Below are positions 1 through 64,000 of a stretch of 64,000 nt of DNA, in pieces. The stretch is from an uncultured Acidobacteriota bacterium (lineage in GTDB: Bacteria > Acidobacteriota > Thermoanaerobaculia > UBA5066 > Gp7-AA6): NCBI GenBank assembly GCA_963764715.1, contig CAVXTP010000018.1, forward strand, positions 11,966 to 75,965, given 5' to 3'. The notes under the pieces were generated by a model. That model made no database searches. It saw only the letters and a list, made by a program, of their open reading frames with translations, and was not told where the DNA came from. Positions within the stretch are counted from its first letter, which is position 1; each line of letters opens with the position of its first letter. Made by a program: the position numbers and the translations under genes.

Positions 1-1026
1 CTCATCGTCCTCCCGGGCAAGACCGAGACGACGGGTGTGACGCCGTTCGTGACGGGCGCGCCGCACGACCTCACGCTCGAGGACGCCGACGCCATCGGCA
101 AGCGCGTGCGCTCGATCCGGCGCTTCGCCCCGCTCACGCGCGGCGCGGCCCCGGCCGGTCGGGGCGAGCGCCGCCGCGACGTGACGGTGACGGGGACCTC
201 CGCCGAATTCCTCGCGGTGCGCAACCTCGCGATCCAGACCGGCCGCTTCCTGCCGGCGGGCGAGGCGGCCCGCGAGCAGCGCGTGTGCGTCGTCGGGTCG
301 ACCGTGCGCCGGGAGCTCTTCGGCGCCGAGAATCCGCTGGGCGAGTGGCTGCGCCTGGGCGACGAGCGCTTCCGGATCATCGGCGTCCTCGCGCCGCGGG
401 GCATGTCGATCGGCATGGACATGGACGACATGGTGTTCGTGCCGATCGGAAGAGCCATGAAGATGTTCAACCAGTCCGGCCTCTTCCGGCTGCTGCTCGA
501 GGTCCGGTCGCACGACGAGATCCCGGCCGCCGAGGAGGCCGTGCGGCGGGTCCTGATGGAGCGCCACGACGGCGAGGACGACGTGACGATGCTGACACAG
601 GACTCGGTCCTCGCGACCTTCGGCCGCATTCTGGCCCTGCTGACGGCCGCGCTCGTCGGCATCGCCGCGATCTCGCTGACGGTGGCGGGCATCGGAATCA
701 TGAACGTGATGCTCGTCTCGGTCTCGGAGCGCCGGCGCGAGATCGGGCTGCTGAAGGCGGTCGGCGTGACCGCCCGGCAGGTCGTCGCCGTCTTCCTGGT
801 CGAGGCCGCGCTGCTCTCGACCTCGGGCGGGGTTCTCGGGCTCGCCGTGGCGTTCGCGGGAACCGGGCTGCTCCGCGGCCTGTACCCGGCCTTTCCGGCG
901 CAGCCGCCGCCGTGGGCGGTCGGCGCCGCCCTGTTCGTCTCGATCTCGGTGGGCCTCGCCTTCGGGGCGGCGCCGGCGCGCCGCGCCTCCCGCCTCGACC
1001 CGATCGTGGCCCTGGCAAGGCGATGA
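1..1026 (+). CDS. MacB/FtsX-family ABC transporter permease (5' end outside window)
   Basis: Frame open from base 1; motif GIGIMNVMLVSVSERRREIGLLKAVG; ends PARRASRLDPIVAL. Confidence 0.92.
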   Translation, partial: LIVLPGKTETTGVTPFVTGAPHDLTLEDADAIGKRVRSIRRFAPLTRGAAPAGRGERRRDVTVTGTSAEFLAVRNLAIQTGRFLPAGEAAREQRVCVVGSTVRRELFGAENPLGEWLRLGDERFRIIGVLAPRGMSIGMDMDDMVFVPIGRAMKMFNQSGLFRLLLEVRSHDEIPAAEEAVRRVLMERHDGEDDVTMLTQDSVLATFGRILALLTAALVGIAAISLTVAGIGIMNVMLVSVSERRREIGLLKAVGVTARQVVAVFLVEAALLSTSGGVLGLAVAFAGTGLLRGLYPAFPAQPPPWAVGAALFVSISVGLAFGAAPARRASRLDPIVALARR

Positions 1027-2231
1027 GCGCTCGGGGCATGCGCGAGGCGCTTCGCCTGGCCATGGGGGCCGTGGCGGCCCGCCGCCTGCGCTCGGCGCTG
1101 ACGGTGCTCGGCGTCGTCATCGGCGTCGCCTCCGTCATCCTGCTGACGTCGCTCGGCGAAGGGACCCGCCGCTACATCGTCGAGGAGTTCACGCAGTTCG
1201 GGACGCACATCCTCTCCATCAACAAGGGCAAGGCCACGACGAGCGGCATGCCGGGGCTCTCGGCGACGGTGCGAAAGCTGACGATCGAAGACTCCGAGGC
1301 GCTGAAGCGAGTCCGCGGCATGGAGATCGTCCTGCCGGGGGCCTACGGCACGGCGGCGGTCGAGTTCGGGGACCGGTCCCGGCGCGTTCTCGTCTCCGGC
1401 GTGACCTCCGACATGCCGCGCGTGTTCAAGTTCGGCGTCCGGCAGGGCCGCTTCCTGCCGCCGGGCGATCCGCGGCGAGGCAGTCCCCAGGCCGTCCTCG
1501 GGCCCAAGCTCGCGCACGAGCTCTTCGGCGAGTCGAACCCGCTCGGCGAGCGCGTCCGCATCGGCGGCCGGCGGTTCCTCGTCATCGGCGTCATGGAGCC
1601 CAAGGGCCAGATCCTCGGCTTCGACATGGACGATCGGGCGTACATTCCGGTCGCGGTCGCGCAGAGCCTCTTCAACCAGGACGAGCTGACCGAGATCCAC
1701 GCGCTCTTCTCGAGCGACATCCCCGCCGCCCGGATCAAGGCCGCGGTGCGGCAGGCCCTCATGGCGCGGCACGACGGCGAGGAGGACTTCACGATCACGA
1801 CCGAGACCGAAATGCTCGACGTGCTCGGCCGCGTGCTCTCGATGGTCAGCCTCGCGGTGGCGGGCATCGCCGCGATCTCGCTCGTCGTCGGGGCGATCGG
1901 GATCCTGACCATGATGTGGATCGCGGTCGGCGAGCGCACGGGCGAGATCGGCCTCATGCGGGCCGTCGGCGCGACGCGGCGGCAGGTCCAGCGCCTCTAT
2001 CTGCTGGAGGCGGTCATGCTGTCCTCGGCCGGCGGCCTGGCCGGCGTTCTCGCGGGCTTCGGTCTGGGCGCCCTGATCCGCGTCTTCGCCCCGGGCCTTC
2101 CCCTCGAGACGAAGCCGGGTTACGTCGCGGCCGCCCTCGCCGTGAGCTTCGCCGTGGGCGTGGCGAGCGGCGTGCTGCCCGCGCGACGGGCCGCCTCGCT
2201 CGATCCCCTCGAGGCGCTGCGGGCGGAGTAG
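1023..2231 (+). CDS. MacB/FtsX-family ABC transporter permease
   Basis: ATG overlaps the previous stop (ATGA); RSALTVLGVVIGVASV, VGERTGEIGLMRAVGA, PARRAASLDPLEALRAE. Confidence 0.93.
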   Translation: MSARGMREALRLAMGAVAARRLRSALTVLGVVIGVASVILLTSLGEGTRRYIVEEFTQFGTHILSINKGKATTSGMPGLSATVRKLTIEDSEALKRVRGMEIVLPGAYGTAAVEFGDRSRRVLVSGVTSDMPRVFKFGVRQGRFLPPGDPRRGSPQAVLGPKLAHELFGESNPLGERVRIGGRRFLVIGVMEPKGQILGFDMDDRAYIPVAVAQSLFNQDELTEIHALFSSDIPAARIKAAVRQALMARHDGEEDFTITTETEMLDVLGRVLSMVSLAVAGIAAISLVVGAIGILTMMWIAVGERTGEIGLMRAVGATRRQVQRLYLLEAVMLSSAGGLAGVLAGFGLGALIRVFAPGLPLETKPGYVAAALAVSFAVGVASGVLPARRAASLDPLEALRAE

Positions 2232-2244
2232 TCGGCCGCCGCGG

Positions 2245-4767
2245 CTACCGGGCGGCGAGCCGGCGCAGGCGGTCGAGGATCTCGAGCGCGACGATTCCGG
2301 CGAGGCCCGCGCCGATCCCCAGGGCGGCGTCCGGGGGCCGGATCCCCGAAAAGTGAAAGAGCTCCCGGAGCCCGGGCAGGGCGAGGACGAGAAGCAGCGT
2401 CGCCGCCGCGAGCCCCGCGATCCAGCGGAGGGCGAGGTTGTGCCGCACGAGTGATTCGAGGGCGGTGTGCTCGAGGGACCGGTGCGCGAGGACGAGGCCG
2501 AGATTGCCCACGACGAGGGTGGCGAAGGCCGCGCCCCGGGCGGCTCCGACCGGGTGCCCGAGAAGAAACCCCCCGGCATAGACCGCCAGGGCCGCGGCGA
2601 GGACGACGCCTCCGCGCACCAGGGAGAGGGCCAGGCTCCGCGCGGAAAGCAGAGGGGCGTTCGGGGGGCGGGGTGGCCTCCGCATGACGTCGTCCTCGGC
2701 CGGCTCCGCCTCGAAGGCGATCGAGCTGACGGGATCGATGATGAGCTCGAGGAAGACGATCTGGACGGGCAGGAGCAGCAGCGGCCACCCGAGGAGCACC
2801 GGCACCAGGGCCATCCCCGCGATCGAAACGTGAACGGCGACGAGATAGGACGTCGCCTTCTTGAGGTTGTCGAAGATGCGCCGGCCGAGCCGGATCGCCG
2901 CGACGATCGAGGCGAAGTCATCGTCGAGAAGCACCAGGGCCGCCGCCTCCCGCGCGACGTCGGTGCCGCGGCCGCCCATCGCGATGCCGATGTGGGCGGC
3001 CTTCAGGGCCGGCGCATCGTTGACGCCGTCGCCCGTCATGACGACGACCTCGCCTCGCGCCTTGAGGGCCTCGACGAGTCGGAGCTTCTGCGCCGGAACG
3101 ATGCGCGCGAAAACCGAGATTTCGCCGATCCCGGCGGCGAGCGCGGCGTCGTCGAGGTCTTCGAGCATGGCCCCGGTCATCGGATCGGCGTCGGGCAGGC
3201 CGATCTCGCGCGCCACCCGGACGGCGGTGACCGGATAGTCCCCGGTGATCATCACGACGCGGATGCCGGCCGAGCGGGCGTCCTCGATCGCCGCGCGCGC
3301 CGACGGCCGCAGCGGATCTTCGAGGCCGAGGAGCCCGAGGAGCTCGAACGGAAAATCGTGGGACCGGGGCGGCAGCTCCGACGGCTGAAAGCGGGCCTTC
3401 GCGACGGCGAGCACGCGCAGCCCGTCGCGGGCGAGCTCCTCGACGCGGGAGGTGAGGCGGCGCGTCGCGGCTTCGGGAAGGTGGCACAGGTCTGCGATGG
3501 CCTCGGGCGCCCCCTTCGCCGCGATGACGAACTCCGCGAGTCCGCGCGACTTCCATGCGTGGGCCACGGCCAGGAGCTCGGGCGACAGCGGATATTCGCG
3601 GAGGAGCTCCCAGTCGTCGTGGAGGTGCTCAGTCCGGGCCAGCGTGCGCAGGCCGAACTCGCGGATCGCCTGCTCCATCGGGTCGAAAGGCGTGCGCTGG
3701 CTCGCCAGGATCGCGAACTCCACGAGCTCGTGAAACGCGTCGGGAAGCGTCGACGCATCGGCGACGTCGAGCACTCGGTCGCCGGCGACGACGCGCGCCA
3801 GGGCCATTCGATTGATTGTCAGGGTCCCCGTCTTGTCGACGCACAGGACCGTGGCGGCGCCGAGCGCCTCGACCGCCGGGATCCTTCGCGTCAGGACCCG
3901 CTGGCGCGAGATCCTCCAGGCGCCCAGAGCGAGGAACACCGTCAGAACCACGGGAAACTCTTCCGGGAGCACGGACATCGCCACGGCCAGGCCGGCGAGC
4001 AATCCTTCGAGCAGGTTCCCGCGGGAGCGGGAGTAGAGGACGACGATCAGCAGGCACACCGCGATCCCCACCGCCCCGAGCCTTCGGACGATGCGGCCGA
4101 TCTCGCGCTGGAGGGGGCTCTTCTCCTGAGGGATCGACCGGAGCGCCTGGCCGATGCGGCCCATCTCGGTCGCGGGCCCGGTCGCCGTGACCTCGGCGAG
4201 ACCCTGCCCGGAGACGACGAGTGTTCCGGCGAAGACACGCGCGGCCGGGTCGGCGGGGCGCCCGCTGGCGGGCGCGGATTCGCGCTTCTCGACCGGAACG
4301 GATTCCCCCGTCAGGAGCGACTCGTCCACGGAGAGGTTCGACAGCCACCGGACCTCGCCGTCGGCGGCGATGCGGTCTCCCTCGGAAACGATCAGCAGGT
4401 CGCCCCGGACGACCTCGCGTCCGGCGATGCGCGCCTGCGTCGAGTCGCGGATGACCCGCGCGCGCGGGCTCGCGAGATCGCGCAGCTTTTCGAGCGAGCG
4501 CTCGGTGCGGCGGCTCTGGAGGAGCGAGATGCCGATCACGGCGGCGATCGACGCCAGCAGGATGGCGGCTTCGGCGGGGTCGCCGAGCGCGAAGTAGATC
4601 GCCCCGGAGGCCACGAGCAGCAGGATCATCGGCTCGCGCAGGACTTCCCCGGCGAGCGCCGCGAGGCCTCGCCGCTTCGCCTCCGCGATCTCGTTGGGGC
4701 CGTCCTTCGCGAGCCGCGCCCGGGCCTCTTCGGAAGAGAGCCCCTGGAACGCGCTTCCGTCGCGCAA
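2245..4767 (-). CDS. Cation-translocating P-type ATPase (P2/Ca2+-type)
   Basis: TGES, PEEFP, DKTGTLT, KGAPE, TGD and GDGVNDAPAL motifs. Confidence 0.95.
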   Translation of the reverse strand: MRDGSAFQGLSSEEARARLAKDGPNEIAEAKRRGLAALAGEVLREPMILLLVASGAIYFALGDPAEAAILLASIAAVIGISLLQSRRTERSLEKLRDLASPRARVIRDSTQARIAGREVVRGDLLIVSEGDRIAADGEVRWLSNLSVDESLLTGESVPVEKRESAPASGRPADPAARVFAGTLVVSGQGLAEVTATGPATEMGRIGQALRSIPQEKSPLQREIGRIVRRLGAVGIAVCLLIVVLYSRSRGNLLEGLLAGLAVAMSVLPEEFPVVLTVFLALGAWRISRQRVLTRRIPAVEALGAATVLCVDKTGTLTINRMALARVVAGDRVLDVADASTLPDAFHELVEFAILASQRTPFDPMEQAIREFGLRTLARTEHLHDDWELLREYPLSPELLAVAHAWKSRGLAEFVIAAKGAPEAIADLCHLPEAATRRLTSRVEELARDGLRVLAVAKARFQPSELPPRSHDFPFELLGLLGLEDPLRPSARAAIEDARSAGIRVVMITGDYPVTAVRVAREIGLPDADPMTGAMLEDLDDAALAAGIGEISVFARIVPAQKLRLVEALKARGEVVVMTGDGVNDAPALKAAHIGIAMGGRGTDVAREAAALVLLDDDFASIVAAIRLGRRIFDNLKKATSYLVAVHVSIAGMALVPVLLGWPLLLLPVQIVFLELIIDPVSSIAFEAEPAEDDVMRRPPRPPNAPLLSARSLALSLVRGGVVLAAALAVYAGGFLLGHPVGAARGAAFATLVVGNLGLVLAHRSLEHTALESLVRHNLALRWIAGLAAATLLLVLALPGLRELFHFSGIRPPDAALGIGAGLAGIVALEILDRLRRLAAR

Positions 4768-4774
4768 TTCGGCC

Positions 4775-7480
4775 CTAGTACGCGATCCGCCGCGAGGGGG
4801 GAAGCACCGGGCGGCGCTCGATCCGGACGCGCGCGTCGACGACGCGCAGGCCCTTGCCGAGCACCTTGACGGGGTTCAGGTCCATCTCGCGCACTTCCGG
4901 GCAGGCCTCGACGAGGGCCGAGAGCCGCAGCAGCAGGTCGCGCAGCGCGGCCTCGTCGTGGCGCGGAGCGCCGCGGTACCCGCGCAGGAGCGCCGTGCCG
5001 CGAACTTCGTCGAGCATCGCCTCGACGTCCGCGTCGGTCAGCGGCGGGAGGCGGAAGGCCACGTCCGAAAGCAGCTCGACGAGCGTGCCTCCGCTGCCGT
5101 AGAGCACGAGGGGCCCGAACGTCGGGTCGTTCGTGACGCCGGCGATCACTTCGACCCCGCCCGCCACCATCGACTGGACGAGGTAGTCCGTGAGGTCGTC
5201 GCCGAGCCGCTTCTTCAGGTCCCGACAGGCGGCCTGGACGGCGGCCTCGTCGGCGAGGTTGAGGCGAACGCCTCCGACCTCGGTCTTGTGGAGGATCGTC
5301 GGGCCGACGGCCTTCAGCACGACGGGGAAGCCGAGCTCGCGCGCCGCCGCCGCCGCCTCGGAGTCGGTTCGCGCCAGCCGCATGGGGGCGACGGGAATCC
5401 CGAAGGACGACAGAAACTCGTCGGTCTCGAGCGGCGGGAGCCAGCCTCCGCCCCGCTCGAGCGTGCGCTCGACCACCGCCCGCGCGCGCGCCGGATCGAG
5501 GCCGTCGAGCTTCGGAACCTTGCCGACGGGCTGGCGCTTCCACTCCCCGTACGCCGCGGCCCGCGCGAGCGCGATGACCGCCGACTCGGGGAAGGGGTAG
5601 CACGGAATGGGCGCGAGGACCGGGGGCGCGCCCTTGGCGCTCATGAACGTCGCGAGGACCGGCTTGCGGGCGCCGCGCGCGCCGTCGACGATGGCCGACG
5701 CGACCTCGTCGGCATTGGAGGCGATGGGCGGAATGAAGATGACGACGAGGCTGTCGATCGCGTCGTCCGCGAGGAGGATCTTCTCGGCCCGGCGGTAGTG
5801 CTCCGGCGACGCCGAGGCCAGCATGTCGACGGGATTCCCGACGCTCGCGGCCGCGGGAAGGAAGGCGCGCAGGGCCTCGATCGTCTTCGGCGAGAGCGCC
5901 GGGAGCTCCAGCCCCTTGGCCTCGCAGGCGTCGGCGGCGAGGATGCCGGGGCCGCCGGCGTTGGTCAGGATGCCGACGCGGCGGCCGCGCGGCACGGGCT
6001 GGTTGGCGAGGATCATCGCGACGTCGAAGAGCTCCTCCAGGGTCCCTGTCCGGATGACGCCGGCCTGGCGCAGGAGGGCGTCGACGACCTGGTCCGACTC
6101 GGCGAGCGCGCCGGTGTGGGAGCTGGCGGCCCGCGACCCGGCCCGCGAACGGCCGGACTTGACGGCGATGATCGGCTTGCGGCGCGCGACGCGGCGGGCG
6201 ATCTTCGAAAAGCGAATGGGATTGCCGAAGCTCTCGAGGTACAGCAGGATGACGTCGGTCCGCGGGTCCTCCGCCCAGTACTGGATGAGGTCGTTGCCCG
6301 AGACGTCCGCCTTGTTGCCGACCGAGACGAACGTCGAGATCCCGAGGTTGAGCTTGGAGGCGTAGTCGAGGAGAGCGAGCCCGAGCGCCCCGCTCTGGGA
6401 CGAGAGCGCCACGCGGCCCTCAGGGGGGTAGATGGGCCCGAAGGTGGCGTTGAGGCGGAACTGGGGATCGGTGTTGACGAGGCCCATGCAGTTGGGGCCG
6501 ACCATCCGCATCCCGGCGGCGCGCACCTTGTCGAGCAGGACCGCCTCGCGGCGCCGTCCCTCGTCGCCCGTCTCGGAGAAGCCCGCCGTGATGACCACGA
6601 TCCCGGCGACGCCCTTGGCCGCGCACTCGTCCACGGCGGCCTCGACGCGGTCGCTCGGGACCGAGATCACGGCGAGGTCCACGGGCCCGGGGACGTCCGA
6701 GAGGCTCGGGTAGCAGCGGACGCCCTCGATCTCGGCGGCGCGCGGGTTGATCGGCACGAGCGTTCCGCGGAACACGTCGTGGAGGTTGTGGAAGATCTCG
6801 GCCCCGATCTTGCCGCGCTCGCGGCTGGCGCCGATGACGGCCACGACCCCCGGCTCGAACAGGCGCTGCATCGACGCGAACGCGGCGCGCGCCGAGCGGT
6901 CGGCGGCGTGCTCCTCGAAGGCGGCCGTGGGCGTGATCGACAGGACGATCCGCTCGACGCCGCTCTCCGTCCGCCGCTCGGTCGTCTCGAAGCCGCAGTT
7001 GCGGAAGACGTCGATCATGCGGCGGTTGTGGCCGAGGACCTCGGCTTCGAAGGTGTCGATGCCGTGGGCGCGGGCGATCTCCGCCAGCCGCTCGAGGAGC
7101 CGCGTCCCGACCCCCTGCCCCTGGAGCGGGTCCTCCACGGTGAAGGCGACCTCCGCCCGGTCGGGATGGTTCGGAAGCCGGAAGTAGTGGGCGACCGCGA
7201 CGAGCCGGCCGGCGACCTCGCCGACGAGGGCGAACTGGTCGTGGTAGTCGACGCGGCAGAAGCCCGCGGCCTTCTCGGCGTCGACCCGGGGAAGCGAGAA
7301 GAACCGGAAGTAGAGGCTGTCGGGGGAGAGCCGGCGGTAGAAGGCGAGCAGGGCGGCGGCGTCGTCCGGCCGGATGGGGCGCAGCCGCAGGGTCGAGCCC
7401 GAGCGCAGGACGACGTCGCGCTCTTCTTCCCTCGGATAGGCGGCCTCGGCGGCGGGGGCGGATTTGGTTGTCTTGCGCAC
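4775..7480 (-). CDS. Pat-type protein lysine acetyltransferase (GNAT + CoA-binding/acyl-CoA synthetase-like + ATP-grasp)
   Basis: GNAT (RAEVAFTVEDPLQGQGVGTRLL), GPNCMG, SQSGALG, SVGNKAD, HKTEVGGV, EMDLNPV; GTG at 7480 preceded by GGAGG. Confidence 0.9.
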   Translation of the reverse strand: MRKTTKSAPAAEAAYPREEERDVVLRSGSTLRLRPIRPDDAAALLAFYRRLSPDSLYFRFFSLPRVDAEKAAGFCRVDYHDQFALVGEVAGRLVAVAHYFRLPNHPDRAEVAFTVEDPLQGQGVGTRLLERLAEIARAHGIDTFEAEVLGHNRRMIDVFRNCGFETTERRTESGVERIVLSITPTAAFEEHAADRSARAAFASMQRLFEPGVVAVIGASRERGKIGAEIFHNLHDVFRGTLVPINPRAAEIEGVRCYPSLSDVPGPVDLAVISVPSDRVEAAVDECAAKGVAGIVVITAGFSETGDEGRRREAVLLDKVRAAGMRMVGPNCMGLVNTDPQFRLNATFGPIYPPEGRVALSSQSGALGLALLDYASKLNLGISTFVSVGNKADVSGNDLIQYWAEDPRTDVILLYLESFGNPIRFSKIARRVARRKPIIAVKSGRSRAGSRAASSHTGALAESDQVVDALLRQAGVIRTGTLEELFDVAMILANQPVPRGRRVGILTNAGGPGILAADACEAKGLELPALSPKTIEALRAFLPAAASVGNPVDMLASASPEHYRRAEKILLADDAIDSLVVIFIPPIASNADEVASAIVDGARGARKPVLATFMSAKGAPPVLAPIPCYPFPESAVIALARAAAYGEWKRQPVGKVPKLDGLDPARARAVVERTLERGGGWLPPLETDEFLSSFGIPVAPMRLARTDSEAAAAARELGFPVVLKAVGPTILHKTEVGGVRLNLADEAAVQAACRDLKKRLGDDLTDYLVQSMVAGGVEVIAGVTNDPTFGPLVLYGSGGTLVELLSDVAFRLPPLTDADVEAMLDEVRGTALLRGYRGAPRHDEAALRDLLLRLSALVEACPEVREMDLNPVKVLGKGLRVVDARVRIERRPVLPPSRRIAY

Positions 7481-7523
7481 GAATCCTCCGTTCGAAGGCT
7501 CGCGTGATCCGCGCGAACGAACC

Positions 7524-7539
7524 TGATGCGAATGGATCA
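7524..7539. promoter_or_regulatory. TGATGC-N4-GCATCA-type site (TGATGCGAATGGATCA) in the divergent pat/pfkB promoter
   Basis: Near-palindrome; TAGAGT -10-like hexamer at 7562. Confidence 0.65.
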
Positions 7540-7646
7540 TAAGTGGAATTGCGGTTGCGCCTAGAGTCGGAATCACCGGGAGGTTCGCCATTGTGCAGCC
7601 AGCGGGGTCCACGCAGCGGGCGTCCTTTCCTCGGGCCGAAGGCCCG

Positions 7647-8603
7647 ATGAAGGAGGTGTCCGCGGCCGTCGCTCCGATCGTGACGGTGACGGTGAACCCG
7701 TGCATCGACGAGAGCGCCGACGTCGATCGCGTCGTCCCGGACCGGAAGCTGCGCTGCGGCCCGCCGCGCTACGAGCCCGGCGGCGGCGGAATCAACGTGG
7801 CCCGCGCCGTGCGCCGGCTGGGAGGCGATGCGCTCGCGATCTATCCCGCGGGGGGAGCGGCGGGCGATCTGCTGTCGGCGCTCCTCGACCGCGAGGGCCT
7901 CGCGCACCGGCCGCTGAAGATCGCCGGATGGACGCGCGAAAACCTCAACGTCCGCGAGGAATCGACGGGGCACCAGTACCGGTTCGTCCTCCCCGGCCCG
8001 GAGTTGACCCTCGCCGAACGGGAGGCCCTCCTCGCGGAGGTCGCGGCCCTGCGGCCCTTCCCGGCGTACCTCGTCGCGAGCGGGAGCCTGCCGCCGGGCG
8101 TCCCGGCCGACTTCCTCGCGCGCCTGGCCCGGCTCGCCCGCGAGCGCGGCGCCCGGTTCGTGCTCGACGCCTCCGGCGAGGCGGCCCGGCGGGGCCTCGA
8201 GGAGGGCGTCTTCCTCGTCAAGCCGAGCCTGCGCGAGTTCCAGCACCTGGCGGGCCTTGCCGACGCGGAGGAGTCCCATCTGGTCGCGGAATGCGGGCGC
8301 TGGATCGGGTCGGGACGGTGCGAGGTCGTCGTTCTCTCGCTCGGCGCCGCCGGCGTCCTGTGGGTGACGGCGGATGCGAGCGAGCGTTTGCCGTCGCCGA
8401 CCGTGCCCGTGCGGAGCACCGTCGGGGCCGGCGACTCGATGCTCGCCGGGATCGTGTTGCGGCTCCAGCAGGGGGCGGGCCTCCGCGACGCCGTCCGTTT
8501 CGGGGTCGCGGCGGGCGCCGCCACGGTCATGAACCCGGGAACCGAGCTGTGCCGCCGGCCGGACGTCGAGCGACTTTACGCGCAGATGGCGGCGGCCGCC
8601 TGA
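7647..8603 (+). CDS. pfkB: PfkB-family hexose kinase (1-phosphofructokinase/6-phosphofructokinase 2-like)
   Basis: TVTVNPCID, PGGGGINVAR, SGSLPPG, VKPSLRE, STVGAGDS. Confidence 0.9.
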   Translation: MKEVSAAVAPIVTVTVNPCIDESADVDRVVPDRKLRCGPPRYEPGGGGINVARAVRRLGGDALAIYPAGGAAGDLLSALLDREGLAHRPLKIAGWTRENLNVREESTGHQYRFVLPGPELTLAEREALLAEVAALRPFPAYLVASGSLPPGVPADFLARLARLARERGARFVLDASGEAARRGLEEGVFLVKPSLREFQHLAGLADAEESHLVAECGRWIGSGRCEVVVLSLGAAGVLWVTADASERLPSPTVPVRSTVGAGDSMLAGIVLRLQQGAGLRDAVRFGVAAGAATVMNPGTELCRRPDVERLYAQMAAAA

Positions 8604-8638
8604 GAAGGACCATTCAACGAGCGAAAGAGGAGGATGCC

Positions 8639-9094
8639 ATGCGAGTCCAGGACATCATGACCCGGAAGGTCGAGACGATTGCGTCGACCGAACCGGTCGA
8701 GGCGGCCGTCGAACGGATGCGGCAGAAGAGGATCCGGCATCTCGTCGTGATGAAGAGCGCCCACCTCGTGGGGATCGTGTCCCAGAGCGATCTTCGGGAG
8801 TTCGGCGCGGGCGAGCGGCTCCGGGTGGAGGATGTCATGACGGCGCCGGCCATTTCCGCCTCGTCCGACATGACGATCCGCAAGGTCGCCAACCTCCTGC
8901 GGGGCCGCAGCATCGGCTGCCTGCCGGTCGTGGACAACGGCGATCTGGTCGGGATCGTGACCACGACGGACCTGCTGGAGCGGATCGGCCGGGGCGCCGA
9001 GCGGCCGGTCGACAAGGGAAAGCGCTGGACGCTGAAGGGCCGGGGCCCGCGCCGCAAGAGCGTCGTCGGCCACAAGGGCTTCGCCGCCCACTGA
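8639..9094 (+). CDS. CBS-domain pair protein
   Basis: MRVQDIMTR...IRHLVV...VEDVMT...IGCLPVVDNGDLVGIVTTTDLL; SD GAGGAGG. Confidence 0.9.
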   Translation: MRVQDIMTRKVETIASTEPVEAAVERMRQKRIRHLVVMKSAHLVGIVSQSDLREFGAGERLRVEDVMTAPAISASSDMTIRKVANLLRGRSIGCLPVVDNGDLVGIVTTTDLLERIGRGAERPVDKGKRWTLKGRGPRRKSVVGHKGFAAH

Positions 9095-9103
9095 GGCGGC
9101 ACT

Positions 9104-9119
9104 TGATGCGATCGCATCA
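9104..9119. promoter_or_regulatory. Perfect 16-bp palindrome TGATGCGATCGCATCA upstream of usp
   Basis: Exact inverted repeat in an intergenic region; an imperfect second copy at 9130-9146. Confidence 0.75.
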
Positions 9120-9180
9120 GGCGGCTCCTCGATGCGGCTGTTATCAAGGTCAAGATGCCGTGGGGATGGAGGTACGACCG

Positions 9181-9588
9181 ATGAAGATCCTGGTGGCGAC
9201 CGACGGCTCGCGCGCGGGCCTGGCGGCGGTGAAGTTCGCGGCGAAGCTCGCGGGGGGGGACCGGGGCAACCGAGTCGTGGTGCTGACCGTCGAATCAAAC
9301 GGAAACTCGGGGGCCGGGACGCAGAAGGTCCTCGAGGCCGCCGCGCGGCAGATGGGCAAGGGCCGCGGCCAGAGCCGGTTCCAGGCGGTTGCGGCGCGCG
9401 GCGTCGAGGTCCCGGAAGTCATTTCGCGGGAGGCGGATCGGTGCCACGCGGACCTCGTCGTCGTCGGCAGCGAAGGCCGGGACTCGCTCGACGAGTGGGT
9501 GGTCGGGGGCACCGCCCTCCGGCTGATCTACGTCGCCCGACGGCCCGTGACGGTCGTGCGGGCGCCACGCAAACGCAAGGCCAGCTGA
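9181..9588 (+). CDS. Universal stress protein (UspA family)
   Basis: MKILVATDGS...ADLVVVGSEGR...VVGGTA...PVTVVR; SD GGAGG. Confidence 0.9.
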   Translation: MKILVATDGSRAGLAAVKFAAKLAGGDRGNRVVVLTVESNGNSGAGTQKVLEAAARQMGKGRGQSRFQAVAARGVEVPEVISREADRCHADLVVVGSEGRDSLDEWVVGGTALRLIYVARRPVTVVRAPRKRKAS

Positions 9589-9644
9589 CCCGCGGCGGCT
9601 CCGGGAACGGTGCTAGGCTTAAGGCCTTCACCGAAAGCCGAGCC

Positions 9645-10301
9645 GTGCCACACTCATCTGAAGCCCTCGACCGGATCTCGCGCAGCGGGGAGGCCGTTTT
9701 CGCGATCGATTCGTCCGACCGGGTCATCCTCTGGAACAAGAAGTGCGAGGAGCTTCTCGGCAAGCCCGCGCGCGCCGTGCTCGGGAAGCGCTGTTACGAC
9801 GTCATGGGCGGCCGCGACGAGAACGGCAACGTCTACTGCTACCGGAACTGCCCCGTCGCCTTCCAGGCCCGCGAGCGGCAGAAGGACCCGGTCCACCGGT
9901 TCCAGCTGACCGTCGACTCGGTCAACGGAGCCCGCAAGTCGGTCGACGTCTCGCTCTTCGCCATTCCGTCCTACCACCCGGCGCTCTCGACCCTCGTCCA
10001 CGTTCTGCGGGAGGGAAAGAAGAAACCGACGGCGCTCGAGAAGGTGCTGGCGCAGGAGGCCGAGGTCCGCGAGCCGCTCTGGCCCATGGAGACGAAGACG
10101 GGCCAGCCGATCGATCTGACCTCGCGCGAGAAGGAGATCCTGCGCTGCCTCGCCGAGGGGCTTCCCACGAGCGCGATCGGCAAGAAGCTCTTCATCTCGC
10201 CGGTCACGGTCCGCAACCACATCCAGAACATCCTGCACAAGCTCGACGTCCACACCAAGCTCGCCGCGGTCGTCTTCGCCTACCAGCACAACCTGATCTG
10301 A
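9645..10301 (+). CDS. PAS-LuxR one-component transcriptional regulator (paralog 1)
   Basis: PAS start (EAVFAID...ILWNK); LuxR HTH (LTSREKEILRCLAEG...ISPVTVRNHIQNILHKLDVHTK); C-x15-C-x14-C-x3-C. Confidence 0.88.
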   Translation: MPHSSEALDRISRSGEAVFAIDSSDRVILWNKKCEELLGKPARAVLGKRCYDVMGGRDENGNVYCYRNCPVAFQARERQKDPVHRFQLTVDSVNGARKSVDVSLFAIPSYHPALSTLVHVLREGKKKPTALEKVLAQEAEVREPLWPMETKTGQPIDLTSREKEILRCLAEGLPTSAIGKKLFISPVTVRNHIQNILHKLDVHTKLAAVVFAYQHNLI

Positions 10302-10350
10302 CGGCCCGGCCGGGCCCGGGGAACCCGAGCCCCACCACGTCGTCCCCCGC

Positions 10351-10398
10351 TTACTGATTACTGATTACTGATTACTGATTACTGATTACTGATTACTG
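10351..10398. repeat. Heptanucleotide tandem repeat (TTACTGA)x6 + TTACTG
   Basis: Read directly; perfect AT-rich microsatellite in GC-rich DNA. Confidence 0.98.
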
Positions 10399-10430
10399 CC
10401 GTCTGCCCTCCCGCCGTCCCTCCTCCCGTC

Positions 10431-10466
10431 TGGTGCCGATGCATCAGAAATGATGCAAACGCATCA
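10431..10466. promoter_or_regulatory. Tandem operator pair TGGTGCCGATGCATCA / TGATGCAAACGCATCA upstream of PAS-LuxR paralog 2
   Basis: Two motif copies with starts 20 bp apart. Confidence 0.72.
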
Positions 10467-10519
10467 TCAGGCTTCCGGACGCCCGGAACCACGATGAAAC
10501 CGCCCCTGAAGGAGGTTCC

Positions 10520-11170
10520 ATGGAAGCCTTCGACGAAACGCTCGATCGCATCGCACGCAGCGGAGAGGCGGTGTTCGCGGTCGATGGAGCCAATCGCATC
10601 ATCCTCTGGAACAAGGCCTGCGAGAACCTCGTCGGCCGGCCCGCGCGCCACGCGCTCGGCAAGCGCTGCTTTGAGGTGGTCGGCGGCCGCGACTCCAACG
10701 GCAACGTCTACTGTCATGCGAGCTGTCCCGTCGCGCACCAGGCCCGCGATCTCCGGAACGACCCGGTCCGGCGGTTCGAGCTCGACGTCGCCTCCGGCGA
10801 CGGTGGCCGGCGCCGCCTGTCCACGTCCATGTTCGCGGTCCCGTCCTATCACCCGGCGCTGACGACGCTCGTGCACGTGCTGCGCCCCGCCGAGGGTCCC
10901 TCGGCCGCTCCGGCGCCTTCGGCCGGCGAACGGGAGCCGCTCGCGCCTCTGACCGCGCAGGGGGACGCGGTTGCCCTGACGCACCGCGAAAAGGAGATCC
11001 TGGGCTGCCTCGCGAGCGGCCAGACGACCGTGGCGATCGCGAAGGCGCTCTCGATCGCGCGCGTCACGGTGCGCAATCACGTGCAGAGCATCCTCCAGAA
11101 GCTCAACGTTCACTCGAAGCTCGAGGCCGTCGTGGCCGCGCGTCGGGGCGGGCTGCTCCCGACCTGTTGA
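10520..11170 (+). CDS. PAS-LuxR one-component transcriptional regulator (paralog 2)
   Basis: Collinear with 9645-10301 (shared GGRDxNGNVYC, PSYHPAL, TVRNH); same four cysteines; SD AAGGAGG. Confidence 0.9.
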   Translation: MEAFDETLDRIARSGEAVFAVDGANRIILWNKACENLVGRPARHALGKRCFEVVGGRDSNGNVYCHASCPVAHQARDLRNDPVRRFELDVASGDGGRRRLSTSMFAVPSYHPALTTLVHVLRPAEGPSAAPAPSAGEREPLAPLTAQGDAVALTHREKEILGCLASGQTTVAIAKALSIARVTVRNHVQSILQKLNVHSKLEAVVAARRGGLLPTC

Positions 11171-11183
11171 TGCGCCTGCATCT
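11168..11183. promoter_or_regulatory. Operator copy TGATGCGCCTGCATCT overlapping the regulator stop codon
   Basis: Motif match upstream of the 11219 ORF and the second usp. Confidence 0.65.
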
Positions 11184-11218
11184 GGCGCCGGCCGTCCCGG
11201 CGTGGGAGCGTCGGAGCC

Positions 11219-11443
11219 GTGATCCTCTGCCAGCACTGCTGGCTCGCCCGCCGCGGCCTCTGCGAGGCGACCTGCCGCCCCCAGTCCCCCGTCCGGATCT
11301 ACTGCCTGCAATGCGGCCTCCCGTTGGATGCCGCGCGGCGGGCGGCGGGCCGGGCCGACTGGTGGGTCTGCGAGCGCGGGTGCAACCGGAACGCCGCCGA
11401 GGCGATCGCCGACCGAACCGAACCGGGCCCGCGCTCGCCCTGA
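11219..11443 (+). CDS. Small eight-cysteine protein (putative metal-binding)
   Basis: 74 aa; CxxC-CxxxC-CxxC-CxxxC; fills the gap between regulator and usp. Confidence 0.65.
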   Translation: MILCQHCWLARRGLCEATCRPQSPVRIYCLQCGLPLDAARRAAGRADWWVCERGCNRNAAEAIADRTEPGPRSP

Positions 11444-11468
11444 GAGCGTCGAGCCGGAGAAAGCCGTC

Positions 11469-11909
11469 ATGAGCCGCATTCGCAGCGTCTTCTTCGCCAC
11501 CGATTTTTCGCCCGCGTCGCGTCCCGCCTTCCGCCGTGCCGTCGACCTTGCGGCCGCCAGCCGGGCGACGCTCTGGATCGCCCACGTCATCCCCGTGGCT
11601 CCCGCCCACTTTGACGGCGGAGTCCTTCCCCGCATATACCGGGAAATGGATGCCTTCGTCCGGAAGGACGCGGAAAAAAGGCTGCGCGCGCTGGTCGAGG
11701 CCGCTCGGCGCGCGGGCGCCCGGGCCCGGTCCCTCGTCCTCCGCGGTGTGCCGCACGAGGCGATCCGGCGGGCGGCCCGCGGGCGCCGGGCCGACCTCAT
11801 CGTGCTGGGGACGCACGGACGGACCGGGATCACCCGGTTTGTCGTCGGGAGCGTCGCTTCCCGCGTTGTCGCGACGGCGCCCTGTCCGGTCCTGACCGTC
11901 AAGGCCTGA
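11469..11909 (+). CDS. Universal stress protein (UspA family)
   Basis: FFATDFSPAS...ADLIVLGTHGRTG...VGSVASRVVATAPCPVLTV. Confidence 0.93.
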   Translation: MSRIRSVFFATDFSPASRPAFRRAVDLAAASRATLWIAHVIPVAPAHFDGGVLPRIYREMDAFVRKDAEKRLRALVEAARRAGARARSLVLRGVPHEAIRRAARGRRADLIVLGTHGRTGITRFVVGSVASRVVATAPCPVLTVKA

Positions 11910-11930
11910 GAGGTCCGGCCGCCGGCCGGA

Positions 11931-13166
11931 TCAGGCGAGAAGGAGAGCGGCCCAGGCGGCGCCGATGACCGCGACGAGCCCGGGGATGACCTCGAGGGCG
12001 TAGGACCGGTCCCGGGAGAGCACGGCGAGCACGACCTTCGTGACCGTGTTCGTCGTGAGGCCTGCAAGGATCGGGAGGACCGCTTCCGGCGCCGCGACCT
12101 TCCCCGCCGCGACGAGCGAGGCGGCCGCGATCGCGGCGGCGTGCGCGTCGGCGAATCCGGCCACGGCCGTCGCGAGGAGGAGGCCGCGGTCGCCGAGCCA
12201 CTGGTGGATCCCCGCGGAGGCGAGCGTCGCGAGCGAGACAGCCGCGGCGAAGACGACGGCGATCGGCAGCCGGAAAGCGCGGCCCTTCGCCTTCTCCCCG
12301 CCGGACCGGCTTCGCGCGCCGCGGAAGGCGAAAACGAGCGCATAGGCGACCGCCGCGGCGCCCGAGAAGAGGAGCGGCCAGCGCATGGCGGAGAGCGTCG
12401 GGCGGCTCGTCGCCGCGAGGAGAGCCGTGAGCTGCACGACGGTCGCGACGGTCGAGAGAACTGCCCCGGCGACGGCGGCCGGGCGCACCGCGGCGTTCTC
12501 CCGCGCGCGGGCGCCCATCGCGGCGATCGTCGCGGAGCTCGAGACGAAGCCCGAGACGAAGCCCGACACCGAGAGCCCGATGCCCGGACCGAGCGCGCGC
12601 AGGGCGATGTAGCCGCTGCCGGAGATCGCCATGAAGATGACGGCGAGGCGCCAGAGGGTGCGCGGGTTCAGGACCCCGAGCGGGCCGATCGCCCGGTCCG
12701 GCGTCAGCGGCAGGATCACGAGGGCCGCCGCGCCGAAGATGATCGCGTCGTGGAGCTCCTGTTCCGTGAGGACGCGCCGGACGAACCGGTGGAGGCGCGA
12801 GCGCGACGCGAGGAGCGCCACCACGCCGACCGCGAGGCCCGAGGCGAGCCCCGGCTCGCGCACGGCGAGGGCCCCGAGGAGGACGGTCGTGACGAGGGCC
12901 ACCTCGGTCGTCAGGCCGGGGTCCCGGCCCCGCGAGCGGCCGTACCCGACCGCGACGAGCGCGCCGATGACGAGGGCGGTCGCGACGAGGACGGCCTCTC
13001 CGCCGAAGGCGAGGCTCAGGCCTCCCGCGAGCGACGCGAGCGCGAAGGTCCGGATTCCCGCGGGCGCGCGGTCGGAGCCCTCTCCCTTGCGCCGCTCCCG
13101 CTCGACCCCGATCAGCAGGCCGATGCCGAGGGAGATCGCGAGACGCAGCGCCAGGGACTCGGTCAA
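11931..13166 (-). CDS. MgtC/SapB + DUF4010 membrane protein
   Basis: GIGLLIGVERE...AGIRTFAL...GLTTEVA; many TM helices. Confidence 0.85.
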   Translation of the reverse strand: MTESLALRLAISLGIGLLIGVERERRKGEGSDRAPAGIRTFALASLAGGLSLAFGGEAVLVATALVIGALVAVGYGRSRGRDPGLTTEVALVTTVLLGALAVREPGLASGLAVGVVALLASRSRLHRFVRRVLTEQELHDAIIFGAAALVILPLTPDRAIGPLGVLNPRTLWRLAVIFMAISGSGYIALRALGPGIGLSVSGFVSGFVSSSATIAAMGARARENAAVRPAAVAGAVLSTVATVVQLTALLAATSRPTLSAMRWPLLFSGAAAVAYALVFAFRGARSRSGGEKAKGRAFRLPIAVVFAAAVSLATLASAGIHQWLGDRGLLLATAVAGFADAHAAAIAAASLVAAGKVAAPEAVLPILAGLTTNTVTKVVLAVLSRDRSYALEVIPGLVAVIGAAWAALLLA

Positions 13167-13193
13167 GTCCCGGCTTTCGGCGGCCGCGGCGCT

Positions 13194-13913
13194 TCAGGGA
13201 TGGCCATACACCGGGATGGCCGCGCCGTGGACGACGCGAGCCTCGTCGCTGCAGAGAAAGAGGATGACGCGGGCGATGTCCTCGGGCTTCGGCCAGCGGG
13301 CGAAGTCCGCCTTCGGCATGGCCTTCCGGTTCGCCTCGGTGTCGATGATGCTCGGAAGGACCGAGTTGACACGGACGGCGGTCCCGGCGAGGTCCGCGGC
13401 GAGCGAGCTCATCATCGCCACCGCCGCCGCCTTGGACGCGGCATAGGCCGCCTGGCCCGCCGCGGGCTCGAGGGCCGCACGCGACGCCACGTTGACGATC
13501 GCGCCCTGCCCCTGCCGCAGCATCGCCGGCACCGCGGCGCGGGTGAGCGCATGGCCCGAGCGCAGGTTGAGGTCGAGCATCCGGTCGAGGACCTTCTCGT
13601 CGCTCTCCCAGAGCTTCGATCCGCCCGCGAAGCCGCCGACCGCGTTGACGAGAAGGTCGAGGCGGCCGAGACTCGCGAAGACGCCGCCGACGAGCGTTTG
13701 GGCGGCGGCCTCGTCGGTGACGTCGGTCCGCTCCGCGTGGAGGCGGGAGAGGTTCTCTCCGGAGTCCTTCCGGAGCCGCTCGAGCTCGTCGTCCGAGCGG
13801 TACGTGACGACGACGTCGGCGCCCTCGCCGAGCAGCGCGAGGCTCACCGCGCGGCCGAGCCCTCCGGTTCCTCCGGCGACGAGCGCGACCCGGCCGCGGA
13901 ACCGGCCGGTCAT
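13194..13913 (-). CDS. Short-chain dehydrogenase/reductase
   Basis: GGTGGLG Rossmann motif, YAASK catalytic motif, VNSVLPSIIDT. Confidence 0.92.
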   Translation of the reverse strand: MTGRFRGRVALVAGGTGGLGRAVSLALLGEGADVVVTYRSDDELERLRKDSGENLSRLHAERTDVTDEAAAQTLVGGVFASLGRLDLLVNAVGGFAGGSKLWESDEKVLDRMLDLNLRSGHALTRAAVPAMLRQGQGAIVNVASRAALEPAAGQAAYAASKAAAVAMMSSLAADLAGTAVRVNSVLPSIIDTEANRKAMPKADFARWPKPEDIARVILFLCSDEARVVHGAAIPVYGHP

Positions 13914-14842
13914 CGCCGGGCGGCCTCCCGCCGACGTTCGAGGTCGGCGCGCGGCCAGCCCGCGAGGTCCGCAGCCACCTCGTAAGTGCTCGTCAGGAAC
14001 GCCGCCAGCTCCGCCCCGGGGGAGGCCGCCCGGCGGACGGCCTCGTACGGCAGGATGAACTCGGAAAGCGCAGCGGAGTAGAAGGCGGCGGTCGGCCGGA
14101 CCGGCGCCGCCTTCAGTCCCGCCGGCTCGGGCGCGGCATACGCGTAGAACGCCGGCTCGGCGACCGGCCCACCGACGCTTCCGGGCCAGAACCCGTGGCT
14201 GATGACCTCGTGCGAGTAGGCCTCCCGCGTGATCGGGTCGGCCCCGGGCCGCTCCGGCGCGCGGCGGCCCGAGAAGCGGGTCACGGCGAGATCGAAGCTT
14301 CCCCAGAAGAAGTGGACCGGGCTGCACTTTCCGAGGAACTCCCCGCGGAACGTGTCGAAGACGGGCTTCATGGCGACCAGAGCGCGCCAGAAAGCGCCGG
14401 CCGCCGCCCGGTCGTAGGACCGGTGCACCGTGTCCGTCTCGAACCGGATCGGCTCCGGGACCTCGACCGGTTGCGTCCAGATGCGGGCTTCGACTCCGAG
14501 CCGGTCGAGCGCCTCCATGACGAGCCGGTGGAACTCGGCGACCGTGCGGGGCTCGAGCGCGATCCTCGCCGTGCCGCCGTCGGAGCAGCGCAGGACGAGC
14601 TCGTGGTCGACGAAGTCGAAGACGATCGTCAGGGCCCCGTTCCCGTGGGAGAGCGAGGGCGTCGCGAGGCCCCGCGCCGTCACCTGGAAGGCGATGTTCC
14701 AGTAGTGATTGACGAGCGGGGTCAGGGCGAGGCAGACCTTCCCCACGACCTGGGTCCACATGTGGAGCGTCGCGAGGGTTTCCTTCCAGGGCTCGAGGGG
14801 CAGCGGGGGCCAGGGCTCGCCGGCCGAAGACGTCACGGGCAT
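13910..14842 (-). CDS. Conserved hypothetical protein (DUF5996-like)
   Basis: TLHMWTQVVGKV, SPVHFFWGSFDLAVTRFSGR, EAYSHEVISHGFWPG. Confidence 0.8.
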   Translation of the reverse strand: MPVTSSAGEPWPPLPLEPWKETLATLHMWTQVVGKVCLALTPLVNHYWNIAFQVTARGLATPSLSHGNGALTIVFDFVDHELVLRCSDGGTARIALEPRTVAEFHRLVMEALDRLGVEARIWTQPVEVPEPIRFETDTVHRSYDRAAAGAFWRALVAMKPVFDTFRGEFLGKCSPVHFFWGSFDLAVTRFSGRRAPERPGADPITREAYSHEVISHGFWPGSVGGPVAEPAFYAYAAPEPAGLKAAPVRPTAAFYSAALSEFILPYEAVRRAASPGAELAAFLTSTYEVAADLAGWPRADLERRREAARR

Positions 14843-14918
14843 GCGTGGTGTCCGATCATGCTAGAGGTCGCCGATCGCCCGTGAGAGTACTCCATGAAGA
14901 GAGATGTAGAGTTTCGCT

Positions 14919-15392
14919 ATGGCCAGATCGCAGCCGAAAAAGAAGAAAGCCCCCGCCCGGCGGGCGAAAGCCGCGTCCCGACGCAAGCCGCCGAAGAAGC
15001 GGGCCGTCCGGCGGCGGCCCGCGCGACGCGCGAAGCCGAAACGCGCGAAGGCCGCTCCTTCGCGGAAGAAGAGAGCCGCCGCCCCGAAAATGATGAAACG
15101 GCCGGGCGCGGCGCGCGGTCTCGGTGGTTCGGCGAGCTCGGGGCTTTCCGAGCCGCTCGACGCACGCGGTCTGGGACCGGAGGCGGGCGGCCAGTCCGGC
15201 GACACCGAAGGCCTCTCGCGAGCCGAGCTCGCCGACTCCGAGAGCGTCGAGGAGCTCGTGGAGGAAGGCCAGGCCTTCGAAGCCGGGATTATCGAAGGGG
15301 TCGAGAACGCCCCCGACGCGGACCGGGGAGAAGTGCGGACGCGGGAGGTCCCGGAGGACGACGTTCCGCAGGAGTATCTGGACGAAGACTAG
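14919..15392 (+). CDS. Hypothetical protein, K/R/A/P-rich N-half and acidic C-half
   Basis: Bipolar composition; C-half GQSGDTEGLS...ESVEELVEEGQAFEA...EVPEDDVPQEYLDED. Confidence 0.7.
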   Translation: MARSQPKKKKAPARRAKAASRRKPPKKRAVRRRPARRAKPKRAKAAPSRKKRAAAPKMMKRPGAARGLGGSASSGLSEPLDARGLGPEAGGQSGDTEGLSRAELADSESVEELVEEGQAFEAGIIEGVENAPDADRGEVRTREVPEDDVPQEYLDED

Positions 15393-15407
15393 CGCGCGGC
15401 CCGCGGC

Positions 15408-16832
15408 TCAGACGCCAGTCGGGTAGGTCTCCGGCACTTCGCCCCGGGTCCAGATCGCGCCCATCTCGAGGGGCTCGACCGCCCGCGTGTGGTCGATGTG
15501 GATGAGGCCGTCGAACTGCGCCGGCAGCGACGCGTGGAAGTAGTGGCTCGCCCGCTCCGACTCCGGCAGGTAGACGACGCCGATCGCGCGCTCGAGCCGC
15601 GGGTCGTGCAGGGCGCCCACGGGGTCCTCGGGCCCGAGCGGGAGGAAGAACCGCGGTAGCTCGACGCGGTGGAACCGCGCCTCGTAGCTCCCCTCGAGCG
15701 CGGGACGGACGACCCGGCGCTGCGCGGGGCCGTGCCACTCGCTGGCGGCCGTGACCGTCCCGTCGTAGGTGGAGAACCCCAAAAGGTAGGCCTGGGACTT
15801 GTGCCGCTCGCGCACGAGCTGGCCGACGTTCCACTCGCCCTGGAGGCCCATCTCCGTCGCCCGCGCGTCGCCGAGGTGCGAGTTGTGCGCCCACACCACG
15901 ATCCGGGCCGGCCGGCGGTCCGACGAAAGGTGGGCGCGGAGGGCCTCCAGGGTCTCGACCATGTGCCGGTCGCGGAGGTTCCAGGAGAGCACGGACCCGC
16001 GGAACATTCCGCGGTAGTACTCCTCGGCGTTCCGGACCAGGCGGGCGTTCTGTTCCGCGAAGAAGAAGTCGTCCTCGGCCTTCGCGCCGTCGTGCGACAG
16101 GTATTCCGCCGCGGACCGGCGAAGCTCGATGAGCTGCCCGACGGCCTCGTCCTCGCAGGAGCGGCGCAGCCCGAGCTCCGCGGCGTATCCATAGTCCTGC
16201 GCGTCCGCGTGGTCGAAGCACGAGTAGCGGCGGCGCGCGCGCTTCGCCGCCTCGGGGTTCACCGTCGCGAGGTAGGAGACGACGGCCTCCATGGACGCGT
16301 GGAGGCTGTAGAGATCGAGACCGTAGAAACCGACCTTGCGGCCTTTCGGCCCGGCGGCGTCGTTGTGCGCCCGGAGCCAGCCCACGAAGTCGAGGACGTC
16401 GGCGTTGCGCCACATCCAGGTCGGAAAACGCTCGAACCCGCGCAGCGACTCTTCCGCGTCGCCGTCCGCCGAGACGCCCCGCACGTAGCGGTTGACGCGG
16501 TAGGCGTCGGGCCAGTCCGCCTCGACGGCGACCGCGTCGAAGCCCTTCTCGACGATCAGCCGCTTCGTCAGGACGGCGCGCTCGCGGTAGAACTCGTGCG
16601 TCCCGTGCGAGGCCTCGCCGATGAGGACGAGCGGACGCTCGCCGATGCGTTCGAGGAGGAGGTCGTAGTCGTCGAGTGCGCCGGTCAGGGGCCGGAGGGT
16701 CCGGCGCCACGTTTCCGGGGTCGAGAGCTCCTCCGAGAATCCGCCCGGTTCGGGATACTCCGCCGGATCGATGGGATTCGGGTGCGAACAGCGCGTGAAA
16801 CCCGGGTCGGCGGCGGTCGCTCCAGAGAACAT
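15408..16832 (-). CDS. Erythromycin esterase-family protein
   Basis: LIGEASHGTHEFY, AVEADWPDA, FPTWMWRN, WNLRDRHM, VWAHNSHLGDARATE; start uncertain. Confidence 0.9.
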   Translation of the reverse strand: MFSGATAADPGFTRCSHPNPIDPAEYPEPGGFSEELSTPETWRRTLRPLTGALDDYDLLLERIGERPLVLIGEASHGTHEFYRERAVLTKRLIVEKGFDAVAVEADWPDAYRVNRYVRGVSADGDAEESLRGFERFPTWMWRNADVLDFVGWLRAHNDAAGPKGRKVGFYGLDLYSLHASMEAVVSYLATVNPEAAKRARRRYSCFDHADAQDYGYAAELGLRRSCEDEAVGQLIELRRSAAEYLSHDGAKAEDDFFFAEQNARLVRNAEEYYRGMFRGSVLSWNLRDRHMVETLEALRAHLSSDRRPARIVVWAHNSHLGDARATEMGLQGEWNVGQLVRERHKSQAYLLGFSTYDGTVTAASEWHGPAQRRVVRPALEGSYEARFHRVELPRFFLPLGPEDPVGALHDPRLERAIGVVYLPESERASHYFHASLPAQFDGLIHIDHTRAVEPLEMGAIWTRGEVPETYPTGV

Positions 16833-16895
16833 CGGACTTCGCCTCCGGAAAAAAGACTGTCACTTCCCGCCGCCGCGCGACAAGGGCCAAACGCA

Positions 16896-17555
16896 TCAAG
16901 GGCGCGCGGCCCGATCCACTTCCGCGATCTCCCGGTCCTGGAGCCGGCCGAACAGGAGCTGCCCGGCGACCGCTCCCGCGAGGCCGAGGAACATGTCCCA
17001 CTGCGTGTCCCAGACGTCCCCCTGGGTCGCGAGAAACGCGGCCGCTTCGAAGCCGGAAAGTTTCGCGGCCCACCACTCGAGAATCTCGTAAACGGCGCTG
17101 CCGCCCAGGCAACTCAGGGCCACGAGCCAGAAGAGCCAGCCCCCGGGCCGCAGCCGGGTCTTCCGCAGAAGAAGCTCCCGCGCGAGGACCGCCGGCGCGA
17201 GGCCGCCGAAGAAGTGCACGACGCGGTCGAAATGATTTCGAGAGAGTCCCAAGGCGTCTCTCCACCAGAGCCCGGCGGGCACTCCCGAGTACGTGTAGTG
17301 ACCTCCGATGACGATCAGGAGGGCGTGGACGAAGAGCAGTCGATACGTCCACCGCGTCAGGCGAAAGCTCCAGAAGGTCGCGAGGAGGATGGGGGCCGCG
17401 AGCAGAATGGGCGCCTCCTCCAGGATCCAGATCCGGCGGTCCGCCGGCGCCAGGCCGGAGACCGTCATCGCCGCCGCCAGCAGAACGAGGAGGACGATCG
17501 GCTCGCGCGGTGTCTTCGTCGCCGGTCGGATCGCGGGGACCGGCGCCCCGCTCAT
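16896..17555 (-). CDS. DUF2238/YjdF-like inner membrane protein
   Basis: GGHYTYSGVP, RNHFDRVVHF, YEILEWW, TQGDVWDTQWDM. Confidence 0.88.
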   Translation of the reverse strand: MSGAPVPAIRPATKTPREPIVLLVLLAAAMTVSGLAPADRRIWILEEAPILLAAPILLATFWSFRLTRWTYRLLFVHALLIVIGGHYTYSGVPAGLWWRDALGLSRNHFDRVVHFFGGLAPAVLARELLLRKTRLRPGGWLFWLVALSCLGGSAVYEILEWWAAKLSGFEAAAFLATQGDVWDTQWDMFLGLAGAVAGQLLFGRLQDREIAEVDRAARP

Positions 17556-17634
17556 CCGCGCGCGCCGCACCCCGGCCGGGAACCGGCCGGCGCCCCGGTG
17601 GGGACGGGACGCCGGCCCCCCGTGCGGCCCGGGT

Positions 17635-18312
17635 CTAGTTCCACGGGCTCACGGCCAGGTGATCGCGGACCTCGCGGACGCCGGGGGCGTGGCTGACGGC
17701 ACCGAGGACGGCCGTCTTTTCCGGCCACGTCCGGACGCGGCCCTCCAGGGTGACGATCCCGTCGTCGACGGCAACGCGGACTTTCTCCGCCTCGCGTTCG
17801 GCCCGGCGCTCGAGCGCCTGCTCGATCGACTTGCGCAGCTGCGCGGGGTCGGCCTTCGCCTTCGCCACGGTCAACCAGTTGTTGACGCCCTGGACGCCCT
17901 TGACGCTCCGGATGGCGCGGGCCGCATCGTCCTTCTGACGAAGCGTGTGAACCTCGCCTTCGAGCGTGACGAGGCCGTCCGACACGGTCGAGCGGATGTT
18001 CTGGTCCGGCACGAAGGCTTCCCATTCCAGGGCGAGCCGCACGTCCTGGGCGATCTCGGTATCGGTCCGCTGGAGGCTTCCCGGGAGCTTGATCCGAACG
18101 TCGTCGGCGACGTCGCGGACCCCGACGACGCGATGAGCGGCTTCCTTCGCGGCGAGCTTCTTGGCCCAGCTGTCGACGGTCCCGGTCAGCGTGACGACAC
18201 CCTCGTCGACCTCGACGCCGACCTCCTCCTGGCGAATTCGCGAATCCCACCGCAGCTCGTTCAGGACGTCTTCCTGAATCTCACGATCGGTTCTGACGGA
18301 CATGACGGGCAT
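17635..18312 (-). CDS. Triple BON-domain (OsmY-like) protein
   Basis: Three repeats of V-x-V-x-x-G-x-V-T-L-x-G-x-V. Confidence 0.9.
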   Translation of the reverse strand: MPVMSVRTDREIQEDVLNELRWDSRIRQEEVGVEVDEGVVTLTGTVDSWAKKLAAKEAAHRVVGVRDVADDVRIKLPGSLQRTDTEIAQDVRLALEWEAFVPDQNIRSTVSDGLVTLEGEVHTLRQKDDAARAIRSVKGVQGVNNWLTVAKAKADPAQLRKSIEQALERRAEREAEKVRVAVDDGIVTLEGRVRTWPEKTAVLGAVSHAPGVREVRDHLAVSPWN

Positions 18313-18372
18313 GACGACCCTCCTTTCGAGGTTATCCCTCCTATCGGATACACCCCGCCGGCGGACCGGGAA

Positions 18373-18428
18373 AGATGCCGCTGCATCAACCGCGCGGGCG
18401 GCGGCGGCCGGATGATGCTCCTGCATCT
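18373..18428. promoter_or_regulatory. Operator pair AGATGCCGCTGCATCA (18373-18388) and TGATGCTCCTGCATCT (18413-18428) in the divergent BON/hydrolase promoter
   Basis: Two motif copies with starts 40 bp apart. Confidence 0.72.
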
Positions 18429-18504
18429 TTCGGCCGGGAATGGATCCGAGTCATCGTCGGGATGCGAGCCCAGGCGAACCCGGCCGGGCCCGGGGAGGTG
18501 TCAC

Positions 18505-19224
18505 ATGACGAAGCAAGGGGGAACCGAGGCGGGGGAGGTCCATCTCGCGATCCCGTCGAGCCGGCTGACCGGGAACCTCGAGATTCCGGACCCGGCCGAG
18601 GGCCTGGTGATTTTCGCGCACGGGAGCGGCAGCAGCCGCCGGAGCCCGCGCAACCGGTTCGTCGCGCAGAAGCTCCGGGATGCCGGCATGGCCACGCTCC
18701 TGACCGACCTTCTGACCCCGGAGGAGGAAGCGCTCGATCTGGAGCAGGGGCATCTGCGATTCGACATTCCGTTTCTCGCGGGGCGGCTCCTGGCCGTGAC
18801 CGACTGGGCCGCGCGCCACGACGCCGTCGGCCGGCTGCCGCTCGGCTACTTCGGCGCCTCGACCGGGGCCGCGGCCGCGTTGCTCGCGGCGGCGGAAAGA
18901 GGCGGGGCCGTCCGCGCCGTCGTCTCGCGCGGCGGGCGGCCGGATCTCGCGGGCACGGCGCTTCACCGCGTCACGGCGCCGACGCTGCTGATCGTCGGCG
19001 GGGCCGACGTGGACGTCCTCGAGCTGAACCGGGCGGCGCTCGCGGGCCTGCGCTGCGAGAAGGAGCTCCGCATCGTGCCGCGCGCGACCCACCTCTTTCC
19101 GGAGCCGGGGGCTCTCGAGAATGTCGCGGGGCTGGCGGCCGCCTGGTTCCGGCGGCACCTGGGAACGACCGAATGGGCGCCGGCTTCGGGCGATCGGCTC
19201 GAGGTCTCGGTGCGGGGGGAGTGA
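18505..19224 (+). CDS. Dienelactone hydrolase-like alpha/beta hydrolase
   Basis: FAHGSGSSRRSPRN, GYFGASTGAAAAL, VSRGGRPDLA, ATHLFPEPG; SD GGAGG. Confidence 0.88.
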   Translation: MTKQGGTEAGEVHLAIPSSRLTGNLEIPDPAEGLVIFAHGSGSSRRSPRNRFVAQKLRDAGMATLLTDLLTPEEEALDLEQGHLRFDIPFLAGRLLAVTDWAARHDAVGRLPLGYFGASTGAAAALLAAAERGGAVRAVVSRGGRPDLAGTALHRVTAPTLLIVGGADVDVLELNRAALAGLRCEKELRIVPRATHLFPEPGALENVAGLAAAWFRRHLGTTEWAPASGDRLEVSVRGE

Positions 19225-19225
19225 G

Positions 19226-19939
19226 ATGAGCATGATCTTTCGTGATCGCCGTCAGGCGGGCCGCGTGCTCGGCGAGGCGCTGGCGCATTACGCCGGACGG
19301 TCCGGCGTGATCGTCCTGGCCCTTCCGCGGGGAGGCGTGCCCGTCGGCTTCGAGGTCGCGCGGGCGATCGGCGCGCCGCTCGACGTCTTTCTGGTGCGCA
19401 AGCTCGGATTTCCGGGCAACGAGGAGTTCGCCATGGGCGCGATCGCGTCCGGCGGCGTCCGCGTGCTCGACGAGGCCCTGCTCCGTCGCGTCGGGATCTC
19501 GCCCGCCGCGGTCGAGCGGGTCGTTCAACAGGAGGAACGGGAGCTGCGCCGCCGCGAGTACGCCTACCGCGGCAAGGTCCCTCCGGCCGAGCTCGCCGGG
19601 CGGACGGTCATCCTCGTCGACGACGGGCTGGCGACGGGATCCTCGATGCGTGCGGCCGTGAAGGCCGCGCGCCAGCGCGGGGCGCGCCGCATCGTCGTGG
19701 CGACGCCCGTGGGCCCGGCCGACACGGTCCGCGAGCTCGCGCGGCTCGCCGACGAGGTCGTCTGCCCCTCGACGCCGGAACCCTTCCTCGCCGTCGGGCG
19801 TTTCTACCAGAACTTCGACCAGACCGAGGACGCCGAAGTCGTCGAGCTGCTGGAAGAGTCCCGCGCCGGGGAACCGAAGCCGGCCGATCCGCCGCCCGTG
19901 CGTTCCCGAGGGGGCGTGCACGGAGGGACCCATGCGTAA
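19226..19939 (+). CDS. Putative phosphoribosyltransferase
   Basis: FRDRRQAG, LALPRGGVPV, PRPP loop VILVDDGLATGSS. Confidence 0.9.
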   Translation: MSMIFRDRRQAGRVLGEALAHYAGRSGVIVLALPRGGVPVGFEVARAIGAPLDVFLVRKLGFPGNEEFAMGAIASGGVRVLDEALLRRVGISPAAVERVVQQEERELRRREYAYRGKVPPAELAGRTVILVDDGLATGSSMRAAVKAARQRGARRIVVATPVGPADTVRELARLADEVVCPSTPEPFLAVGRFYQNFDQTEDAEVVELLEESRAGEPKPADPPPVRSRGGVHGGTHA

Positions 19940-20303
19940 CCGGCTGGTCCCGCGGACCGAGTGGTTCCACTTCTTCCAGGAGTTCAGCCGCCGCTACGAG
20001 GGCTGGCTCGTGACGGTCCGCGTCCTGCACCCGAGCTTCGGATCGCAGGTCGAGGCCCGGGACTTGCCGCTCGAAGGCATCGTGTCGGGAGCCGACGCGT
20101 CCGGTCCGATCTCCCTGCACCTCGGCCGGGCGGCCTCCAACGTCGAGCACGAGATCGCGTCGCCCCGCCAGGTCTGGGTCGAGCTCGACGAGGCCGGCGC
20201 CGAGGACGCGCTCGGCGTCGTGTCGGAGGACGGCACGAAGACGATCGTCGAGTTTCGCGTGCCCGCGCTGCCCGAGACGGTCGACGGCCTGGCGCGGCCC
20301 TAG
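19932..20303 (+). CDS. Hypothetical protein (DUF5335-like)
   Basis: EWFHFFQEFSRRYEGWLVTVRVL...GSQVEARDLPLEGI; overlaps the PRTase stop. Confidence 0.7.
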   Translation: MRNRLVPRTEWFHFFQEFSRRYEGWLVTVRVLHPSFGSQVEARDLPLEGIVSGADASGPISLHLGRAASNVEHEIASPRQVWVELDEAGAEDALGVVSEDGTKTIVEFRVPALPETVDGLARP

Positions 20304-20381
20304 AAGTCAGAAGAGCGGGCCCGGCCTCGCTCCGGGGAGCGGCGCCGCGGCCGCTGGTATCGTGGCGCCGGAGGTGCCGCC

Positions 20382-21377
20382 ATGAGCCGCCTGCGTGCCA
20401 CTCTCGCCGCGCTTGCCCTGGTGCCGGTCGCGCTGACCGCCGACGACGGGTCCGCCCCCGTCCCGCTTCGCCCGGTCCACACGTACTCGATCGTCGCGCG
20501 CGACCCGGCGACGGGCGAGCTCGGCGTGGCCGTCCAGTCGCACGCGTTCTCGGTCGGGTCCGGCGTGTCCTGGGCCGAGGCGGGCGTGGGCGCGGTCGCG
20601 ACGCAGTCGTTCATCGACCCGAGCTACGGGCCGCTCGGACTCGCGTTGATGCGCGCGGGGCGGAGCGCTCCCGACGCCCTCAAGGGGCTCCTCGCGGCCG
20701 ACGACGGACGCGACGTGCGGCAGGTGGCGATGATCGACGCCTCCGGCCGCGTCGCGGCCCACACCGGCGGCAAGTGCATCCCGGCCGCCGGCGACCACGT
20801 CGGCGAGAACTACTCCGTCCAGGCGAACCTGATGGACAAGGACACCGTGTGGCCCGCGATGGCGAAGGCGTTCGAGACGACGCGCGGCGACCTCGCCGAT
20901 CGGATGCTCGCCGCCCTCGACGCCGCGCAGGCGGCGGGAGGCGACATCCGCGGCATGCAGTCGGCCGCGATCCTCGTCGTCAAGGGCGTCTCGAGCGGGC
21001 GGCCGTGGCAGGACAAGATCTTCGACCTGCGCGTCGATGACCATCCGTCGCCGGTCGTGGAGCTCCGGCGCCTCGTAACACTTCAACGCGCCAACAACCT
21101 CGCGAGCGAGGGGGACCGCGCGCTGGAGAAGAAGGACGACGCCGCGGCGATGAAGGCCTACGGCGCAGCCGAGGCTCTCATGCCCGACGATGCCGAGATG
21201 GCGTACTGGCACGCCGTCGCCCTCGTGGGCGCGGGGCGGGTGGACGAGTCGCTTCCCGTCTTCGCGAAGGCTTACCGTCTCTACCCGAGGTGGCGCGAGA
21301 TGGCGCCGCGCCTCGCGAAGGTGGGGCTCCTTCCGGACGATCCGAAGGTCATCGCCCGGATCGTCGCCGCGAAGTAG
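20382..21377 (+). CDS. DUF1028 (Ntn-hydrolase-like) protein with signal peptide and C-terminal TPR
   Basis: TYSIVARDPATGELGVAVQS, GVGAVATQS, GGDIRGMQSAA, DLRVDDH. Confidence 0.88.
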   Translation: MSRLRATLAALALVPVALTADDGSAPVPLRPVHTYSIVARDPATGELGVAVQSHAFSVGSGVSWAEAGVGAVATQSFIDPSYGPLGLALMRAGRSAPDALKGLLAADDGRDVRQVAMIDASGRVAAHTGGKCIPAAGDHVGENYSVQANLMDKDTVWPAMAKAFETTRGDLADRMLAALDAAQAAGGDIRGMQSAAILVVKGVSSGRPWQDKIFDLRVDDHPSPVVELRRLVTLQRANNLASEGDRALEKKDDAAAMKAYGAAEALMPDDAEMAYWHAVALVGAGRVDESLPVFAKAYRLYPRWREMAPRLAKVGLLPDDPKVIARIVAAK

Positions 21378-21407
21378 CGGGAGGCGGCGGGGACGGCTTC
21401 CCTTCCG

Positions 21408-21570
21408 ATTCCGCCGGTGCTCGCATCCCGGTTCGGAGGCGTCGCGGATTCCGCAATGCGGTCGTCCACGGCTAGCTCGAGGTCGATCCCCGAATCGTCC
21501 ATCGGCTCCTGGACGAGAACCCCGAGAATTTCGCCGAATTCGCAAAGGACATCGAGCGCCATCTCGAGAG
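21408..21570 (+). pseudogene. Remnant of a HepT/DUF86 (HEPN) toxin gene
   Basis: IPPVLASRF.. then frameshift to GFRNAVVHG*LEVDPRIVHRLLDENPENFAEF; RxxxxH motif; TAG at the usual Tyr position. Confidence 0.6.
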
Positions 21571-21638
21571 GACGGATCGCGGAAGCGCGGCGGTGCCCAG
21601 CGACTTGGACGAACGTCGTCCGGCCGGGCGATACGCCC

Positions 21639-21654
21639 TGATGAGATCGCATCA
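21639..21654. promoter_or_regulatory. Operator copy TGATGAGATCGCATCA upstream of ferredoxin
   Basis: Motif match about 50 bp upstream of the ATG. Confidence 0.72.
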
Positions 21655-21703
21655 TGGCTGGGCCGCGCCCGCCTGTCAGGCTCTCGTCGGAGGACTGAGA
21701 GCT

Positions 21704-21955
21704 ATGGCCATGGTGATTCGCGAGGATTGCATCAACTGCGGCAGCTGCGAGCCGGCTTGCCCGAACGAGGCGATTTCGGCCGGCGACACGGTGTACCTGA
21801 TCGATCGCGAGCGGTGCACGGAGTGCGTCGGCGCCTTCGACCATCCCCAGTGCGTCGATGCTTGTCCCATCGAGGGATGCATCGCGACCGACGCGGATCA
21901 CCTGGAGTCGAAGGAGACTCTGCTGGCCCGATACCAGCAGCTGCACCCGAACTGA
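21704..21955 (+). CDS. 2x[4Fe-4S] ferredoxin (YfhL-like)
   Basis: CINCGSCEPACP and CTECVG...CVDACP. Confidence 0.93.
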   Translation: MAMVIREDCINCGSCEPACPNEAISAGDTVYLIDRERCTECVGAFDHPQCVDACPIEGCIATDADHLESKETLLARYQQLHPN

Positions 21956-21986
21956 CACCTCGTCGAGCCGGCGCGCTGACCGAAGT

Positions 21987-22163
21987 CCGACGTTCAACGA
22001 CGTGCCGGCTTCGGACGGCGCCTATTCCTTCATCGAGGCGCTCGTCGCGTCCGGCGTCACCGCCGGCTGCGGCAACGGGAACTACTGTCCGGACGCCCCG
22101 CTGACTCGCCGGCAGATGGCCGTGTTCCTCTCGAAGGCGCTCGGCCTCCACTGGCAGAACTGA
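21987..22163 (+). pseudogene. Orphan C-terminal SLH-domain fragment
   Basis: PTFNDVP...FIEALVASGVTAGCGNGNYCPDAPLTRRQMAVFLSKALGL; no credible start or N-terminal region. Confidence 0.7.
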
Positions 22164-22205
22164 GGCTGGCGGCACGTCCGAGAAGAGAACGGGAAGAACT
22201 GAAAG

Positions 22206-22231
22206 TGGTGGAGGCGGCGGGAGTCGAACCC
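22206..22231 (-). repeat. att site: 26-bp duplication of the tmRNA 3' end (1 mismatch)
   Basis: TGGTGGAGGCGGCGGGAGTCGAACCC compared with 37114-37139. Confidence 0.92.
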
Positions 22232-22359
22232 ATGGAATTCCCGTCAATTCCCGAGTGATTTCGACGCGCTCCCCGGACTCGTTCGTGTCGTCGTCCGCGT
22301 TGCCGGCCTTCGCGCGCTCGTGAGGGCCTCGTCGCCGACGAGAGAAGGCAGCCCCTGAA

Positions 22360-23202
22360 TCACTCCGGGCGCGGCACGGGCTCGAATTCGTACAGCGATG
22401 CGGCCAGACGCTTCAGCCCGCGATCTCGCGCAATGAGGTCGAGGTGGAGTGAGGTCCAGTCCGATAGCAACAACGTCTCGTTGCCGTGCCCGTCGTATGT
22501 CTTGAGGTAGCCCCCGCACGAATCGCACGAGTCGATGCGAAGGCCGCCGTCTCCCTCGACGGTGAGGGCCGCGAGGCGCTGAGTATCGCCTTCACAGAAC
22601 GGGCACGCGGTGCGCCGGAACTGCCAGCGGCTGCCGCAGCAGCCGCACGCCAGGAGCCGCTTGCGTCCCGGATCGGCGCCGACCAGCTGGGCCATGGCGG
22701 GAGCCGATCCGCACACCGGGCAGTAGGGGCGAAGCCACTTTTCGTCGTCGCGCCAGGCCTCGAACGCGGTCACGAGCGGCGCCAGGTACCGCGCGGCGGC
22801 CGTCCAGCCCAGGTAGCGCAGCAGCCCCGGCGACGGCGGCGCGAAGGACTCGTCGCCGAGCAGCCAGTCCCCGATCCGCCGCGGGGCCTCGGGCTCGCGG
22901 CGCAGGACGGCGTCCAGGGCGGCGAGGTCCGAGGCGAAGGAGTCCGGGGAAGGCTCCGATGCCAGCTTCGCGACGAGCGCCACGGCCGCCGTCCCCGCCG
23001 GCTCGAGGTCGACCGCGGCATCGGAGCCGCGCAGGAGCGGCACGCCGGCGAGAAAGTCGTTGCGGTAGTCGCCCCAGCACGGCACCGGTGCGCCGGCGGA
23101 CGCGATCCCCGCCGCAGCGCGGTCGACTCGTGCGCAGAAGCCCGCGACCGCCCGCAGGTACGCGTGAGCCTCCAGCCAGCCGTCCCGGGTCCAGTGGCTC
23201 AA
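22360..23202 (-). CDS. fdhE: Formate dehydrogenase accessory protein FdhE
   Basis: CPVCGS, CGCCG..W...R..CPFC, RIDSCDSCGGYLK; TTG overlaps the upstream stop. Confidence 0.88.
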   Translation of the reverse strand: MSHWTRDGWLEAHAYLRAVAGFCARVDRAAAGIASAGAPVPCWGDYRNDFLAGVPLLRGSDAAVDLEPAGTAAVALVAKLASEPSPDSFASDLAALDAVLRREPEAPRRIGDWLLGDESFAPPSPGLLRYLGWTAAARYLAPLVTAFEAWRDDEKWLRPYCPVCGSAPAMAQLVGADPGRKRLLACGCCGSRWQFRRTACPFCEGDTQRLAALTVEGDGGLRIDSCDSCGGYLKTYDGHGNETLLLSDWTSLHLDLIARDRGLKRLAASLYEFEPVPRPE

Positions 23203-25394
23203 TGTCCCTCGCTGGGCTCCGCCCGGGAGAGAACCGGCATGAGCCGGGCCGCCAGGCCGAAGAGAAAGATCGTCGCGGCGATCAAGCCGATCGAAACGCC
23301 CCACTCGAAGATCGACGGCACGTAGGCCCGGGGCGCGACCCAGGGCATCCGGCCGTGGAAGGTCATCGCGAAGAGGACGACGTTCATGCGGTTGTACACG
23401 ACGCCGAGGACCGCGAGCAGGGCCGCGACGAAGAGCGCGTCGGGGCGCTCGCGGAGCGACCGGCGGGCCAGCATGAGGAGCGGGAGAACGCCGCCGAGGA
23501 GGATCTCGGCCGCGAAGGCCGGGCCCAGCCGCCCGGAGAAGGCGCTCGCGAGCTGGTTTCGAATTGCCATGTCCCCGAGGCGAAACACGAGGTAGACGAG
23601 GAGCGCCCAGAACGCGATCTGTCCGACCGCGGCGAGCCGCGTCATCTCGAGCGGGCGGCGCCACCCCTTCGCAATCCCCATGTCGATGAGGATCACGAGC
23701 GCGGTTCCGGCCACGATCGACGACAGGAAGAAGGAGACGGGCATCACGGGGGACCACCACTGCGGGGCGAGCAGGTTCGGCATCAGCAGGTACAGGGAGC
23801 CGAGCGAGCTCTGGTGCATCGTCGACAGCGTGACGGCGGCGATCGCGAGCATGATCGGCTCGGCCCGGTCGTCCCGCGCGCGAAAGAACCAGGCGAGGGC
23901 GCCGAAGATCACCGCCGTCGCAAGGGTGTAGAGGAGGTTGCGCGAAAGCATGTAGACGAACAGCGTCACCGCCGCCGCCACGTAGGCGCCGTTCCACCGC
24001 CGCCAGGCCGCCGCCGCCCGCTGGAATCCCCAGCGCTCGAAGGGAACGGGGAGGAACTCGAGCAGGAGGATCGTAACGTAGAGGCCGACGCACCACGAGA
24101 CCTCGAACATGGCCGAGTGCTCCGGAGCCTGCAGGCCGAGCTGGTAGAAGTGCCAGGGCAGGCCGAGGTCGGCGACGAGCGTGACCGTCACGAAGGAATA
24201 GCTCAGGAGGCCCATCAGGACGGCCGTGCGGCCCAGCCCGTAAAGGTCCTTTCGCTGGAGGACGTAGATCACGCCGGCCATCGCGAACGCGCCCGCGGCC
24301 ACCGCGATCCACACCAGGTCGAAGAGGATCCACAGGCCCCACGGGTAGGTGTCGGAGAGGTGCGTGCTGCCGCCGAGCCCGAGGGCGAAGCGCGCCACCA
24401 TCGAGACGCCGCAGAACGCCATGAGCAGGAGGAGGACCCAGTTGAAGGGGGTCATCAGCTCGTTCCGGAGAGGCTCGAATTCGACGTGGCCGTGGTCTCC
24501 GGAATGCTTCGACGCAGCCGATCCGTCCGCCGCCGCCTGAACCCGCTTCCGGAAGAAGGCGTACGCGGCGCCGAGCAGGGCGCCGACGGCCATCACGGCG
24601 GGGGGAACGGCGCCGAGCGCCGCCCTGGTGAAGGCCGGAAAGGGCTTCTCCCCGAACGTCGGGAAGCCGAGCTTCTCGAACGGCACGGTCGACAGGTACA
24701 CGACGCTCGTCCCGCCCAGCTCCTTCTCTCCGTAGACGTGATCGACGTATTTGTCGGGCCGGTCGGAGATCCGCTTGTGCGCGAGCGCCAGCATCTCGTC
24801 GCGGGTTCCGTAGCGCAGGGCGTCGGCGGGGCACGCCTTGACGCAGGCGGGAGTCGCGATGGTATCGAGGAAGCGCTTCGTCTCGTCGGGAGGGGCCGGC
24901 TGACCGTTGAACGCGATCGGCGCCGGCTGCGGGGCCCGGTCCGCGCAGTGCGTGCACTTCTCGATCTTCGGAGCGAGCCTGTCCCACTCCGCGGTCGGCA
25001 CGTCCCAGGGACACGCCAGCATGCAGTAGCGGCAGCCGATGCACTTGTCCGCGTCGTAGGAAACGGGCCCGTCGGGTTGCCGGTAGAGCGCCGTCGTCGG
25101 ACAGGCGGAGACGCAGCCCGGCTCCAGGCAGTGGAAGCACCGCCGCATCACGAAGGCGGAATCCAGGCCTCCCGGCTTCTGCGGGTTCTCCATCTCGTGA
25201 AACGAGATCAGGGTGTACGTTTTCGCGCTGAGCGTCGCCGGGTTCTGGAAGCCCAGTTGGGCCTGCAGCTCCGTCTCCTCGCCCTCGCGCTCGTTCCACT
25301 GCTTGCAGGCCACCTGGCACGCCCGGCAGCCGATGCAGTTGGCGATGTCGATCAGCGTCGTCCGGATCGGGCCGGCGGCCGCGGCGTGCGTCAC
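23199..25394 (-). CDS. Fused FdnH/HybA-like Fe-S subunit + NrfD/HybB-like membrane anchor
   Basis: CIGCRACQVAC, CFHCLEPGCVSACP, CIGCRYCMLACP, KCTHC...CVKACP, then PWGLWI, SAMFEVSWC, STMHQSSLG; GTGA overlap with the fdnG stop. Confidence 0.88.
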   Translation of the reverse strand: MTHAAAAGPIRTTLIDIANCIGCRACQVACKQWNEREGEETELQAQLGFQNPATLSAKTYTLISFHEMENPQKPGGLDSAFVMRRCFHCLEPGCVSACPTTALYRQPDGPVSYDADKCIGCRYCMLACPWDVPTAEWDRLAPKIEKCTHCADRAPQPAPIAFNGQPAPPDETKRFLDTIATPACVKACPADALRYGTRDEMLALAHKRISDRPDKYVDHVYGEKELGGTSVVYLSTVPFEKLGFPTFGEKPFPAFTRAALGAVPPAVMAVGALLGAAYAFFRKRVQAAADGSAASKHSGDHGHVEFEPLRNELMTPFNWVLLLLMAFCGVSMVARFALGLGGSTHLSDTYPWGLWILFDLVWIAVAAGAFAMAGVIYVLQRKDLYGLGRTAVLMGLLSYSFVTVTLVADLGLPWHFYQLGLQAPEHSAMFEVSWCVGLYVTILLLEFLPVPFERWGFQRAAAAWRRWNGAYVAAAVTLFVYMLSRNLLYTLATAVIFGALAWFFRARDDRAEPIMLAIAAVTLSTMHQSSLGSLYLLMPNLLAPQWWSPVMPVSFFLSSIVAGTALVILIDMGIAKGWRRPLEMTRLAAVGQIAFWALLVYLVFRLGDMAIRNQLASAFSGRLGPAFAAEILLGGVLPLLMLARRSLRERPDALFVAALLAVLGVVYNRMNVVLFAMTFHGRMPWVAPRAYVPSIFEWGVSIGLIAATIFLFGLAARLMPVLSRAEPSEGH

Positions 25395-28300
25395 GTGCGC
25401 CTCCCCGGGGGCCGGGATCTTTTCGCCGCCGGGCGCTCGGCCTTGACCACGTTGACGAGGCACGCCTTGGTCTCCTGGGTCCCCGCGCCGGGATCCGTGG
25501 CGTCGATCGTGAGGTGGTTGACGCTGGGACCGGTCGACAAACCCTGGAAGCCGAAGTTGTACGGCATCCAGACGATCGTGACTTCGCGGTCGCCGATCTT
25601 CAGCGCCTTCATGCGCGGCGTGACGAGGGCCTTGACCTCGAGCTCACCGCGCGCCGACGAGACCCGGACCCAGTCCCCCGATTTCACGCCGAGCTTCTGG
25701 GCGAGGGCGAGCGGCATCTCCACCACCGGTTCGGGGACGAGCTCGTTCAGCCAGGGGATGTTCCGCGTCGTCGAGCCGCCGCACCAGTGTTCGGCGACCG
25801 TCGACGTCATCAGCACATAGGGGTACTTGTCGGCGGTGCCGATCGGCTGATGCGTTGCGACGCGCGGGTACTTCAGCATCGGGTTGCTCTTCACGCCCGG
25901 ATGCAGGACGTTTTCCACCGGGCTCTCGACGGGCTCGTACATCTCCGGCAGCGGGCCGTCCTTCGGCACGTAGGCCACGTCGCGCGGATACCCCGGATGC
26001 TTCTCGTCCGGGTCCGAGTAGACGGCCGCGAAGAGTCGCCCGACGCCCTCCGCGCCCAGGTGGAAGGGGCGCTTGCCATTCGGCGTGTCCGGCCCGTCGG
26101 TCAGGACGGGGACGTCCGGAACGTCGTATCCCGTCCAGCGCTTCGCCTGCTCGTCCCACCAGACGATAGGTTTCGAGCCCGGATAGGGCTTGCCGTTCCG
26201 GTCGCAGGAGGCCCGGTTGTAGAGGATGCGCATGTTGTTGGGCCATGTCCACCCGAAGCCCGGGTAGAGGCCGAGGCCTCCCGGATCCGTTCGCGAGTCG
26301 CGGCGCTTCGAAAGATTCTCGCCGTTGGCGAAGACCCCCGCGTAGATCCAGGCGCCGGACGACGTCGAACCGTCCGCCCGAAGATCGCCGACCTTGCGGA
26401 CGAGATCGCCCGCCTTCAGTCCGGTCTCCGGGTTGTCGCGCAGGGCGTACCCGTTGATCTCGCGTAGCACGTCCTCGGCCGTGGTGTAGGTCCAGAAGGC
26501 CTTCTTGATGCTCTCGTCCCTCGGCTCCGTCGAATCCTTGACCAGATCGCGCACCTTGCGGAAGACGCGGTCCACGATCTCGCCGTCGGGCCGGGCCTGC
26601 CCGGGCGGCTTCACCGCGGCGTGGCGCCACTGCACCATCCCGCCCGAGTTGCTGATGGTGCCGTTCTTTTCCATGAAGAACGCGGCGGGCAGCAGGATCA
26701 CTTCGGTCGCGATGGTCTTCGGGTCGACGCCGGGCCGCCGCCAGAACGCGGCGGTCTCGGTCTCCCAGATCTCCTGGACCACGAGGGTCTCGAGCTTCGC
26801 CATCGCGTCGAACGTCAGCGTGAGGTTGGGCACGGTGACCGCGGGGTTCTGGCCGACGATCCAGAGGACCTTCAGCTTCCCGGCGAGGGCATCCTCGAAC
26901 ATCGGCATCGTCCCGTAGTCCTTGGAGGCGTTCCGTTTGGGCAGCCAGCCATAGGCATAGTCGTTCTCGGCGGTCGCCGCCTCTCCGTAGAACGCCTTGA
27001 GCGTGTTGACGAGGTACCGGCTGTCGGCGATCCCGTTCTTGCGCACGTAGTCGTAGATCGTCGGCTCGGCGCTCGACGGCGAGTTGAGGTAGCCCGGCAT
27101 GTAGTTGTAGAGCACCGCCATGTCGCAGGCGCCCTGCACGTTCGGCTCGCCGCGCAGCGCGTTGACGCCGCCGCCCGGCTTTCCGATGTTGCCGAGCAGG
27201 AGCTGCAGGATCGTGAACGAGCGGATTCCCTGCACGCCGGTCGTGTGCTGGGTCATCCCGAGGGCGTAGAGAATGGATCCCGGCCGGTTCTTCGCCATCA
27301 TCTCCGCGATATGCCGGATCTGGTCGGCCGGAATGCCGGTGATCTGCTCGCCCGTCTCGAGCGTGTACCGCGAAACGAAGGTCTTCAGGCGCGAGAAGAC
27401 GCAGTGCGGGTCATCCAGGCTCCTGGCGACACGCGGCTTGCCCTTCGCGTCGAGCTGGTATCCCCAGCTCCGGGTGTCGTACTTGTGGTGCTCCGCGTCG
27501 TACCCGCTGAAGACGCCATCCTTGAAGTCGAAGGCCTCGTCGCCGAGGTAGAGGGCGTTCGTGTGGTTCACGACGTAATCCTCGTCGTACAGCTCGTGGA
27601 CGAGGATGTGGTTGATCATGGTGTTCTGGAAGGCGGCGTCCGTGCCGGGCCGAATGCGCGCGTACACGTCCGCCCCCGCGGAGGTCCGGGTGAATCGCGG
27701 ATCGACGTGAATGATCTTCGCCCCGTTCTCCTGTGCCTTGCGGATCCACTTGTAGGCCATGGGGTGGTTTTCGGCGACGTTGCTGCCTTCCACCAGGATC
27801 GTCTTGCAGTTCTGCAGGTCGAGCCAGTGGTTGGTCATCGCCCCCCGCCCGAACGAGGCCCCCAGACCGGGGACCGTGGGGCTGTGTCAAAGTCGGGCCT
27901 GGTGCTCGACGTAAGCCAGGCCGAGCAGCCGGGCCGCCTTCTGGAAGAGGTAGCACTCCTCGTTCGTGTTCTGAGCGCCGCCCAGAAAGCCGATCGCGTC
28001 CGTCCGATTGACGGGAACCTCTTTGTCGCCGACCTTCTCGGTGGCGATCCAGGTCGCGTCGCGCGTCTTCCGGATCTTCTGCGCGACCCGCTCGACCGCG
28101 TCGTCCCAGGTGATGTCCTCCCAGTGGTCGCTGCCCGGCGCCCGGTAGCGGGGCGTCTTGAGCCGGCTCGGGGAAGTGTGCGTCGCGAACATGGAAATGC
28201 CTTTGACGCACAGCGATCCGCGGTTCACGATGTGGTCGTAGTCGCCCTCCATCGTCAAGAGCTTGCCGTCGCGGACCGCGGCGATCATGCCGCAGCCGCA

Positions 28301-28531
28301 CGAGCAGAAGTTGCAGGACGTCGTGAACTCGCTCACGTCCGAAAGCTTCAGCTCTCGCACGGCGGCTCTCATCGCGGGCACGTCGATGAACCCGTCGAGC
28401 GCGAGCCCCGCGCCACCGCAGACGGTCAACCGCAACAAGTCGCGGCGGTTGACCGAAGTCGACGCTCGCGGCCGACTCTCGTCTGCCCGAAGAGAGAGGT
28501 CCGGGATCGGAGTCTCCGGAGGTTTATCCAC
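25391..28531 (-). CDS. fdnG: Selenocysteine-containing formate dehydrogenase alpha subunit (Mo/W-bisPGD), Tat-exported
   Basis: RRDLL Tat motif; CNFCSCGC Fe-S motif; HQARL-[TGA 27887-27889]-HSPTVPGLGASFGRGAMTNHW; ALRGEPNVQG; joins two ORF-track ORFs in frame. Confidence 0.93.
27857..27875 (-). other. SECIS-like hairpin GGTCCCCGGTCTGGGGGCC
   Basis: Stem-loop starting 12 nt after the in-frame UGA, with G in the apical loop. Confidence 0.75.
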
Positions 28532-28572
28532 GAGGTTGCCTCCGTGCGATTGCCTGCGCTCCGGCCAGCATC

Positions 28573-28591
28573 GATTGCGACATTCGCAATC
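28573..28591. promoter_or_regulatory. Palindrome GATTGCGA-CAT-TCGCAATC upstream of fdnG
   Basis: Perfect 8-bp arms about 40 bp upstream of the start codon. Confidence 0.5.
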
Positions 28592-28906
28592 CCTCCCTCG
28601 CTACGCGCAATCCAGAAGGCGGCTCCGGATCGGAGCCGACGGCAACGAAACCAGTTTACCGTACGGCCATTGTCGGGTGGCAGGTTCCGTGAATGCTGCG
28701 GCCGGGCGCCGGACCCTGAGAGCGAGGTGGGCAGTTCTCTCCGGACCGGGCGACGAAGGAGATCCCGATGGAGGAGGCCCGCACGCCTCCCGCACCCGCT
28801 GACCCGCTAAGCGATCGTCCGGTGTTGGAATCCTGGCGCTCCGAAAGCCGCAGCGCCGTGATGCCTTTGGCGCCGCACCGGAGGGCCTTGCGCAACGACC
28901 TCGACT

Positions 28907-28922
28907 TGATTCAATCGCATCA
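28907..28922. promoter_or_regulatory. Operator copy TGATTCAATCGCATCA inside island A
   Basis: Motif match; TAGGGT -10-like hexamer at 28945. Confidence 0.68.
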
Positions 28923-29001
28923 TCTGCTCGCCATCCCCGAGCCATAGGGTGTTGGTCTTGGTCTCGTTAATCGCCCCAAGAGGGCACTCAGGAGGAGAAC
29001 A

Positions 29002-29583
29002 ATGAAAAGAATCGGATCCTGGATGACGGCCGCCTGGGCCGCTGGCGTACTGTGCCTGGCAACCGCGGCACTGGCCCAGGCTCCCGGGTCTCCGCCGGAG
29101 ACGGTCTCGTCGGTCACCGAAACGGTCAAGGCGACCGTGGTGAAGATCGACCGGAAAACGCGCGAGGTCACGCTCAAAGAGGATGACGGCCACGAGTACA
29201 CCTTCATCGCCGGCGACGAGGTGAAGAATCTTGATCAAGTCAAGAAAGGCGACCTGGTCACGACGTCATACAAGGAGAGTCTCGTTTACGAAGTGAAGAA
29301 GGGTGGCAAAGCCATCGGCGCAGAGACGACCACGACGATTGCGCGTGGGAAGCCCGGCGACGTGCCGGCGGGCATCTGGGCGAAGCGGACCACGATGACC
29401 GTGGCGATCACGGCGATCGACCCCAAGGCTCCGACGGTCACCTTCAAAGGACCGCAGGGGAACACGCGCACGATCAAGGTGCGGAACCCCGCGAATCTCA
29501 AGGGCGTCAGCGTCGGGGACACGGTCGAAATCACCTGGGTCGAGGCGGTCATGATCAAGGTCGAAAGGGCGCTCGGGAAGTGA
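29002..29583 (+). CDS. Secreted hypothetical protein with two OB-fold-like repeats
   Basis: Signal peptide; repeats ATVVKID...VKKGDLV and ITAID...VSVGDTV; SD AGGAGGAG. Confidence 0.8.
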   Translation: MKRIGSWMTAAWAAGVLCLATAALAQAPGSPPETVSSVTETVKATVVKIDRKTREVTLKEDDGHEYTFIAGDEVKNLDQVKKGDLVTTSYKESLVYEVKKGGKAIGAETTTTIARGKPGDVPAGIWAKRTTMTVAITAIDPKAPTVTFKGPQGNTRTIKVRNPANLKGVSVGDTVEITWVEAVMIKVERALGK

Positions 29584-29812
29584 TTCCGGGCCCGGACTCC
29601 GCCGGGACCCACGGCCGTAGCCACTGAGAAACAGAGGGGCGGGGAGTAAGGGGGGGCCGTCCAGCAGCCCGTCCAGCTCTCCAAAGGCCCCGTCCATGGC
29701 GGCCGCGTCGGTCACGTCGACATGGGTGACATCTGCCGAATCGACATGTTTTCGGGCGCGGCGAAGGAGAGAACTGGTAGAGAATCTGCCCAGCGAAAGA
29801 AAGGAGAATTCA

Positions 29813-30685
29813 ATGGAGGCAAGAAGGGGAGGCTTCTCGGTCATCCTCGGGGCCGGACTGCTGGCGGCGTCCGGAGCCATCGCGACGGCTCAGCAGCCGA
29901 GCGTCACGAAAATCACGCAGACGGGACAGCCCGCGATGACGTCGAGCACCCGCGTCGTCAAGGCCACCGTGGTCAGCGTGAACGGCAACAGAGTCGTCGG
30001 CGAAGACGCCACCGGCCATGCGACGGAGTACACGATCCCGGAGGGCTTCAAGTTCCAGTTCGAGGGCAGGGACATCGGCGTCGCCGAGCTGAAGCCCGGA
30101 ATGCACGTTACGGCCACGATCACGACGACGACCACCACGACACCCGTGTGGGTCACGGAAATAAAAACGGGCAAGGTCCTCGTGGTCTCGGGCCACAGCA
30201 TCATCGTCCGAGGGCCGCAAGGGAATCGCTTGTTCTCGAACAAGGACGCGGAGCAACGGAATGTCACGGTCATGCGCAACGGGCAGCAGGTCTCGTTGAG
30301 CGACCTGCGTGCCGGCGACATCTTCACGGCCATCATCGTCACGGACGAGGCGCCGAAGGTCGTCTCCGAGCGCGAGGTCCAGGCCATGGCCCACGCGGCG
30401 CCCCAGCCCGCTTCGGCTCCGGCCGCTGCTCCCGCCGCCGCCCCCACCACTGCCCCCGCCGCTGCACCCGCGGAGGCTCCCGCGGCTGCCCCCGCGGAGG
30501 CTCCCGCGGCTGCCCCCGCGGAGGCTGCAGCCGCCCCCACGGAGGCTCCCGCCGCTGCACCGGCCGCTGCTCCGGCCGCCGAATCGCCCGCGCCGGCGAG
30601 CGGGTTTCCGAGTTGGCTCCTGTGGCTACTCATACTGATCGTGATTCTCGTCGTCGTGCTCATTCTCCGCCGCCGCAAGTCCTGA
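29813..30685 (+). CDS. Secreted protein: OB-like repeats, Ala/Pro linker, C-terminal TM anchor and basic tail
   Basis: Signal peptide; (APAAAPAE)n; WLLWLLILIVILVVVLILRRRKS; SD AAGGAG. Confidence 0.8.
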   Translation: MEARRGGFSVILGAGLLAASGAIATAQQPSVTKITQTGQPAMTSSTRVVKATVVSVNGNRVVGEDATGHATEYTIPEGFKFQFEGRDIGVAELKPGMHVTATITTTTTTTPVWVTEIKTGKVLVVSGHSIIVRGPQGNRLFSNKDAEQRNVTVMRNGQQVSLSDLRAGDIFTAIIVTDEAPKVVSEREVQAMAHAAPQPASAPAAAPAAAPTTAPAAAPAEAPAAAPAEAPAAAPAEAAAAPTEAPAAAPAAAPAAESPAPASGFPSWLLWLLILIVILVVVLILRRRKS

Positions 30686-30713
30686 CGTCGAACCGTCTCC
30701 ACGGACCGCCGTG

Positions 30714-30737
30714 CCGCCGGCCCTTCGGGGCCGGCGG
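30714..30737 (+). terminator. GC hairpin with UUCG loop after the 29813-30685 gene
   Basis: CCGCCGGCCC-TTCG-GGGCCGGCGG; no U-tract. Confidence 0.5.
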
Positions 30738-30835
30738 TCACCGGCGGCGCCAACTTCCGGTTTCGAATTTCCGCGAGGCCCCGCGCGGACGCAGAGGACT
30801 CCCACGACTCGGTGGTCCTGGCGAGCGAACTTGAG

Positions 30836-30864
30836 TGGTGAGCCGTGCAGAACTCGAACCTGCA
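30836..30864 (-). repeat. tRNA 3'-end fragment (relic att site)
   Basis: Minus strand TGCAGGTTCGAGTTCTGCACGGCTCACCA = T-arm + acceptor 3' strand + CCA, no 5' half. Confidence 0.7.
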
Positions 30865-31044
30865 CGGTCCTTCCTCTGTGGTTAATTCGAGAGGCGAGCA
30901 GCGACGCGACCCTGTCCGGTCTGCACAAGACCCGTTGTGGATGCGTTCGCGGCGCCCGCCCTTCGCCAGGAACGCGGAGGACGGGGCTGTGTTGCCGACG
31001 CCAGCGAGATCAAGAACCCGGGTCACCCGCTTTCGGTTGGGTCC

Positions 31045-31431
31045 TCAGGCCTGACCGATCCCGGGGATGTGCTGGTTGTCTTCCTCGGTCCGCTCGAGGA
31101 ACGGGCGGATCTCGACCGGCGTCCGACAGGCGACGGCACCCTTGCGCCCCCACTCCAGTGCCTCGTCCAGGTTCGCGCATTTCAGAATAATGAAGCCGCC
31201 GACGTGCTCCTTGGTCTCCATGTACGGCCCGTCGGTGACGACCACCTTGCCGTCGGGCTGCGCCCGCAGGGACTTCGCGCTGCTGGCCGGGTAGAGGCCG
31301 GCACCGAAAATCCTGGCACCGGCAGCGACCAGCTCATCGTTCATCACGTCGATCTCGCGGATCATCGCTTCGGTCACGGTGGATGGGTCGAAATTGTCGG
31401 GTAAGAAACTCGTCCACAGATAGAGCGGCAT
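31045..31431 (-). CDS. YciI/DGPF-family protein
   Basis: VTDGPYMETKEHVGGF...DEALEW...VEIRPF; SD GGAG. Confidence 0.88.
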   Translation of the reverse strand: MPLYLWTSFLPDNFDPSTVTEAMIREIDVMNDELVAAGARIFGAGLYPASSAKSLRAQPDGKVVVTDGPYMETKEHVGGFIILKCANLDEALEWGRKGAVACRTPVEIRPFLERTEEDNQHIPGIGQA

Positions 31432-31487
31432 GTTTTCTCCTTTTCCTGTGTCTTCGGGCCGGGCGTTTGCCCTGCCTTCACTCCATC

Positions 31488-31514
31488 GACGAACGGCCGG
31501 ACCGGAATTCGACA
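31488..31514 (-). promoter_or_regulatory. ECF42-type promoter TGTCGA-N17-CGTC upstream of the DGPF gene
   Basis: Matches the -35/-10 described for ECF42 sigma factors, whose typical targets are DGPF genes. Confidence 0.6.
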
Positions 31515-31729
31515 ACTCGTCCAAGAAAATCTTACCTTTCGACTTGGGGATCGTTGATCGAGGAGGTGACTGGCTTGGATCGGAAACCCTGGCTGGGGGA
31601 GAGAGAGTCTCCGCTGCCATCTCCCGCGAAGCGGCCGGCCTCACTGTCCGCGTCTTTGTCGGTGTCCGGTGGTGGAGCGTCTTCCTCGGTGGTGGCCGGC
31701 GAGATGGTGGCGGCGGAGCCAAACGCCTG

Positions 31730-31758
31730 AAAGGAAAAGGGCCGAGAAACTCGGCCCT
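31730..31758 (-). terminator. Intrinsic terminator just downstream of the att duplicate
   Basis: AGGGCCGAG-AAA-CTCGGCCCT hairpin followed on the minus strand by TTTCCTTT. Confidence 0.6.
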
Positions 31759-31777
31759 CACCTCGATGAACCCAAGT

Positions 31778-31803
31778 TGGTGGAGGCGGCGGGAGTTGAA
31801 CCC
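31778..31803 (-). repeat. att site: exact 26-bp duplication of the tmRNA 3' end
   Basis: TGGTGGAGGCGGCGGGAGTTGAACCC identical to 37114-37139. Confidence 0.95.
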
Positions 31804-32108
31804 ATCTGATTCTTCTGAATTCCTGAATGATTTCGACGTACTCCCCCGATTTGTCCGCCTCCTTGTCCGTGTCGCCCGGCCGCATAGCAAACACGCGGAG
31901 ACAAGCCGTGGTAGTCGGTAAGGCTCACTACCTGCCGGTGCATTGCGACGACCTCAGCCGGAGCGCGTCTGCCGGCACTGTCTCCTCATGAAGGCTCGGC
32001 AGAGTTGCGGAAGGCCCTGCCCCGGCAGTCGTCGTTCTACGTCCCACCGCGTTGAAAAGACGGCTCCCCACCGGCGATCCTCCCGCCGGGCATCCTGCCC
32101 GCCGGACG

Positions 32109-32870
32109 TCACCTTGCGGCGCGGTTCGGCCTCTGCCGCGCGAGGAGGAGAAGGCGCATCAGCCCGTCGACGTCGGCCTGGCCCCGGAGGTAGTAGGACG
32201 CGGCGGACGCGGGACTTGCCCCCACACGGATGGTGAGAAAGCGCGCAGGCTGCTTGAGAGCGAAGACATCTTCATCCGTTTCATCGTCTCCCACGTAGAT
32301 CGCGGTGTCACATCCGAGACGCTCGCGCTCCCTCTCGAGGGCCATACCCTTGTGAGGGGCGCCCCTCGGGAGGAGGTTGATGACCAGAGCGCCGCCGACG
32401 ACTCGGACATCGTTCAAAGCCGCCGCCGCCTCCATGATCGCCGCTCGTGCCTTCTTCTTGTCACGCGACTGACGGTAGTGGACCGAAATCGAAAAGACCT
32501 TGTCCTCGATGCTCACTCCTCGAATGGGCGAGAGCCTCTCTTCCAACAGCGGCCGCCAGCGTTCGATCTCCTCCTTCAGCCGTGCCGAAGCCCCCCAGGG
32601 TTCGATTCCGTGGTTGCCGACGACCCCGTGCACCGGGATACCGCGCAGTCGCTCCAGGACGCTGGTCCGCGCGCGGCCGGAGATCACGACGCATGAATAA
32701 AGATTCGTGAGATCACCCAGCAGCCGCGACGTTGCCGGGCGAAGATGCGCTCGTTCCGGAAGAGTCACGATCGGAGTGAGGGTCCCGTCGAAGTCGAAGC
32801 CGAGCAGCACGTTCGATCGGGCAAACTGCTCGACGATTCGCCGATGGGCCGGCAACAGGATGTTCTTCAT
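32109..32870 (-). CDS. otsB: Trehalose-6-phosphate phosphatase
   Basis: HAD motifs DFDGTL, VISGR, GNHG, EDK..SVHYR, HKG, YVGDDETDEDVF. Confidence 0.93.
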   Translation of the reverse strand: MKNILLPAHRRIVEQFARSNVLLGFDFDGTLTPIVTLPERAHLRPATSRLLGDLTNLYSCVVISGRARTSVLERLRGIPVHGVVGNHGIEPWGASARLKEEIERWRPLLEERLSPIRGVSIEDKVFSISVHYRQSRDKKKARAAIMEAAAALNDVRVVGGALVINLLPRGAPHKGMALERERERLGCDTAIYVGDDETDEDVFALKQPARFLTIRVGASPASAASYYLRGQADVDGLMRLLLLARQRPNRAAR

Positions 32871-35119
32871 GGAGAGTGCTGCGCCACCGGAACGAGATGA
32901 TCGGTCAGGCGGCCTGTGAGTCGGTCACGGCTGCGGAGGCGAGCGGCATCGACGAGCATCCTCCCCGCCCAGCGATAAACATTGAACTCGGAGAGGAAGG
33001 CCCGCATGGACCGCATGCGGTCCCCCTGCTCTGCCGGAGACATGGCGAGGGCGGCTGCTAGGGCAGAGCTCGCCTGGTCGAAGTCGTAAGGGTTGACGAT
33101 CAGCGCCTCGGTCAGCTCACGCGCCGCGCCGGTGAACTGACTCAGGACCAGGACGCCGCGCTCGTCCTCCCGGGCCGCGACGAACTCTTTGGCAACCAGA
33201 TTCATGCCGTCGTGGAGGCTGCTCACGTAGCACAGGTCGGCTGCCCGGTAGTACCGAAACACGGTCGGGGGCTCGTGGTGGGTTCGCCGCAGGACGATCG
33301 GACGGTAGTTTCCCTGACTGAACCGATCGTTGATGCGCGCGGCCACACGTTCCACGTTCTCGTTGAGCTGCTGGTAGCGCTGGATGACGGTTCGACTCGG
33401 GGCCGCAAGCTGAACGAAGGTAAATCGACCGCGGAATTCCGGAAACCGTTCCAGCAAGCGCTCGACGGTGAGGAGCCGCTCCTCGATTCCCTTCGTGTAG
33501 TCGAGGCGGTCCACGCCAATACCCAGGAGGGCGTCCGGGGCCAGCCCGAGCTCCTGGAAAAGGCTCCTTCGGCACTCTTCGGCGGGCGGAGCCGTTTTCG
33601 ACCACCGCACGGGCCATTCGAGCGAGATCGGGTAGGGACGCACCAGCGTGCTTCGCCCGTGCTGGACGACCGCGTTCTGCTCCCGGTCGATCCGGGCCTC
33701 GAGCAGCCGATCCACGGAATCCACGAAGTTATTGCAGTGGGATTGGGTGTGAAAGCCCAGGATGCTCGCGCCGAGCATTCCCTCGAGCAACTCGTTGCGC
33801 CAGGGGCAGATGCTGAACAGCTCCGAGTTGGGCCAGGGGATATGCCAGAACATGATCACGGTCGCCCGGGGCAGCCGCTCACGAATGAGATGGGGTACGA
33901 GGGCGAAGTGATAGTCCTGAACGAAGACGATCGGGTCTTCCGAGTCCACCTCCGCGCAGAGAGCGTCCGTGAACTTCTGGTTGACGGCCTGATAGTGCTT
34001 CCAGTCCTCGCTTCGGAAGACGGGGCGGGCATGTGCGAGGTGGCAAAGGGGCCAGAGACCCTCGTTGGCAAAGCCGTAGTAGTAACCCTCCTCTTCTTCG
34101 GGAGAGAGCCAGACCCGCCTGAGCAGGTAGGACTCTTCGCCGGGCGGCACGCGGATCCGCCCGTTCTTGTCTGCCGTCTGCCGGTCCGCGGAACCGCCCC
34201 CGTGGGCGATCCAGACTCCGGAGCAGGCCCGCAGGACCGGCTCGAGCGCGGTGACGAGACCGCTCGCGGGATGAACGACGACGACACCGCCGTCCTCGGT
34301 CCGCTCATGAATATACGGTTCGCGATTCGCGACGATGACGACTCTCTCGAGGTGGAGGTACCGGTTGAGCGTCTGCTTGAGTCGCTGCGGCGTCCAGTCG
34401 CCGCCTTCAAGGTCGGCTTGCTTCTCGGCAACGATGCGATCGACGAGCTCGCGGACATCCCCGAGGATGGGCCGGAACTCGGGGTGAGGCGTACCGCTTC
34501 GGAGGAAGCTTCGGAGCTCTTTGCTCCAACCGCGCCAGGACAGCCGGGCCGCGATGGCAGTCACGGCAGAGGCGGCCACCGCGAGGAACCCGAAAGCCAG
34601 GAGCAGGAAGTTCCGGGTCTTCGCTTCTCGTCGTTCGACGAAGCTCAGATCGTGCACGAGGACGACAAATCCCAGCGGCTGATCTCCATCGGACACGGGC
34701 ATGGCGCTGACGTGGACCTTGCCCCCGGGCAGCGGCAGGACGCTCTTCCAGGGGTGCCAGCCGGTTGCGGGTTCGCCGGCGGCGGGACGGACATGTTTGG
34801 CGAGTTCTTCGCAGCCGAGCTGCTTGGGGTAGTCCGGCGTTCGCGTCAGCAGTGTGAGGTCTGCCGTGCACGCCGCGGCCGCCATGATGCGCTCATCGTG
34901 AGTGATCTCGACGAGCAGGTTCCGCAAGTCGGCCCGCTGCTCCTTGTGCCAGTGCGAGATCAGGGCCTGGCGGGCCCCGCTCACCGCGAGTTGCGCGCGC
35001 AGGCTCACGTCCTTCTCGAACCAGCCGCGCGTGGTCTCGTTGACGGTGACGGAGGCCACCCAGGTGAGAAGCCCGAGCCCGAGGATCAGAGCGACGGCGA
35101 ATTGGAATGCGCGACCCAT
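32867..35119 (-). CDS. otsA: Trehalose-6-phosphate synthase with N-terminal 2-TM/extracytoplasmic extension
   Basis: VANREP, ASGLVTAL, YYYGFANEGLWPLCH, QDYH, FWHIPWP, GVDRLDYTKGI, DGMNLVAKE. Confidence 0.92.
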   Translation of the reverse strand: MGRAFQFAVALILGLGLLTWVASVTVNETTRGWFEKDVSLRAQLAVSGARQALISHWHKEQRADLRNLLVEITHDERIMAAAACTADLTLLTRTPDYPKQLGCEELAKHVRPAAGEPATGWHPWKSVLPLPGGKVHVSAMPVSDGDQPLGFVVLVHDLSFVERREAKTRNFLLLAFGFLAVAASAVTAIAARLSWRGWSKELRSFLRSGTPHPEFRPILGDVRELVDRIVAEKQADLEGGDWTPQRLKQTLNRYLHLERVVIVANREPYIHERTEDGGVVVVHPASGLVTALEPVLRACSGVWIAHGGGSADRQTADKNGRIRVPPGEESYLLRRVWLSPEEEEGYYYGFANEGLWPLCHLAHARPVFRSEDWKHYQAVNQKFTDALCAEVDSEDPIVFVQDYHFALVPHLIRERLPRATVIMFWHIPWPNSELFSICPWRNELLEGMLGASILGFHTQSHCNNFVDSVDRLLEARIDREQNAVVQHGRSTLVRPYPISLEWPVRWSKTAPPAEECRRSLFQELGLAPDALLGIGVDRLDYTKGIEERLLTVERLLERFPEFRGRFTFVQLAAPSRTVIQRYQQLNENVERVAARINDRFSQGNYRPIVLRRTHHEPPTVFRYYRAADLCYVSSLHDGMNLVAKEFVAAREDERGVLVLSQFTGAARELTEALIVNPYDFDQASSALAAALAMSPAEQGDRMRSMRAFLSEFNVYRWAGRMLVDAARLRSRDRLTGRLTDHLVPVAQHSP

Positions 35120-35177
35120 GCCGGCCATTGAAGCACAGAGGCTTTGGGGCAACAACCGAATCTGTTAGCTTCCGTGC

Positions 35178-36944
35178 GTGCGCCTGGAAGACCTCGGCCT
35201 CATCGGCAATTGCCAGTTCTCGGCGCTCATCCATCGCACGGGCGAGGTCGTCTGGTGCTGCCTGCCGCGCTTCGACTCGGAGCCGGTCTTCTCGACGCTG
35301 CTCGACCACGAGGGCGGCGGACGGTTTGCCGTCGGCGCGGTGGACGGAGCGGCCGGAGTCCAACGCTACGTCGAGAATACGAACGTTCTCGAGACCAACT
35401 TCCGAACGGAAGGCGGTTCCTTCCGAGTTCTGGACTTTGCTCCGCTCTTCATTCAGCACGGGCGGGTCTTCCATCCCACGCAGCTTCTCCGGATCGTCGA
35501 ACCGGTGGAGGGAACTCCGCACATACGAGTGAACTGTGATCCGCGGATCGGCTGGTCGAAGGCCCTCCCCGCACAGCTTCGGGGCTCCAACCACGTTCGC
35601 TTCGACGGCTTCGCGAGTCCTATGAGACTCACGACCGACGTGCCGCTCTCCTACCTTGGCGGTACACCCTTCGCTCTCTCGCAGCGCCGGCATTTGGCTC
35701 TCACGTGGGGACCGCCGATCGAAGAGCCCCTCCCCGCGCTTTGCGACCGCTTCCTGGGCGACACCGTTCGGTACTGGCAGCGATGGGTCAAGCAGTGCAA
35801 CATCCCTCCCCTTTATCAACGGGAGGTCATTCGTTCAGCCCTGGCGCTCAAGCTTCACTGCTTCGAGGACACAGGCGCCATCGTCGCGTCCATGACGACG
35901 TCCATTCCCGAAGCGGCAGGCAGCGGGCGGACCTGGGACTACCGGTATTGCTGGCTGCGGGACGCCTACTACGCCCTCGGCGCACTCCGTCGGCTTGGCC
36001 ACTTCGAGGAGCGCGAGAATTTCACTCAGTACCTGCTCAACATCGTTGCCGAGGCGCCGGACCTGAAGCTCTCCCCGCTCTACCGTGTCGACGGGACCTG
36101 CGATCTCGAGGAACGGGTCCTCGACAGCTGGCCCGGCTATGGCGGCGACGGGCCGGTCCGCGTTGGCAATGGTGCCGCCCGGCACGTTCAGAACGACATC
36201 TACGGCGAGATGGTTCTCGCCCTGACGCCGGTTTTTCTCGACGAGCGGTTTACCGCGGAGCGCTCGCAGGCAACCCTCGACCTGCTGGAGCGGTTGGCCC
36301 GGAGGGCCATCTCGGTCGTGGGGACTCCCGACGCCGGCATTTGGGAATACCGCACGGAGTGGAAGCCGCAGACCTTCTCGAGCCTCATGTGCTGGGCCGC
36401 CGTGGATCGGATGTCCCGTGTTGCCGCTCAACACGCACCCGGCCTGGAAGCGGAATTCCGGAGCGCCTCGGCTCGCATTCGCGAGGAGATCACCGACAAG
36501 GCGTGGAATCTGGAACTCGGGGCCTTCGTTGCGACCTACGGTGGAGGAGACCTCGATGCGTCGCTCCTCCAGATGGCAACTCTGCATTTACTGCCGGCCG
36601 ACGACCCGCGGCTGCGAGGAACGGTCGACGCGATCTGGAAGGGGCTCTCGAGAGACGGTTGGCTGTTCCGCTATCGGCTCGACGACGGCTTTGGTCGACC
36701 GACCGTCGCATTCATCATCTGTACGTTCTGGCTCGTGGAAGCTCTGGCCTCGACCGGGCGCGTGAACGAGGCCAAGACGGTCATGGACCGCATTCACTCA
36801 GCCCTTTCGCCGCTCGGCCTCCTCTCCGAAGACTACGAGACCTCCGGCCTGCGAATGTGGGGCAACTTCCCGCAGGCGTATTCGCACGCAGGCCTCATCC
36901 TCGCGGGCTTCGCCGCGTCGCCCCGGTGGGCGGAAATACTCTGA
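35178..36944 (+). CDS. GH15 glycoside hydrolase (trehalase/glucoamylase-like)
   Basis: TTSIPE...WDYRYCWLRDA, PDAGIWEYR, GLLSED, GNFPQAYSH. Confidence 0.92.
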   Translation: MRLEDLGLIGNCQFSALIHRTGEVVWCCLPRFDSEPVFSTLLDHEGGGRFAVGAVDGAAGVQRYVENTNVLETNFRTEGGSFRVLDFAPLFIQHGRVFHPTQLLRIVEPVEGTPHIRVNCDPRIGWSKALPAQLRGSNHVRFDGFASPMRLTTDVPLSYLGGTPFALSQRRHLALTWGPPIEEPLPALCDRFLGDTVRYWQRWVKQCNIPPLYQREVIRSALALKLHCFEDTGAIVASMTTSIPEAAGSGRTWDYRYCWLRDAYYALGALRRLGHFEERENFTQYLLNIVAEAPDLKLSPLYRVDGTCDLEERVLDSWPGYGGDGPVRVGNGAARHVQNDIYGEMVLALTPVFLDERFTAERSQATLDLLERLARRAISVVGTPDAGIWEYRTEWKPQTFSSLMCWAAVDRMSRVAAQHAPGLEAEFRSASARIREEITDKAWNLELGAFVATYGGGDLDASLLQMATLHLLPADDPRLRGTVDAIWKGLSRDGWLFRYRLDDGFGRPTVAFIICTFWLVEALASTGRVNEAKTVMDRIHSALSPLGLLSEDYETSGLRMWGNFPQAYSHAGLILAGFAASPRWAEIL

Positions 36945-37113
36945 GGAAGTCCTTCAGCCGCCGGTGATTCGTGATGCGGGCTGATGGACAAGACGCGTCC
37001 TCGCCGGCCGATCCTCGCGGTGCGCGAGCAGAAGGCGAGCCAATTCGGGGACCCAACATCGCGGAGCCACACCTCTATGAGAAGGGCGGCTCTGAACTGG
37101 AATGAACGTAGTG

Positions 37114-37474
37114 TGGTGGAGGCGGCGGGAGTTGAACCCGCGTCCGGAAGCGCGGCGGGAGAGGCCACTCCATGCTCAGCCTCTTCTTGGTTCTCGCCCT
37201 GCCGCCTCGAGAAGAGGCAAAACGGCGGCAGGGCAACCCCGAATTTGTTTCGCCGCTCCGTCCGGGGATCCGGAGCCGCTACACCCGAATTTCGCGACGT
37301 CGGCCGAAGCGCGTCGGGTGCGCTATCCGGCCAACGAGGCTACTTAATTAAGCAGCCAGAGCGAAGTTGCTGTTGTTCGCAGCTACTATTTTTCACCCTG
37401 CTTTTACGAGGAGGGGTGAGACCTCGGCATGCGACCTCTCGCGTCATCGTCCCCGTCGAAGCCGTTTCGCCCCC
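37114..37474 (-). ncRNA. ssrA: tmRNA; tag peptide ANNSNFALAA (37380-37348)
   Basis: 5' GGGGGCGAAACGGCTTCGAC; 3' GGTTCAACTCCCGCCGCCTCCACCA; internal ORF ends LAA-TAA. Confidence 0.96.
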
Positions 37475-37585
37475 ACGTGGTCTCGATCGCAAGAGACTCA
37501 AAGAACGGAGCGGAAGTGTAACACCCGCGGCACTGTGGTTCTTCCCGGCTTGACTCCCACCCACCGCTGGGGTCCAATCCGCGCC

Positions 37586-38014
37586 GTGGCATCCCGGGAT
37601 CTGATCGTCGTCGTAACCTCCGTGGGGACGGAAGAGCAGGCCCTCGACGTCGCGCACGCCCTGGTGCGCGGCAAGCGGGCCGCCTGCGTCAACATCATCC
37701 CGAACGTGCACTCGATCTACCGCTGGAAAGGCCGGGTGTGCGACGACGGCGAAATGCTCCTCATCATCAAGACGCGCGCGTCGAGCTTCGAGGCCGTGCG
37801 CGAGACGATCCACCGCATCAACACGTACGAGCTGCCCGAAGTGCTCGGCTACCGCGTGGACTGGGCGTCGAAGGGCTTCACCGACTGGATCGAGAAGATG
37901 ACGACCGCGCCCAAACGCAAGGCGGCCGCCGCGAAGGGGCCCGCGGCGAGGAAGGCCGCGCGCAGGAAGTCCGCCGCGCGACCGACACGGAAGACCGGGC
38001 GCGCGAAGGCTTGA
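37586..38014 (+). CDS. cutA: CutA divalent-cation tolerance protein with basic tail
   Basis: AACVNIIP.VHSIYRWKG...EMLLIIKT...YELPEV. Confidence 0.9.
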   Translation: MASRDLIVVVTSVGTEEQALDVAHALVRGKRAACVNIIPNVHSIYRWKGRVCDDGEMLLIIKTRASSFEAVRETIHRINTYELPEVLGYRVDWASKGFTDWIEKMTTAPKRKAAAAKGPAARKAARRKSAARPTRKTGRAKA

Positions 38015-38090
38015 GGTCGCTCCCACGAGCGCGACGGTCGCGTTCCTCTCCATCTTTCTCGGGCTGACCTCCGGAGACCAGCAGGTCCGG

Positions 38091-39311
38091 TTGAACGTCC
38101 AGGGCCGCGTGGCCGAGGTCGAGCTCCGGCTCGACGGCGAGACCGTCGCGACACTCGACAGCCCGCCCTGGGTCGTGCCGCTCGACCTGGGCCCGGCGCT
38201 CGCTCCGCACGAGCTGGTGGCGCGCGCGCTCGACGAGCGAGGCGCCGAGCTCGCCCGCGCGCGGCAGTGGATCAACATGCCGCGGCCGCCGGCCGAGGCG
38301 AAGATCCTCCTCGAGCGCGACGCGAGCGGGCGCGTGAAGGCGGCCTCGATCGCCTGGCAGAACCTGCTCGGCGAAACGCCCTCGTCGGTGGCGGTCAGCT
38401 TCGACGGGCGGCCGATCGCCGTCGACACGCTGCGCCGGGTCGTGATCCCCGCGTACGCGCCCGAGGTCTCGCACATCCTGACCGTCGAGCTCGAGTACGA
38501 GAGCGGCATGAGCTCGCGGGACGACCTGGCGATCGGCGGCGCGGCAGGCGAGGAGGCGCAGAGCGAGCTGACCGCGGTGCCGATGCGGCGGCCCGGTAAG
38601 GCGCGCCTCGAGCCGCGTACCTCTGAGGGGATGCTCCGCACCGGAGGAAAGCCGCTCCGGGTGGCCAAGGTCGAGGAGGGGAGCGCGTCCCTCTGGATCG
38701 TCCGCGACGAGAGCGCGCTCGAGGCATACCGGAAGCTGCGGGAGGCCGGGGGCGACAAGATCGGGCGTCTCTTCGCGCCCGCCGCCCTCCCCCTGAAGAA
38801 AGACGACTCGGTCCGTTTCCTGTGGCCGCGCCCCCGGGGAGTCGGGGGCGCCGGCGTGCCCACGGCGCTCTTCCCGTCTTCGCAGGAATTCACGCGGAAG
38901 GACGGCGGCCTCGCCTTCCTGCTCGAGCACATCGCCAACACCGAGCCGGCCGGCCTCTTCCCGATGTACACCGATGCCGTCGCCGTCGCAGGCCTGAATG
39001 CCTTCGACAGCCACGGCCGGCGCGCGGTGCTTCTCGTTCTCGGCGGGTCCTCGCCGGACCTCTCGACCTACAAGCCGCCGGTCGTCCGGCGGTACCTCGA
39101 GATCCTCCGCGTGCCGCTCTTCGTGTGGTCCCTCGAAACGGAGCCGCCCGAGGGCTCGCCCTGGGGAGCCGTCGAAGCCATCGGGACGAGCCGCGGCATG
39201 CGCGCCGCCTACGAGCGGCTGCGAAGCGCGCTCGACTCCCAGGCGATCGTCTGGGTCGAGGGCCGCCTTCTGCCCCAGGAGATCGAGGTCGTCGAGCGAC
39301 CTTCCCCCTGA
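38091..39311 (+). CDS. Hypothetical protein (Ig-like N-region, vWA-like C-region); real start may be ACG at 38025
   Basis: 406-aa ORF with host-like codon usage; RRAVLLVLGG..D.S; hydrophobic in-frame segment upstream. Confidence 0.7.
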   Translation: MNVQGRVAEVELRLDGETVATLDSPPWVVPLDLGPALAPHELVARALDERGAELARARQWINMPRPPAEAKILLERDASGRVKAASIAWQNLLGETPSSVAVSFDGRPIAVDTLRRVVIPAYAPEVSHILTVELEYESGMSSRDDLAIGGAAGEEAQSELTAVPMRRPGKARLEPRTSEGMLRTGGKPLRVAKVEEGSASLWIVRDESALEAYRKLREAGGDKIGRLFAPAALPLKKDDSVRFLWPRPRGVGGAGVPTALFPSSQEFTRKDGGLAFLLEHIANTEPAGLFPMYTDAVAVAGLNAFDSHGRRAVLLVLGGSSPDLSTYKPPVVRRYLEILRVPLFVWSLETEPPEGSPWGAVEAIGTSRGMRAAYERLRSALDSQAIVWVEGRLLPQEIEVVERPSP

Positions 39312-39420
39312 TCCGCGGACGCGCCAGCCAGGGTCAGCCCTGAGCCGGCCACCGGAGGTAGACCCCCGGCAGTAGGCAACGCGTGCGTGGCACGGCGTTT
39401 ACTCGAATGCAGCTTCCGGG

Positions 39421-40554
39421 TTAACCCAGCGCCTGGTCGAGGTCGGCCAGGATGTCCGCGGCGTCCTCGATGCCGACCGAGATCCGCACAAGCCCGGACG
39501 TGACGCCGAGGCGGTTGCGCTCCTCTTCGGGGATCGAGCCGTGCGTCATCGAGGCGGGGTGCGAGATCAGGGTCTCGACGCCGCCGAGGCTCTCGCCGAG
39601 CGAGCACAGCCGCACCTTCGCGAGAAACGCGCCCGCGGCTTCGAGCGAGCCGAGGTCGAAGGAGATCATCGCTCCGAACCCGCGCATCTGCTTCTTCGCC
39701 AGTGCGTGCTGGGGATGGGACGCGAGCCCCGGATAGTGGACCTGCTTGATCTTCGAGTGCTTCGCGAGGTGCGCGGCGACCTTGCGGCCGTTCTCCTCGT
39801 GGCGCTCCATCCGGACGACGAGCGTCTTGATCCCGCGCAGCACGAGGAACGAGTCCATCGGCGAGAGGATCGCCCCCGAGCTGTTCTGTACGAAGCCGAG
39901 CCACTCCACGTGCTCCTTCGCCTTTGCGATCGCGATGCCGCCGACCGTGTCGGAGTGGCCGCCGAGAAACTTCGTCGTCGAGTGCATGACGATGTCGGCC
40001 CCGAGGGAGAGCGGCTGCTGCAGGTACGGCGAGGCGAAGGTGTTGTCGACGACGACGATCGCGCCGACCCGGTGGGCGAGCTCCGAGAGCTGCGCGATGT
40101 CGGCCAGGCGCATCGTCGGGTTGGTCGGGGACTCGAGGTGGAGCATCCGCGTCTCGGGGCGGATCGCTCGCTCGACCGCCGCCGGGTCGGCCGTGTCGAC
40201 GAAGTCGAACGTCACGCCGTAGCGGGCCAGGATCTTCGTGTAGTAGCGGTAGGTCCCGCCGTACGTCATGTTGGAGCAGACGACGTGCTCGCCCTGCTTG
40301 ACGAAGGTCGAGATCGCGGTGATCGCCGCCATGCCCGAGGCGAAGGCCTTCGCTCCCGTCCCGCCCTCGAGGACCGTCAGGTTCTCCTCGAGCCGGGCGC
40401 GCGTCGGGTTCTGCGTGCGCGCGTACTCGAAGCCCTTGTGCTGGCCGAGGGCCTCCTGCACGTAGGTCGAGGTCTGGTAGATCGGGAACGAGACGGACCC
40501 GGTCGCGGGCTCCGGCGCGTTGCCGGCGTGGATGCAGTCGGTCGAAAAGCCCAT
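39421..40554 (-). CDS. Cystathionine gamma-lyase/synthase (PLP)
   Basis: YARTQNPTR, FASGMAA, ESPTNP, VDNTFASP, HSTTKFLGGHSD, GESLGGVETL. Confidence 0.93.
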   Translation of the reverse strand: MGFSTDCIHAGNAPEPATGSVSFPIYQTSTYVQEALGQHKGFEYARTQNPTRARLEENLTVLEGGTGAKAFASGMAAITAISTFVKQGEHVVCSNMTYGGTYRYYTKILARYGVTFDFVDTADPAAVERAIRPETRMLHLESPTNPTMRLADIAQLSELAHRVGAIVVVDNTFASPYLQQPLSLGADIVMHSTTKFLGGHSDTVGGIAIAKAKEHVEWLGFVQNSSGAILSPMDSFLVLRGIKTLVVRMERHEENGRKVAAHLAKHSKIKQVHYPGLASHPQHALAKKQMRGFGAMISFDLGSLEAAGAFLAKVRLCSLGESLGGVETLISHPASMTHGSIPEEERNRLGVTSGLVRISVGIEDAADILADLDQALG

Positions 40555-40570
40555 CGCCGTCCTTTCGGTT

Positions 40571-41536
40571 CTAGCTGTTGAAGATGCCCTGGTTCGGGTA
40601 GCGCTCGGCGCCGTCGGGGAAGAGGGTCACGACGGTCTTCCCGGGCCCGAGGCGCCGGGCGACCTGAAGGGCCGCGTTCGCGGCGGCGCCCGAGGAGCCG
40701 CCCACGAAGAGGCCCTCCTCGCGGGCGAGCGCCTGGCAGGTCGCGAAGGCCGGCGCGTCGGGGACGGTGACGACCTCGTCGATCAGGCTGCGGTCGAGGA
40801 TCGGCCAGATCTGCGAAAGCCCGATGCCCTCGACCTCGTGGGGGCCGATCGTCCCGCCCCCGAGGATCGAGCCCTGCGGCTCGACGGCGACGCGCAGCAG
40901 GTCCCCCTGACGCTCCGTCAGATAGCGGGCGACGCCGATGAAGGTGCCCGTCGTGCCGACGCCGGCGACCCACGCGTCGACCCGCCCGCCGACCTGCTCG
41001 GCGATCTCGGGGCCGGTCGTCTCGTAGTGCGTCCGGGGATTCACCGGATTCTGGAACTGGGCGGGAAGGTAGGAGCCGGGAGTCGAGGAGGCGATCGCGA
41101 CGGCGCGGGCGACGGCGCCCGACATTCGGTCCTCGACGGGTGTCCGCACGACCTCGGCCCCCGCCGCCGTCATGAGCCTCGCCTTGACCTCGCCCGAGCC
41201 CTCGGGCATCACGATGATGCAGCGATAGCCGCGCGAGGCGGCGAGCAGCGCCAGGGCCACGCCCGTGTTCCCCGACGTCGCCTCGACGATCGTGCCGCCC
41301 GGGGCGAGGAGGCCGCGCTGCTCGGCGTCGTCGAGCATCGACCTCGCGATGCGGTCCTTGACGCTCCCGCCCGGGTTGAACCACTCGAGCTTGGCGTAGA
41401 TGCGCGCGGCCCCGCGCGCGAAGCGCGGCATTTCGACGAGCGGGGTGGAGCCGATCGCGCCGGAAAGGCGCCCGGCCGGGCGGGGGGCAGTCTCGGAATC
41501 GGGAAGCTTGGCGGCCAAGATGTGACTCCGCGCCAC
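40571..41536 (-). CDS. Cysteine synthase/cystathionine beta-synthase family (PLP)
   Basis: AKLEWFNPGGSVKDR, EATSGNTG, GVGTTGT, VEGIG, GGSSGA. Confidence 0.92.
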   Translation of the reverse strand: MARSHILAAKLPDSETAPRPAGRLSGAIGSTPLVEMPRFARGAARIYAKLEWFNPGGSVKDRIARSMLDDAEQRGLLAPGGTIVEATSGNTGVALALLAASRGYRCIIVMPEGSGEVKARLMTAAGAEVVRTPVEDRMSGAVARAVAIASSTPGSYLPAQFQNPVNPRTHYETTGPEIAEQVGGRVDAWVAGVGTTGTFIGVARYLTERQGDLLRVAVEPQGSILGGGTIGPHEVEGIGLSQIWPILDRSLIDEVVTVPDAPAFATCQALAREEGLFVGGSSGAAANAALQVARRLGPGKTVVTLFPDGAERYPNQGIFNS

Positions 41537-41542
41537 GATAAC

Positions 41543-41572
41543 AAAAAAAGCCCCGGCGAATGCCGGGGCTTC
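41543..41572 (-). terminator. Intrinsic terminator of the zinc-ribbon gene
   Basis: AAGCCCCGGC-ATTC-GCCGGGGCTT followed by a T-run. Confidence 0.85.
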
Positions 41573-41588
41573 GAAGAGACGGGACGGT

Positions 41589-41888
41589 TTAGTAGGCCTG
41601 CTGCGAGCGGCGAGCCGAGTAGCACTCGCGGCAGTAGACGGGCTTGCCGTTGGTCGGGTTGAACGGCACCTGCGTCTGCTTGCCGCAGCCGTCGCAGGTC
41701 ACGTCGTAGAAGGTGCGCTCGCGGCCCTCTCCCGAGGACGTCTTGCGCTTGTCGCGGCAGGGCTTGCAGCGCTTGGGCTCGTTGGTGAAGCCCTTGCGCG
41801 CGTAGAACTCCTGGTCGTCGGCCGAGAAAAGGAAGGTTCCCCCACAGTCGACGCACGTGAGGTTCTTGTCCGTGTATTGCTGCATCAT
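41589..41888 (-). CDS. Zinc-ribbon protein with CxxC-x17-CxxC domain
   Basis: DKNLTCVDCG..F.FSADDQEFY...PKRCKPC; CDGCG...VPF.P...PVYCREC. Confidence 0.9.
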   Translation of the reverse strand: MMQQYTDKNLTCVDCGGTFLFSADDQEFYARKGFTNEPKRCKPCRDKRKTSSGEGRERTFYDVTCDGCGKQTQVPFNPTNGKPVYCRECYSARRSQQAY

Positions 41889-42131
41889 GGAAGTTACAGA
41901 TCTCCTGGGTTTAATCCCCTGGCCGGGCGGTTGTCCGCTCCGGCGAAAAAAATGGCGAAACGAATACAGAACTCTGGAGTAATCCGGCGCCCTGCGCCGG
42001 GATCAAGCTCTCTCTAGGACCAACCCCCTTTCGAAACGCGAACGCCTCCCCGCAAGAGGGCGTACGGATGGGGGATGGAAAGCATAAAGGCGGCGGTTAG
42101 GGTCGTGCGGGGTCTTCGTAAAAGCTGGCGG

Positions 42132-42161
42132 AACGTAGCACGGGGCTTGAAATCGTTGCAA
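42132..42161 (-). promoter_or_regulatory. Sigma70-like promoter TTGCAA-N18-TACGTT (extended TGn)
   Basis: About 240 nt upstream of the zinc-ribbon gene. Confidence 0.5.
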
Positions 42162-42275
42162 GCGGAATCTGTACCCAAGGACAGGGCGCGGGGGGCGCCG
42201 GGGAGCCGTGGGGGCGGGGCGGGACGCCGGAGGGCGGGCACAAGCCACGCCCCTGCATGCACATAGGCCTTCACG

Positions 42276-43088
42276 CTAACTGCCGATGACGCCCCCGGTG
42301 GGTGAGGAGGCGGTAGCGTAGCGCTTGCGCGGTATCCGGCCGGCGAGGAAGGCGTCGCGGCCCGCCCGGACCGCATCGCGCATGGCCCGGGCCATGCGCA
42401 CGGGGTCGGCGGCGCCCGCGATCCCGGTGTTCATCAGGACGCCCGCGGCGCCGAGCTCCATCGCGACGCAGGCGTCCGAGGCCGTTCCGACACCGGCGTC
42501 CACGATGACCGGGACTTTCGCGCGCTCGAGGATGATCGAGATCGAGTTCGGGTTCTGGATGCCGAGGCCGGAGCCGATCGGCGCGCCGAGCGGCATGACC
42601 GCGGCGGCGCCCGCCTCCTCGAGCCGCCGGCAGACGATCGGATCGTCCGAGGTGTAGGGGAAGACGACGAACCCCTCCTTCACGAGGGTCTTCGTCGCCG
42701 AGAGCAGCGCCTCGTTGTCGGGCCACAGCGTCTGCTCGTCGCCGAGCACCTCGAGCTTGACCCAGTTCGAGAGGCCGACCTCCCGCCCGAGCCGGGCGGC
42801 GCGGACCGCGTCCTCGGCCGTGTAACAGCCCGCGGTGTTCGGCAGGAGGGTCATTCCCTTCGGGATGTAGTCGAGGAGCGATTCCTTCGAGCGGTCGGTG
42901 AGGTTCACGCGGCGCACGGCGACCGTCACGATCTCGGCGGCCGATTCCTCCAGGGCCGCCTTCATGAGGGGAAAGGTCGCGTACTTGCCGGTCCCGACGA
43001 TCAGCCGCGAAACGAACGTCCGCCCGCCGAAAACGAAGGGATCGGCGGCGGTCGCGGGAGGCGTGTCGAGGGTCGTGTCGGTCGACAT
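42276..43088 (-). CDS. thiG: Thiazole synthase
   Basis: [41 protein letters not shown]. Confidence 0.96.
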
Positions 43089-43100
43089 GGGGACCCCTGT

Positions 43101-43961
43101 TTAATCCGCGGTTCGTTCCGGGTCAAGGAGGTAAACGTTGTCGATCAGCCGCGTCTTCCCCAGCCGCACGGCGGCGGCGAGCGCCACGCCGGGCCGGACG
43201 TCGGCGGCCCGGGCCATGGTGACGGCGTCGACGGCTTCGACGTAGTCGACGGCGAGCCCGGCCGCTTCGAGCTGAATGAGCGCATCGGCCTCGAGCGCCC
43301 GGGCGTCCCGGACCCCGTGCTCGGCGCGGCGCCGGGCGGCGGAGAGCGTGCGCGACAGGTCGACGGCGCGGCGCCGGTCCTCGGCCGAGAGGTAGGCGTT
43401 GCGAGAGGACATCGCGAGGCCGTCGGGCTCCCGGACGGTGTCGCCGACGACGAGCCGGATCGGAAAGTCGAGGTCGCGGACGAGGCGGCGCACGACGGCG
43501 ACCTGCTGGAGGTCCTTGCGTCCGAACACGGCGACGTCGGGGAGGACCTGCAGGAAGAGCTTCGTCACGACGGTCGCGACGCCCCGGAAGTGCCCGGGCC
43601 GTCGCGCGCCTTCTCCGCCTTCCGACACGCCCTCGACCTCGACGTGGGTCGAGAAGTCGGCCGGATAGAACGCATCCGGCGACGGAAGGTAGAGCAGGTC
43701 GACGCCCTCGCGCTCGAGGAGGCGGGCATCCTCTTCTTCGCGGCGCGGGTACCGGGAGAAGTCTTCGTTCGGCCCGAACTGCAGCGGGTTGACGAAGACG
43801 GAGACGGCGACGAAGGGCGCATGGCGCTTCGCCAGGCGCACGAGCGAAAGGTGCCCGCCGTGCAGGGCTCCCATCGTCGGGACGAGCGCGACCGGCTCGC
43901 CGGCGGCCCGTGCCCGGCCGACGGCCGCGCGGAGGGCCGCGACGTCGGAAATGGTCTTCAC
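43101..43961 (-). CDS. panC: Pantoate-beta-alanine ligase
   Basis: VPTMGALHGGH, FVNPLQF, RPGHFRGV, GLAMSSRN, TRLIDN. Confidence 0.96.
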   Translation of the reverse strand: MKTISDVAALRAAVGRARAAGEPVALVPTMGALHGGHLSLVRLAKRHAPFVAVSVFVNPLQFGPNEDFSRYPRREEEDARLLEREGVDLLYLPSPDAFYPADFSTHVEVEGVSEGGEGARRPGHFRGVATVVTKLFLQVLPDVAVFGRKDLQQVAVVRRLVRDLDFPIRLVVGDTVREPDGLAMSSRNAYLSAEDRRRAVDLSRTLSAARRRAEHGVRDARALEADALIQLEAAGLAVDYVEAVDAVTMARAADVRPGVALAAAVRLGKTRLIDNVYLLDPERTAD

Positions 43962-43988
43962 GAGCTCACGCGCCGGCCCGGACGTCGA

Positions 43989-44834
43989 TCAGTGCACCCG
44001 CCGGAGCGCCGGAGGCTTGCCGCTGAACGACTCCTCCTGCGACGGGAACGAGCCGTCCTTGACGTCCTTGCGAAACGCCCGGGCGGCGTCGCCGATCACC
44101 GTCGTCAGGTCCGCGTAGCGGCGGACGAACTTCGGCCGCAGGTCGCGCGTCAGGCCCATGACGTCGTGGAAGACGAGGACCTGCCCGTCGCAGTGCGGGC
44201 CGGCGCCGATCCCGAGCGTCGGGACGGAGATCTCCTGCGTGATCTCGGCGGCGAGCGACTCGGGCACGCACTCGAGCACGATCGCGAAGCAGCCGGCCGC
44301 GGCCAGGGCCTGCGCGTCTTCGCGGATCTCGCGCGCCGAGTCGACCTCGCGGCCCTGGACCTTGAACCCGCCGAACTTGCGGTAGGACTGGGGCGTCAGG
44401 CCCACGTGGCCCATGACCGGGATGTCCGCCGCGAGGATCGCCTCGACGGCCGGGAGGATCCGCTTTCCGCCCTCGACCTTGACCGCGGCGCAGCCGGCCT
44501 CGGCGAGGAAGCGGCCGGCGTTCTCGACGGCGCGGGAGGGCTCGACCTGGTACGAGAGGAACGGCATGTCGCCGACGACGACCGCGCGCTTCGTCGCGCG
44601 CGCCACCGCCCGCGAGTGCCGGACCATCTGATCCATCGTCGCCGAAAGCGTGTTGGGCTCCCCGTAGACCGTCATCTCGACGGAGTCGCCGATGAGCAGG
44701 ATGTCGATCCCCGCCTCGTCGAGCAGGCGCGCCGAGGGCGCGTCGTAGACGGTCAGCATCGAGATCTTCTCGCGGCCCTTGGCCGCGACGATCCGGGGGA
44801 TCGAGAGGGCTTCGTCTTCCGGGAGGTCGGACAT
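43989..44834 (-). CDS. panB: 3-methyl-2-oxobutanoate hydroxymethyltransferase
   Basis: MLTVYD, LIGDS, GDMPF, KVEGG, GHVGLTPQ, GIGAG..CDGQVLV. Confidence 0.96.
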   Translation of the reverse strand: MSDLPEDEALSIPRIVAAKGREKISMLTVYDAPSARLLDEAGIDILLIGDSVEMTVYGEPNTLSATMDQMVRHSRAVARATKRAVVVGDMPFLSYQVEPSRAVENAGRFLAEAGCAAVKVEGGKRILPAVEAILAADIPVMGHVGLTPQSYRKFGGFKVQGREVDSAREIREDAQALAAAGCFAIVLECVPESLAAEITQEISVPTLGIGAGPHCDGQVLVFHDVMGLTRDLRPKFVRRYADLTTVIGDAARAFRKDVKDGSFPSQEESFSGKPPALRRVH

Positions 44835-44928
44835 CGTTCGCTCCTTGCCTTTCGGTCGACGTCCGCGACGGTGCGGATCGCCGCCGATCAGGGCGAGGAG
44901 AGGATTATATGCCCCGGGGGACGGCCCG

Positions 44929-45594
44929 TCACTCGGGCGCGCTCGCCGCGGGGACGTAGTACTGGACGCCCTTCTTGACCTTCTGGATGCGGGCGACGAG
45001 GTCGTCGAAGTCCCCCGGGCGATTGACGAAGTCGATCTCGTTGGTGTCGACGACGAGCAGCGGTGTCTCGTCGTAATGGTAGAAGTAGTAGTTGTAGGCC
45101 TCGATCAGCTGCGCCAGGTACTCCGGCGTGACGGCTTTCTCGAGCGGACGGGTCTTCTTCTTGATCCGCTTCAGGCAGGTCTCGATCGAGGCCTGCAAGA
45201 AGATCACGAGGTCCGGCTTCCGGACCGACTCCGACAGCAGCGAGTAGAGCTTGTCGTAGATCAGCAGCTCCGAGTCGTCGAGGTTCAGGCACGCGAAGAT
45301 CTTGTCCTTCGGGAAGTGGTAGTCGGCGACGACGAGGTTGGTGAAGAGGTCGATCTGCGCGATCTCCTGCTGCTGCTGGTAGCGCGCGAGGAGAAAGAAG
45401 AGCTGGGTCTGGAACGCGGCGCCCTTCTTCTTCTTGTAGAAGTCGGGCAGGAACGGGTTGTCGACGTCCTCGAGGACCTTGGTGCCCTTGAAGCGGCGCG
45501 CCAGCATCTCGACGAGCGAGGTCTTGCCGACGCCGATCGCCCCCTCGACCGCGAGGTGGCGGAGCTTGACGTCGCCTTCCGACGGGATCGCCAT
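44929..45594 (-). CDS. Deoxynucleoside kinase
   Basis: AVEGAIGVGKTS P-loop; NPFLPDFY; AFQTQLFFL..R. Confidence 0.92.
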   Translation of the reverse strand: MAIPSEGDVKLRHLAVEGAIGVGKTSLVEMLARRFKGTKVLEDVDNPFLPDFYKKKKGAAFQTQLFFLLARYQQQQEIAQIDLFTNLVVADYHFPKDKIFACLNLDDSELLIYDKLYSLLSESVRKPDLVIFLQASIETCLKRIKKKTRPLEKAVTPEYLAQLIEAYNYYFYHYDETPLLVVDTNEIDFVNRPGDFDDLVARIQKVKKGVQYYVPAASAPE

Positions 45595-45604
45595 CGAGCG
45601 GATT

Positions 45605-46483
45605 CTAATGCGAACGCGCGAGCATGTCCGCGATGCCGCAGGCGGCGAGCGTCACGGACACGAAGCCGTTGGCCGTGAAGAAGGCCGCGTCGACGCGCGA
45701 CAGGTCGCCGGGCCGGACGATCGCGTGCTGGTAGGCGAGCGCCGCGACGGTCGCCAGGACCCCGGCCAGAAAGAGCCAGCCTCCGCCCGAAAGCCGCCAG
45801 ACCGCGACGAGGAGGACCGCCATCGCCAGGTGGAAGAGCCCCGAGATCCAGAGCGCGCGGCGCGTCCCGAAGCGCGCCGGGATGGACTTGAGGCCCGCCC
45901 GGCGGTCGTGCTCCTCGTCCTGCAGGGAGTAGATGACGTCGAAGCCGGCGGTCCAGAAGAGGACGGCGAGGCCGAGAAGCACCGGCAGGAGCGCGAGCTC
46001 CCCGCGGACCGCGATCCACGCGCCGACGGGCGCGATCCCCAGGCACAGCCCGAGGACCAGATGCGAGAGCATCGTGAACCGCTTCGTGTACGAGTAGAAG
46101 AGGAGCAGCGCCAGCGCGACCGGCGACAGGAGCAGCGTCAGGCGGTTGAGGCTCGCCGCGGCCGCGAGGAAGACGGCGACCGAGACGACGAGGAAGGCGC
46201 GCACGAAACCGACCGAGAGAGCGCCGGCGGGAAGCGCGCGGGACGCCGTGCGCGGGTTCGCCGCGTCGAGGTGGCGGTCCGCCAGCCGGTTGTGGGCCAT
46301 GGCGGCGCTGCGCGCGCCGACCATCGCGACGAGGATCTTCCCGAGCGTCGGAAGAGACGGCCAGCCTCCCGCGGCGAGCACGGCGGCGAGGACGGCGAAC
46401 GGCAGCGCGAAGAGAGTGTGCGAGAACTTGATCATCTCGAGCGTCGCCCGGAAGGACCGGACGACGCCCGCCGGCGCGCTCAC
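45605..46483 (-). CDS. UbiA-family prenyltransferase (MqnP-like)
   Basis: MIKFSHTLFALPF, NRLADRHLDAANPRT, YSYTKRF, GFDVIYSLQD. Confidence 0.9.
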   Translation of the reverse strand: MSAPAGVVRSFRATLEMIKFSHTLFALPFAVLAAVLAAGGWPSLPTLGKILVAMVGARSAAMAHNRLADRHLDAANPRTASRALPAGALSVGFVRAFLVVSVAVFLAAAASLNRLTLLLSPVALALLLFYSYTKRFTMLSHLVLGLCLGIAPVGAWIAVRGELALLPVLLGLAVLFWTAGFDVIYSLQDEEHDRRAGLKSIPARFGTRRALWISGLFHLAMAVLLVAVWRLSGGGWLFLAGVLATVAALAYQHAIVRPGDLSRVDAAFFTANGFVSVTLAACGIADMLARSH

Positions 46484-47160
46484 TTCTTTCGGGACGGCCC
46501 GCCCTCGCGGGAGGGGGCTCGCCTCCGGCCGGCCCCTCCGGTCCAGCGGAACTGCTCGCCCCGGGGTGAGAGGCCCAGCATCCGCGCCGCGCGCACGCAG
46601 TAGACGTCGAGAAACCGCGCCACGGACGGGGACTCGACGTAGAAGGCCGGCGAGGGGGGGGCGACGATCGCGCCGGCCAGGGTCGCCAGGCGCATGTTCT
46701 CGATGTGCACCAGGGAATACGGGGACTCCCGGAAGGCGAGGACGAGGGGCCGGCGCTCCTTGAGGCAGACGTCGGCGGCGCGCGCGAGGAGGTCCCGCGC
46801 GATGCCGTGCGCGATCGAGCCGAGGGTCCCGCCGCTGCACGGGATGACGATCATTCCGGAGGCGGGGTAGGAGCCCGACGCGATCGAGGCCCCGATGTCG
46901 CCGTTGTCGTGGAGCACGATGCGCGAGCGCTGCGCCTTCGGCGCCCCGAGCTGCTCGATCCAGTCCTGCGGTGTCGCGACCCGGGGGGAGATTTCGCTCC
47001 GGGCGACGTCGAGTCCCGGATCCGAGACGATCAGGTGGAGCCGCGAAAGCCCACCGGAGGCGAGGGCGATCTGGACGAAGCGCCGCGCGAGCTCGGAGCC
47101 GGAGCCTCCGGAGACGCCGACGATGATTTCTCGGCCGGGCACGCGGGCCAGTCTATCCAT
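46480..47160 (-). CDS. ubiX: Flavin prenyltransferase
   Basis: VGVSGGSG, IASGS, PCSGGTL, RAADVCLKERR, RESP, PAFY. Confidence 0.92.
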   Translation of the reverse strand: MDRLARVPGREIIVGVSGGSGSELARRFVQIALASGGLSRLHLIVSDPGLDVARSEISPRVATPQDWIEQLGAPKAQRSRIVLHDNGDIGASIASGSYPASGMIVIPCSGGTLGSIAHGIARDLLARAADVCLKERRPLVLAFRESPYSLVHIENMRLATLAGAIVAPPSPAFYVESPSVARFLDVYCVRAARMLGLSPRGEQFRWTGGAGRRRAPSREGGPSRKK

Positions 47161-47498
47161 ACGGCGTCGCCGACAAGAAATTCGACGGGCGTCGTCATCC
47201 TTTGTCGCTCCCCCGGGCGCGTCGGCGCCGGGTGAAGGCGACAGCCGGGGGCTCCGGCTGAAAAGATCTCTTGTCGGCCCGCCCGGGCCGGCGGCGCGGC
47301 CATTCCCGGCCTAACTGCCTCCCTCGACGCGGCTTCGCCGCGAACGGCCCTCGCGGCACGGCTTTCGCCATCACGGAGCTCCCGAAAAGGAGGTGCCGAT
47401 GGAGAACGCCTGATCGCAGCGACTCGATGAGGACAACAAAGAGTCGACCCCTCGTCTCCGTCTCGTCGGTCCCACCGCATTCCGAAAGGAGAAGCTCG

Positions 47499-47918
47499 AT
47501 GCCCGCATCCCGCATTCGTGTCGCCGCCATCGCCGTGCTGCTTTCGCTCGGCGCCGGCGCGCTGCTCTTCGGCGAGGGCGCCCAGGCGCCGGCCGCGGGC
47601 GGCAAGAAGGTCAACATCAACACCGCCTCGGCGGCGGAGCTCGCGTTCCTGCCTCGCATCGGCCTGAAGGTCGCCGAGCGCATCGTCGAAAGGCGCAAGG
47701 AGAAGCCGTTCGCCCGGCCCGAAGACCTCATGGAGGTCAAGGGCATCGGCGAGAAGCTCTTCCTGAGCCTGAAGCCCTACGTCTCCGTTTCCGGCCCCAC
47801 CACCCTCGACGCCAAGGTCCGCCTGTCCTCTTCTCCGTCCGCTCGCCGCGCTTCCTCCCCGGCGCCGGCGGCCCAGGAGAAGCCTGCGAACGCCGTCCCC
47901 GTGGGCAAGGGACGGTGA
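47499..47918 (+). CDS. comEA: ComEA-like helix-hairpin-helix DNA-binding protein
   Basis: VNINTAS..EL..LPRIG...A..IV..R...EDLMEVKGIG; signal peptide. Confidence 0.85.
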   Translation: MPASRIRVAAIAVLLSLGAGALLFGEGAQAPAAGGKKVNINTASAAELAFLPRIGLKVAERIVERRKEKPFARPEDLMEVKGIGEKLFLSLKPYVSVSGPTTLDAKVRLSSSPSARRASSPAPAAQEKPANAVPVGKGR

Positions 47919-48544
47919 CCCCTCCGCCCGCCCGGGGCCCTCGGGGCCCCGGGCCTTCCTCCTCTTGTGCGGGAGTCTCGGTGCCGGAGCTTCTCGTCAC
48001 GCTGATGCTCGGCGCGTGCCTGCTCCTCATGATCGCGCCGGGGGTCTGGTCGCTGCGCGAGTCGGTCGCGATCCGCAACGCGGTCCACGAGACGACGGTC
48101 GCCTTCTTCCGGGCGCGGTCGTACGCGATCTCGCGCGGGCGCAACGTCGGTCTCAAGTTCCGCCGCAACGGGGACCGGTGGGAGTGGGCGCTCTACGGGG
48201 ACGGCAACGGGAACGGGGTGCGCACGGCCGAGATCGCGAGCGGGGTCGATCGGCCCCTCGGCGTCTATCTGCCCTGGTCGCGCAACGACGTGCGGCCGGC
48301 GATCATGACCGGCATCCGGGTGCCCGACCCTTCGACGGCCGGGCGGTACCTCGACCGCATCGACGACCCGATCCGGTTCAACAACTCCGACATCTGCTCC
48401 TTCTCGCCGATCGGGGAGAGCACGCCGGGCTCGGTCTACCTCTGGAACGCGGGCGACCGCATGGCGGTGGTGCGGGTCTTCGGAACGACGGCGAAGATCC
48501 GGACCCTCTACTACCGTCGGGGAGAGAGAGGCTGGAAGCCATGA
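47915..48544 (+). CDS. FimT/GspH-like minor (pseudo)pilin
   Basis: G/VSVPELLVTL prepilin-like site, hydrophobic helix, ARSYAI. Confidence 0.75.
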   Translation: MTPPPARGPRGPGPSSSCAGVSVPELLVTLMLGACLLLMIAPGVWSLRESVAIRNAVHETTVAFFRARSYAISRGRNVGLKFRRNGDRWEWALYGDGNGNGVRTAEIASGVDRPLGVYLPWSRNDVRPAIMTGIRVPDPSTAGRYLDRIDDPIRFNNSDICSFSPIGESTPGSVYLWNAGDRMAVVRVFGTTAKIRTLYYRRGERGWKP

Positions 48545-49533
48545 TCGTTCCGATCGAAGCCGGCGAGGGCGTGGACCGCGACGACTCCATCGTCGCTCTC
48601 GGCCCAGAGAAGGGCTTTCTCATAGTGGGCTCCCTCGGGAACGCGGCCGCGAGCCGCGAGGCAGTCCGTCAGGCGCGCGCGCGCTCCCAGCGAAACGCCG
48701 TCCCAGACCGCCGAGCGGCGGATCTGCGCGCCGGAGCCGACGTCGCCGAGGCCGAGGACGCTTTCCGACGCGTCGAACCCGGCGCGCCGTGCGAGGACGC
48801 GCCGGTCCGCGTCGAAGACGCCGCTCCCCTTCGGGAAGGGTCCCCCGCGCGCGAGCGCTTCGAGCGACGCGCGGAGGAAATCGCCCGGGCGGCCGATATC
48901 GGCGTGCGGACCGTGGTGGAAGACGAAGCCGAGCTCCTCCCGCCCCGCGTCGAGGATCGGCTGCCAGAGGTGGGCGACGAGCGCCGTCTCGCCGGGCGGA
49001 ATGCGGGGCAGCAGCCGGGGCGAGAGGACGCAGACGCCCGTGTAGAGGAGCGCGCCTGGGCCGTGGAGGCCGAAGGCCGTGATGCGGTCCCCTTCGGCCT
49101 GAAGCGGCGTGTAGTGCTCCGGGTCCCGGTTTTCCGTGACGAGAAGCGTCGCGGGACGCCCGGAGGCCCGGTGGCGCGCGAGGAGCGAGCCGAAGTCGAC
49201 GTCGATCGCGGCGTCGGAGTTGACGACGAGGAAGTCGTCCTGCCCGAGGAACTCGGCCGCGTTGCGCAGGGCCCCGGCCGTTCCGAGAATCCGGGGCTCC
49301 GGGAAGAAGCGGAGCTCGGGAAAGTCCGCCGACTCCTGGCGCAGGTGGCGCTCGATCTGATCGCCCAGATGATGGAGATTAACCGCTACTTCGCCGACGC
49401 CGGCCTCGTGCAGGCGCCGGAGGTGTGCCACCGCGAGCGGGACGTTCAGAAAGGGTAGGAGCGGCTTCGGAATTCGTTCGGTCACCGGGCGGAAGCGCAG
49501 CCCGCGGCCGGCGCACAGCAGGATCGCCCGCAT
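48511..49533 (-). CDS. NDP-sugar nucleotidyltransferase family protein
   Basis: ILLCAGRGLRFRPVT..PKPLLP, VNLHHL, ILGTAG, VNSD. Confidence 0.88.
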   Translation of the reverse strand: MRAILLCAGRGLRFRPVTERIPKPLLPFLNVPLAVAHLRRLHEAGVGEVAVNLHHLGDQIERHLRQESADFPELRFFPEPRILGTAGALRNAAEFLGQDDFLVVNSDAAIDVDFGSLLARHRASGRPATLLVTENRDPEHYTPLQAEGDRITAFGLHGPGALLYTGVCVLSPRLLPRIPPGETALVAHLWQPILDAGREELGFVFHHGPHADIGRPGDFLRASLEALARGGPFPKGSGVFDADRRVLARRAGFDASESVLGLGDVGSGAQIRRSAVWDGVSLGARARLTDCLAARGRVPEGAHYEKALLWAESDDGVVAVHALAGFDRNDHGFQPLSPRR

Positions 49534-49537
49534 GGGG

Positions 49538-50113
49538 CTACGGCACGAAGACCATGTCCGGCGGGAGCGAGGGCTCGTCCTTCCGGCGCCGCGCGTAGAG
49601 CTCCGCGTAGGAGTACGGGACCGACTCCGAGGCGTCGAGCCCGAGCCGGGCGACGACCCGGCGGATCGTCGGCGGATCGCCCTCGATCTCGACGAATCGC
49701 CCGATCGGCGTCGTGTCGAGGGCCACGACCGCGCCCTCGCAGGTCCACTCCTCGCGCCGCTTGTCGTATCGAAAGCGCGGGGAGAGCCCGAGCCCGGCGA
49801 GGATGGCCACGGCTTCCTCGGCGTCGGAGACCTCGGTCTCGCGCTCCTCGCGGACCCTGGCGCCCGACTCGAAGCGGGCGGCGCCCTTGTAGGTCAGGAT
49901 CGCGCGCCCGTTGGCGCGGCGCAGGCGCACGGTCCGGCCGCTTCCGGAGAGCCTGCGCTCGGGGTCGTCGAAGAGGACGTTCGATTCGTCGTGCTCGGGC
50001 GCGAGCGGCCGGGCGCCGGCCGACCGGAGCCGCTCGCGGATCGGGGCGAGGTCGGAGACGGGGATCTTGACCTCGATTTCCTCCCGCGGGCCCGGAGCGT
50101 CGGGAGGGGTCAC
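49538..50113 (-). CDS. CYTH-domain (class IV adenylate cyclase-like) protein
   Basis: EIEVK, VRLRR, LTYKG, REERET, YDKRRE, FVEIEG. Confidence 0.88.
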   Translation of the reverse strand: MTPPDAPGPREEIEVKIPVSDLAPIRERLRSAGARPLAPEHDESNVLFDDPERRLSGSGRTVRLRRANGRAILTYKGAARFESGARVREERETEVSDAEEAVAILAGLGLSPRFRYDKRREEWTCEGAVVALDTTPIGRFVEIEGDPPTIRRVVARLGLDASESVPYSYAELYARRRKDEPSLPPDMVFVP

Positions 50114-50547
50114 GGGAGGAGGCGGCGGGCGATCTCCTGGGCCTTCTTGCCGTCGACGCGCCCCTTGTAGCCGGCCATGAGCTCCTTCATCAGGAGCCCC
50201 ACGTCCTTCGAGGCGGAGAAGCCCTTCTCCGCGACGATCGACCGGATCGCGGACTCGATCTCGGCGTCCGTGAGGCCCTTCGGAAGATAGCCCTCGAGGA
50301 TCGCGAGCTCCTCGGTTTCCGCGTCGACGAGGTCCTGGCGGCCGCCCCGCGCGTACTGTTCGATCGAGTCCCTGCGCTGCTTGACGGCGCGGCGCAGCAC
50401 GCTTTCGATTTCCTCGTCGGTAAGCGCGCGCTGGGCCTGGATCTTCTCGTTCTTGAGGGCGGCGAGCATCAGGCGCAGCGTCGCGACGCGGCGCTTGTCG
50501 CCGGCCTTCATCGCCGCCTTCAGGTCCTCTTCGATGCGGGCCTGCAT
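50110..50547 (-). CDS. GatB/YqeY domain protein
   Basis: [10 protein letters not shown]...[15 protein letters not shown]...YLP. Confidence 0.92.
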
Positions 50548-50592
50548 GCGCGGAGGCTATCACCGCCGAAGCGCCGCGGAAGGCGATAGCCT

Positions 50593-52497
50593 GTGCGCGT
50601 GCGGCGCTTCCTGATCGGCACGGCCGGCCACATCGACCACGGCAAGACGGCCCTCGTCAAGGCGTTGACGGGGATCGACGCCGACCGCCTGCCCGAAGAG
50701 AAGCGGCGGGGCATCACGATCGACCTCGGCTTCGCGCACGCCGAGTGGGACGGCGTGCGCATGTCCTTCGTCGACGTTCCCGGCCACGAGCGTTTCGTGC
50801 GCAACATGCTCGCCGGCGCCGGGGGCATCGAGGCCGTCCTCCTGGTCGTCGCCGCCGACGAATCCGTGATGCCGCAGACCCGCGAGCACTTCGAGATCGT
50901 CCGGATGCTGGGGATCCCGGCGGGCGTCGTGGCGCTGACGAAGATCGACCGGGCCGCGCCCGAGCTCGTCGAGGTGACGGCCGCCGACGTCCGGGAGCTC
51001 ACGCGGGGCTCCTTCCTCGAGGCGGCGCCGATCGTGCCGGTGTCCGCGCGCACCGGCGAAGGCCTCGAGGCGCTCAAGGCCGCGCTCGTCGAGGCGGCTC
51101 GGGCCGGTCGCCCGGGCGCTCGCGAGGAGGCCGTGACGCGGCTGCCGATCGACCGGGCGTTTCTCGTGCCCGGGTTCGGCCCCGTCGTCACGGGCAGCCT
51201 CGTCTCGGGAACGATCGCGCGCGAACGGAAGCTGGAGCTTCTCCCCGAGCGCAAGCCCGTGCGGGTCCGCCGCGTCGAGGTTCACGGGCGCGAGGAGGAC
51301 GTTGCGCGGGCGGGCGAGCGCGTGAGCGTGAATCTCGCGGGCGTCGAGCTGTCGGACCTCCGGCGGGGCATGGTGCTGGCGGAGCCCGGGGCGATCGCGA
51401 CCTCGGAGCGCCTGATCGCGCGCCTGGACCTTCTGCCGTCGGCGCCGCCGCTGAAGAGCGGCGACCGCGTGGCCTTCCACCACTTCGCCTCGGAGGCGAC
51501 GGCCGGCGTCCGCATTCTCGACGCGCCCGGGATTTCCGGCGGCGGGTCGGCGCGCGTGGCGCTGCGGTTCGCGTCGCCGGTCGCGGCCGCCGCCGGAGAC
51601 CGGTTCGTCGTGCGCCGGCTTTCGCCGGTCGAGACGATCGGCGGCGGAGTCGTGCTCGACCCGCGGCCCGCGGCGGTGCGGGGCCGCGCCGACGAGGCGC
51701 GCCGCCAGGCCCTCGACCGCCTGGAGCACGGTTCGCTCGGCGATCGCCTCGTCCTGTGGATCGAGGAGGCGCGCGAGCACGGCGCGGCCGAAGACGACCT
51801 GGCGCAGCGCGCCGGGACCTCTCCCGAGGCCGTCCGGAGGGCGCTCGCGCCGGCGCTCGCCGAGGGCCTCATCCGGGCGCTCCGGACCTCGCCCGACCGC
51901 TACATGGCGGAGGCCGCGCTGGCTCGCCTCGCCGCGCGGGCCACCGCCGAGCTCGGGAAGCTCGCGGCCGCGGGCTCGACGTCGGTCGGCGTCCCGCGCG
52001 GGACCCTTCTGCAGAAGCTCCTGCCGCGGGCGGACCCGCGCTGGGCCGAAGCGGTGGAGGCGGCCCTCGTCGCCCGGGGCGCGATCGTCATCGCGGCCGA
52101 CGAGGCGCGGGCCCCGGGCCGCGACGACCTCGCCGGGGCGGATCGCGAGCTCTCGGCGCGGATCGCGGACGTGTTCCGGGAGCGCGGTCTCGAGCCGCCC
52201 TCGCCCTCCGAAGTGGCGGCCCTCGTCCAGCGCCACCCGAAGGTGATCGAAGGGCTGATCGGCTATCTCGCGAAGAAGGGCGCCCTCGTCCGCCTCCCGG
52301 GGGGCTGGATCGTCGCGCGCGAGGCCGTCGACTCCGTGGTCGAGCGGCTACGCGCCTCGGGGAAGAAGGCCGTGGACGTCGGCGAGTTCAAGGCGATGTT
52401 CGGCCTCACGCGGCGCCTGGCGATCCCGCTGCTCGAGCACCTCGACGCGACGCGGGTGACACGGCGGGTCGGCGACCGGCGCGAGGTTCTCGGGTGA
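50593..52497 (+). CDS. selB: Selenocysteine-specific elongation factor
   Basis: [31 protein letters not shown]; C-terminal winged helix [22 protein letters not shown]. Confidence 0.95.
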
Positions 52498-52504
52498 GGC
52501 GGGG

Positions 52505-53557
52505 CTAGGGCCCGATCGCGCGGCGGAGCGCCGAGATCTGCTTGATCTCGTCGTCGAAGCTGATCTGGCCGCCGAGCACGAGCTCGTTCCAGGACTCGAC
52601 CGGCGCGCCTTTGGACTGGGCCGGCTTCAGCGTCCAGGCCCCCATCGCGCGGCGGAAGTACGCGAGGAGCACCGGGTCGCTGATCTCGATCGGGATCGCG
52701 CGCGCGACGCGGCCCGTCTTGTCGACCTGCACCCAGTATTTCGCCGAGAAGGGTCCCTTGTAGGAGTCCGCGCTCCACGGCGCCTTCTGCGGGATCGGAG
52801 CGGAGTCGACCTCGAGGATCGAGACCGTCCCGTCGGTCGGCGGGGGCGGCCGCCGGCCATCGAGCCAGTCGGCTTCGGCCGGCCACGCGAACGGCGAGGG
52901 CAGCGGCGTCGTCGGCGTGATCGGCATCATCGCCGCCTGCGTGACTTTTGGCGCGTCGATCTCGACGGCGAGGTCGAGGCGATACGCGCCCCAGGTGTCG
53001 ACGGGCTGCCCGCCGCGGCGCGCGGGCGTGATCGTCCACCGCTGAATCGACTTCATCGTCTCGGCCGCGAGCGAGGGAATCGGATCCCGGTCGCGCCGGA
53101 CCGCGAGCGGCTTTCCGGTCGGGTCGACGTGGACCGAGACGAAGAATCCGGCCGACATCTTCGCGTCGGTGAAGGGGAGCTTGGGGGGCAGCGCCGCCGG
53201 CGCGTCGAGGACGCGGCCGTAGGGGTTCTCCGCCGGGATCTTCGCGACCCAGACGTTCGGAGCGTCGACGATGCGCACGGGAGGAGCCGCCGCCGGGCCC
53301 GGCGACACGACGGGCGCCGCCGGCGCGGAAGCGGCGCCGGGAGACGGAGCGCCCGAAGGCGCGGGCACGGGCGGCGGAGTCGGGGCCGCGGCGGGTGCGG
53401 GAGCGGAACCGGGCGCGTCGGCCGGCTGAGGTGTCGGCGCCGGAGCGGGGTCCTGCGCGAGCAAGGCCCGGCCGATGGATGCGGCGAGCAGGGCCGCGGC
53501 CCACGAACCTCTCAGGGCGAAGCGCATGCGTTTGTCCCGAAGTATATGGGAAATCAA
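52505..53557 (-). CDS. Exported protein with Pro/Ala linker and two TonB-C-like domains
   Basis: Signal peptide; repeats V.VD..G...W...PA...G.PV; start uncertain. Confidence 0.65.
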   Translation of the reverse strand: MISHILRDKRMRFALRGSWAAALLAASIGRALLAQDPAPAPTPQPADAPGSAPAPAAAPTPPPVPAPSGAPSPGAASAPAAPVVSPGPAAAPPVRIVDAPNVWVAKIPAENPYGRVLDAPAALPPKLPFTDAKMSAGFFVSVHVDPTGKPLAVRRDRDPIPSLAAETMKSIQRWTITPARRGGQPVDTWGAYRLDLAVEIDAPKVTQAAMMPITPTTPLPSPFAWPAEADWLDGRRPPPPTDGTVSILEVDSAPIPQKAPWSADSYKGPFSAKYWVQVDKTGRVARAIPIEISDPVLLAYFRRAMGAWTLKPAQSKGAPVESWNELVLGGQISFDDEIKQISALRRAIGP

Positions 53558-53636
53558 CGGCCCGCCGGGCGGTTGCGAGGGTCGCCGCCGGCCGTCATCC
53601 GAGCGCGGCGACTCGGGGACGGACGATGGATCGCGG

Positions 53637-56243
53637 TCACTTGGCTTCGAGCCAGTTCGTTCCGGAGCCGACCTCGACGGCCAGACGGACCTTGAGCTGC
53701 GCCGCCCCCTCCATGACCTCGCGGACGAGGACCTCGACCTGCGGGACCTCGGACTCGGGCGCCTCGAGGACGAGCTCGTCGTGGACCTGCAGCGACAGGC
53801 GCGCCGTCAGGCCCGCGGCCGGGAGCGCCGCGTCGAGGCGGATCATGGCGATCTTGATGACGTCGGCGGCCGTCCCCTGGAAGGGGGCGTTCAGGGCCAT
53901 GCGCTCGGCGTTCGCCCGCACGCCCGCGTTCGACGCGGCGATCTCGGGGATCGGCCGGACCCGCCCGAAGAGCGTCGAGACTTCGCGCTTCTCGCGGGCC
54001 ACCGCGAGGATGGCGTCGAGGCAGCCGCGCACCCGGGGAAACTGGGCGAAGTAGGCCTCGATGAAGGTCTTCGCTTCCGAGGTCGGAACGCCGAGGTCCC
54101 GGGAGAGCGAGTAGGCGCCCATGCCGTAGAGAAGGCCGAAGTTGATCCGCTTGGCGGCGAAGCGCATCTCGTGCGTCACGAGGTCGGGCGCGACGCCGAA
54201 GACGCGGGCCGCGGTGGCGCGGTGGATGTCCATGCCCTGCTCGAACGCCGAGACGAGGGCCTCGTCTCCCGACATGTGCGCCAGGATCCGCAGCTCGATC
54301 TGCGAGTAGTCGGCGACGACGAGCCGCCGGCCGGGCGGGGCGACGAACGCCCGCCGGATCTCCCGGCCCGCGGCCGTGCGGATCGGGATGTTCTGGAGGT
54401 TCGGGTCCGAGGACGACAGGCGCCCGGTCGCGGCGACGGTCTGGCGGAAGGAGGTGTGCACGCGGCCGCCCGCGTCCGCGAGGACCGGCAGCGCGTCCAC
54501 GTAGGTGCCCTTGAGCTTGGAGATCTCGCGAAACTCCAGAACGCGGCGCGGGAGCGACAGCCCCTGCTCGGCGAGCTCCGTGAGCACCTCGACGCCGGTC
54601 GAGGAGGACCGCGTCTTCGCCGTCTTCTTGAGCACGGGGTACTTGAGCTTTTCGAAGAGGATCTGGCCGAGCTGGACCGGGGAGTTGACGTTGAACTCCT
54701 CGCCGGCCTCCTCCCAGATCGTCCGCTCGAGGGCCCGCAGGTCCGTCTCCATGCGCGCCGACATCTCGTTCAGGAAGGGCGCGTCGATGGCAACCCCGAA
54801 GAGCTCCATCCGCGCCAGGACCCGGGTCAGGGGACGCTCCATCTCGCGGTAGATCTTCTCGAGCCCGGGCCGCGCCTCGAGGTCCGCCGCGAGAAGCGGC
54901 GCCAGGGCCGCCGCCGCCGCCGCGCGCTCGGTCAGCCACCGGTCCGCGGCCTCGATCGCGTACTCCTTCGGCAGCACGCCGTCGGAGACGCCGGCCTCCT
55001 TGTCGGGCGAGATCTTCTGGCCGAGCCGCTGGAAGAGCAGCGGCTCGATCTCCGCGCTGCCGACGCCGGAGGACAGGACGTACTGGGCGAGGCCCACGTC
55101 GAAAATGCTTCCCCGGAACGTCCGGTCGCGCGCCGCGAGGAGACGTTCGAGCGGCTTGGCGTCGGGCGCGGCGAACGAGGCGCCCGGCCGGTCGAGGGCG
55201 TCCCAGCGGGCGAGAATCGCCTCTTCCGAGCCCTCGGCGATCTGCACGCTCGGGCCGTCGGCGACCGCAAGGAGGCGTTCGCCCGCGTGCGAGAGCAGGG
55301 CCACGCCCCGGGTCGATGCGCCGCCCGCGGCGATCGCCTCGTCCGGCCCGAGGCGGCGGGACGTCAGCTGCGCGGACGCCTCCTCGCCGTGGATCTCGGC
55401 CGCCAGCGAGTGGAACTCGAGCTCCACGAAGAGGCCCTTCAGCTTGTCGTTGTCGGGGGACGCGCGCCGGAGCGCCTCAGGGTCGAACGGGATCGGCAGG
55501 TCGCAGCGGATCGCGGCCAGGCGCCGGGAGAGCAGGGCGTCCTCGGTGTGCTCCCGCAGGCTTTCGCCGACCTTGCCCTTGACCTCGCCCGCCCGCGCGA
55601 GGAGCTCGTCCAGGCTGCCGTACTCCGAGATCCACTTCTTGGCCGTGACCTCGCCCACGCGAGGAACCCCGGGAATGTTGTCCGAGGCGTCGCCCATGAG
55701 CGCGAGCACGTCGACGACCTGGGCCGGCGGGACACCGAAGAACTCGACGACGCCCTTCTCGTCGAGGAACTTCTCGCGCCCGGTGTGGAAGACGCGGATC
55801 CGGCCGCCCTCGACGAGCTGGAGCATGTCCTTGTCGGCCGTCACGATGACGACGTCGAAGCCCGCCTCGGCCGCCCGCCGGGACAGGGTGCCGATGACGT
55901 CGTCGGCTTCGTAGCCCGGCAGCTCGAGGACCGGGATCCGGTAGGCGTCGAGGACGCGGCGGATCTCGGGGATCTGAGTCGAGAGGTCCATCTCCATGGC
56001 CGGGCGGTTGGCCTTGTAGCCGTCGAACTCGGCGTGCCGGACCGTCTTCTCCGCCCGGTCGAAGGCCACGGCGAGGTAGTCGGTCGGGTGCTCCCGGAGC
56101 ATCTTGCGGAGCATCGTGACGAACCCGTAGACGGCGTTGGTCGGCCGCCCGGTCGAGGTCGAGAGTCCCCGGATCGCGTGGTACGCCCGGTGGATGTTGG
56201 ACATGGCGTCCACGAGATAGAGAGTCGGTCGGGCCTCCGGCAT
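53637..56243 (-). CDS. polA: DNA polymerase I
   Basis: YEADD, GDASDNIPGV, TGRLSSSDPNLQNIP, ADYSQIELR, QVHDEL; proofreading domain looks degenerate. Confidence 0.97.
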   Translation of the reverse strand: MPEARPTLYLVDAMSNIHRAYHAIRGLSTSTGRPTNAVYGFVTMLRKMLREHPTDYLAVAFDRAEKTVRHAEFDGYKANRPAMEMDLSTQIPEIRRVLDAYRIPVLELPGYEADDVIGTLSRRAAEAGFDVVIVTADKDMLQLVEGGRIRVFHTGREKFLDEKGVVEFFGVPPAQVVDVLALMGDASDNIPGVPRVGEVTAKKWISEYGSLDELLARAGEVKGKVGESLREHTEDALLSRRLAAIRCDLPIPFDPEALRRASPDNDKLKGLFVELEFHSLAAEIHGEEASAQLTSRRLGPDEAIAAGGASTRGVALLSHAGERLLAVADGPSVQIAEGSEEAILARWDALDRPGASFAAPDAKPLERLLAARDRTFRGSIFDVGLAQYVLSSGVGSAEIEPLLFQRLGQKISPDKEAGVSDGVLPKEYAIEAADRWLTERAAAAAALAPLLAADLEARPGLEKIYREMERPLTRVLARMELFGVAIDAPFLNEMSARMETDLRALERTIWEEAGEEFNVNSPVQLGQILFEKLKYPVLKKTAKTRSSSTGVEVLTELAEQGLSLPRRVLEFREISKLKGTYVDALPVLADAGGRVHTSFRQTVAATGRLSSSDPNLQNIPIRTAAGREIRRAFVAPPGRRLVVADYSQIELRILAHMSGDEALVSAFEQGMDIHRATAARVFGVAPDLVTHEMRFAAKRINFGLLYGMGAYSLSRDLGVPTSEAKTFIEAYFAQFPRVRGCLDAILAVAREKREVSTLFGRVRPIPEIAASNAGVRANAERMALNAPFQGTAADVIKIAMIRLDAALPAAGLTARLSLQVHDELVLEAPESEVPQVEVLVREVMEGAAQLKVRLAVEVGSGTNWLEAK

Positions 56244-56412
56244 TGGAAGCCGGATTCTATGGCGCGCGGAGAAACGGCTTCCGACCCGGACGAAAGGGGC
56301 CTTTGGCGCGCTCCGGGACTGTGCCGTCCAGCCGCGATCCGCGGATCGAGGCGCGCGGTGCGCCGCGGAACCGGAGCGCGCTCAGGGGATTGGGCGGGAG
56401 AGAGGGGGGGCC

Positions 56413-56450
56413 AAAAACAAAACCGCGCGACCCGTTGCCGGTGTCGCGCG
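56413..56450 (-). terminator. Intrinsic terminator between the cyclodeaminase gene and polA
   Basis: CGCGCGAC...GTCGCGCG followed by GTTTTGTTTTT. Confidence 0.7.
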
Positions 56451-56463
56451 ATTCGATTTACCC

Positions 56464-56492
56464 AGCTTACGAAAATCGCTCGAAAGTGTCAA
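56464..56492 (-). promoter_or_regulatory. Sigma70 promoter TTGACA-N17-TAAGCT
   Basis: Consensus -35, 17-bp spacer, 4/6 match at -10. Confidence 0.65.
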
Positions 56493-56547
56493 GCGAATTC
56501 GTCCGCGCGTCGGCGGGATGGCAAGCCCCGTGTTGTCAGCGGGTTGA

Positions 56548-57177
56548 CTAGAAGCGTTTGCGCACGATCGCGAGCACCTGGGAGCGCAAACGCTGGGATT
56601 CCTCCTGGAGCACGGCGGTTTCCTTCTGCATCTCGGACACGAAGGCCGCGTCCTCGACGCCGGAGAGGTTGATCCCGACGTTCAGCAGGGCCCCTTCGAC
56701 GCAGGCGTCGAGGAGAAGGGCGGCGGCCCCGACGTCCGAGGCGGCGTTGGGATTGCCCTTTTCGGCGAGCTCGGGCAGCGCCGCGAGGAGCCGGACGGCG
56801 GCCCGCGCCGTCCGCATGGGCACTTCGGTGGCCCGGCGGTTCGCGACGGCGATGCGCCGGGCGCGGGCGGCCTTCTGTTCGTCCGTGTCCTTGGGCGCCC
56901 TCCGCGCGGCGACGACCTCGTCGTAGGCCTGCGAGTCCTCCCGCGCGAGGTCGAGGAACTCGGCGCGCGCGAGCTCGCCGGCTTCGGCGATCGGCCGGAC
57001 GGCGTCGTGCGAGGCGGCGTATTTTTCCTTCGAGAGCGTCAGGGCCGCCACCATCTGGGCGAGCGCCGCGCCCATCGCCCCGCCCGTCGCCGCGGCCGTG
57101 CCCCCGCCGGGCGTGGGCGCCTCCGAGGCGAGGGCATCGAGGAACCGCTCGAGCGAGAGGGCCGCGAAGTTCGTCAC
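56548..57177 (-). CDS. Formiminotetrahydrofolate cyclodeaminase/cyclohydrolase family
   Basis: FLDALAS..PTPGGG, ED..AY, VP, KGNPNAASD, LNVGINL. Confidence 0.9.
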   Translation of the reverse strand: MTNFAALSLERFLDALASEAPTPGGGTAAATGGAMGAALAQMVAALTLSKEKYAASHDAVRPIAEAGELARAEFLDLAREDSQAYDEVVAARRAPKDTDEQKAARARRIAVANRRATEVPMRTARAAVRLLAALPELAEKGNPNAASDVGAAALLLDACVEGALLNVGINLSGVEDAAFVSEMQKETAVLQEESQRLRSQVLAIVRKRF

Positions 57178-58433
57178 GTCCGGCTGCCTTCCACGACGCG
57201 GCCGCGCAAGACGACGGCGTCGACCAGGTTGACCCCCCAATGATAGATGAGGTGGCGGTCGTCCGGGGCGTCCAGAACCAGGAGGTCCGCCGACTTCCCG
57301 GCCTCGAGGCTGCCGGTCTCGCCGGCGAGCCCGAGGGAGGCCGCGGCGTTGAGCGTCATGCCGGTCAGCGTTTCCTCGACCGAGAGGCCCGAGTCGAGGC
57401 AGGCGTGTCCGGCGACGGCCGGCAGCGATTCGGTGCAGCAGGTTCCCGGGTTCGAGTCCGAGGCGACGGCCACGGGGACCCCGGCCTCGATGAGCGCCCG
57501 CGCCGGCGCCCGCCGCGAGCGCATCCACCAGGCCGTCCCCGGCAGGATCACGGCCACGGTGCCGGCCCGGGCGAGCGCCGCGATCTCGGCCTCTTCGATG
57601 AAGAGGAGATGATCGGCCGAAGCCGCACGAAGCTCGGCGGCGAGCATGGCGCCGCCCGAGCGCGCGAGTTCGTCGGCGTGGACGCGCAGGCCCATCGAGG
57701 CCCTTCGGCCCGCCTCGAGAATCGTGCGGGACTCGTCGACCGTGAAGACGCCGGTCTCGCAGAAGACGTCGCAATACCGGGCGAGCCCGTCCGCGGCGGC
57801 GCGGGGAACGATCTCCTCGGCCACGATCCGGACCCATTCGCCCCGGTTTCCCGCGTGCTCGGGCGGGATCTCGTGCGCGGCCAGGAGCGTCGGCACGAGG
57901 CGGGGCAGCGCCGGGTCCGTCCCGAGGTCGCGCAGGAGCGCGAGGGCGCGGATCTCGTCCTTCGTGGTCAGGCCGTATCCCGACTTGGCCTCGGCGGTCG
58001 TCGTCCCGTGGGCGAGCATGCGGCCGAGGCGGCGCCGGACGGTCGAGGCGAGCTCCTCGTCCGTGCCGGCGCGGGTGGCGCGGACCGTGGCGTTGATCCC
58101 GCCGCCCTCGGCCGCGATCGCGGCGTAAGACTCGCCCGCCAGCCGCCGGCCGATCTCGGGGCCCCGGTCGCCCAGCCAGACCGGGTGCGTGTGCGCGTCG
58201 ACGAGTCCCGGGACGACGGCGCGGCCGCGCGCGTCGAGCACGGCGCCGGCGGGCCGCCCGGCGTACTGCCGGACGTAGTCCTTCTCGGCGCCGGCGAAGA
58301 CGATGCGGCCGTCCTCGGCGCGGACCGCGGCGTCCCGCAGGCGGAGGATCTCGCCCTGCGCGCGCCCGCGCCGGGCCTCCCGGCCGAGGGGCGTCGCGAG
58401 GCACCCGATGTTGCGGATCTCGAGGGAGGCCAT
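57174..58433 (-). CDS. hutI: Imidazolonepropionase
   Basis: PGLVDAHTH, GGGINATV, EAKSGYGL, DVFCE, HADE, ADHL, SDSNPG. Confidence 0.95.
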   Translation of the reverse strand: MASLEIRNIGCLATPLGREARRGRAQGEILRLRDAAVRAEDGRIVFAGAEKDYVRQYAGRPAGAVLDARGRAVVPGLVDAHTHPVWLGDRGPEIGRRLAGESYAAIAAEGGGINATVRATRAGTDEELASTVRRRLGRMLAHGTTTAEAKSGYGLTTKDEIRALALLRDLGTDPALPRLVPTLLAAHEIPPEHAGNRGEWVRIVAEEIVPRAAADGLARYCDVFCETGVFTVDESRTILEAGRRASMGLRVHADELARSGGAMLAAELRAASADHLLFIEEAEIAALARAGTVAVILPGTAWWMRSRRAPARALIEAGVPVAVASDSNPGTCCTESLPAVAGHACLDSGLSVEETLTGMTLNAAASLGLAGETGSLEAGKSADLLVLDAPDDRHLIYHWGVNLVDAVVLRGRVVEGSRT

Positions 58434-58474
58434 GCGCGGCCAATCAAATCACGCGCCGCGCCCACGCCGGACTC

Positions 58475-58563
58475 GGGGTCAGGTGTTCGAGTTTTCGGAG
58501 CTCCAACGGCTCGCGATCACGCCGCGCGAGCCCCGGAGCTCCGGAAACCGAAGACCTGACCCC
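58475..58563. repeat. REP/MITE-like long inverted repeat GGGGTCAGGT...ACCTGACCCC
   Basis: About 30-bp imperfect arms around an internal hairpin; intergenic. Confidence 0.7.
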
Positions 58564-58655
58564 CTCGAAGCGCGCAAGCTGCTTGCGGGGTTTGGCTTTT
58601 TGGCGCAACCCCTCGAAGCCCGCGGGACTCGCGGGCTGTCAACCCCCGAAGAGGC

Positions 58656-59174
58656 CTATCCCGCCGTCTCTTCCTTGTTGGACTTGCGCGTCATGTAGGA
58701 GAGCGGCCGGTCCTTCTCGCCTTCCTCGCGGTCGAAGTCGAGGACCTGCTGGAAGAGCTCGATCATCTTCTGGAGCTGCAGGCGGAAGTTCACGCGCTGG
58801 ACCTTGAGCTCCTGGATCGCCTTCTCGATCTCGGCGGAGCGCTGGAGGGCGTTGTGCGTCAGCTTCTCGCCGGAATCCTGCGCCTCGCGCACGATGAGCT
58901 CGGCTTCCTTGCGGGCGGCCGAGCGGATGTCCTCCGAGGCCTGCTGGGCCGAGAGCAGCGTCTGCTTCAGGATGCGCTCCCGCTCGCGGTGCTCCTCGTT
59001 CTCCTGCTCGAGCGCGCGGAGCCGGCCCTCCAGGTTCGCGTTCTCGCGGGCGAGCATTTCCATGTCCTCGGCGACGTCCGTCAGGAAGGTCTGGACCTCG
59101 ACGGGATCGAGGCCCTTCCACTTCCGGGAGAACTCGCGCTTCTGAATCTCGAGGGGGCTCGTGCGGGGACGCAT
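58656..59174 (-). CDS. DivIVA-domain protein
   Basis: SPLEIQKREF....GLDP.EV..FL; coiled coil; A.KEAELIV. Confidence 0.9.
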   Translation of the reverse strand: MRPRTSPLEIQKREFSRKWKGLDPVEVQTFLTDVAEDMEMLARENANLEGRLRALEQENEEHRERERILKQTLLSAQQASEDIRSAARKEAELIVREAQDSGEKLTHNALQRSAEIEKAIQELKVQRVNFRLQLQKMIELFQQVLDFDREEGEKDRPLSYMTRKSNKEETAG

Positions 59175-59191
59175 GGGGACCTCCAGTGTCT

Positions 59192-59485
59192 CTAGAGCGG
59201 CGCCGTGTAGGCCAGCCGCGCGACGAAACGCGTCAGCAGATAGATGACGAGCAGGACGAGCAGGGGAGAGATGTCGATGCCGCCGGTCTTCGACGGGGGC
59301 ACGAGGCGGCGGAACGGGCGGAAGAGCGGCTCGGTCACGCCCCAGAGAAAGCGCACGATCGGGTTGCGCGGGTCGGGATTGACCCACGAGATGAGGGCCG
59401 CGATGATCACGACCCACTGCAGGCCGGTCAGCAGCCACAGGATGGCGTCGAAGACCGCGCCCGCCGCCGAGCCCCCGACGTTCAC
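59192..59485 (-). CDS. yggT: YggT family membrane protein
   Basis: ISWVNPDPRNPIV...TEP..P.RR....GGIDISP. Confidence 0.92.
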   Translation of the reverse strand: MNVGGSAAGAVFDAILWLLTGLQWVVIIAALISWVNPDPRNPIVRFLWGVTEPLFRPFRRLVPPSKTGGIDISPLLVLLVIYLLTRFVARLAYTAPL

Positions 59486-60192
59486 GCCGGCTCCCGGGGA
59501 CCGAAGAGAGCCGTCCCGACCCGCACCTCGGTCGAGCCTTCCTCGACCGCGACCGCGAAGTCGTGGCTCATGCCCATGGAGAGCTCGGGGAGCGGCCGGC
59601 CGAACCGCTCCGCGAGGGCATCCCGGAGCCCGCGGAGCTCGCGGAAGAACGGCCTCGACTTCTCGGCGTCGGGGTCGTACGGCGGAACGGTCATCAGGCC
59701 GCGGACGTCGAGGTGCGGGCAGGCGAGCGCGGCCTCGGTGAGCCGGGGTGCGTCCTCGGGCAGGGCGCCCGCCTTCGACTCTTCCCGGCCGACGTTGATC
59801 TCGAGGAGCACCGGCAGCGTTCCGCCCTTCTCCGCCTGCAGCGCCTCCAGGCGCGCCGCAAGTCTTTCCCGGTCTAATGTTTCGATGGCCCGGAACCATT
59901 GTAGCGCCGTCCGGACCTTGTTCGTCTGCAAAGGTCCGATCAGGCGCCACTCGAGGTCCGGAAAATCTTCGCGGAGGGCCTCGATCTTGGCGGCTCCCTC
60001 CTGGACGCGGTTCTCCCCGAAGCGGGTGATCCCGGCGCGCGCGGCGAGCGCGACGGTTCCGGCGCTCTGCGTCTTGGTGACCGCCATGAGCGCGACGTCC
60101 TCGGGCCGGCGGCCGGCCCGGGCTGCGGCCGCGGCGATCGACGCGAGGATCCCGTCGCGCCGGCGCGCGATCTCCCCGGCGTCCCGGCTCAT
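59482..60192 (-). CDS. yggS: PLP homeostasis protein
   Basis: AVTKT, FGENRVQE, IGPLQTNK, GLMTVPP, LSMGMSHD, VRVGTALFG. Confidence 0.95.
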   Translation of the reverse strand: MSRDAGEIARRRDGILASIAAAAARAGRRPEDVALMAVTKTQSAGTVALAARAGITRFGENRVQEGAAKIEALREDFPDLEWRLIGPLQTNKVRTALQWFRAIETLDRERLAARLEALQAEKGGTLPVLLEINVGREESKAGALPEDAPRLTEAALACPHLDVRGLMTVPPYDPDAEKSRPFFRELRGLRDALAERFGRPLPELSMGMSHDFAVAVEEGSTEVRVGTALFGPREPA

Positions 60193-60626
60193 GACTCGCG
60201 GTGGAACTGCTCCCCGGCCATCTCGCGTTCGCTGGCGTCCGCGCCGAGGTTCGCCAGCCGGTCGGCTTTCTTGTTTTCCTCGCGCCGGACGTGGGAGATC
60301 GAGAACCGGCGAAACCCCTTCGCACGCCCGAGCGCCTCGAAGTAGAGCGGCTGGAGGTTCGGCGCCTTGACGCGGTAGCGTCCCAGCATCTGCTGGACGA
60401 GGAGGAGGCTGTCGGAGGCGATCGAGACCTCCGACGCCTGCCGCTCGGCGGCGCGCCGGAGCGCCAGCAGCAGGGCCCGGTACTCGGCGACGTTGTTGGT
60501 CTGGTGGCCGAGCGCCTCGAAGTGCTCCTCGGCCGGCAGGGTTTCCTCGGCCGAGACGTACACGCCGGCGCCGGCCGGCCCCGGGTTGCCGCGCGCGGCC
60601 CCGTCGATGAACGCCCGGAAGCGCAT
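60189..60626 (-). CDS. rnhA: Ribonuclease HI family protein
   Basis: IDGAARGNPGPAG, TNNVAEY, SDS.L, HVRREENKKADRLAN. Confidence 0.92.
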   Translation of the reverse strand: MRFRAFIDGAARGNPGPAGAGVYVSAEETLPAEEHFEALGHQTNNVAEYRALLLALRRAAERQASEVSIASDSLLLVQQMLGRYRVKAPNLQPLYFEALGRAKGFRRFSISHVRREENKKADRLANLGADASEREMAGEQFHRES

Positions 60627-60634
60627 GCCGGGCC

Positions 60635-61348
60635 TTAGGAGCTCTGCGGCTCGTAGTACAGGATCCGCTTGCAGCTGTCGCAGTAGATGATCTCCCGCCC
60701 CTGCTTCAGGATCTGCATCGCGGCCGGACGGATCTTGACGTGGCAGGCCGAGCAGGACCCGCCGATCGCCAGCACGACGGCGAGGCCGTGCTTCTTGTCG
60801 ATGAGGCGGCGGAACTCCGCGCGGTCGCGCGGAGGAATCTGCGCCTCGAGCTGCTCGATCTCCGACTTCGCGCTGCCGAGCTCGTCGTTGATCGCGCGCT
60901 GCTCGACGCGCCAGTCCTTCATCCGCTCTTCGTGCTGCTCGGTCTCCGCCGGCAGGGTCTTCTCGCGCGTCTCGAGGTCCGTCCGGGCGGTCTCGATCTC
61001 CTCCTCGAGCTCGAGGAACGTGTCCTCGGTCGAGCGGATCGCCTTCTCGACGCCGTCGATCTCGTTCAGCGCGGCGGAGTACTCGCGGCTCGACTGCACG
61101 TTGCGGAGCTGGGCCTGGTACTTCTTGAGTCTTTCCTTGAGGTCGGCGAGCTCGCCTTCGGCCTTGCGCCGCTCGAGCTCGGCCTGGGTCAGGCGGGCCT
61201 TGAGCTGGGCGGCGGCCTCGACCTTCTCCTTGTACTCCCGGTCGACCTCGACGAGATCGGGCGGGACCGTGTCGCGCTTCTTCTCGCGCTCGCGGACGAA
61301 CTGGATCCGGGTCTGGAGCCGGTAGAGCTGGGAGAGGAGGTCGCTCAT
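60635..61348 (-). CDS. Coiled-coil protein with C4 zinc ribbon (DUF164/CT398-like)
   Basis: Long coiled coil; CSACH...CDSCKRIL. Confidence 0.88.
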   Translation of the reverse strand: MSDLLSQLYRLQTRIQFVREREKKRDTVPPDLVEVDREYKEKVEAAAQLKARLTQAELERRKAEGELADLKERLKKYQAQLRNVQSSREYSAALNEIDGVEKAIRSTEDTFLELEEEIETARTDLETREKTLPAETEQHEERMKDWRVEQRAINDELGSAKSEIEQLEAQIPPRDRAEFRRLIDKKHGLAVVLAIGGSCSACHVKIRPAAMQILKQGREIIYCDSCKRILYYEPQSS

Positions 61349-61472
61349 CGCGACACCGCCGTGGCGGATCGGCCGCAGACGAAAAAGGGTGTTCCGGCTG
61401 TGGAACACCCTTGCGTTGACCGCGCGTTTGAGATTCGGTTCCGGATCAAAAGCCTCAATCGTCCGCCTTCGT

Positions 61473-61549
61473 TGGTGGGTCCACCCGGATTCGAACCGGG
61501 GTCTGACCGGTTATGAGCCGGTGGCTCTGGACCGCTGAGCTATGGACCC
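61473..61549 (-). tRNA. tRNA with CAT anticodon, probably Ile2 (lysidine); Met not excluded
   Basis: GGGTCCA/TGGACCC acceptor stem, CTCATAA loop, GGTTCGAATCC, CCA end; downstream of rpoD. Confidence 0.93.
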
Positions 61550-61591
61550 CGATGAATATAACAAAAGGGTCCGCTTGCCAAGCGGCGCTGA

Positions 61592-61672
61592 CAGGCGGCA
61601 GGAGGCAGACGTCAGGAGGCAGGCAAGGCGCGAGTTTTTCCTGCTTCCCGCCTCCTGCCTCCCGCCTCCTGA
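61592..61672. repeat. Inverted arrays of degenerate heptamers (CAGGAGG / CCTCCTG)
   Basis: 7-bp periodic arms forming a hairpin between rpoD and the tRNA. Confidence 0.65.
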
Positions 61673-61675
61673 TTC

Positions 61676-63370
61676 TCAGCGGATCGTCTCCAGGAACGGT
61701 TTGAGCTTCTTGGCCCGCGACGGGTGGCGGAGCTTCCGCAGGGCCTTCGACTCGATCTGCCGGATGCGCTCGCGCGTGACGTTGAACGACCGCCCCACCT
61801 CTTCGAGGGTGTGCTCGGACCCGTCGCCGACCCCGAAGCGCATCTTCAGGACCTGCTCCTCGCGGGGCGTCAGCGACTTGAGGACGCGGCGCGTCTGGTC
61901 CTGGAGATTCGAGACGAGCACCGCCTCGATCGGCGAGAGGACCTGCCGGTCCTCGATGAAGTCGCCCAGATGCGAATCTTCCTCTTCCCCGATCGGCGTC
62001 TCGAGCGAGATCGGCTCCTGCGCGATCTTCATGATCTTGCGCACCTTGGAGACCGGCATGTCCATGCGCTTGGCGATCTCCTCGGCGTTCGGCTCCCGGC
62101 CGAGCTCCTGGACGAGCGAGCGCGACGTGCGCGTGAGCTTGTTGATCGTCTCGATCATGTGGACCGGGATGCGGATCGTGCGGGCCTGGTCGGCGATGGC
62201 GCGCGTGATCGCCTGGCGGATCCACCACGTCGCGTACGTCGAGAACTTGTAGCCGCGGCGGTGCTCGAACTTCTCGACCGCCTTCATGAGGCCGATGTTG
62301 CCTTCCTGGATGAGGTCGAGGAACTGGAGGCCGCGGTTGGTGTACTTCTTCGCGATCGAGACGACGAGGCGGAGGTTCGCGACGATCAGCTCGTGCTTGG
62401 CCTGGTCCGCCTCCTCCTCGCCCTCGCGCACCATGCGGAGCGTCTTCTTCACGTCCTCGTGCGAGACGCCGAACTTCTGCTCGAGCTCGCGGAGCGACTT
62501 CTTGTACTTCGCGATCCGGCGCTTGTAGAAGTCGAGCCGCGTCGGGTTCTTCTCCTTCTTGAGCGTGTTGGTGTCCTGGCGGATCGTGATCTCGGGCACC
62601 GACATCTGGCGGTCGATGTCCTTGAGGATCCCGATGGCGCGGTTCAGGACGGCCGGCGTGAAGTCGGCCGCCCGGATGAGCTTGGCCATGTCGGCGATCT
62701 TCTTGTCGATCGACGACTCGATGCGCGCGAGGGTCTTGGTGCCCTTCTTCAGCGTGCGCGCCTTGAACTTCATCCGCTTGATGTCTTTGTCGAGGGCGCC
62801 GATCTTGCGGAAACTCGCGAGGATGCCCTCGATGCGCCGCGTCGAGCGGTCGTCGAGGTTCGGCTTCTCCTCCGGCTCCTCGTCGTCCTCGTCGGGGGCG
62901 TTGACGAGCTCGTCGACGATGCGGGTGTCGCGCCCCGCGTTCTCGAGGAGCTTCAGGATCTCCTCGAGGACGATCGGGTTGTTGGCGAGCGCCTGGTAGA
63001 TCTTGGCCTCGCCCTGCTCGATGCGCTTGGCGATGCGCACCTCGCCCTCGCGGTCGAGGAGCTTGACGGTGCCCATCTCGCGCAGGTACATCCGCACCGG
63101 GTCGTTGGTCTTCTCGACGGCCTCGCGGGCCTCGTCGGCCGACTCGGCGGCGTCGGCCGCCCGACGGCGCGCGGCCCGGTCGGGATCGGTGACGATCTCG
63201 ATGCCGACCTCGAAGAAGCGGGCGTAGATGGCTTCCAGGTCCCTCGGCGCGGCCGTCGCCTCGTCCGAAAGGATCGTGTGGATCTCTTCGTAGAGGATGT
63301 AGCCCTTTTCCCGGCCGCCCTTGAGCAGCACGCCGACTTCCGGGAACTTTTCCTCAATCGCCAAGTTCAT
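61676..63370 (-). CDS. rpoD: Primary sigma factor
   Basis: [61 protein letters not shown]. Confidence 0.97.
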
Positions 63371-63998
63371 TTCCTTTCCGCGACTTCAGCTTCGCGATCC
63401 GCCGGTCTCTGTCCTGTTTGTCTCGAAGAAGCGAGTCGAGCTCCGCGTTGGGGCGGCCCGCAGCCTCCGCCTGCCGGATGGAGTGGAGAAGCGCCGCGCT
63501 CTCCGCCTCCAAGTGTTTGATTTCGAGGGCCTTGAGGAGCCTGTCGACGTCCTTCTCGGTCGGCTCGGGAGATTCATCCAGCGCGACGCCAGAGAGAAAC
63601 GTTCGCTCGTCCTCCGTAAGGTCTGCGATTTGCCTCTGAAAATCAACAGGTTCCGAGGCCCCGGCGGTCCTCCGGAAGGCGGAAACCACCCTTTTCACCC
63701 TCGGATCCGACAGGTATTCGTCCTTCAAAGTGCTTAGAATCAGCGAGTTGAGTTCGCCGGCGGCCAGGGCCCGGAGAATCTTCCTTTCTACGGCGGGCGC
63801 TGCCATGGCCGATAACGTGGCGCTATTCCCCGGCGTTCCCACATCTATAGAACGCGTAATCGGCGGCTTCAGGTTCGCCTTGTCGGCGCTCCAGAGGACT
63901 TCGAGGGGCACCGACACCGCCTCGGCCACCCGGCGGTACTCCTCGTACCGAAGGATCCGGTCGGGGATGGCGTTGACGATCTCGAGGATCCGGCCGAC
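63354..63998 (-). CDS. dnaG: DNA primase C-terminal region (5' end outside window)
   Basis: Frame open to the window edge ([23 protein letters not shown]); overlaps the rpoD start as in dnaG-rpoD operons. Confidence 0.75.
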
Positions 63999-64000
63999 GC

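Follow-up and report, generated by a model that had tools for sequence, protein, structure and literature searches.

Two neighbouring genes of an uncultured soil acidobacterium encode PAS-LuxR regulators that are best explained as self-activating, one-component Fe-S sensors of redox state or oxygen, acting as class II activators of a hypoxia/dormancy regulon. We hold this explanation with somewhat more belief than doubt. It addresses the question of how the Thermoanaerobaculia and other Acidobacteriota, which are numerous in soil and for the most part uncultured, detect the loss of oxygen and become dormant. If true, a single protein of ~215 residues would be the master hypoxia switch of these Acidobacteriota, and the 16-bp box associated with it would make the regulon readable and testable via gene synthesis without culture. 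Such a compact transcription factor, responsive to O2 or redox state, could also be a biosensor scaffold.

The window, a 64,000-nucleotide stretch of contig C18, holds the pair on the forward strand: paralog 1 (9645..10301; GTG start, 218 aa) and paralog 2 (10520..11170; 216 aa), with genes and start codons called by a GC3-based caller. The two proteins are 59% identical across 213 aa and share the motif C-x15-C-x14-C-x3-C (C34, C50, C65 and C69 by paralog 2 numbering) and a second one, GGRD(E/S)NGNVYC. Orthologs of paralog 1 with 74-95% identity occur in the related loci L010-L015, L018 and L019. Pfam gives only PAS and GerE: the C-terminal GerE/LuxR HTH scores 63 bits and the PAS fold 23-27 bits, barely above cut-off, while Response_reg, the kinase outputs HisKA_3/HATPase_c, the sigma-54 AAA+ domain and HTH_8 are all absent from both proteins. 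Contig C18 also carries none of the genome's 48 Response_reg matches and none of its 41 HATPase_c matches. The earlier description of tandem PAS-LuxR paralogs with a common cysteine motif and a kinase-free, one-component design is thus borne out.

The AF2 model of paralog 2 (pLDDT 91.7) has PAS topology, and the PAS part of the paralogs matches many PAS domains in a fold search (VIA Z 13-14). At full length, the best fold matches are VqmA, EL222 and Bacteroides 3clo, which have the same two-domain PAS-LuxR architecture at 15-19% identity. Neither EL222 (flavin) nor VqmA (DPO) has a Cys3-His site, but a logic of HTH release and dimerisation is, by analogy, probably common to all of them. LOV domains are marked by the flavin-binding GXNCRFLQ motif and a conserved Ibeta Gln; the paralogs have GKRCFEVV and an Ibeta His instead, and PAS_9 is under cut-off. 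Fold searches returned generic PAS matches with no metal-site homolog standing out, and when PDB was searched by sequence, whether with the protein, its PAS part or the family profile, the matches were confined to the HTH apart from PAS hits at chance level. Literature searches found nothing on the LuxR branch of this PAS family or on the 16-bp box.

Conservation narrows the candidate site. The four-cysteine spacing is kept in 121/121 close homologs (>=61% identity), so the four invariant cysteines claimed in the earlier note hold within the close clade. Family-wide they do not: among 138 distant representatives, C50 is retained in 137 of 137, C65 in 136 of 138 and C69 in 134 of 138, whereas a cysteine stands at position 34 in 48 of 136, with Ala there in 81. 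In the same set, His119 is retained in 121 of 126 and E/D52 in 118 of 137. An alignment of 90 members gives a similar picture, with C50 and C65 invariant and C69 and H119 present in at least 90%. These alignments point to a family-wide site of three cysteines (C50, C65 and C69), with His119 and/or Glu52 as candidate ligands. A homodimer complex prediction with Zn and 4Fe-4S riding along scored 0.16 and gave no answer.

A guide to the cofactor is OrpR of Desulfovibrio vulgaris Hildenborough, which has the same N-terminal PAS with three cysteines and an acidic residue two places after the first. The available text of PMC8359166 reports that the OrpR PAS domain holds a [4Fe-4S]2+ cluster sensitive to redox state and that sensing requires C52/C61/C65 (and D/E54). 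It describes OrpR as a one-component activator that is active at low redox potential, properties which the PAS-LuxR pair may by analogy share. The PAS family aligned by hhalign over 114 columns (probability 99.0, E 3e-18) with seven PAS-sigma54-HTH_8 proteins, taken as OrpR-type by architecture and motif only. PAS profiles align readily with each other, so this score alone is weak; the argument is carried by the in-register columns, in which C50/E52/C65/C69 fall on C/E/C/C of the seven proteins. Between the first two cysteines, the LuxR branch has six residues more, an inserted GRDxxGN hairpin that accounts for its C-x14-C-x3-C spacing as against C-x8-C-x3-C in OrpR. The candidate ligand on Ibeta is His in the LuxR branch and Glu or Gln in other branches, His119 corresponding to the Glu position of OrpR-like proteins. 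Outputs differ as well, with a LuxR HTH (sigma-70 class II activator) in the paralogs and AAA+/HTH_8 in OrpR. The homology of the PAS site to the OrpR-type three-Cys site makes a redox- or O2-labile Fe-S cluster its most likely cofactor. The Fe-S cofactor proposed in the earlier note is therefore supported by this in-register homology, although not with its set of four invariant cysteine ligands.

The Cys3 PAS module is also found with other outputs, namely sigma-54, GGDEF, SpoIIE, kinase, cyclase and BTAD. A family HMM found fused forms in Desulfobacterota genomes; a search by words for fused forms of greater length came up empty. If the Fe-S assignment is true, the OrpR-type three-Cys PAS site, studied in a single Desulfovibrio protein, would turn out to be a portable sensor module with many outputs.

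NreB, the comparator chosen earlier, proved the wrong one: its spacing differs and sequence searches gave no match. It is a histidine kinase, unlike the paralogs, and its motif in the available text of PMC13478379 is C-x2-C-x11-C(-x2-C) rather than C-x15-C-x14-C-x3-C. The cofactor is [4Fe-4S] in Staphylococcus carnosus and, according to the same text, a three-Cys [2Fe-2S] in the Bacillus licheniformis PAS (PDB 9WEX), and the B. licheniformis protein senses sulfide. The NreB cluster is held by Ealpha-Falpha PAS cysteines, the last of which stands immediately before the short F helix, as in the paralogs.

Two other cofactors would fit parts of the same pocket. Cys3-His is a classic zinc site, and a C-x3-C at a helix N-terminus with a preceding beta-hairpin is typical zinc-knuckle geometry. 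DSSP of the AF2 model places the C-x3-C at a helix N-terminus after a beta-hairpin, and the optional extra cysteines C34 and C55 can be counted for zinc too. Such a zinc might be purely structural, in a PAS domain that senses another ligand, or it might form an RsrA/Hsp33-type zinc-thiolate redox switch in which disulfide formation would release Zn. We consider zinc unlikely, as the Ibeta residue varies between His, Glu and Gln among branches (Gln ligates Zn poorly), the regulon is one of anaerobic metabolism rather than thiol-stress defence, and OrpR, the sole characterised homologous site, holds Fe-S and not Zn in the available text on it.

Haem b, with Cys69 (Cys-Pro) and His119 as axial ligands and O2, NO, CO or redox state as the signal, appears very unlikely. 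Three invariant cysteines exceed the need of haem ligation, and His119 is replaced by Glu or Gln in sister branches. The PAS fold does match the haem sensors FixL, EcDOS and FG214 (Z about 13), but haem and non-haem PAS domains give similar fold-match scores. C69-P70 resembles a haem regulatory motif, and the regulon is DosR-like; in mycobacteria the DosR regulon is under the control of haem sensors. FG214 provides a precedent for a haem-PAS one-component switch in the available part of its preprint (bioRxiv 10.64898/2026.03.15.711900), whereas the OrpR spectra, as far as they are given in PMC8359166, point to Fe-S. FG214 (10jx) was also considered as a close relative and rejected, being an HTH-PAS bis-His haem protein of a different family.

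The reading of the pair as activators draws on the DNA that surrounds it. The operator copies of the earlier note are a 16-bp palindrome, TGATGC-N4-GCATCA, which occurs perfectly 10 times in the genome where 0.09 copies are expected, and 30 times with one mismatch where 4.1 are expected. Thirty of the 40 sites lie upstream of a called gene at a distance of <=400 nt, and a looser ORF caller raises this number to 34. At 13 of the 40, a TANNNT hexamer starts 22-24 nt past the box, compared with 0.7% of random positions. The box centre falls near -42.5 of promoters, which is an activator-box position; the earlier label of operator is not supported as it stands. A search of 9000-11600 found no complete sigma-70 promoter.

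In the window, the boxes accompany the following genes. A one-mismatch activator box (7524..7539, C18:19489) lies upstream of the pfkB-CBS genes, with a TAGAGT -10-like hexamer starting 22 nt after it. The perfect box TGATGCGATCGCATCA (9104..9119) precedes the unit of universal stress protein 1 (USP1) and paralog 1, with TATCAA at 9142-9147, 22 nt past the box. USP1 itself (9181..9588, forward strand; start MKILVATDG; Pfam Usp 1.6e-17) keeps its synteny in 9 of 11 related loci. At the place of the perfect box, a box with <=1 mismatch stands in L010, L011, L013 and L019, with none listed in L012. The promoter of paralog 2 has a one-mismatch distal box (10431..10446) and a perfect proximal box (10451..10466) whose centres are 20 bp apart, and the conserved CACGAT at 10490-10495 is likely its -10. 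A third box (11168..11183, one mismatch), whose TGA is the stop codon of paralog 2, is matched in position in L010, L011, L012 and L019. The three copies reported to bracket paralog 2 are thus all present, one perfect and two with a mismatch, but the third serves the promoter of a downstream small ORF and USP2 rather than paralog 2. That ORF (11219..11443, forward strand) is conserved, encoding 74 aa with 8 Cys at 77-79% identity in L010, L012 and L019, and has no family match; USP2 follows at 11469..11909 on the forward strand (Pfam Usp 3.5e-31). Further one-mismatch boxes lie upstream of a 4Fe-4S ferredoxin gene (21639..21654) and between a divergent Mo-oxidoreductase operon and the gene at 29002 (28907..28922). 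With one box at the USP1-paralog 1 unit and two at paralog 2, positive feedback would follow, and the feedback suggested earlier finds support in boxes upstream of both paralogs.

Comparative evidence suggests that the PAS-LuxR proteins themselves bind the box. In a survey of 151 related genomes, a comparison among kin, the 44 with the PAS domain have 154 perfect boxes in total (mean 6.6 in the 16 of family f1), compared with 26, or 0.24 each, in the 107 without it. G004 and G072, the only f1 genomes without the regulator, have 0 boxes each; in their genus-mates G124 and G040, regulator and boxes are both present. Fourteen LuxR-type open frames were found in the genome; of these, the recognition helix VTVRNH..L.KL.VH is confined to three paralogs and one stand-alone HTH on contig C6. 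The latter raises a decidedly unlikely alternative, in which the PAS-LuxR genes are mere regulon members and the box is bound by the stand-alone HTH or another factor. The stand-alone HTH has its own box and was not detected in G004 or G072 either, and two GAF-kinase/response-regulator operons bear boxes as well. However, the stand-alone HTH is sensor-less, and the regulon cannot become conditional through it alone. In the response regulator adjoining the GAF kinase, the recognition helix is another one (TVEFHKYQ), the REC-LuxR response regulator of contig C19 is kept (66% identity) in box-free G004, and the LuxR protein of contig C26 was not found in five genomes searched, including G032 with its 11 boxes. 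The boxes also adjoin the PAS-LuxR genes, an orthologous regulator having one <=100 nt upstream in 9 of the 10 related loci whose sequence extends upstream.

Like the pair as proposed, FNR is an O2-labile Fe-S activator that binds at about -41.5, and its anaerobic targets include feoB, ccp, hydrogenase and PFOR. It was considered as the box binder and rejected, as the spacing of the box is not that of the FNR consensus, TTGAT-N4-ATCAA, and the FNR-type Cys motif was not found; neither of the genome's two Crp-family proteins clearing the HTH_Crp_2 cut-off has an N-terminal Cys cluster. FNR has a Crp fold, whereas the paralogs lack a cNMP-binding-like fold and an N-terminal Cys cluster.

Regulon content was assessed by scanning 38 proteins. 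Genes preceded by a box include both paralogs, USPs, ribosome hibernation factors, PFOR/OFOR and NiFe hydrogenase, as well as ferredoxin, FeoB, cytochromes and pfkB-CBS, which is in line with the O2/redox theme of the earlier note. In Mycobacterium tuberculosis, DosS/DosT-DosR drives dormancy genes through a LuxR/NarL-type HTH. The DosR-like genes here are the USPs, pfkB, the CBS protein, ferredoxin, a ribosome hibernation factor and a phosphoribosyltransferase, and the set resembles a hypoxia/dormancy-type regulon that the paralogs probably switch on. The proposed pathway differs from DosR in having no receiver, no haem-GAF kinase and a different palindrome.

From domains, conservation, box statistics and positions, co-occurrence and profile homology, we infer a cofactor, a signal, a switch direction and a box-binding protein. 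The PAS pocket (Cys50/Glu52/Cys65/Cys69/His119) would hold a redox- or O2-labile Fe-S cluster, and the holo-protein would dimerise when redox potential is low or oxygen is absent, probably via HTH release as in EL222 and FG214. The dimer would then sit on TGATGC-N4-GCATCA at about -42.5 and recruit RNA polymerase in class II fashion. Boxes at the USP1-paralog 1 unit and paralog 2 would provide the positive feedback, while the same box would activate the USPs, hibernation factors, PFOR/OFOR, hydrogenase, ferredoxin, FeoB, cytochromes and pfkB-CBS.

A wider and doubtful extension would make the system an acidobacterial counterpart of FNR and DosR, built on a three-paralog Fe-S (Cys3-His) PAS-LuxR circuit, with the Cys3 PAS as a widespread, unnamed Fe-S sensor family. 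Paralog 3 has no box at <=3 mismatches, a point against the main reading; in the extension, box-less and constitutive, it could be the trigger of a kinase-free switch that turns cellular redox/O2 state directly into class II activation. The self-activating paralogs 1 and 2 might amplify the response via different thresholds or heterodimers, and the stand-alone HTH, which has no sensor and shares their recognition helix, might act as a brake.

A search of sequencing runs found small shares in soil metagenomes only, with no RNA runs among the matches. Between the paralogs lies a perfect (TTACTGA)x6.9 microsatellite (10351..10398). It was considered as an operator and rejected, since loci of 90% identity lack it or differ there; the array is strain-variable and probably outside the mechanism.

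The two regulator genes lie side by side in the same direction, paralog 1 at 9645-10301 (218 aa) and paralog 2 at 10520-11170 (216 aa), in a 4.36-Mb genome of 70% G+C; the window's close relatives are MAGs of the Acidobacteriota / Thermoanaerobaculia. Their products are 59% identical, and each consists of a PAS fold and a GerE/LuxR HTH with no other Pfam domain. The Pfam models above cut-off were just the generic PAS and GerE ones, and no NCBIfam model reached its own. Both proteins carry the C-x15-C-x14-C-x3-C spacing and the GGRDxNGNVYC motif described in the earlier note, and the lack of a receiver or kinase that it reported extends to the whole 76-kb contig, which holds none of the genome's 48 receiver and 41 kinase ATPase matches. 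Genes without Pfam confirmation are calls by an ad hoc GC3-based caller. A third paralog (paralog 3) is found on another contig, C22. Adjacent pairs occur in 8 of the 16 genomes of family f1 that hold this PAS domain. The tandem pair is old, and paralog 1 is more conserved than paralog 2 across related loci. One paralog 1 ortholog, from a same-genus genome (G032:C1:686884-687528), has one in-frame TGA, which could mean either a pseudogene or a faulty assembly.

Among close homologs (at least 61% identity), the four-cysteine spacing is kept in 121/121. Distant members were sought by querying 1.84 billion cluster representatives with just the PAS part, and conservation was tabulated for 138 aligned matches shorter than 420 aa, after excluding 12 of the 150 listed matches, which were long multi-PAS proteins. 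In these representatives (paralog 2 numbering), C50 is kept in 137/137, C65 in 136/138, C69 in 134/138, H119 in 121/126 and E/D52 in 118/137, whereas position 34 is Cys in just 48/136 and Ala in 81. The family signature is thus three cysteines and a histidine (and Glu52). The four invariant cysteines claimed earlier hold within the close clade, of which C34 is a feature, but not family-wide. W30, N31, D22, G47, G56, D58 and G61 are also near-invariant, and representatives deviating from the signature are mostly truncated fragments.

An AF2 model based on a 90-sequence alignment (pLDDT 91.7) shows a PAS domain of canonical topology, then a linker of low confidence and an HTH of four helices. 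In this model, C50 is at the start of the E helix, C65 directly after a small hairpin (57-63), C69 just ahead of the F helix and H119 in the middle of the Ibeta strand. By PAS topology, this E helix/F helix/Ibeta part corresponds to the cofactor-binding region of PAS domains, and the Cys/His residues would cluster in the PAS pocket. Fold matches over the full length were the PAS-LuxR regulators VqmA, EL222 and 3clo, while PAS-only matches were generic (Z ~13).

PMC8359166 describes OrpR as a Desulfovibrio sigma-54 activator whose N-terminal PAS domain, with C52, C61 and C65 required and D/E54 conserved, binds a redox-sensitive [4Fe-4S]2+ cluster, and which is active under anaerobic, low-potential conditions. 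When the family HMM was run over matches from 201 Desulfobacterota genomes, PAS domains with G-x-x-C-x-[ED]...C-x3-C(P) were found fused to several outputs: Sigma54_activat plus HTH_8 (C-x8-C-x3-C, the OrpR spacing), GGDEF (C-x15-C-x3-CP), SpoIIE, HisKA kinase and GAF. Two cluster representatives add further outputs, a class III cyclase in one and BTAD in the other. Profile-profile comparison aligned the family with seven sigma-54 proteins, putative OrpR orthologs by architecture and motif, over 114 columns (probability 99.0, E 3e-18), placing C50/E52/C65/C69 on C/E/C/C. Unlike in those proteins, the family has its GRDxxGN hairpin as a 6-residue insertion, and H119 falls on a Glu. Bacillus licheniformis NreB, for which PMC13478379 gives a three-Cys [2Fe-2S] cluster in a PAS domain, is another precedent; it differs in its Cys motif, and no sequence match between it and this family was found. 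One-component PAS-LuxR regulators are already known, as are PAS sensors with Fe-S clusters; literature searches did not find their combination, or the Cys3-His variant, in print.

The repeated element, termed an operator in the earlier note, is the palindrome TGATGC-N4-GCATCA (the box). The genome contains 10 perfect copies against 0.09 expected from base composition, and 30 one-mismatch copies against 4.1. Of these 40 sites, 30 have the start of a called gene within the next 400 nt (34 with a looser ORF caller), and at 13 a TANNNT hexamer begins 22-24 nt past the box, compared with 0.7% of random positions. This spacing puts the box centre near -42.5, a class II activator position, and the absence of a complete sigma-70 promoter in 9000-11600 fits activator-dependent promoters. 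Boxes precede pfkB-CBS (7524), the universal stress protein (USP) gene USP1 with paralog 1 (9104), paralog 2 (10431 and 10451), a small Cys-rich ORF with USP2 (11168) and a ferredoxin gene (21639). The three copies that the earlier note placed around paralog 2 thus all exist, but the third of them, at 11168, belongs to the next promoter. The tandem boxes at 10431 and 10451 form four half-sites at 10-bp spacing, and an extra palindrome (10440-10457) is their junction. Two further boxes at 18373 and 18413 (18373-18428), 40 bp apart with one mismatch each, fall inside a long ORF (17308-19224) to which no Pfam family matched; the sites are intragenic unless this ORF is spurious. A perfect heptanucleotide microsatellite, (TTACTGA)x6.9, at 10351-10398 has no other copy in the 70% G+C genome. 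The site reads (TTACTGC)x~3.7 in L010, a 90% identical locus, and has no repeat in L019 or L011-L013. The spacer separating paralog 1 from the promoter of paralog 2 is hypervariable here.

In nine of ten related loci with upstream DNA, the orthologous regulator gene is preceded by a box at a distance of ~55-90 nt; in the tenth (L018), the gene is of paralog 1 type and the box precedes the preceding USP gene. Across 151 genomes of the class, which are kin, 154 perfect boxes occur in the 44 that have this PAS domain (105 in the 16 f1 genomes, mean 6.6) and 26 in the 107 that lack it (0.24 each), with 9 matches in total for a reversed-pattern control. The only regulator-less f1 genomes, G004 and G072, have no boxes, and both regulator and boxes are present in G124 and G040, which belong to the same genera; the G004 genome is unpublished. 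Another protein could bind the box, whatever the cofactor, but we consider this improbable. A REC-LuxR regulator on contig C19 persists in box-less G004 (66% identity), and a LuxR protein on C26 was found in none of the five genomes tested. Among the genome's 14 LuxR-type open frames, the recognition helix VTVRNH..L.KL.VH occurs only in the three paralogs and a stand-alone HTH, while the response regulator adjoining the GAF kinase has TVEFHKYQ. The PAS-LuxR paralogs are, on this comparative evidence, quite likely the binders. The sensor-less stand-alone HTH (~80-105 aa; L004:1486-1803, G000 C6:340694-341011) has its own box at its start and the same helix, making it a possible competitor or brake of the regulon.

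We propose that the PAS pocket holds a redox- or O2-labile Fe-S cluster, which at low redox potential would keep the regulator competent to dimerise and bind the box. From -42.5 it would activate transcription, including that of its own gene, with positive feedback through the two boxes of paralog 2 and paralog 1 carried by the USP1 promoter. Paralog 3, with no box within 3 mismatches over 3.6 kb, could be a constitutive trigger, and hypothetical heterodimers of the paralogs are possible. The same residues might instead bind zinc, as a structural site or as a thiol switch, which seems unlikely, or bind a Cys/His haem, which seems more doubtful still.

The putative regulon was surveyed by a Pfam scan of 38 box-adjacent proteins and the window's own genes. 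Box-adjacent products include four USPs, two ribosome hibernation factors, PFOR, a 2-oxoacid:ferredoxin oxidoreductase, a NiFe-hydrogenase small subunit, ferredoxin, FeoB, an MtrC-like multihaem cytochrome, cytochrome b, a dihaem peroxidase, CcmE, a hemerythrin/DUF2249 protein, pfkB, a CBS protein, a phosphoribosyltransferase, a GAF-HisKA_3 kinase operon and the stand-alone LuxR HTH. This is a set of anaerobic and dormancy physiology, which we liken to the mycobacterial DosR regulon. Further genes, at 15408-16832 (-), 19121-19939 (+) and 32867-36944, cluster around the boxes; these erythromycin-esterase-like, phosphoribosyltransferase, DUF5335, DUF1028, GT20 trehalose-phosphate synthase and GH15 trehalase-like genes are reminiscent, as a set, of mycobacterial DosR-regulon members. 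Neither the box nor a DosR-like regulon in Acidobacteriota was found in print by literature searches. Two GAF-HisKA_3 kinase / REC-LuxR operons behind boxes (L094:1229-2488 (-) and downstream; G000 C10:145-148 kb) resemble DosS/DosR in architecture, which suggests a two-component layer under the PAS-LuxR regulon.

The small conserved ORF immediately behind the third box and ahead of USP2 (11219-11443, +) encodes 74 aa with eight cysteines in four zinc-ribbon-like C-x2/3-C pairs; neither Pfam nor NCBIfam gave a match, and its identity in L010, L012 and L019 is 77-79%. A molybdopterin oxidoreductase gene (25391-28531, -), whose operon includes 4Fe-4S and NrfD subunits (23199-25463) and has a box at 28907, is a single reading frame that contains an in-frame TGA codon (…HQARL-U-HSPTV…). 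The enzyme probably contains selenocysteine, and SelB is also encoded in the window (50593-52497).
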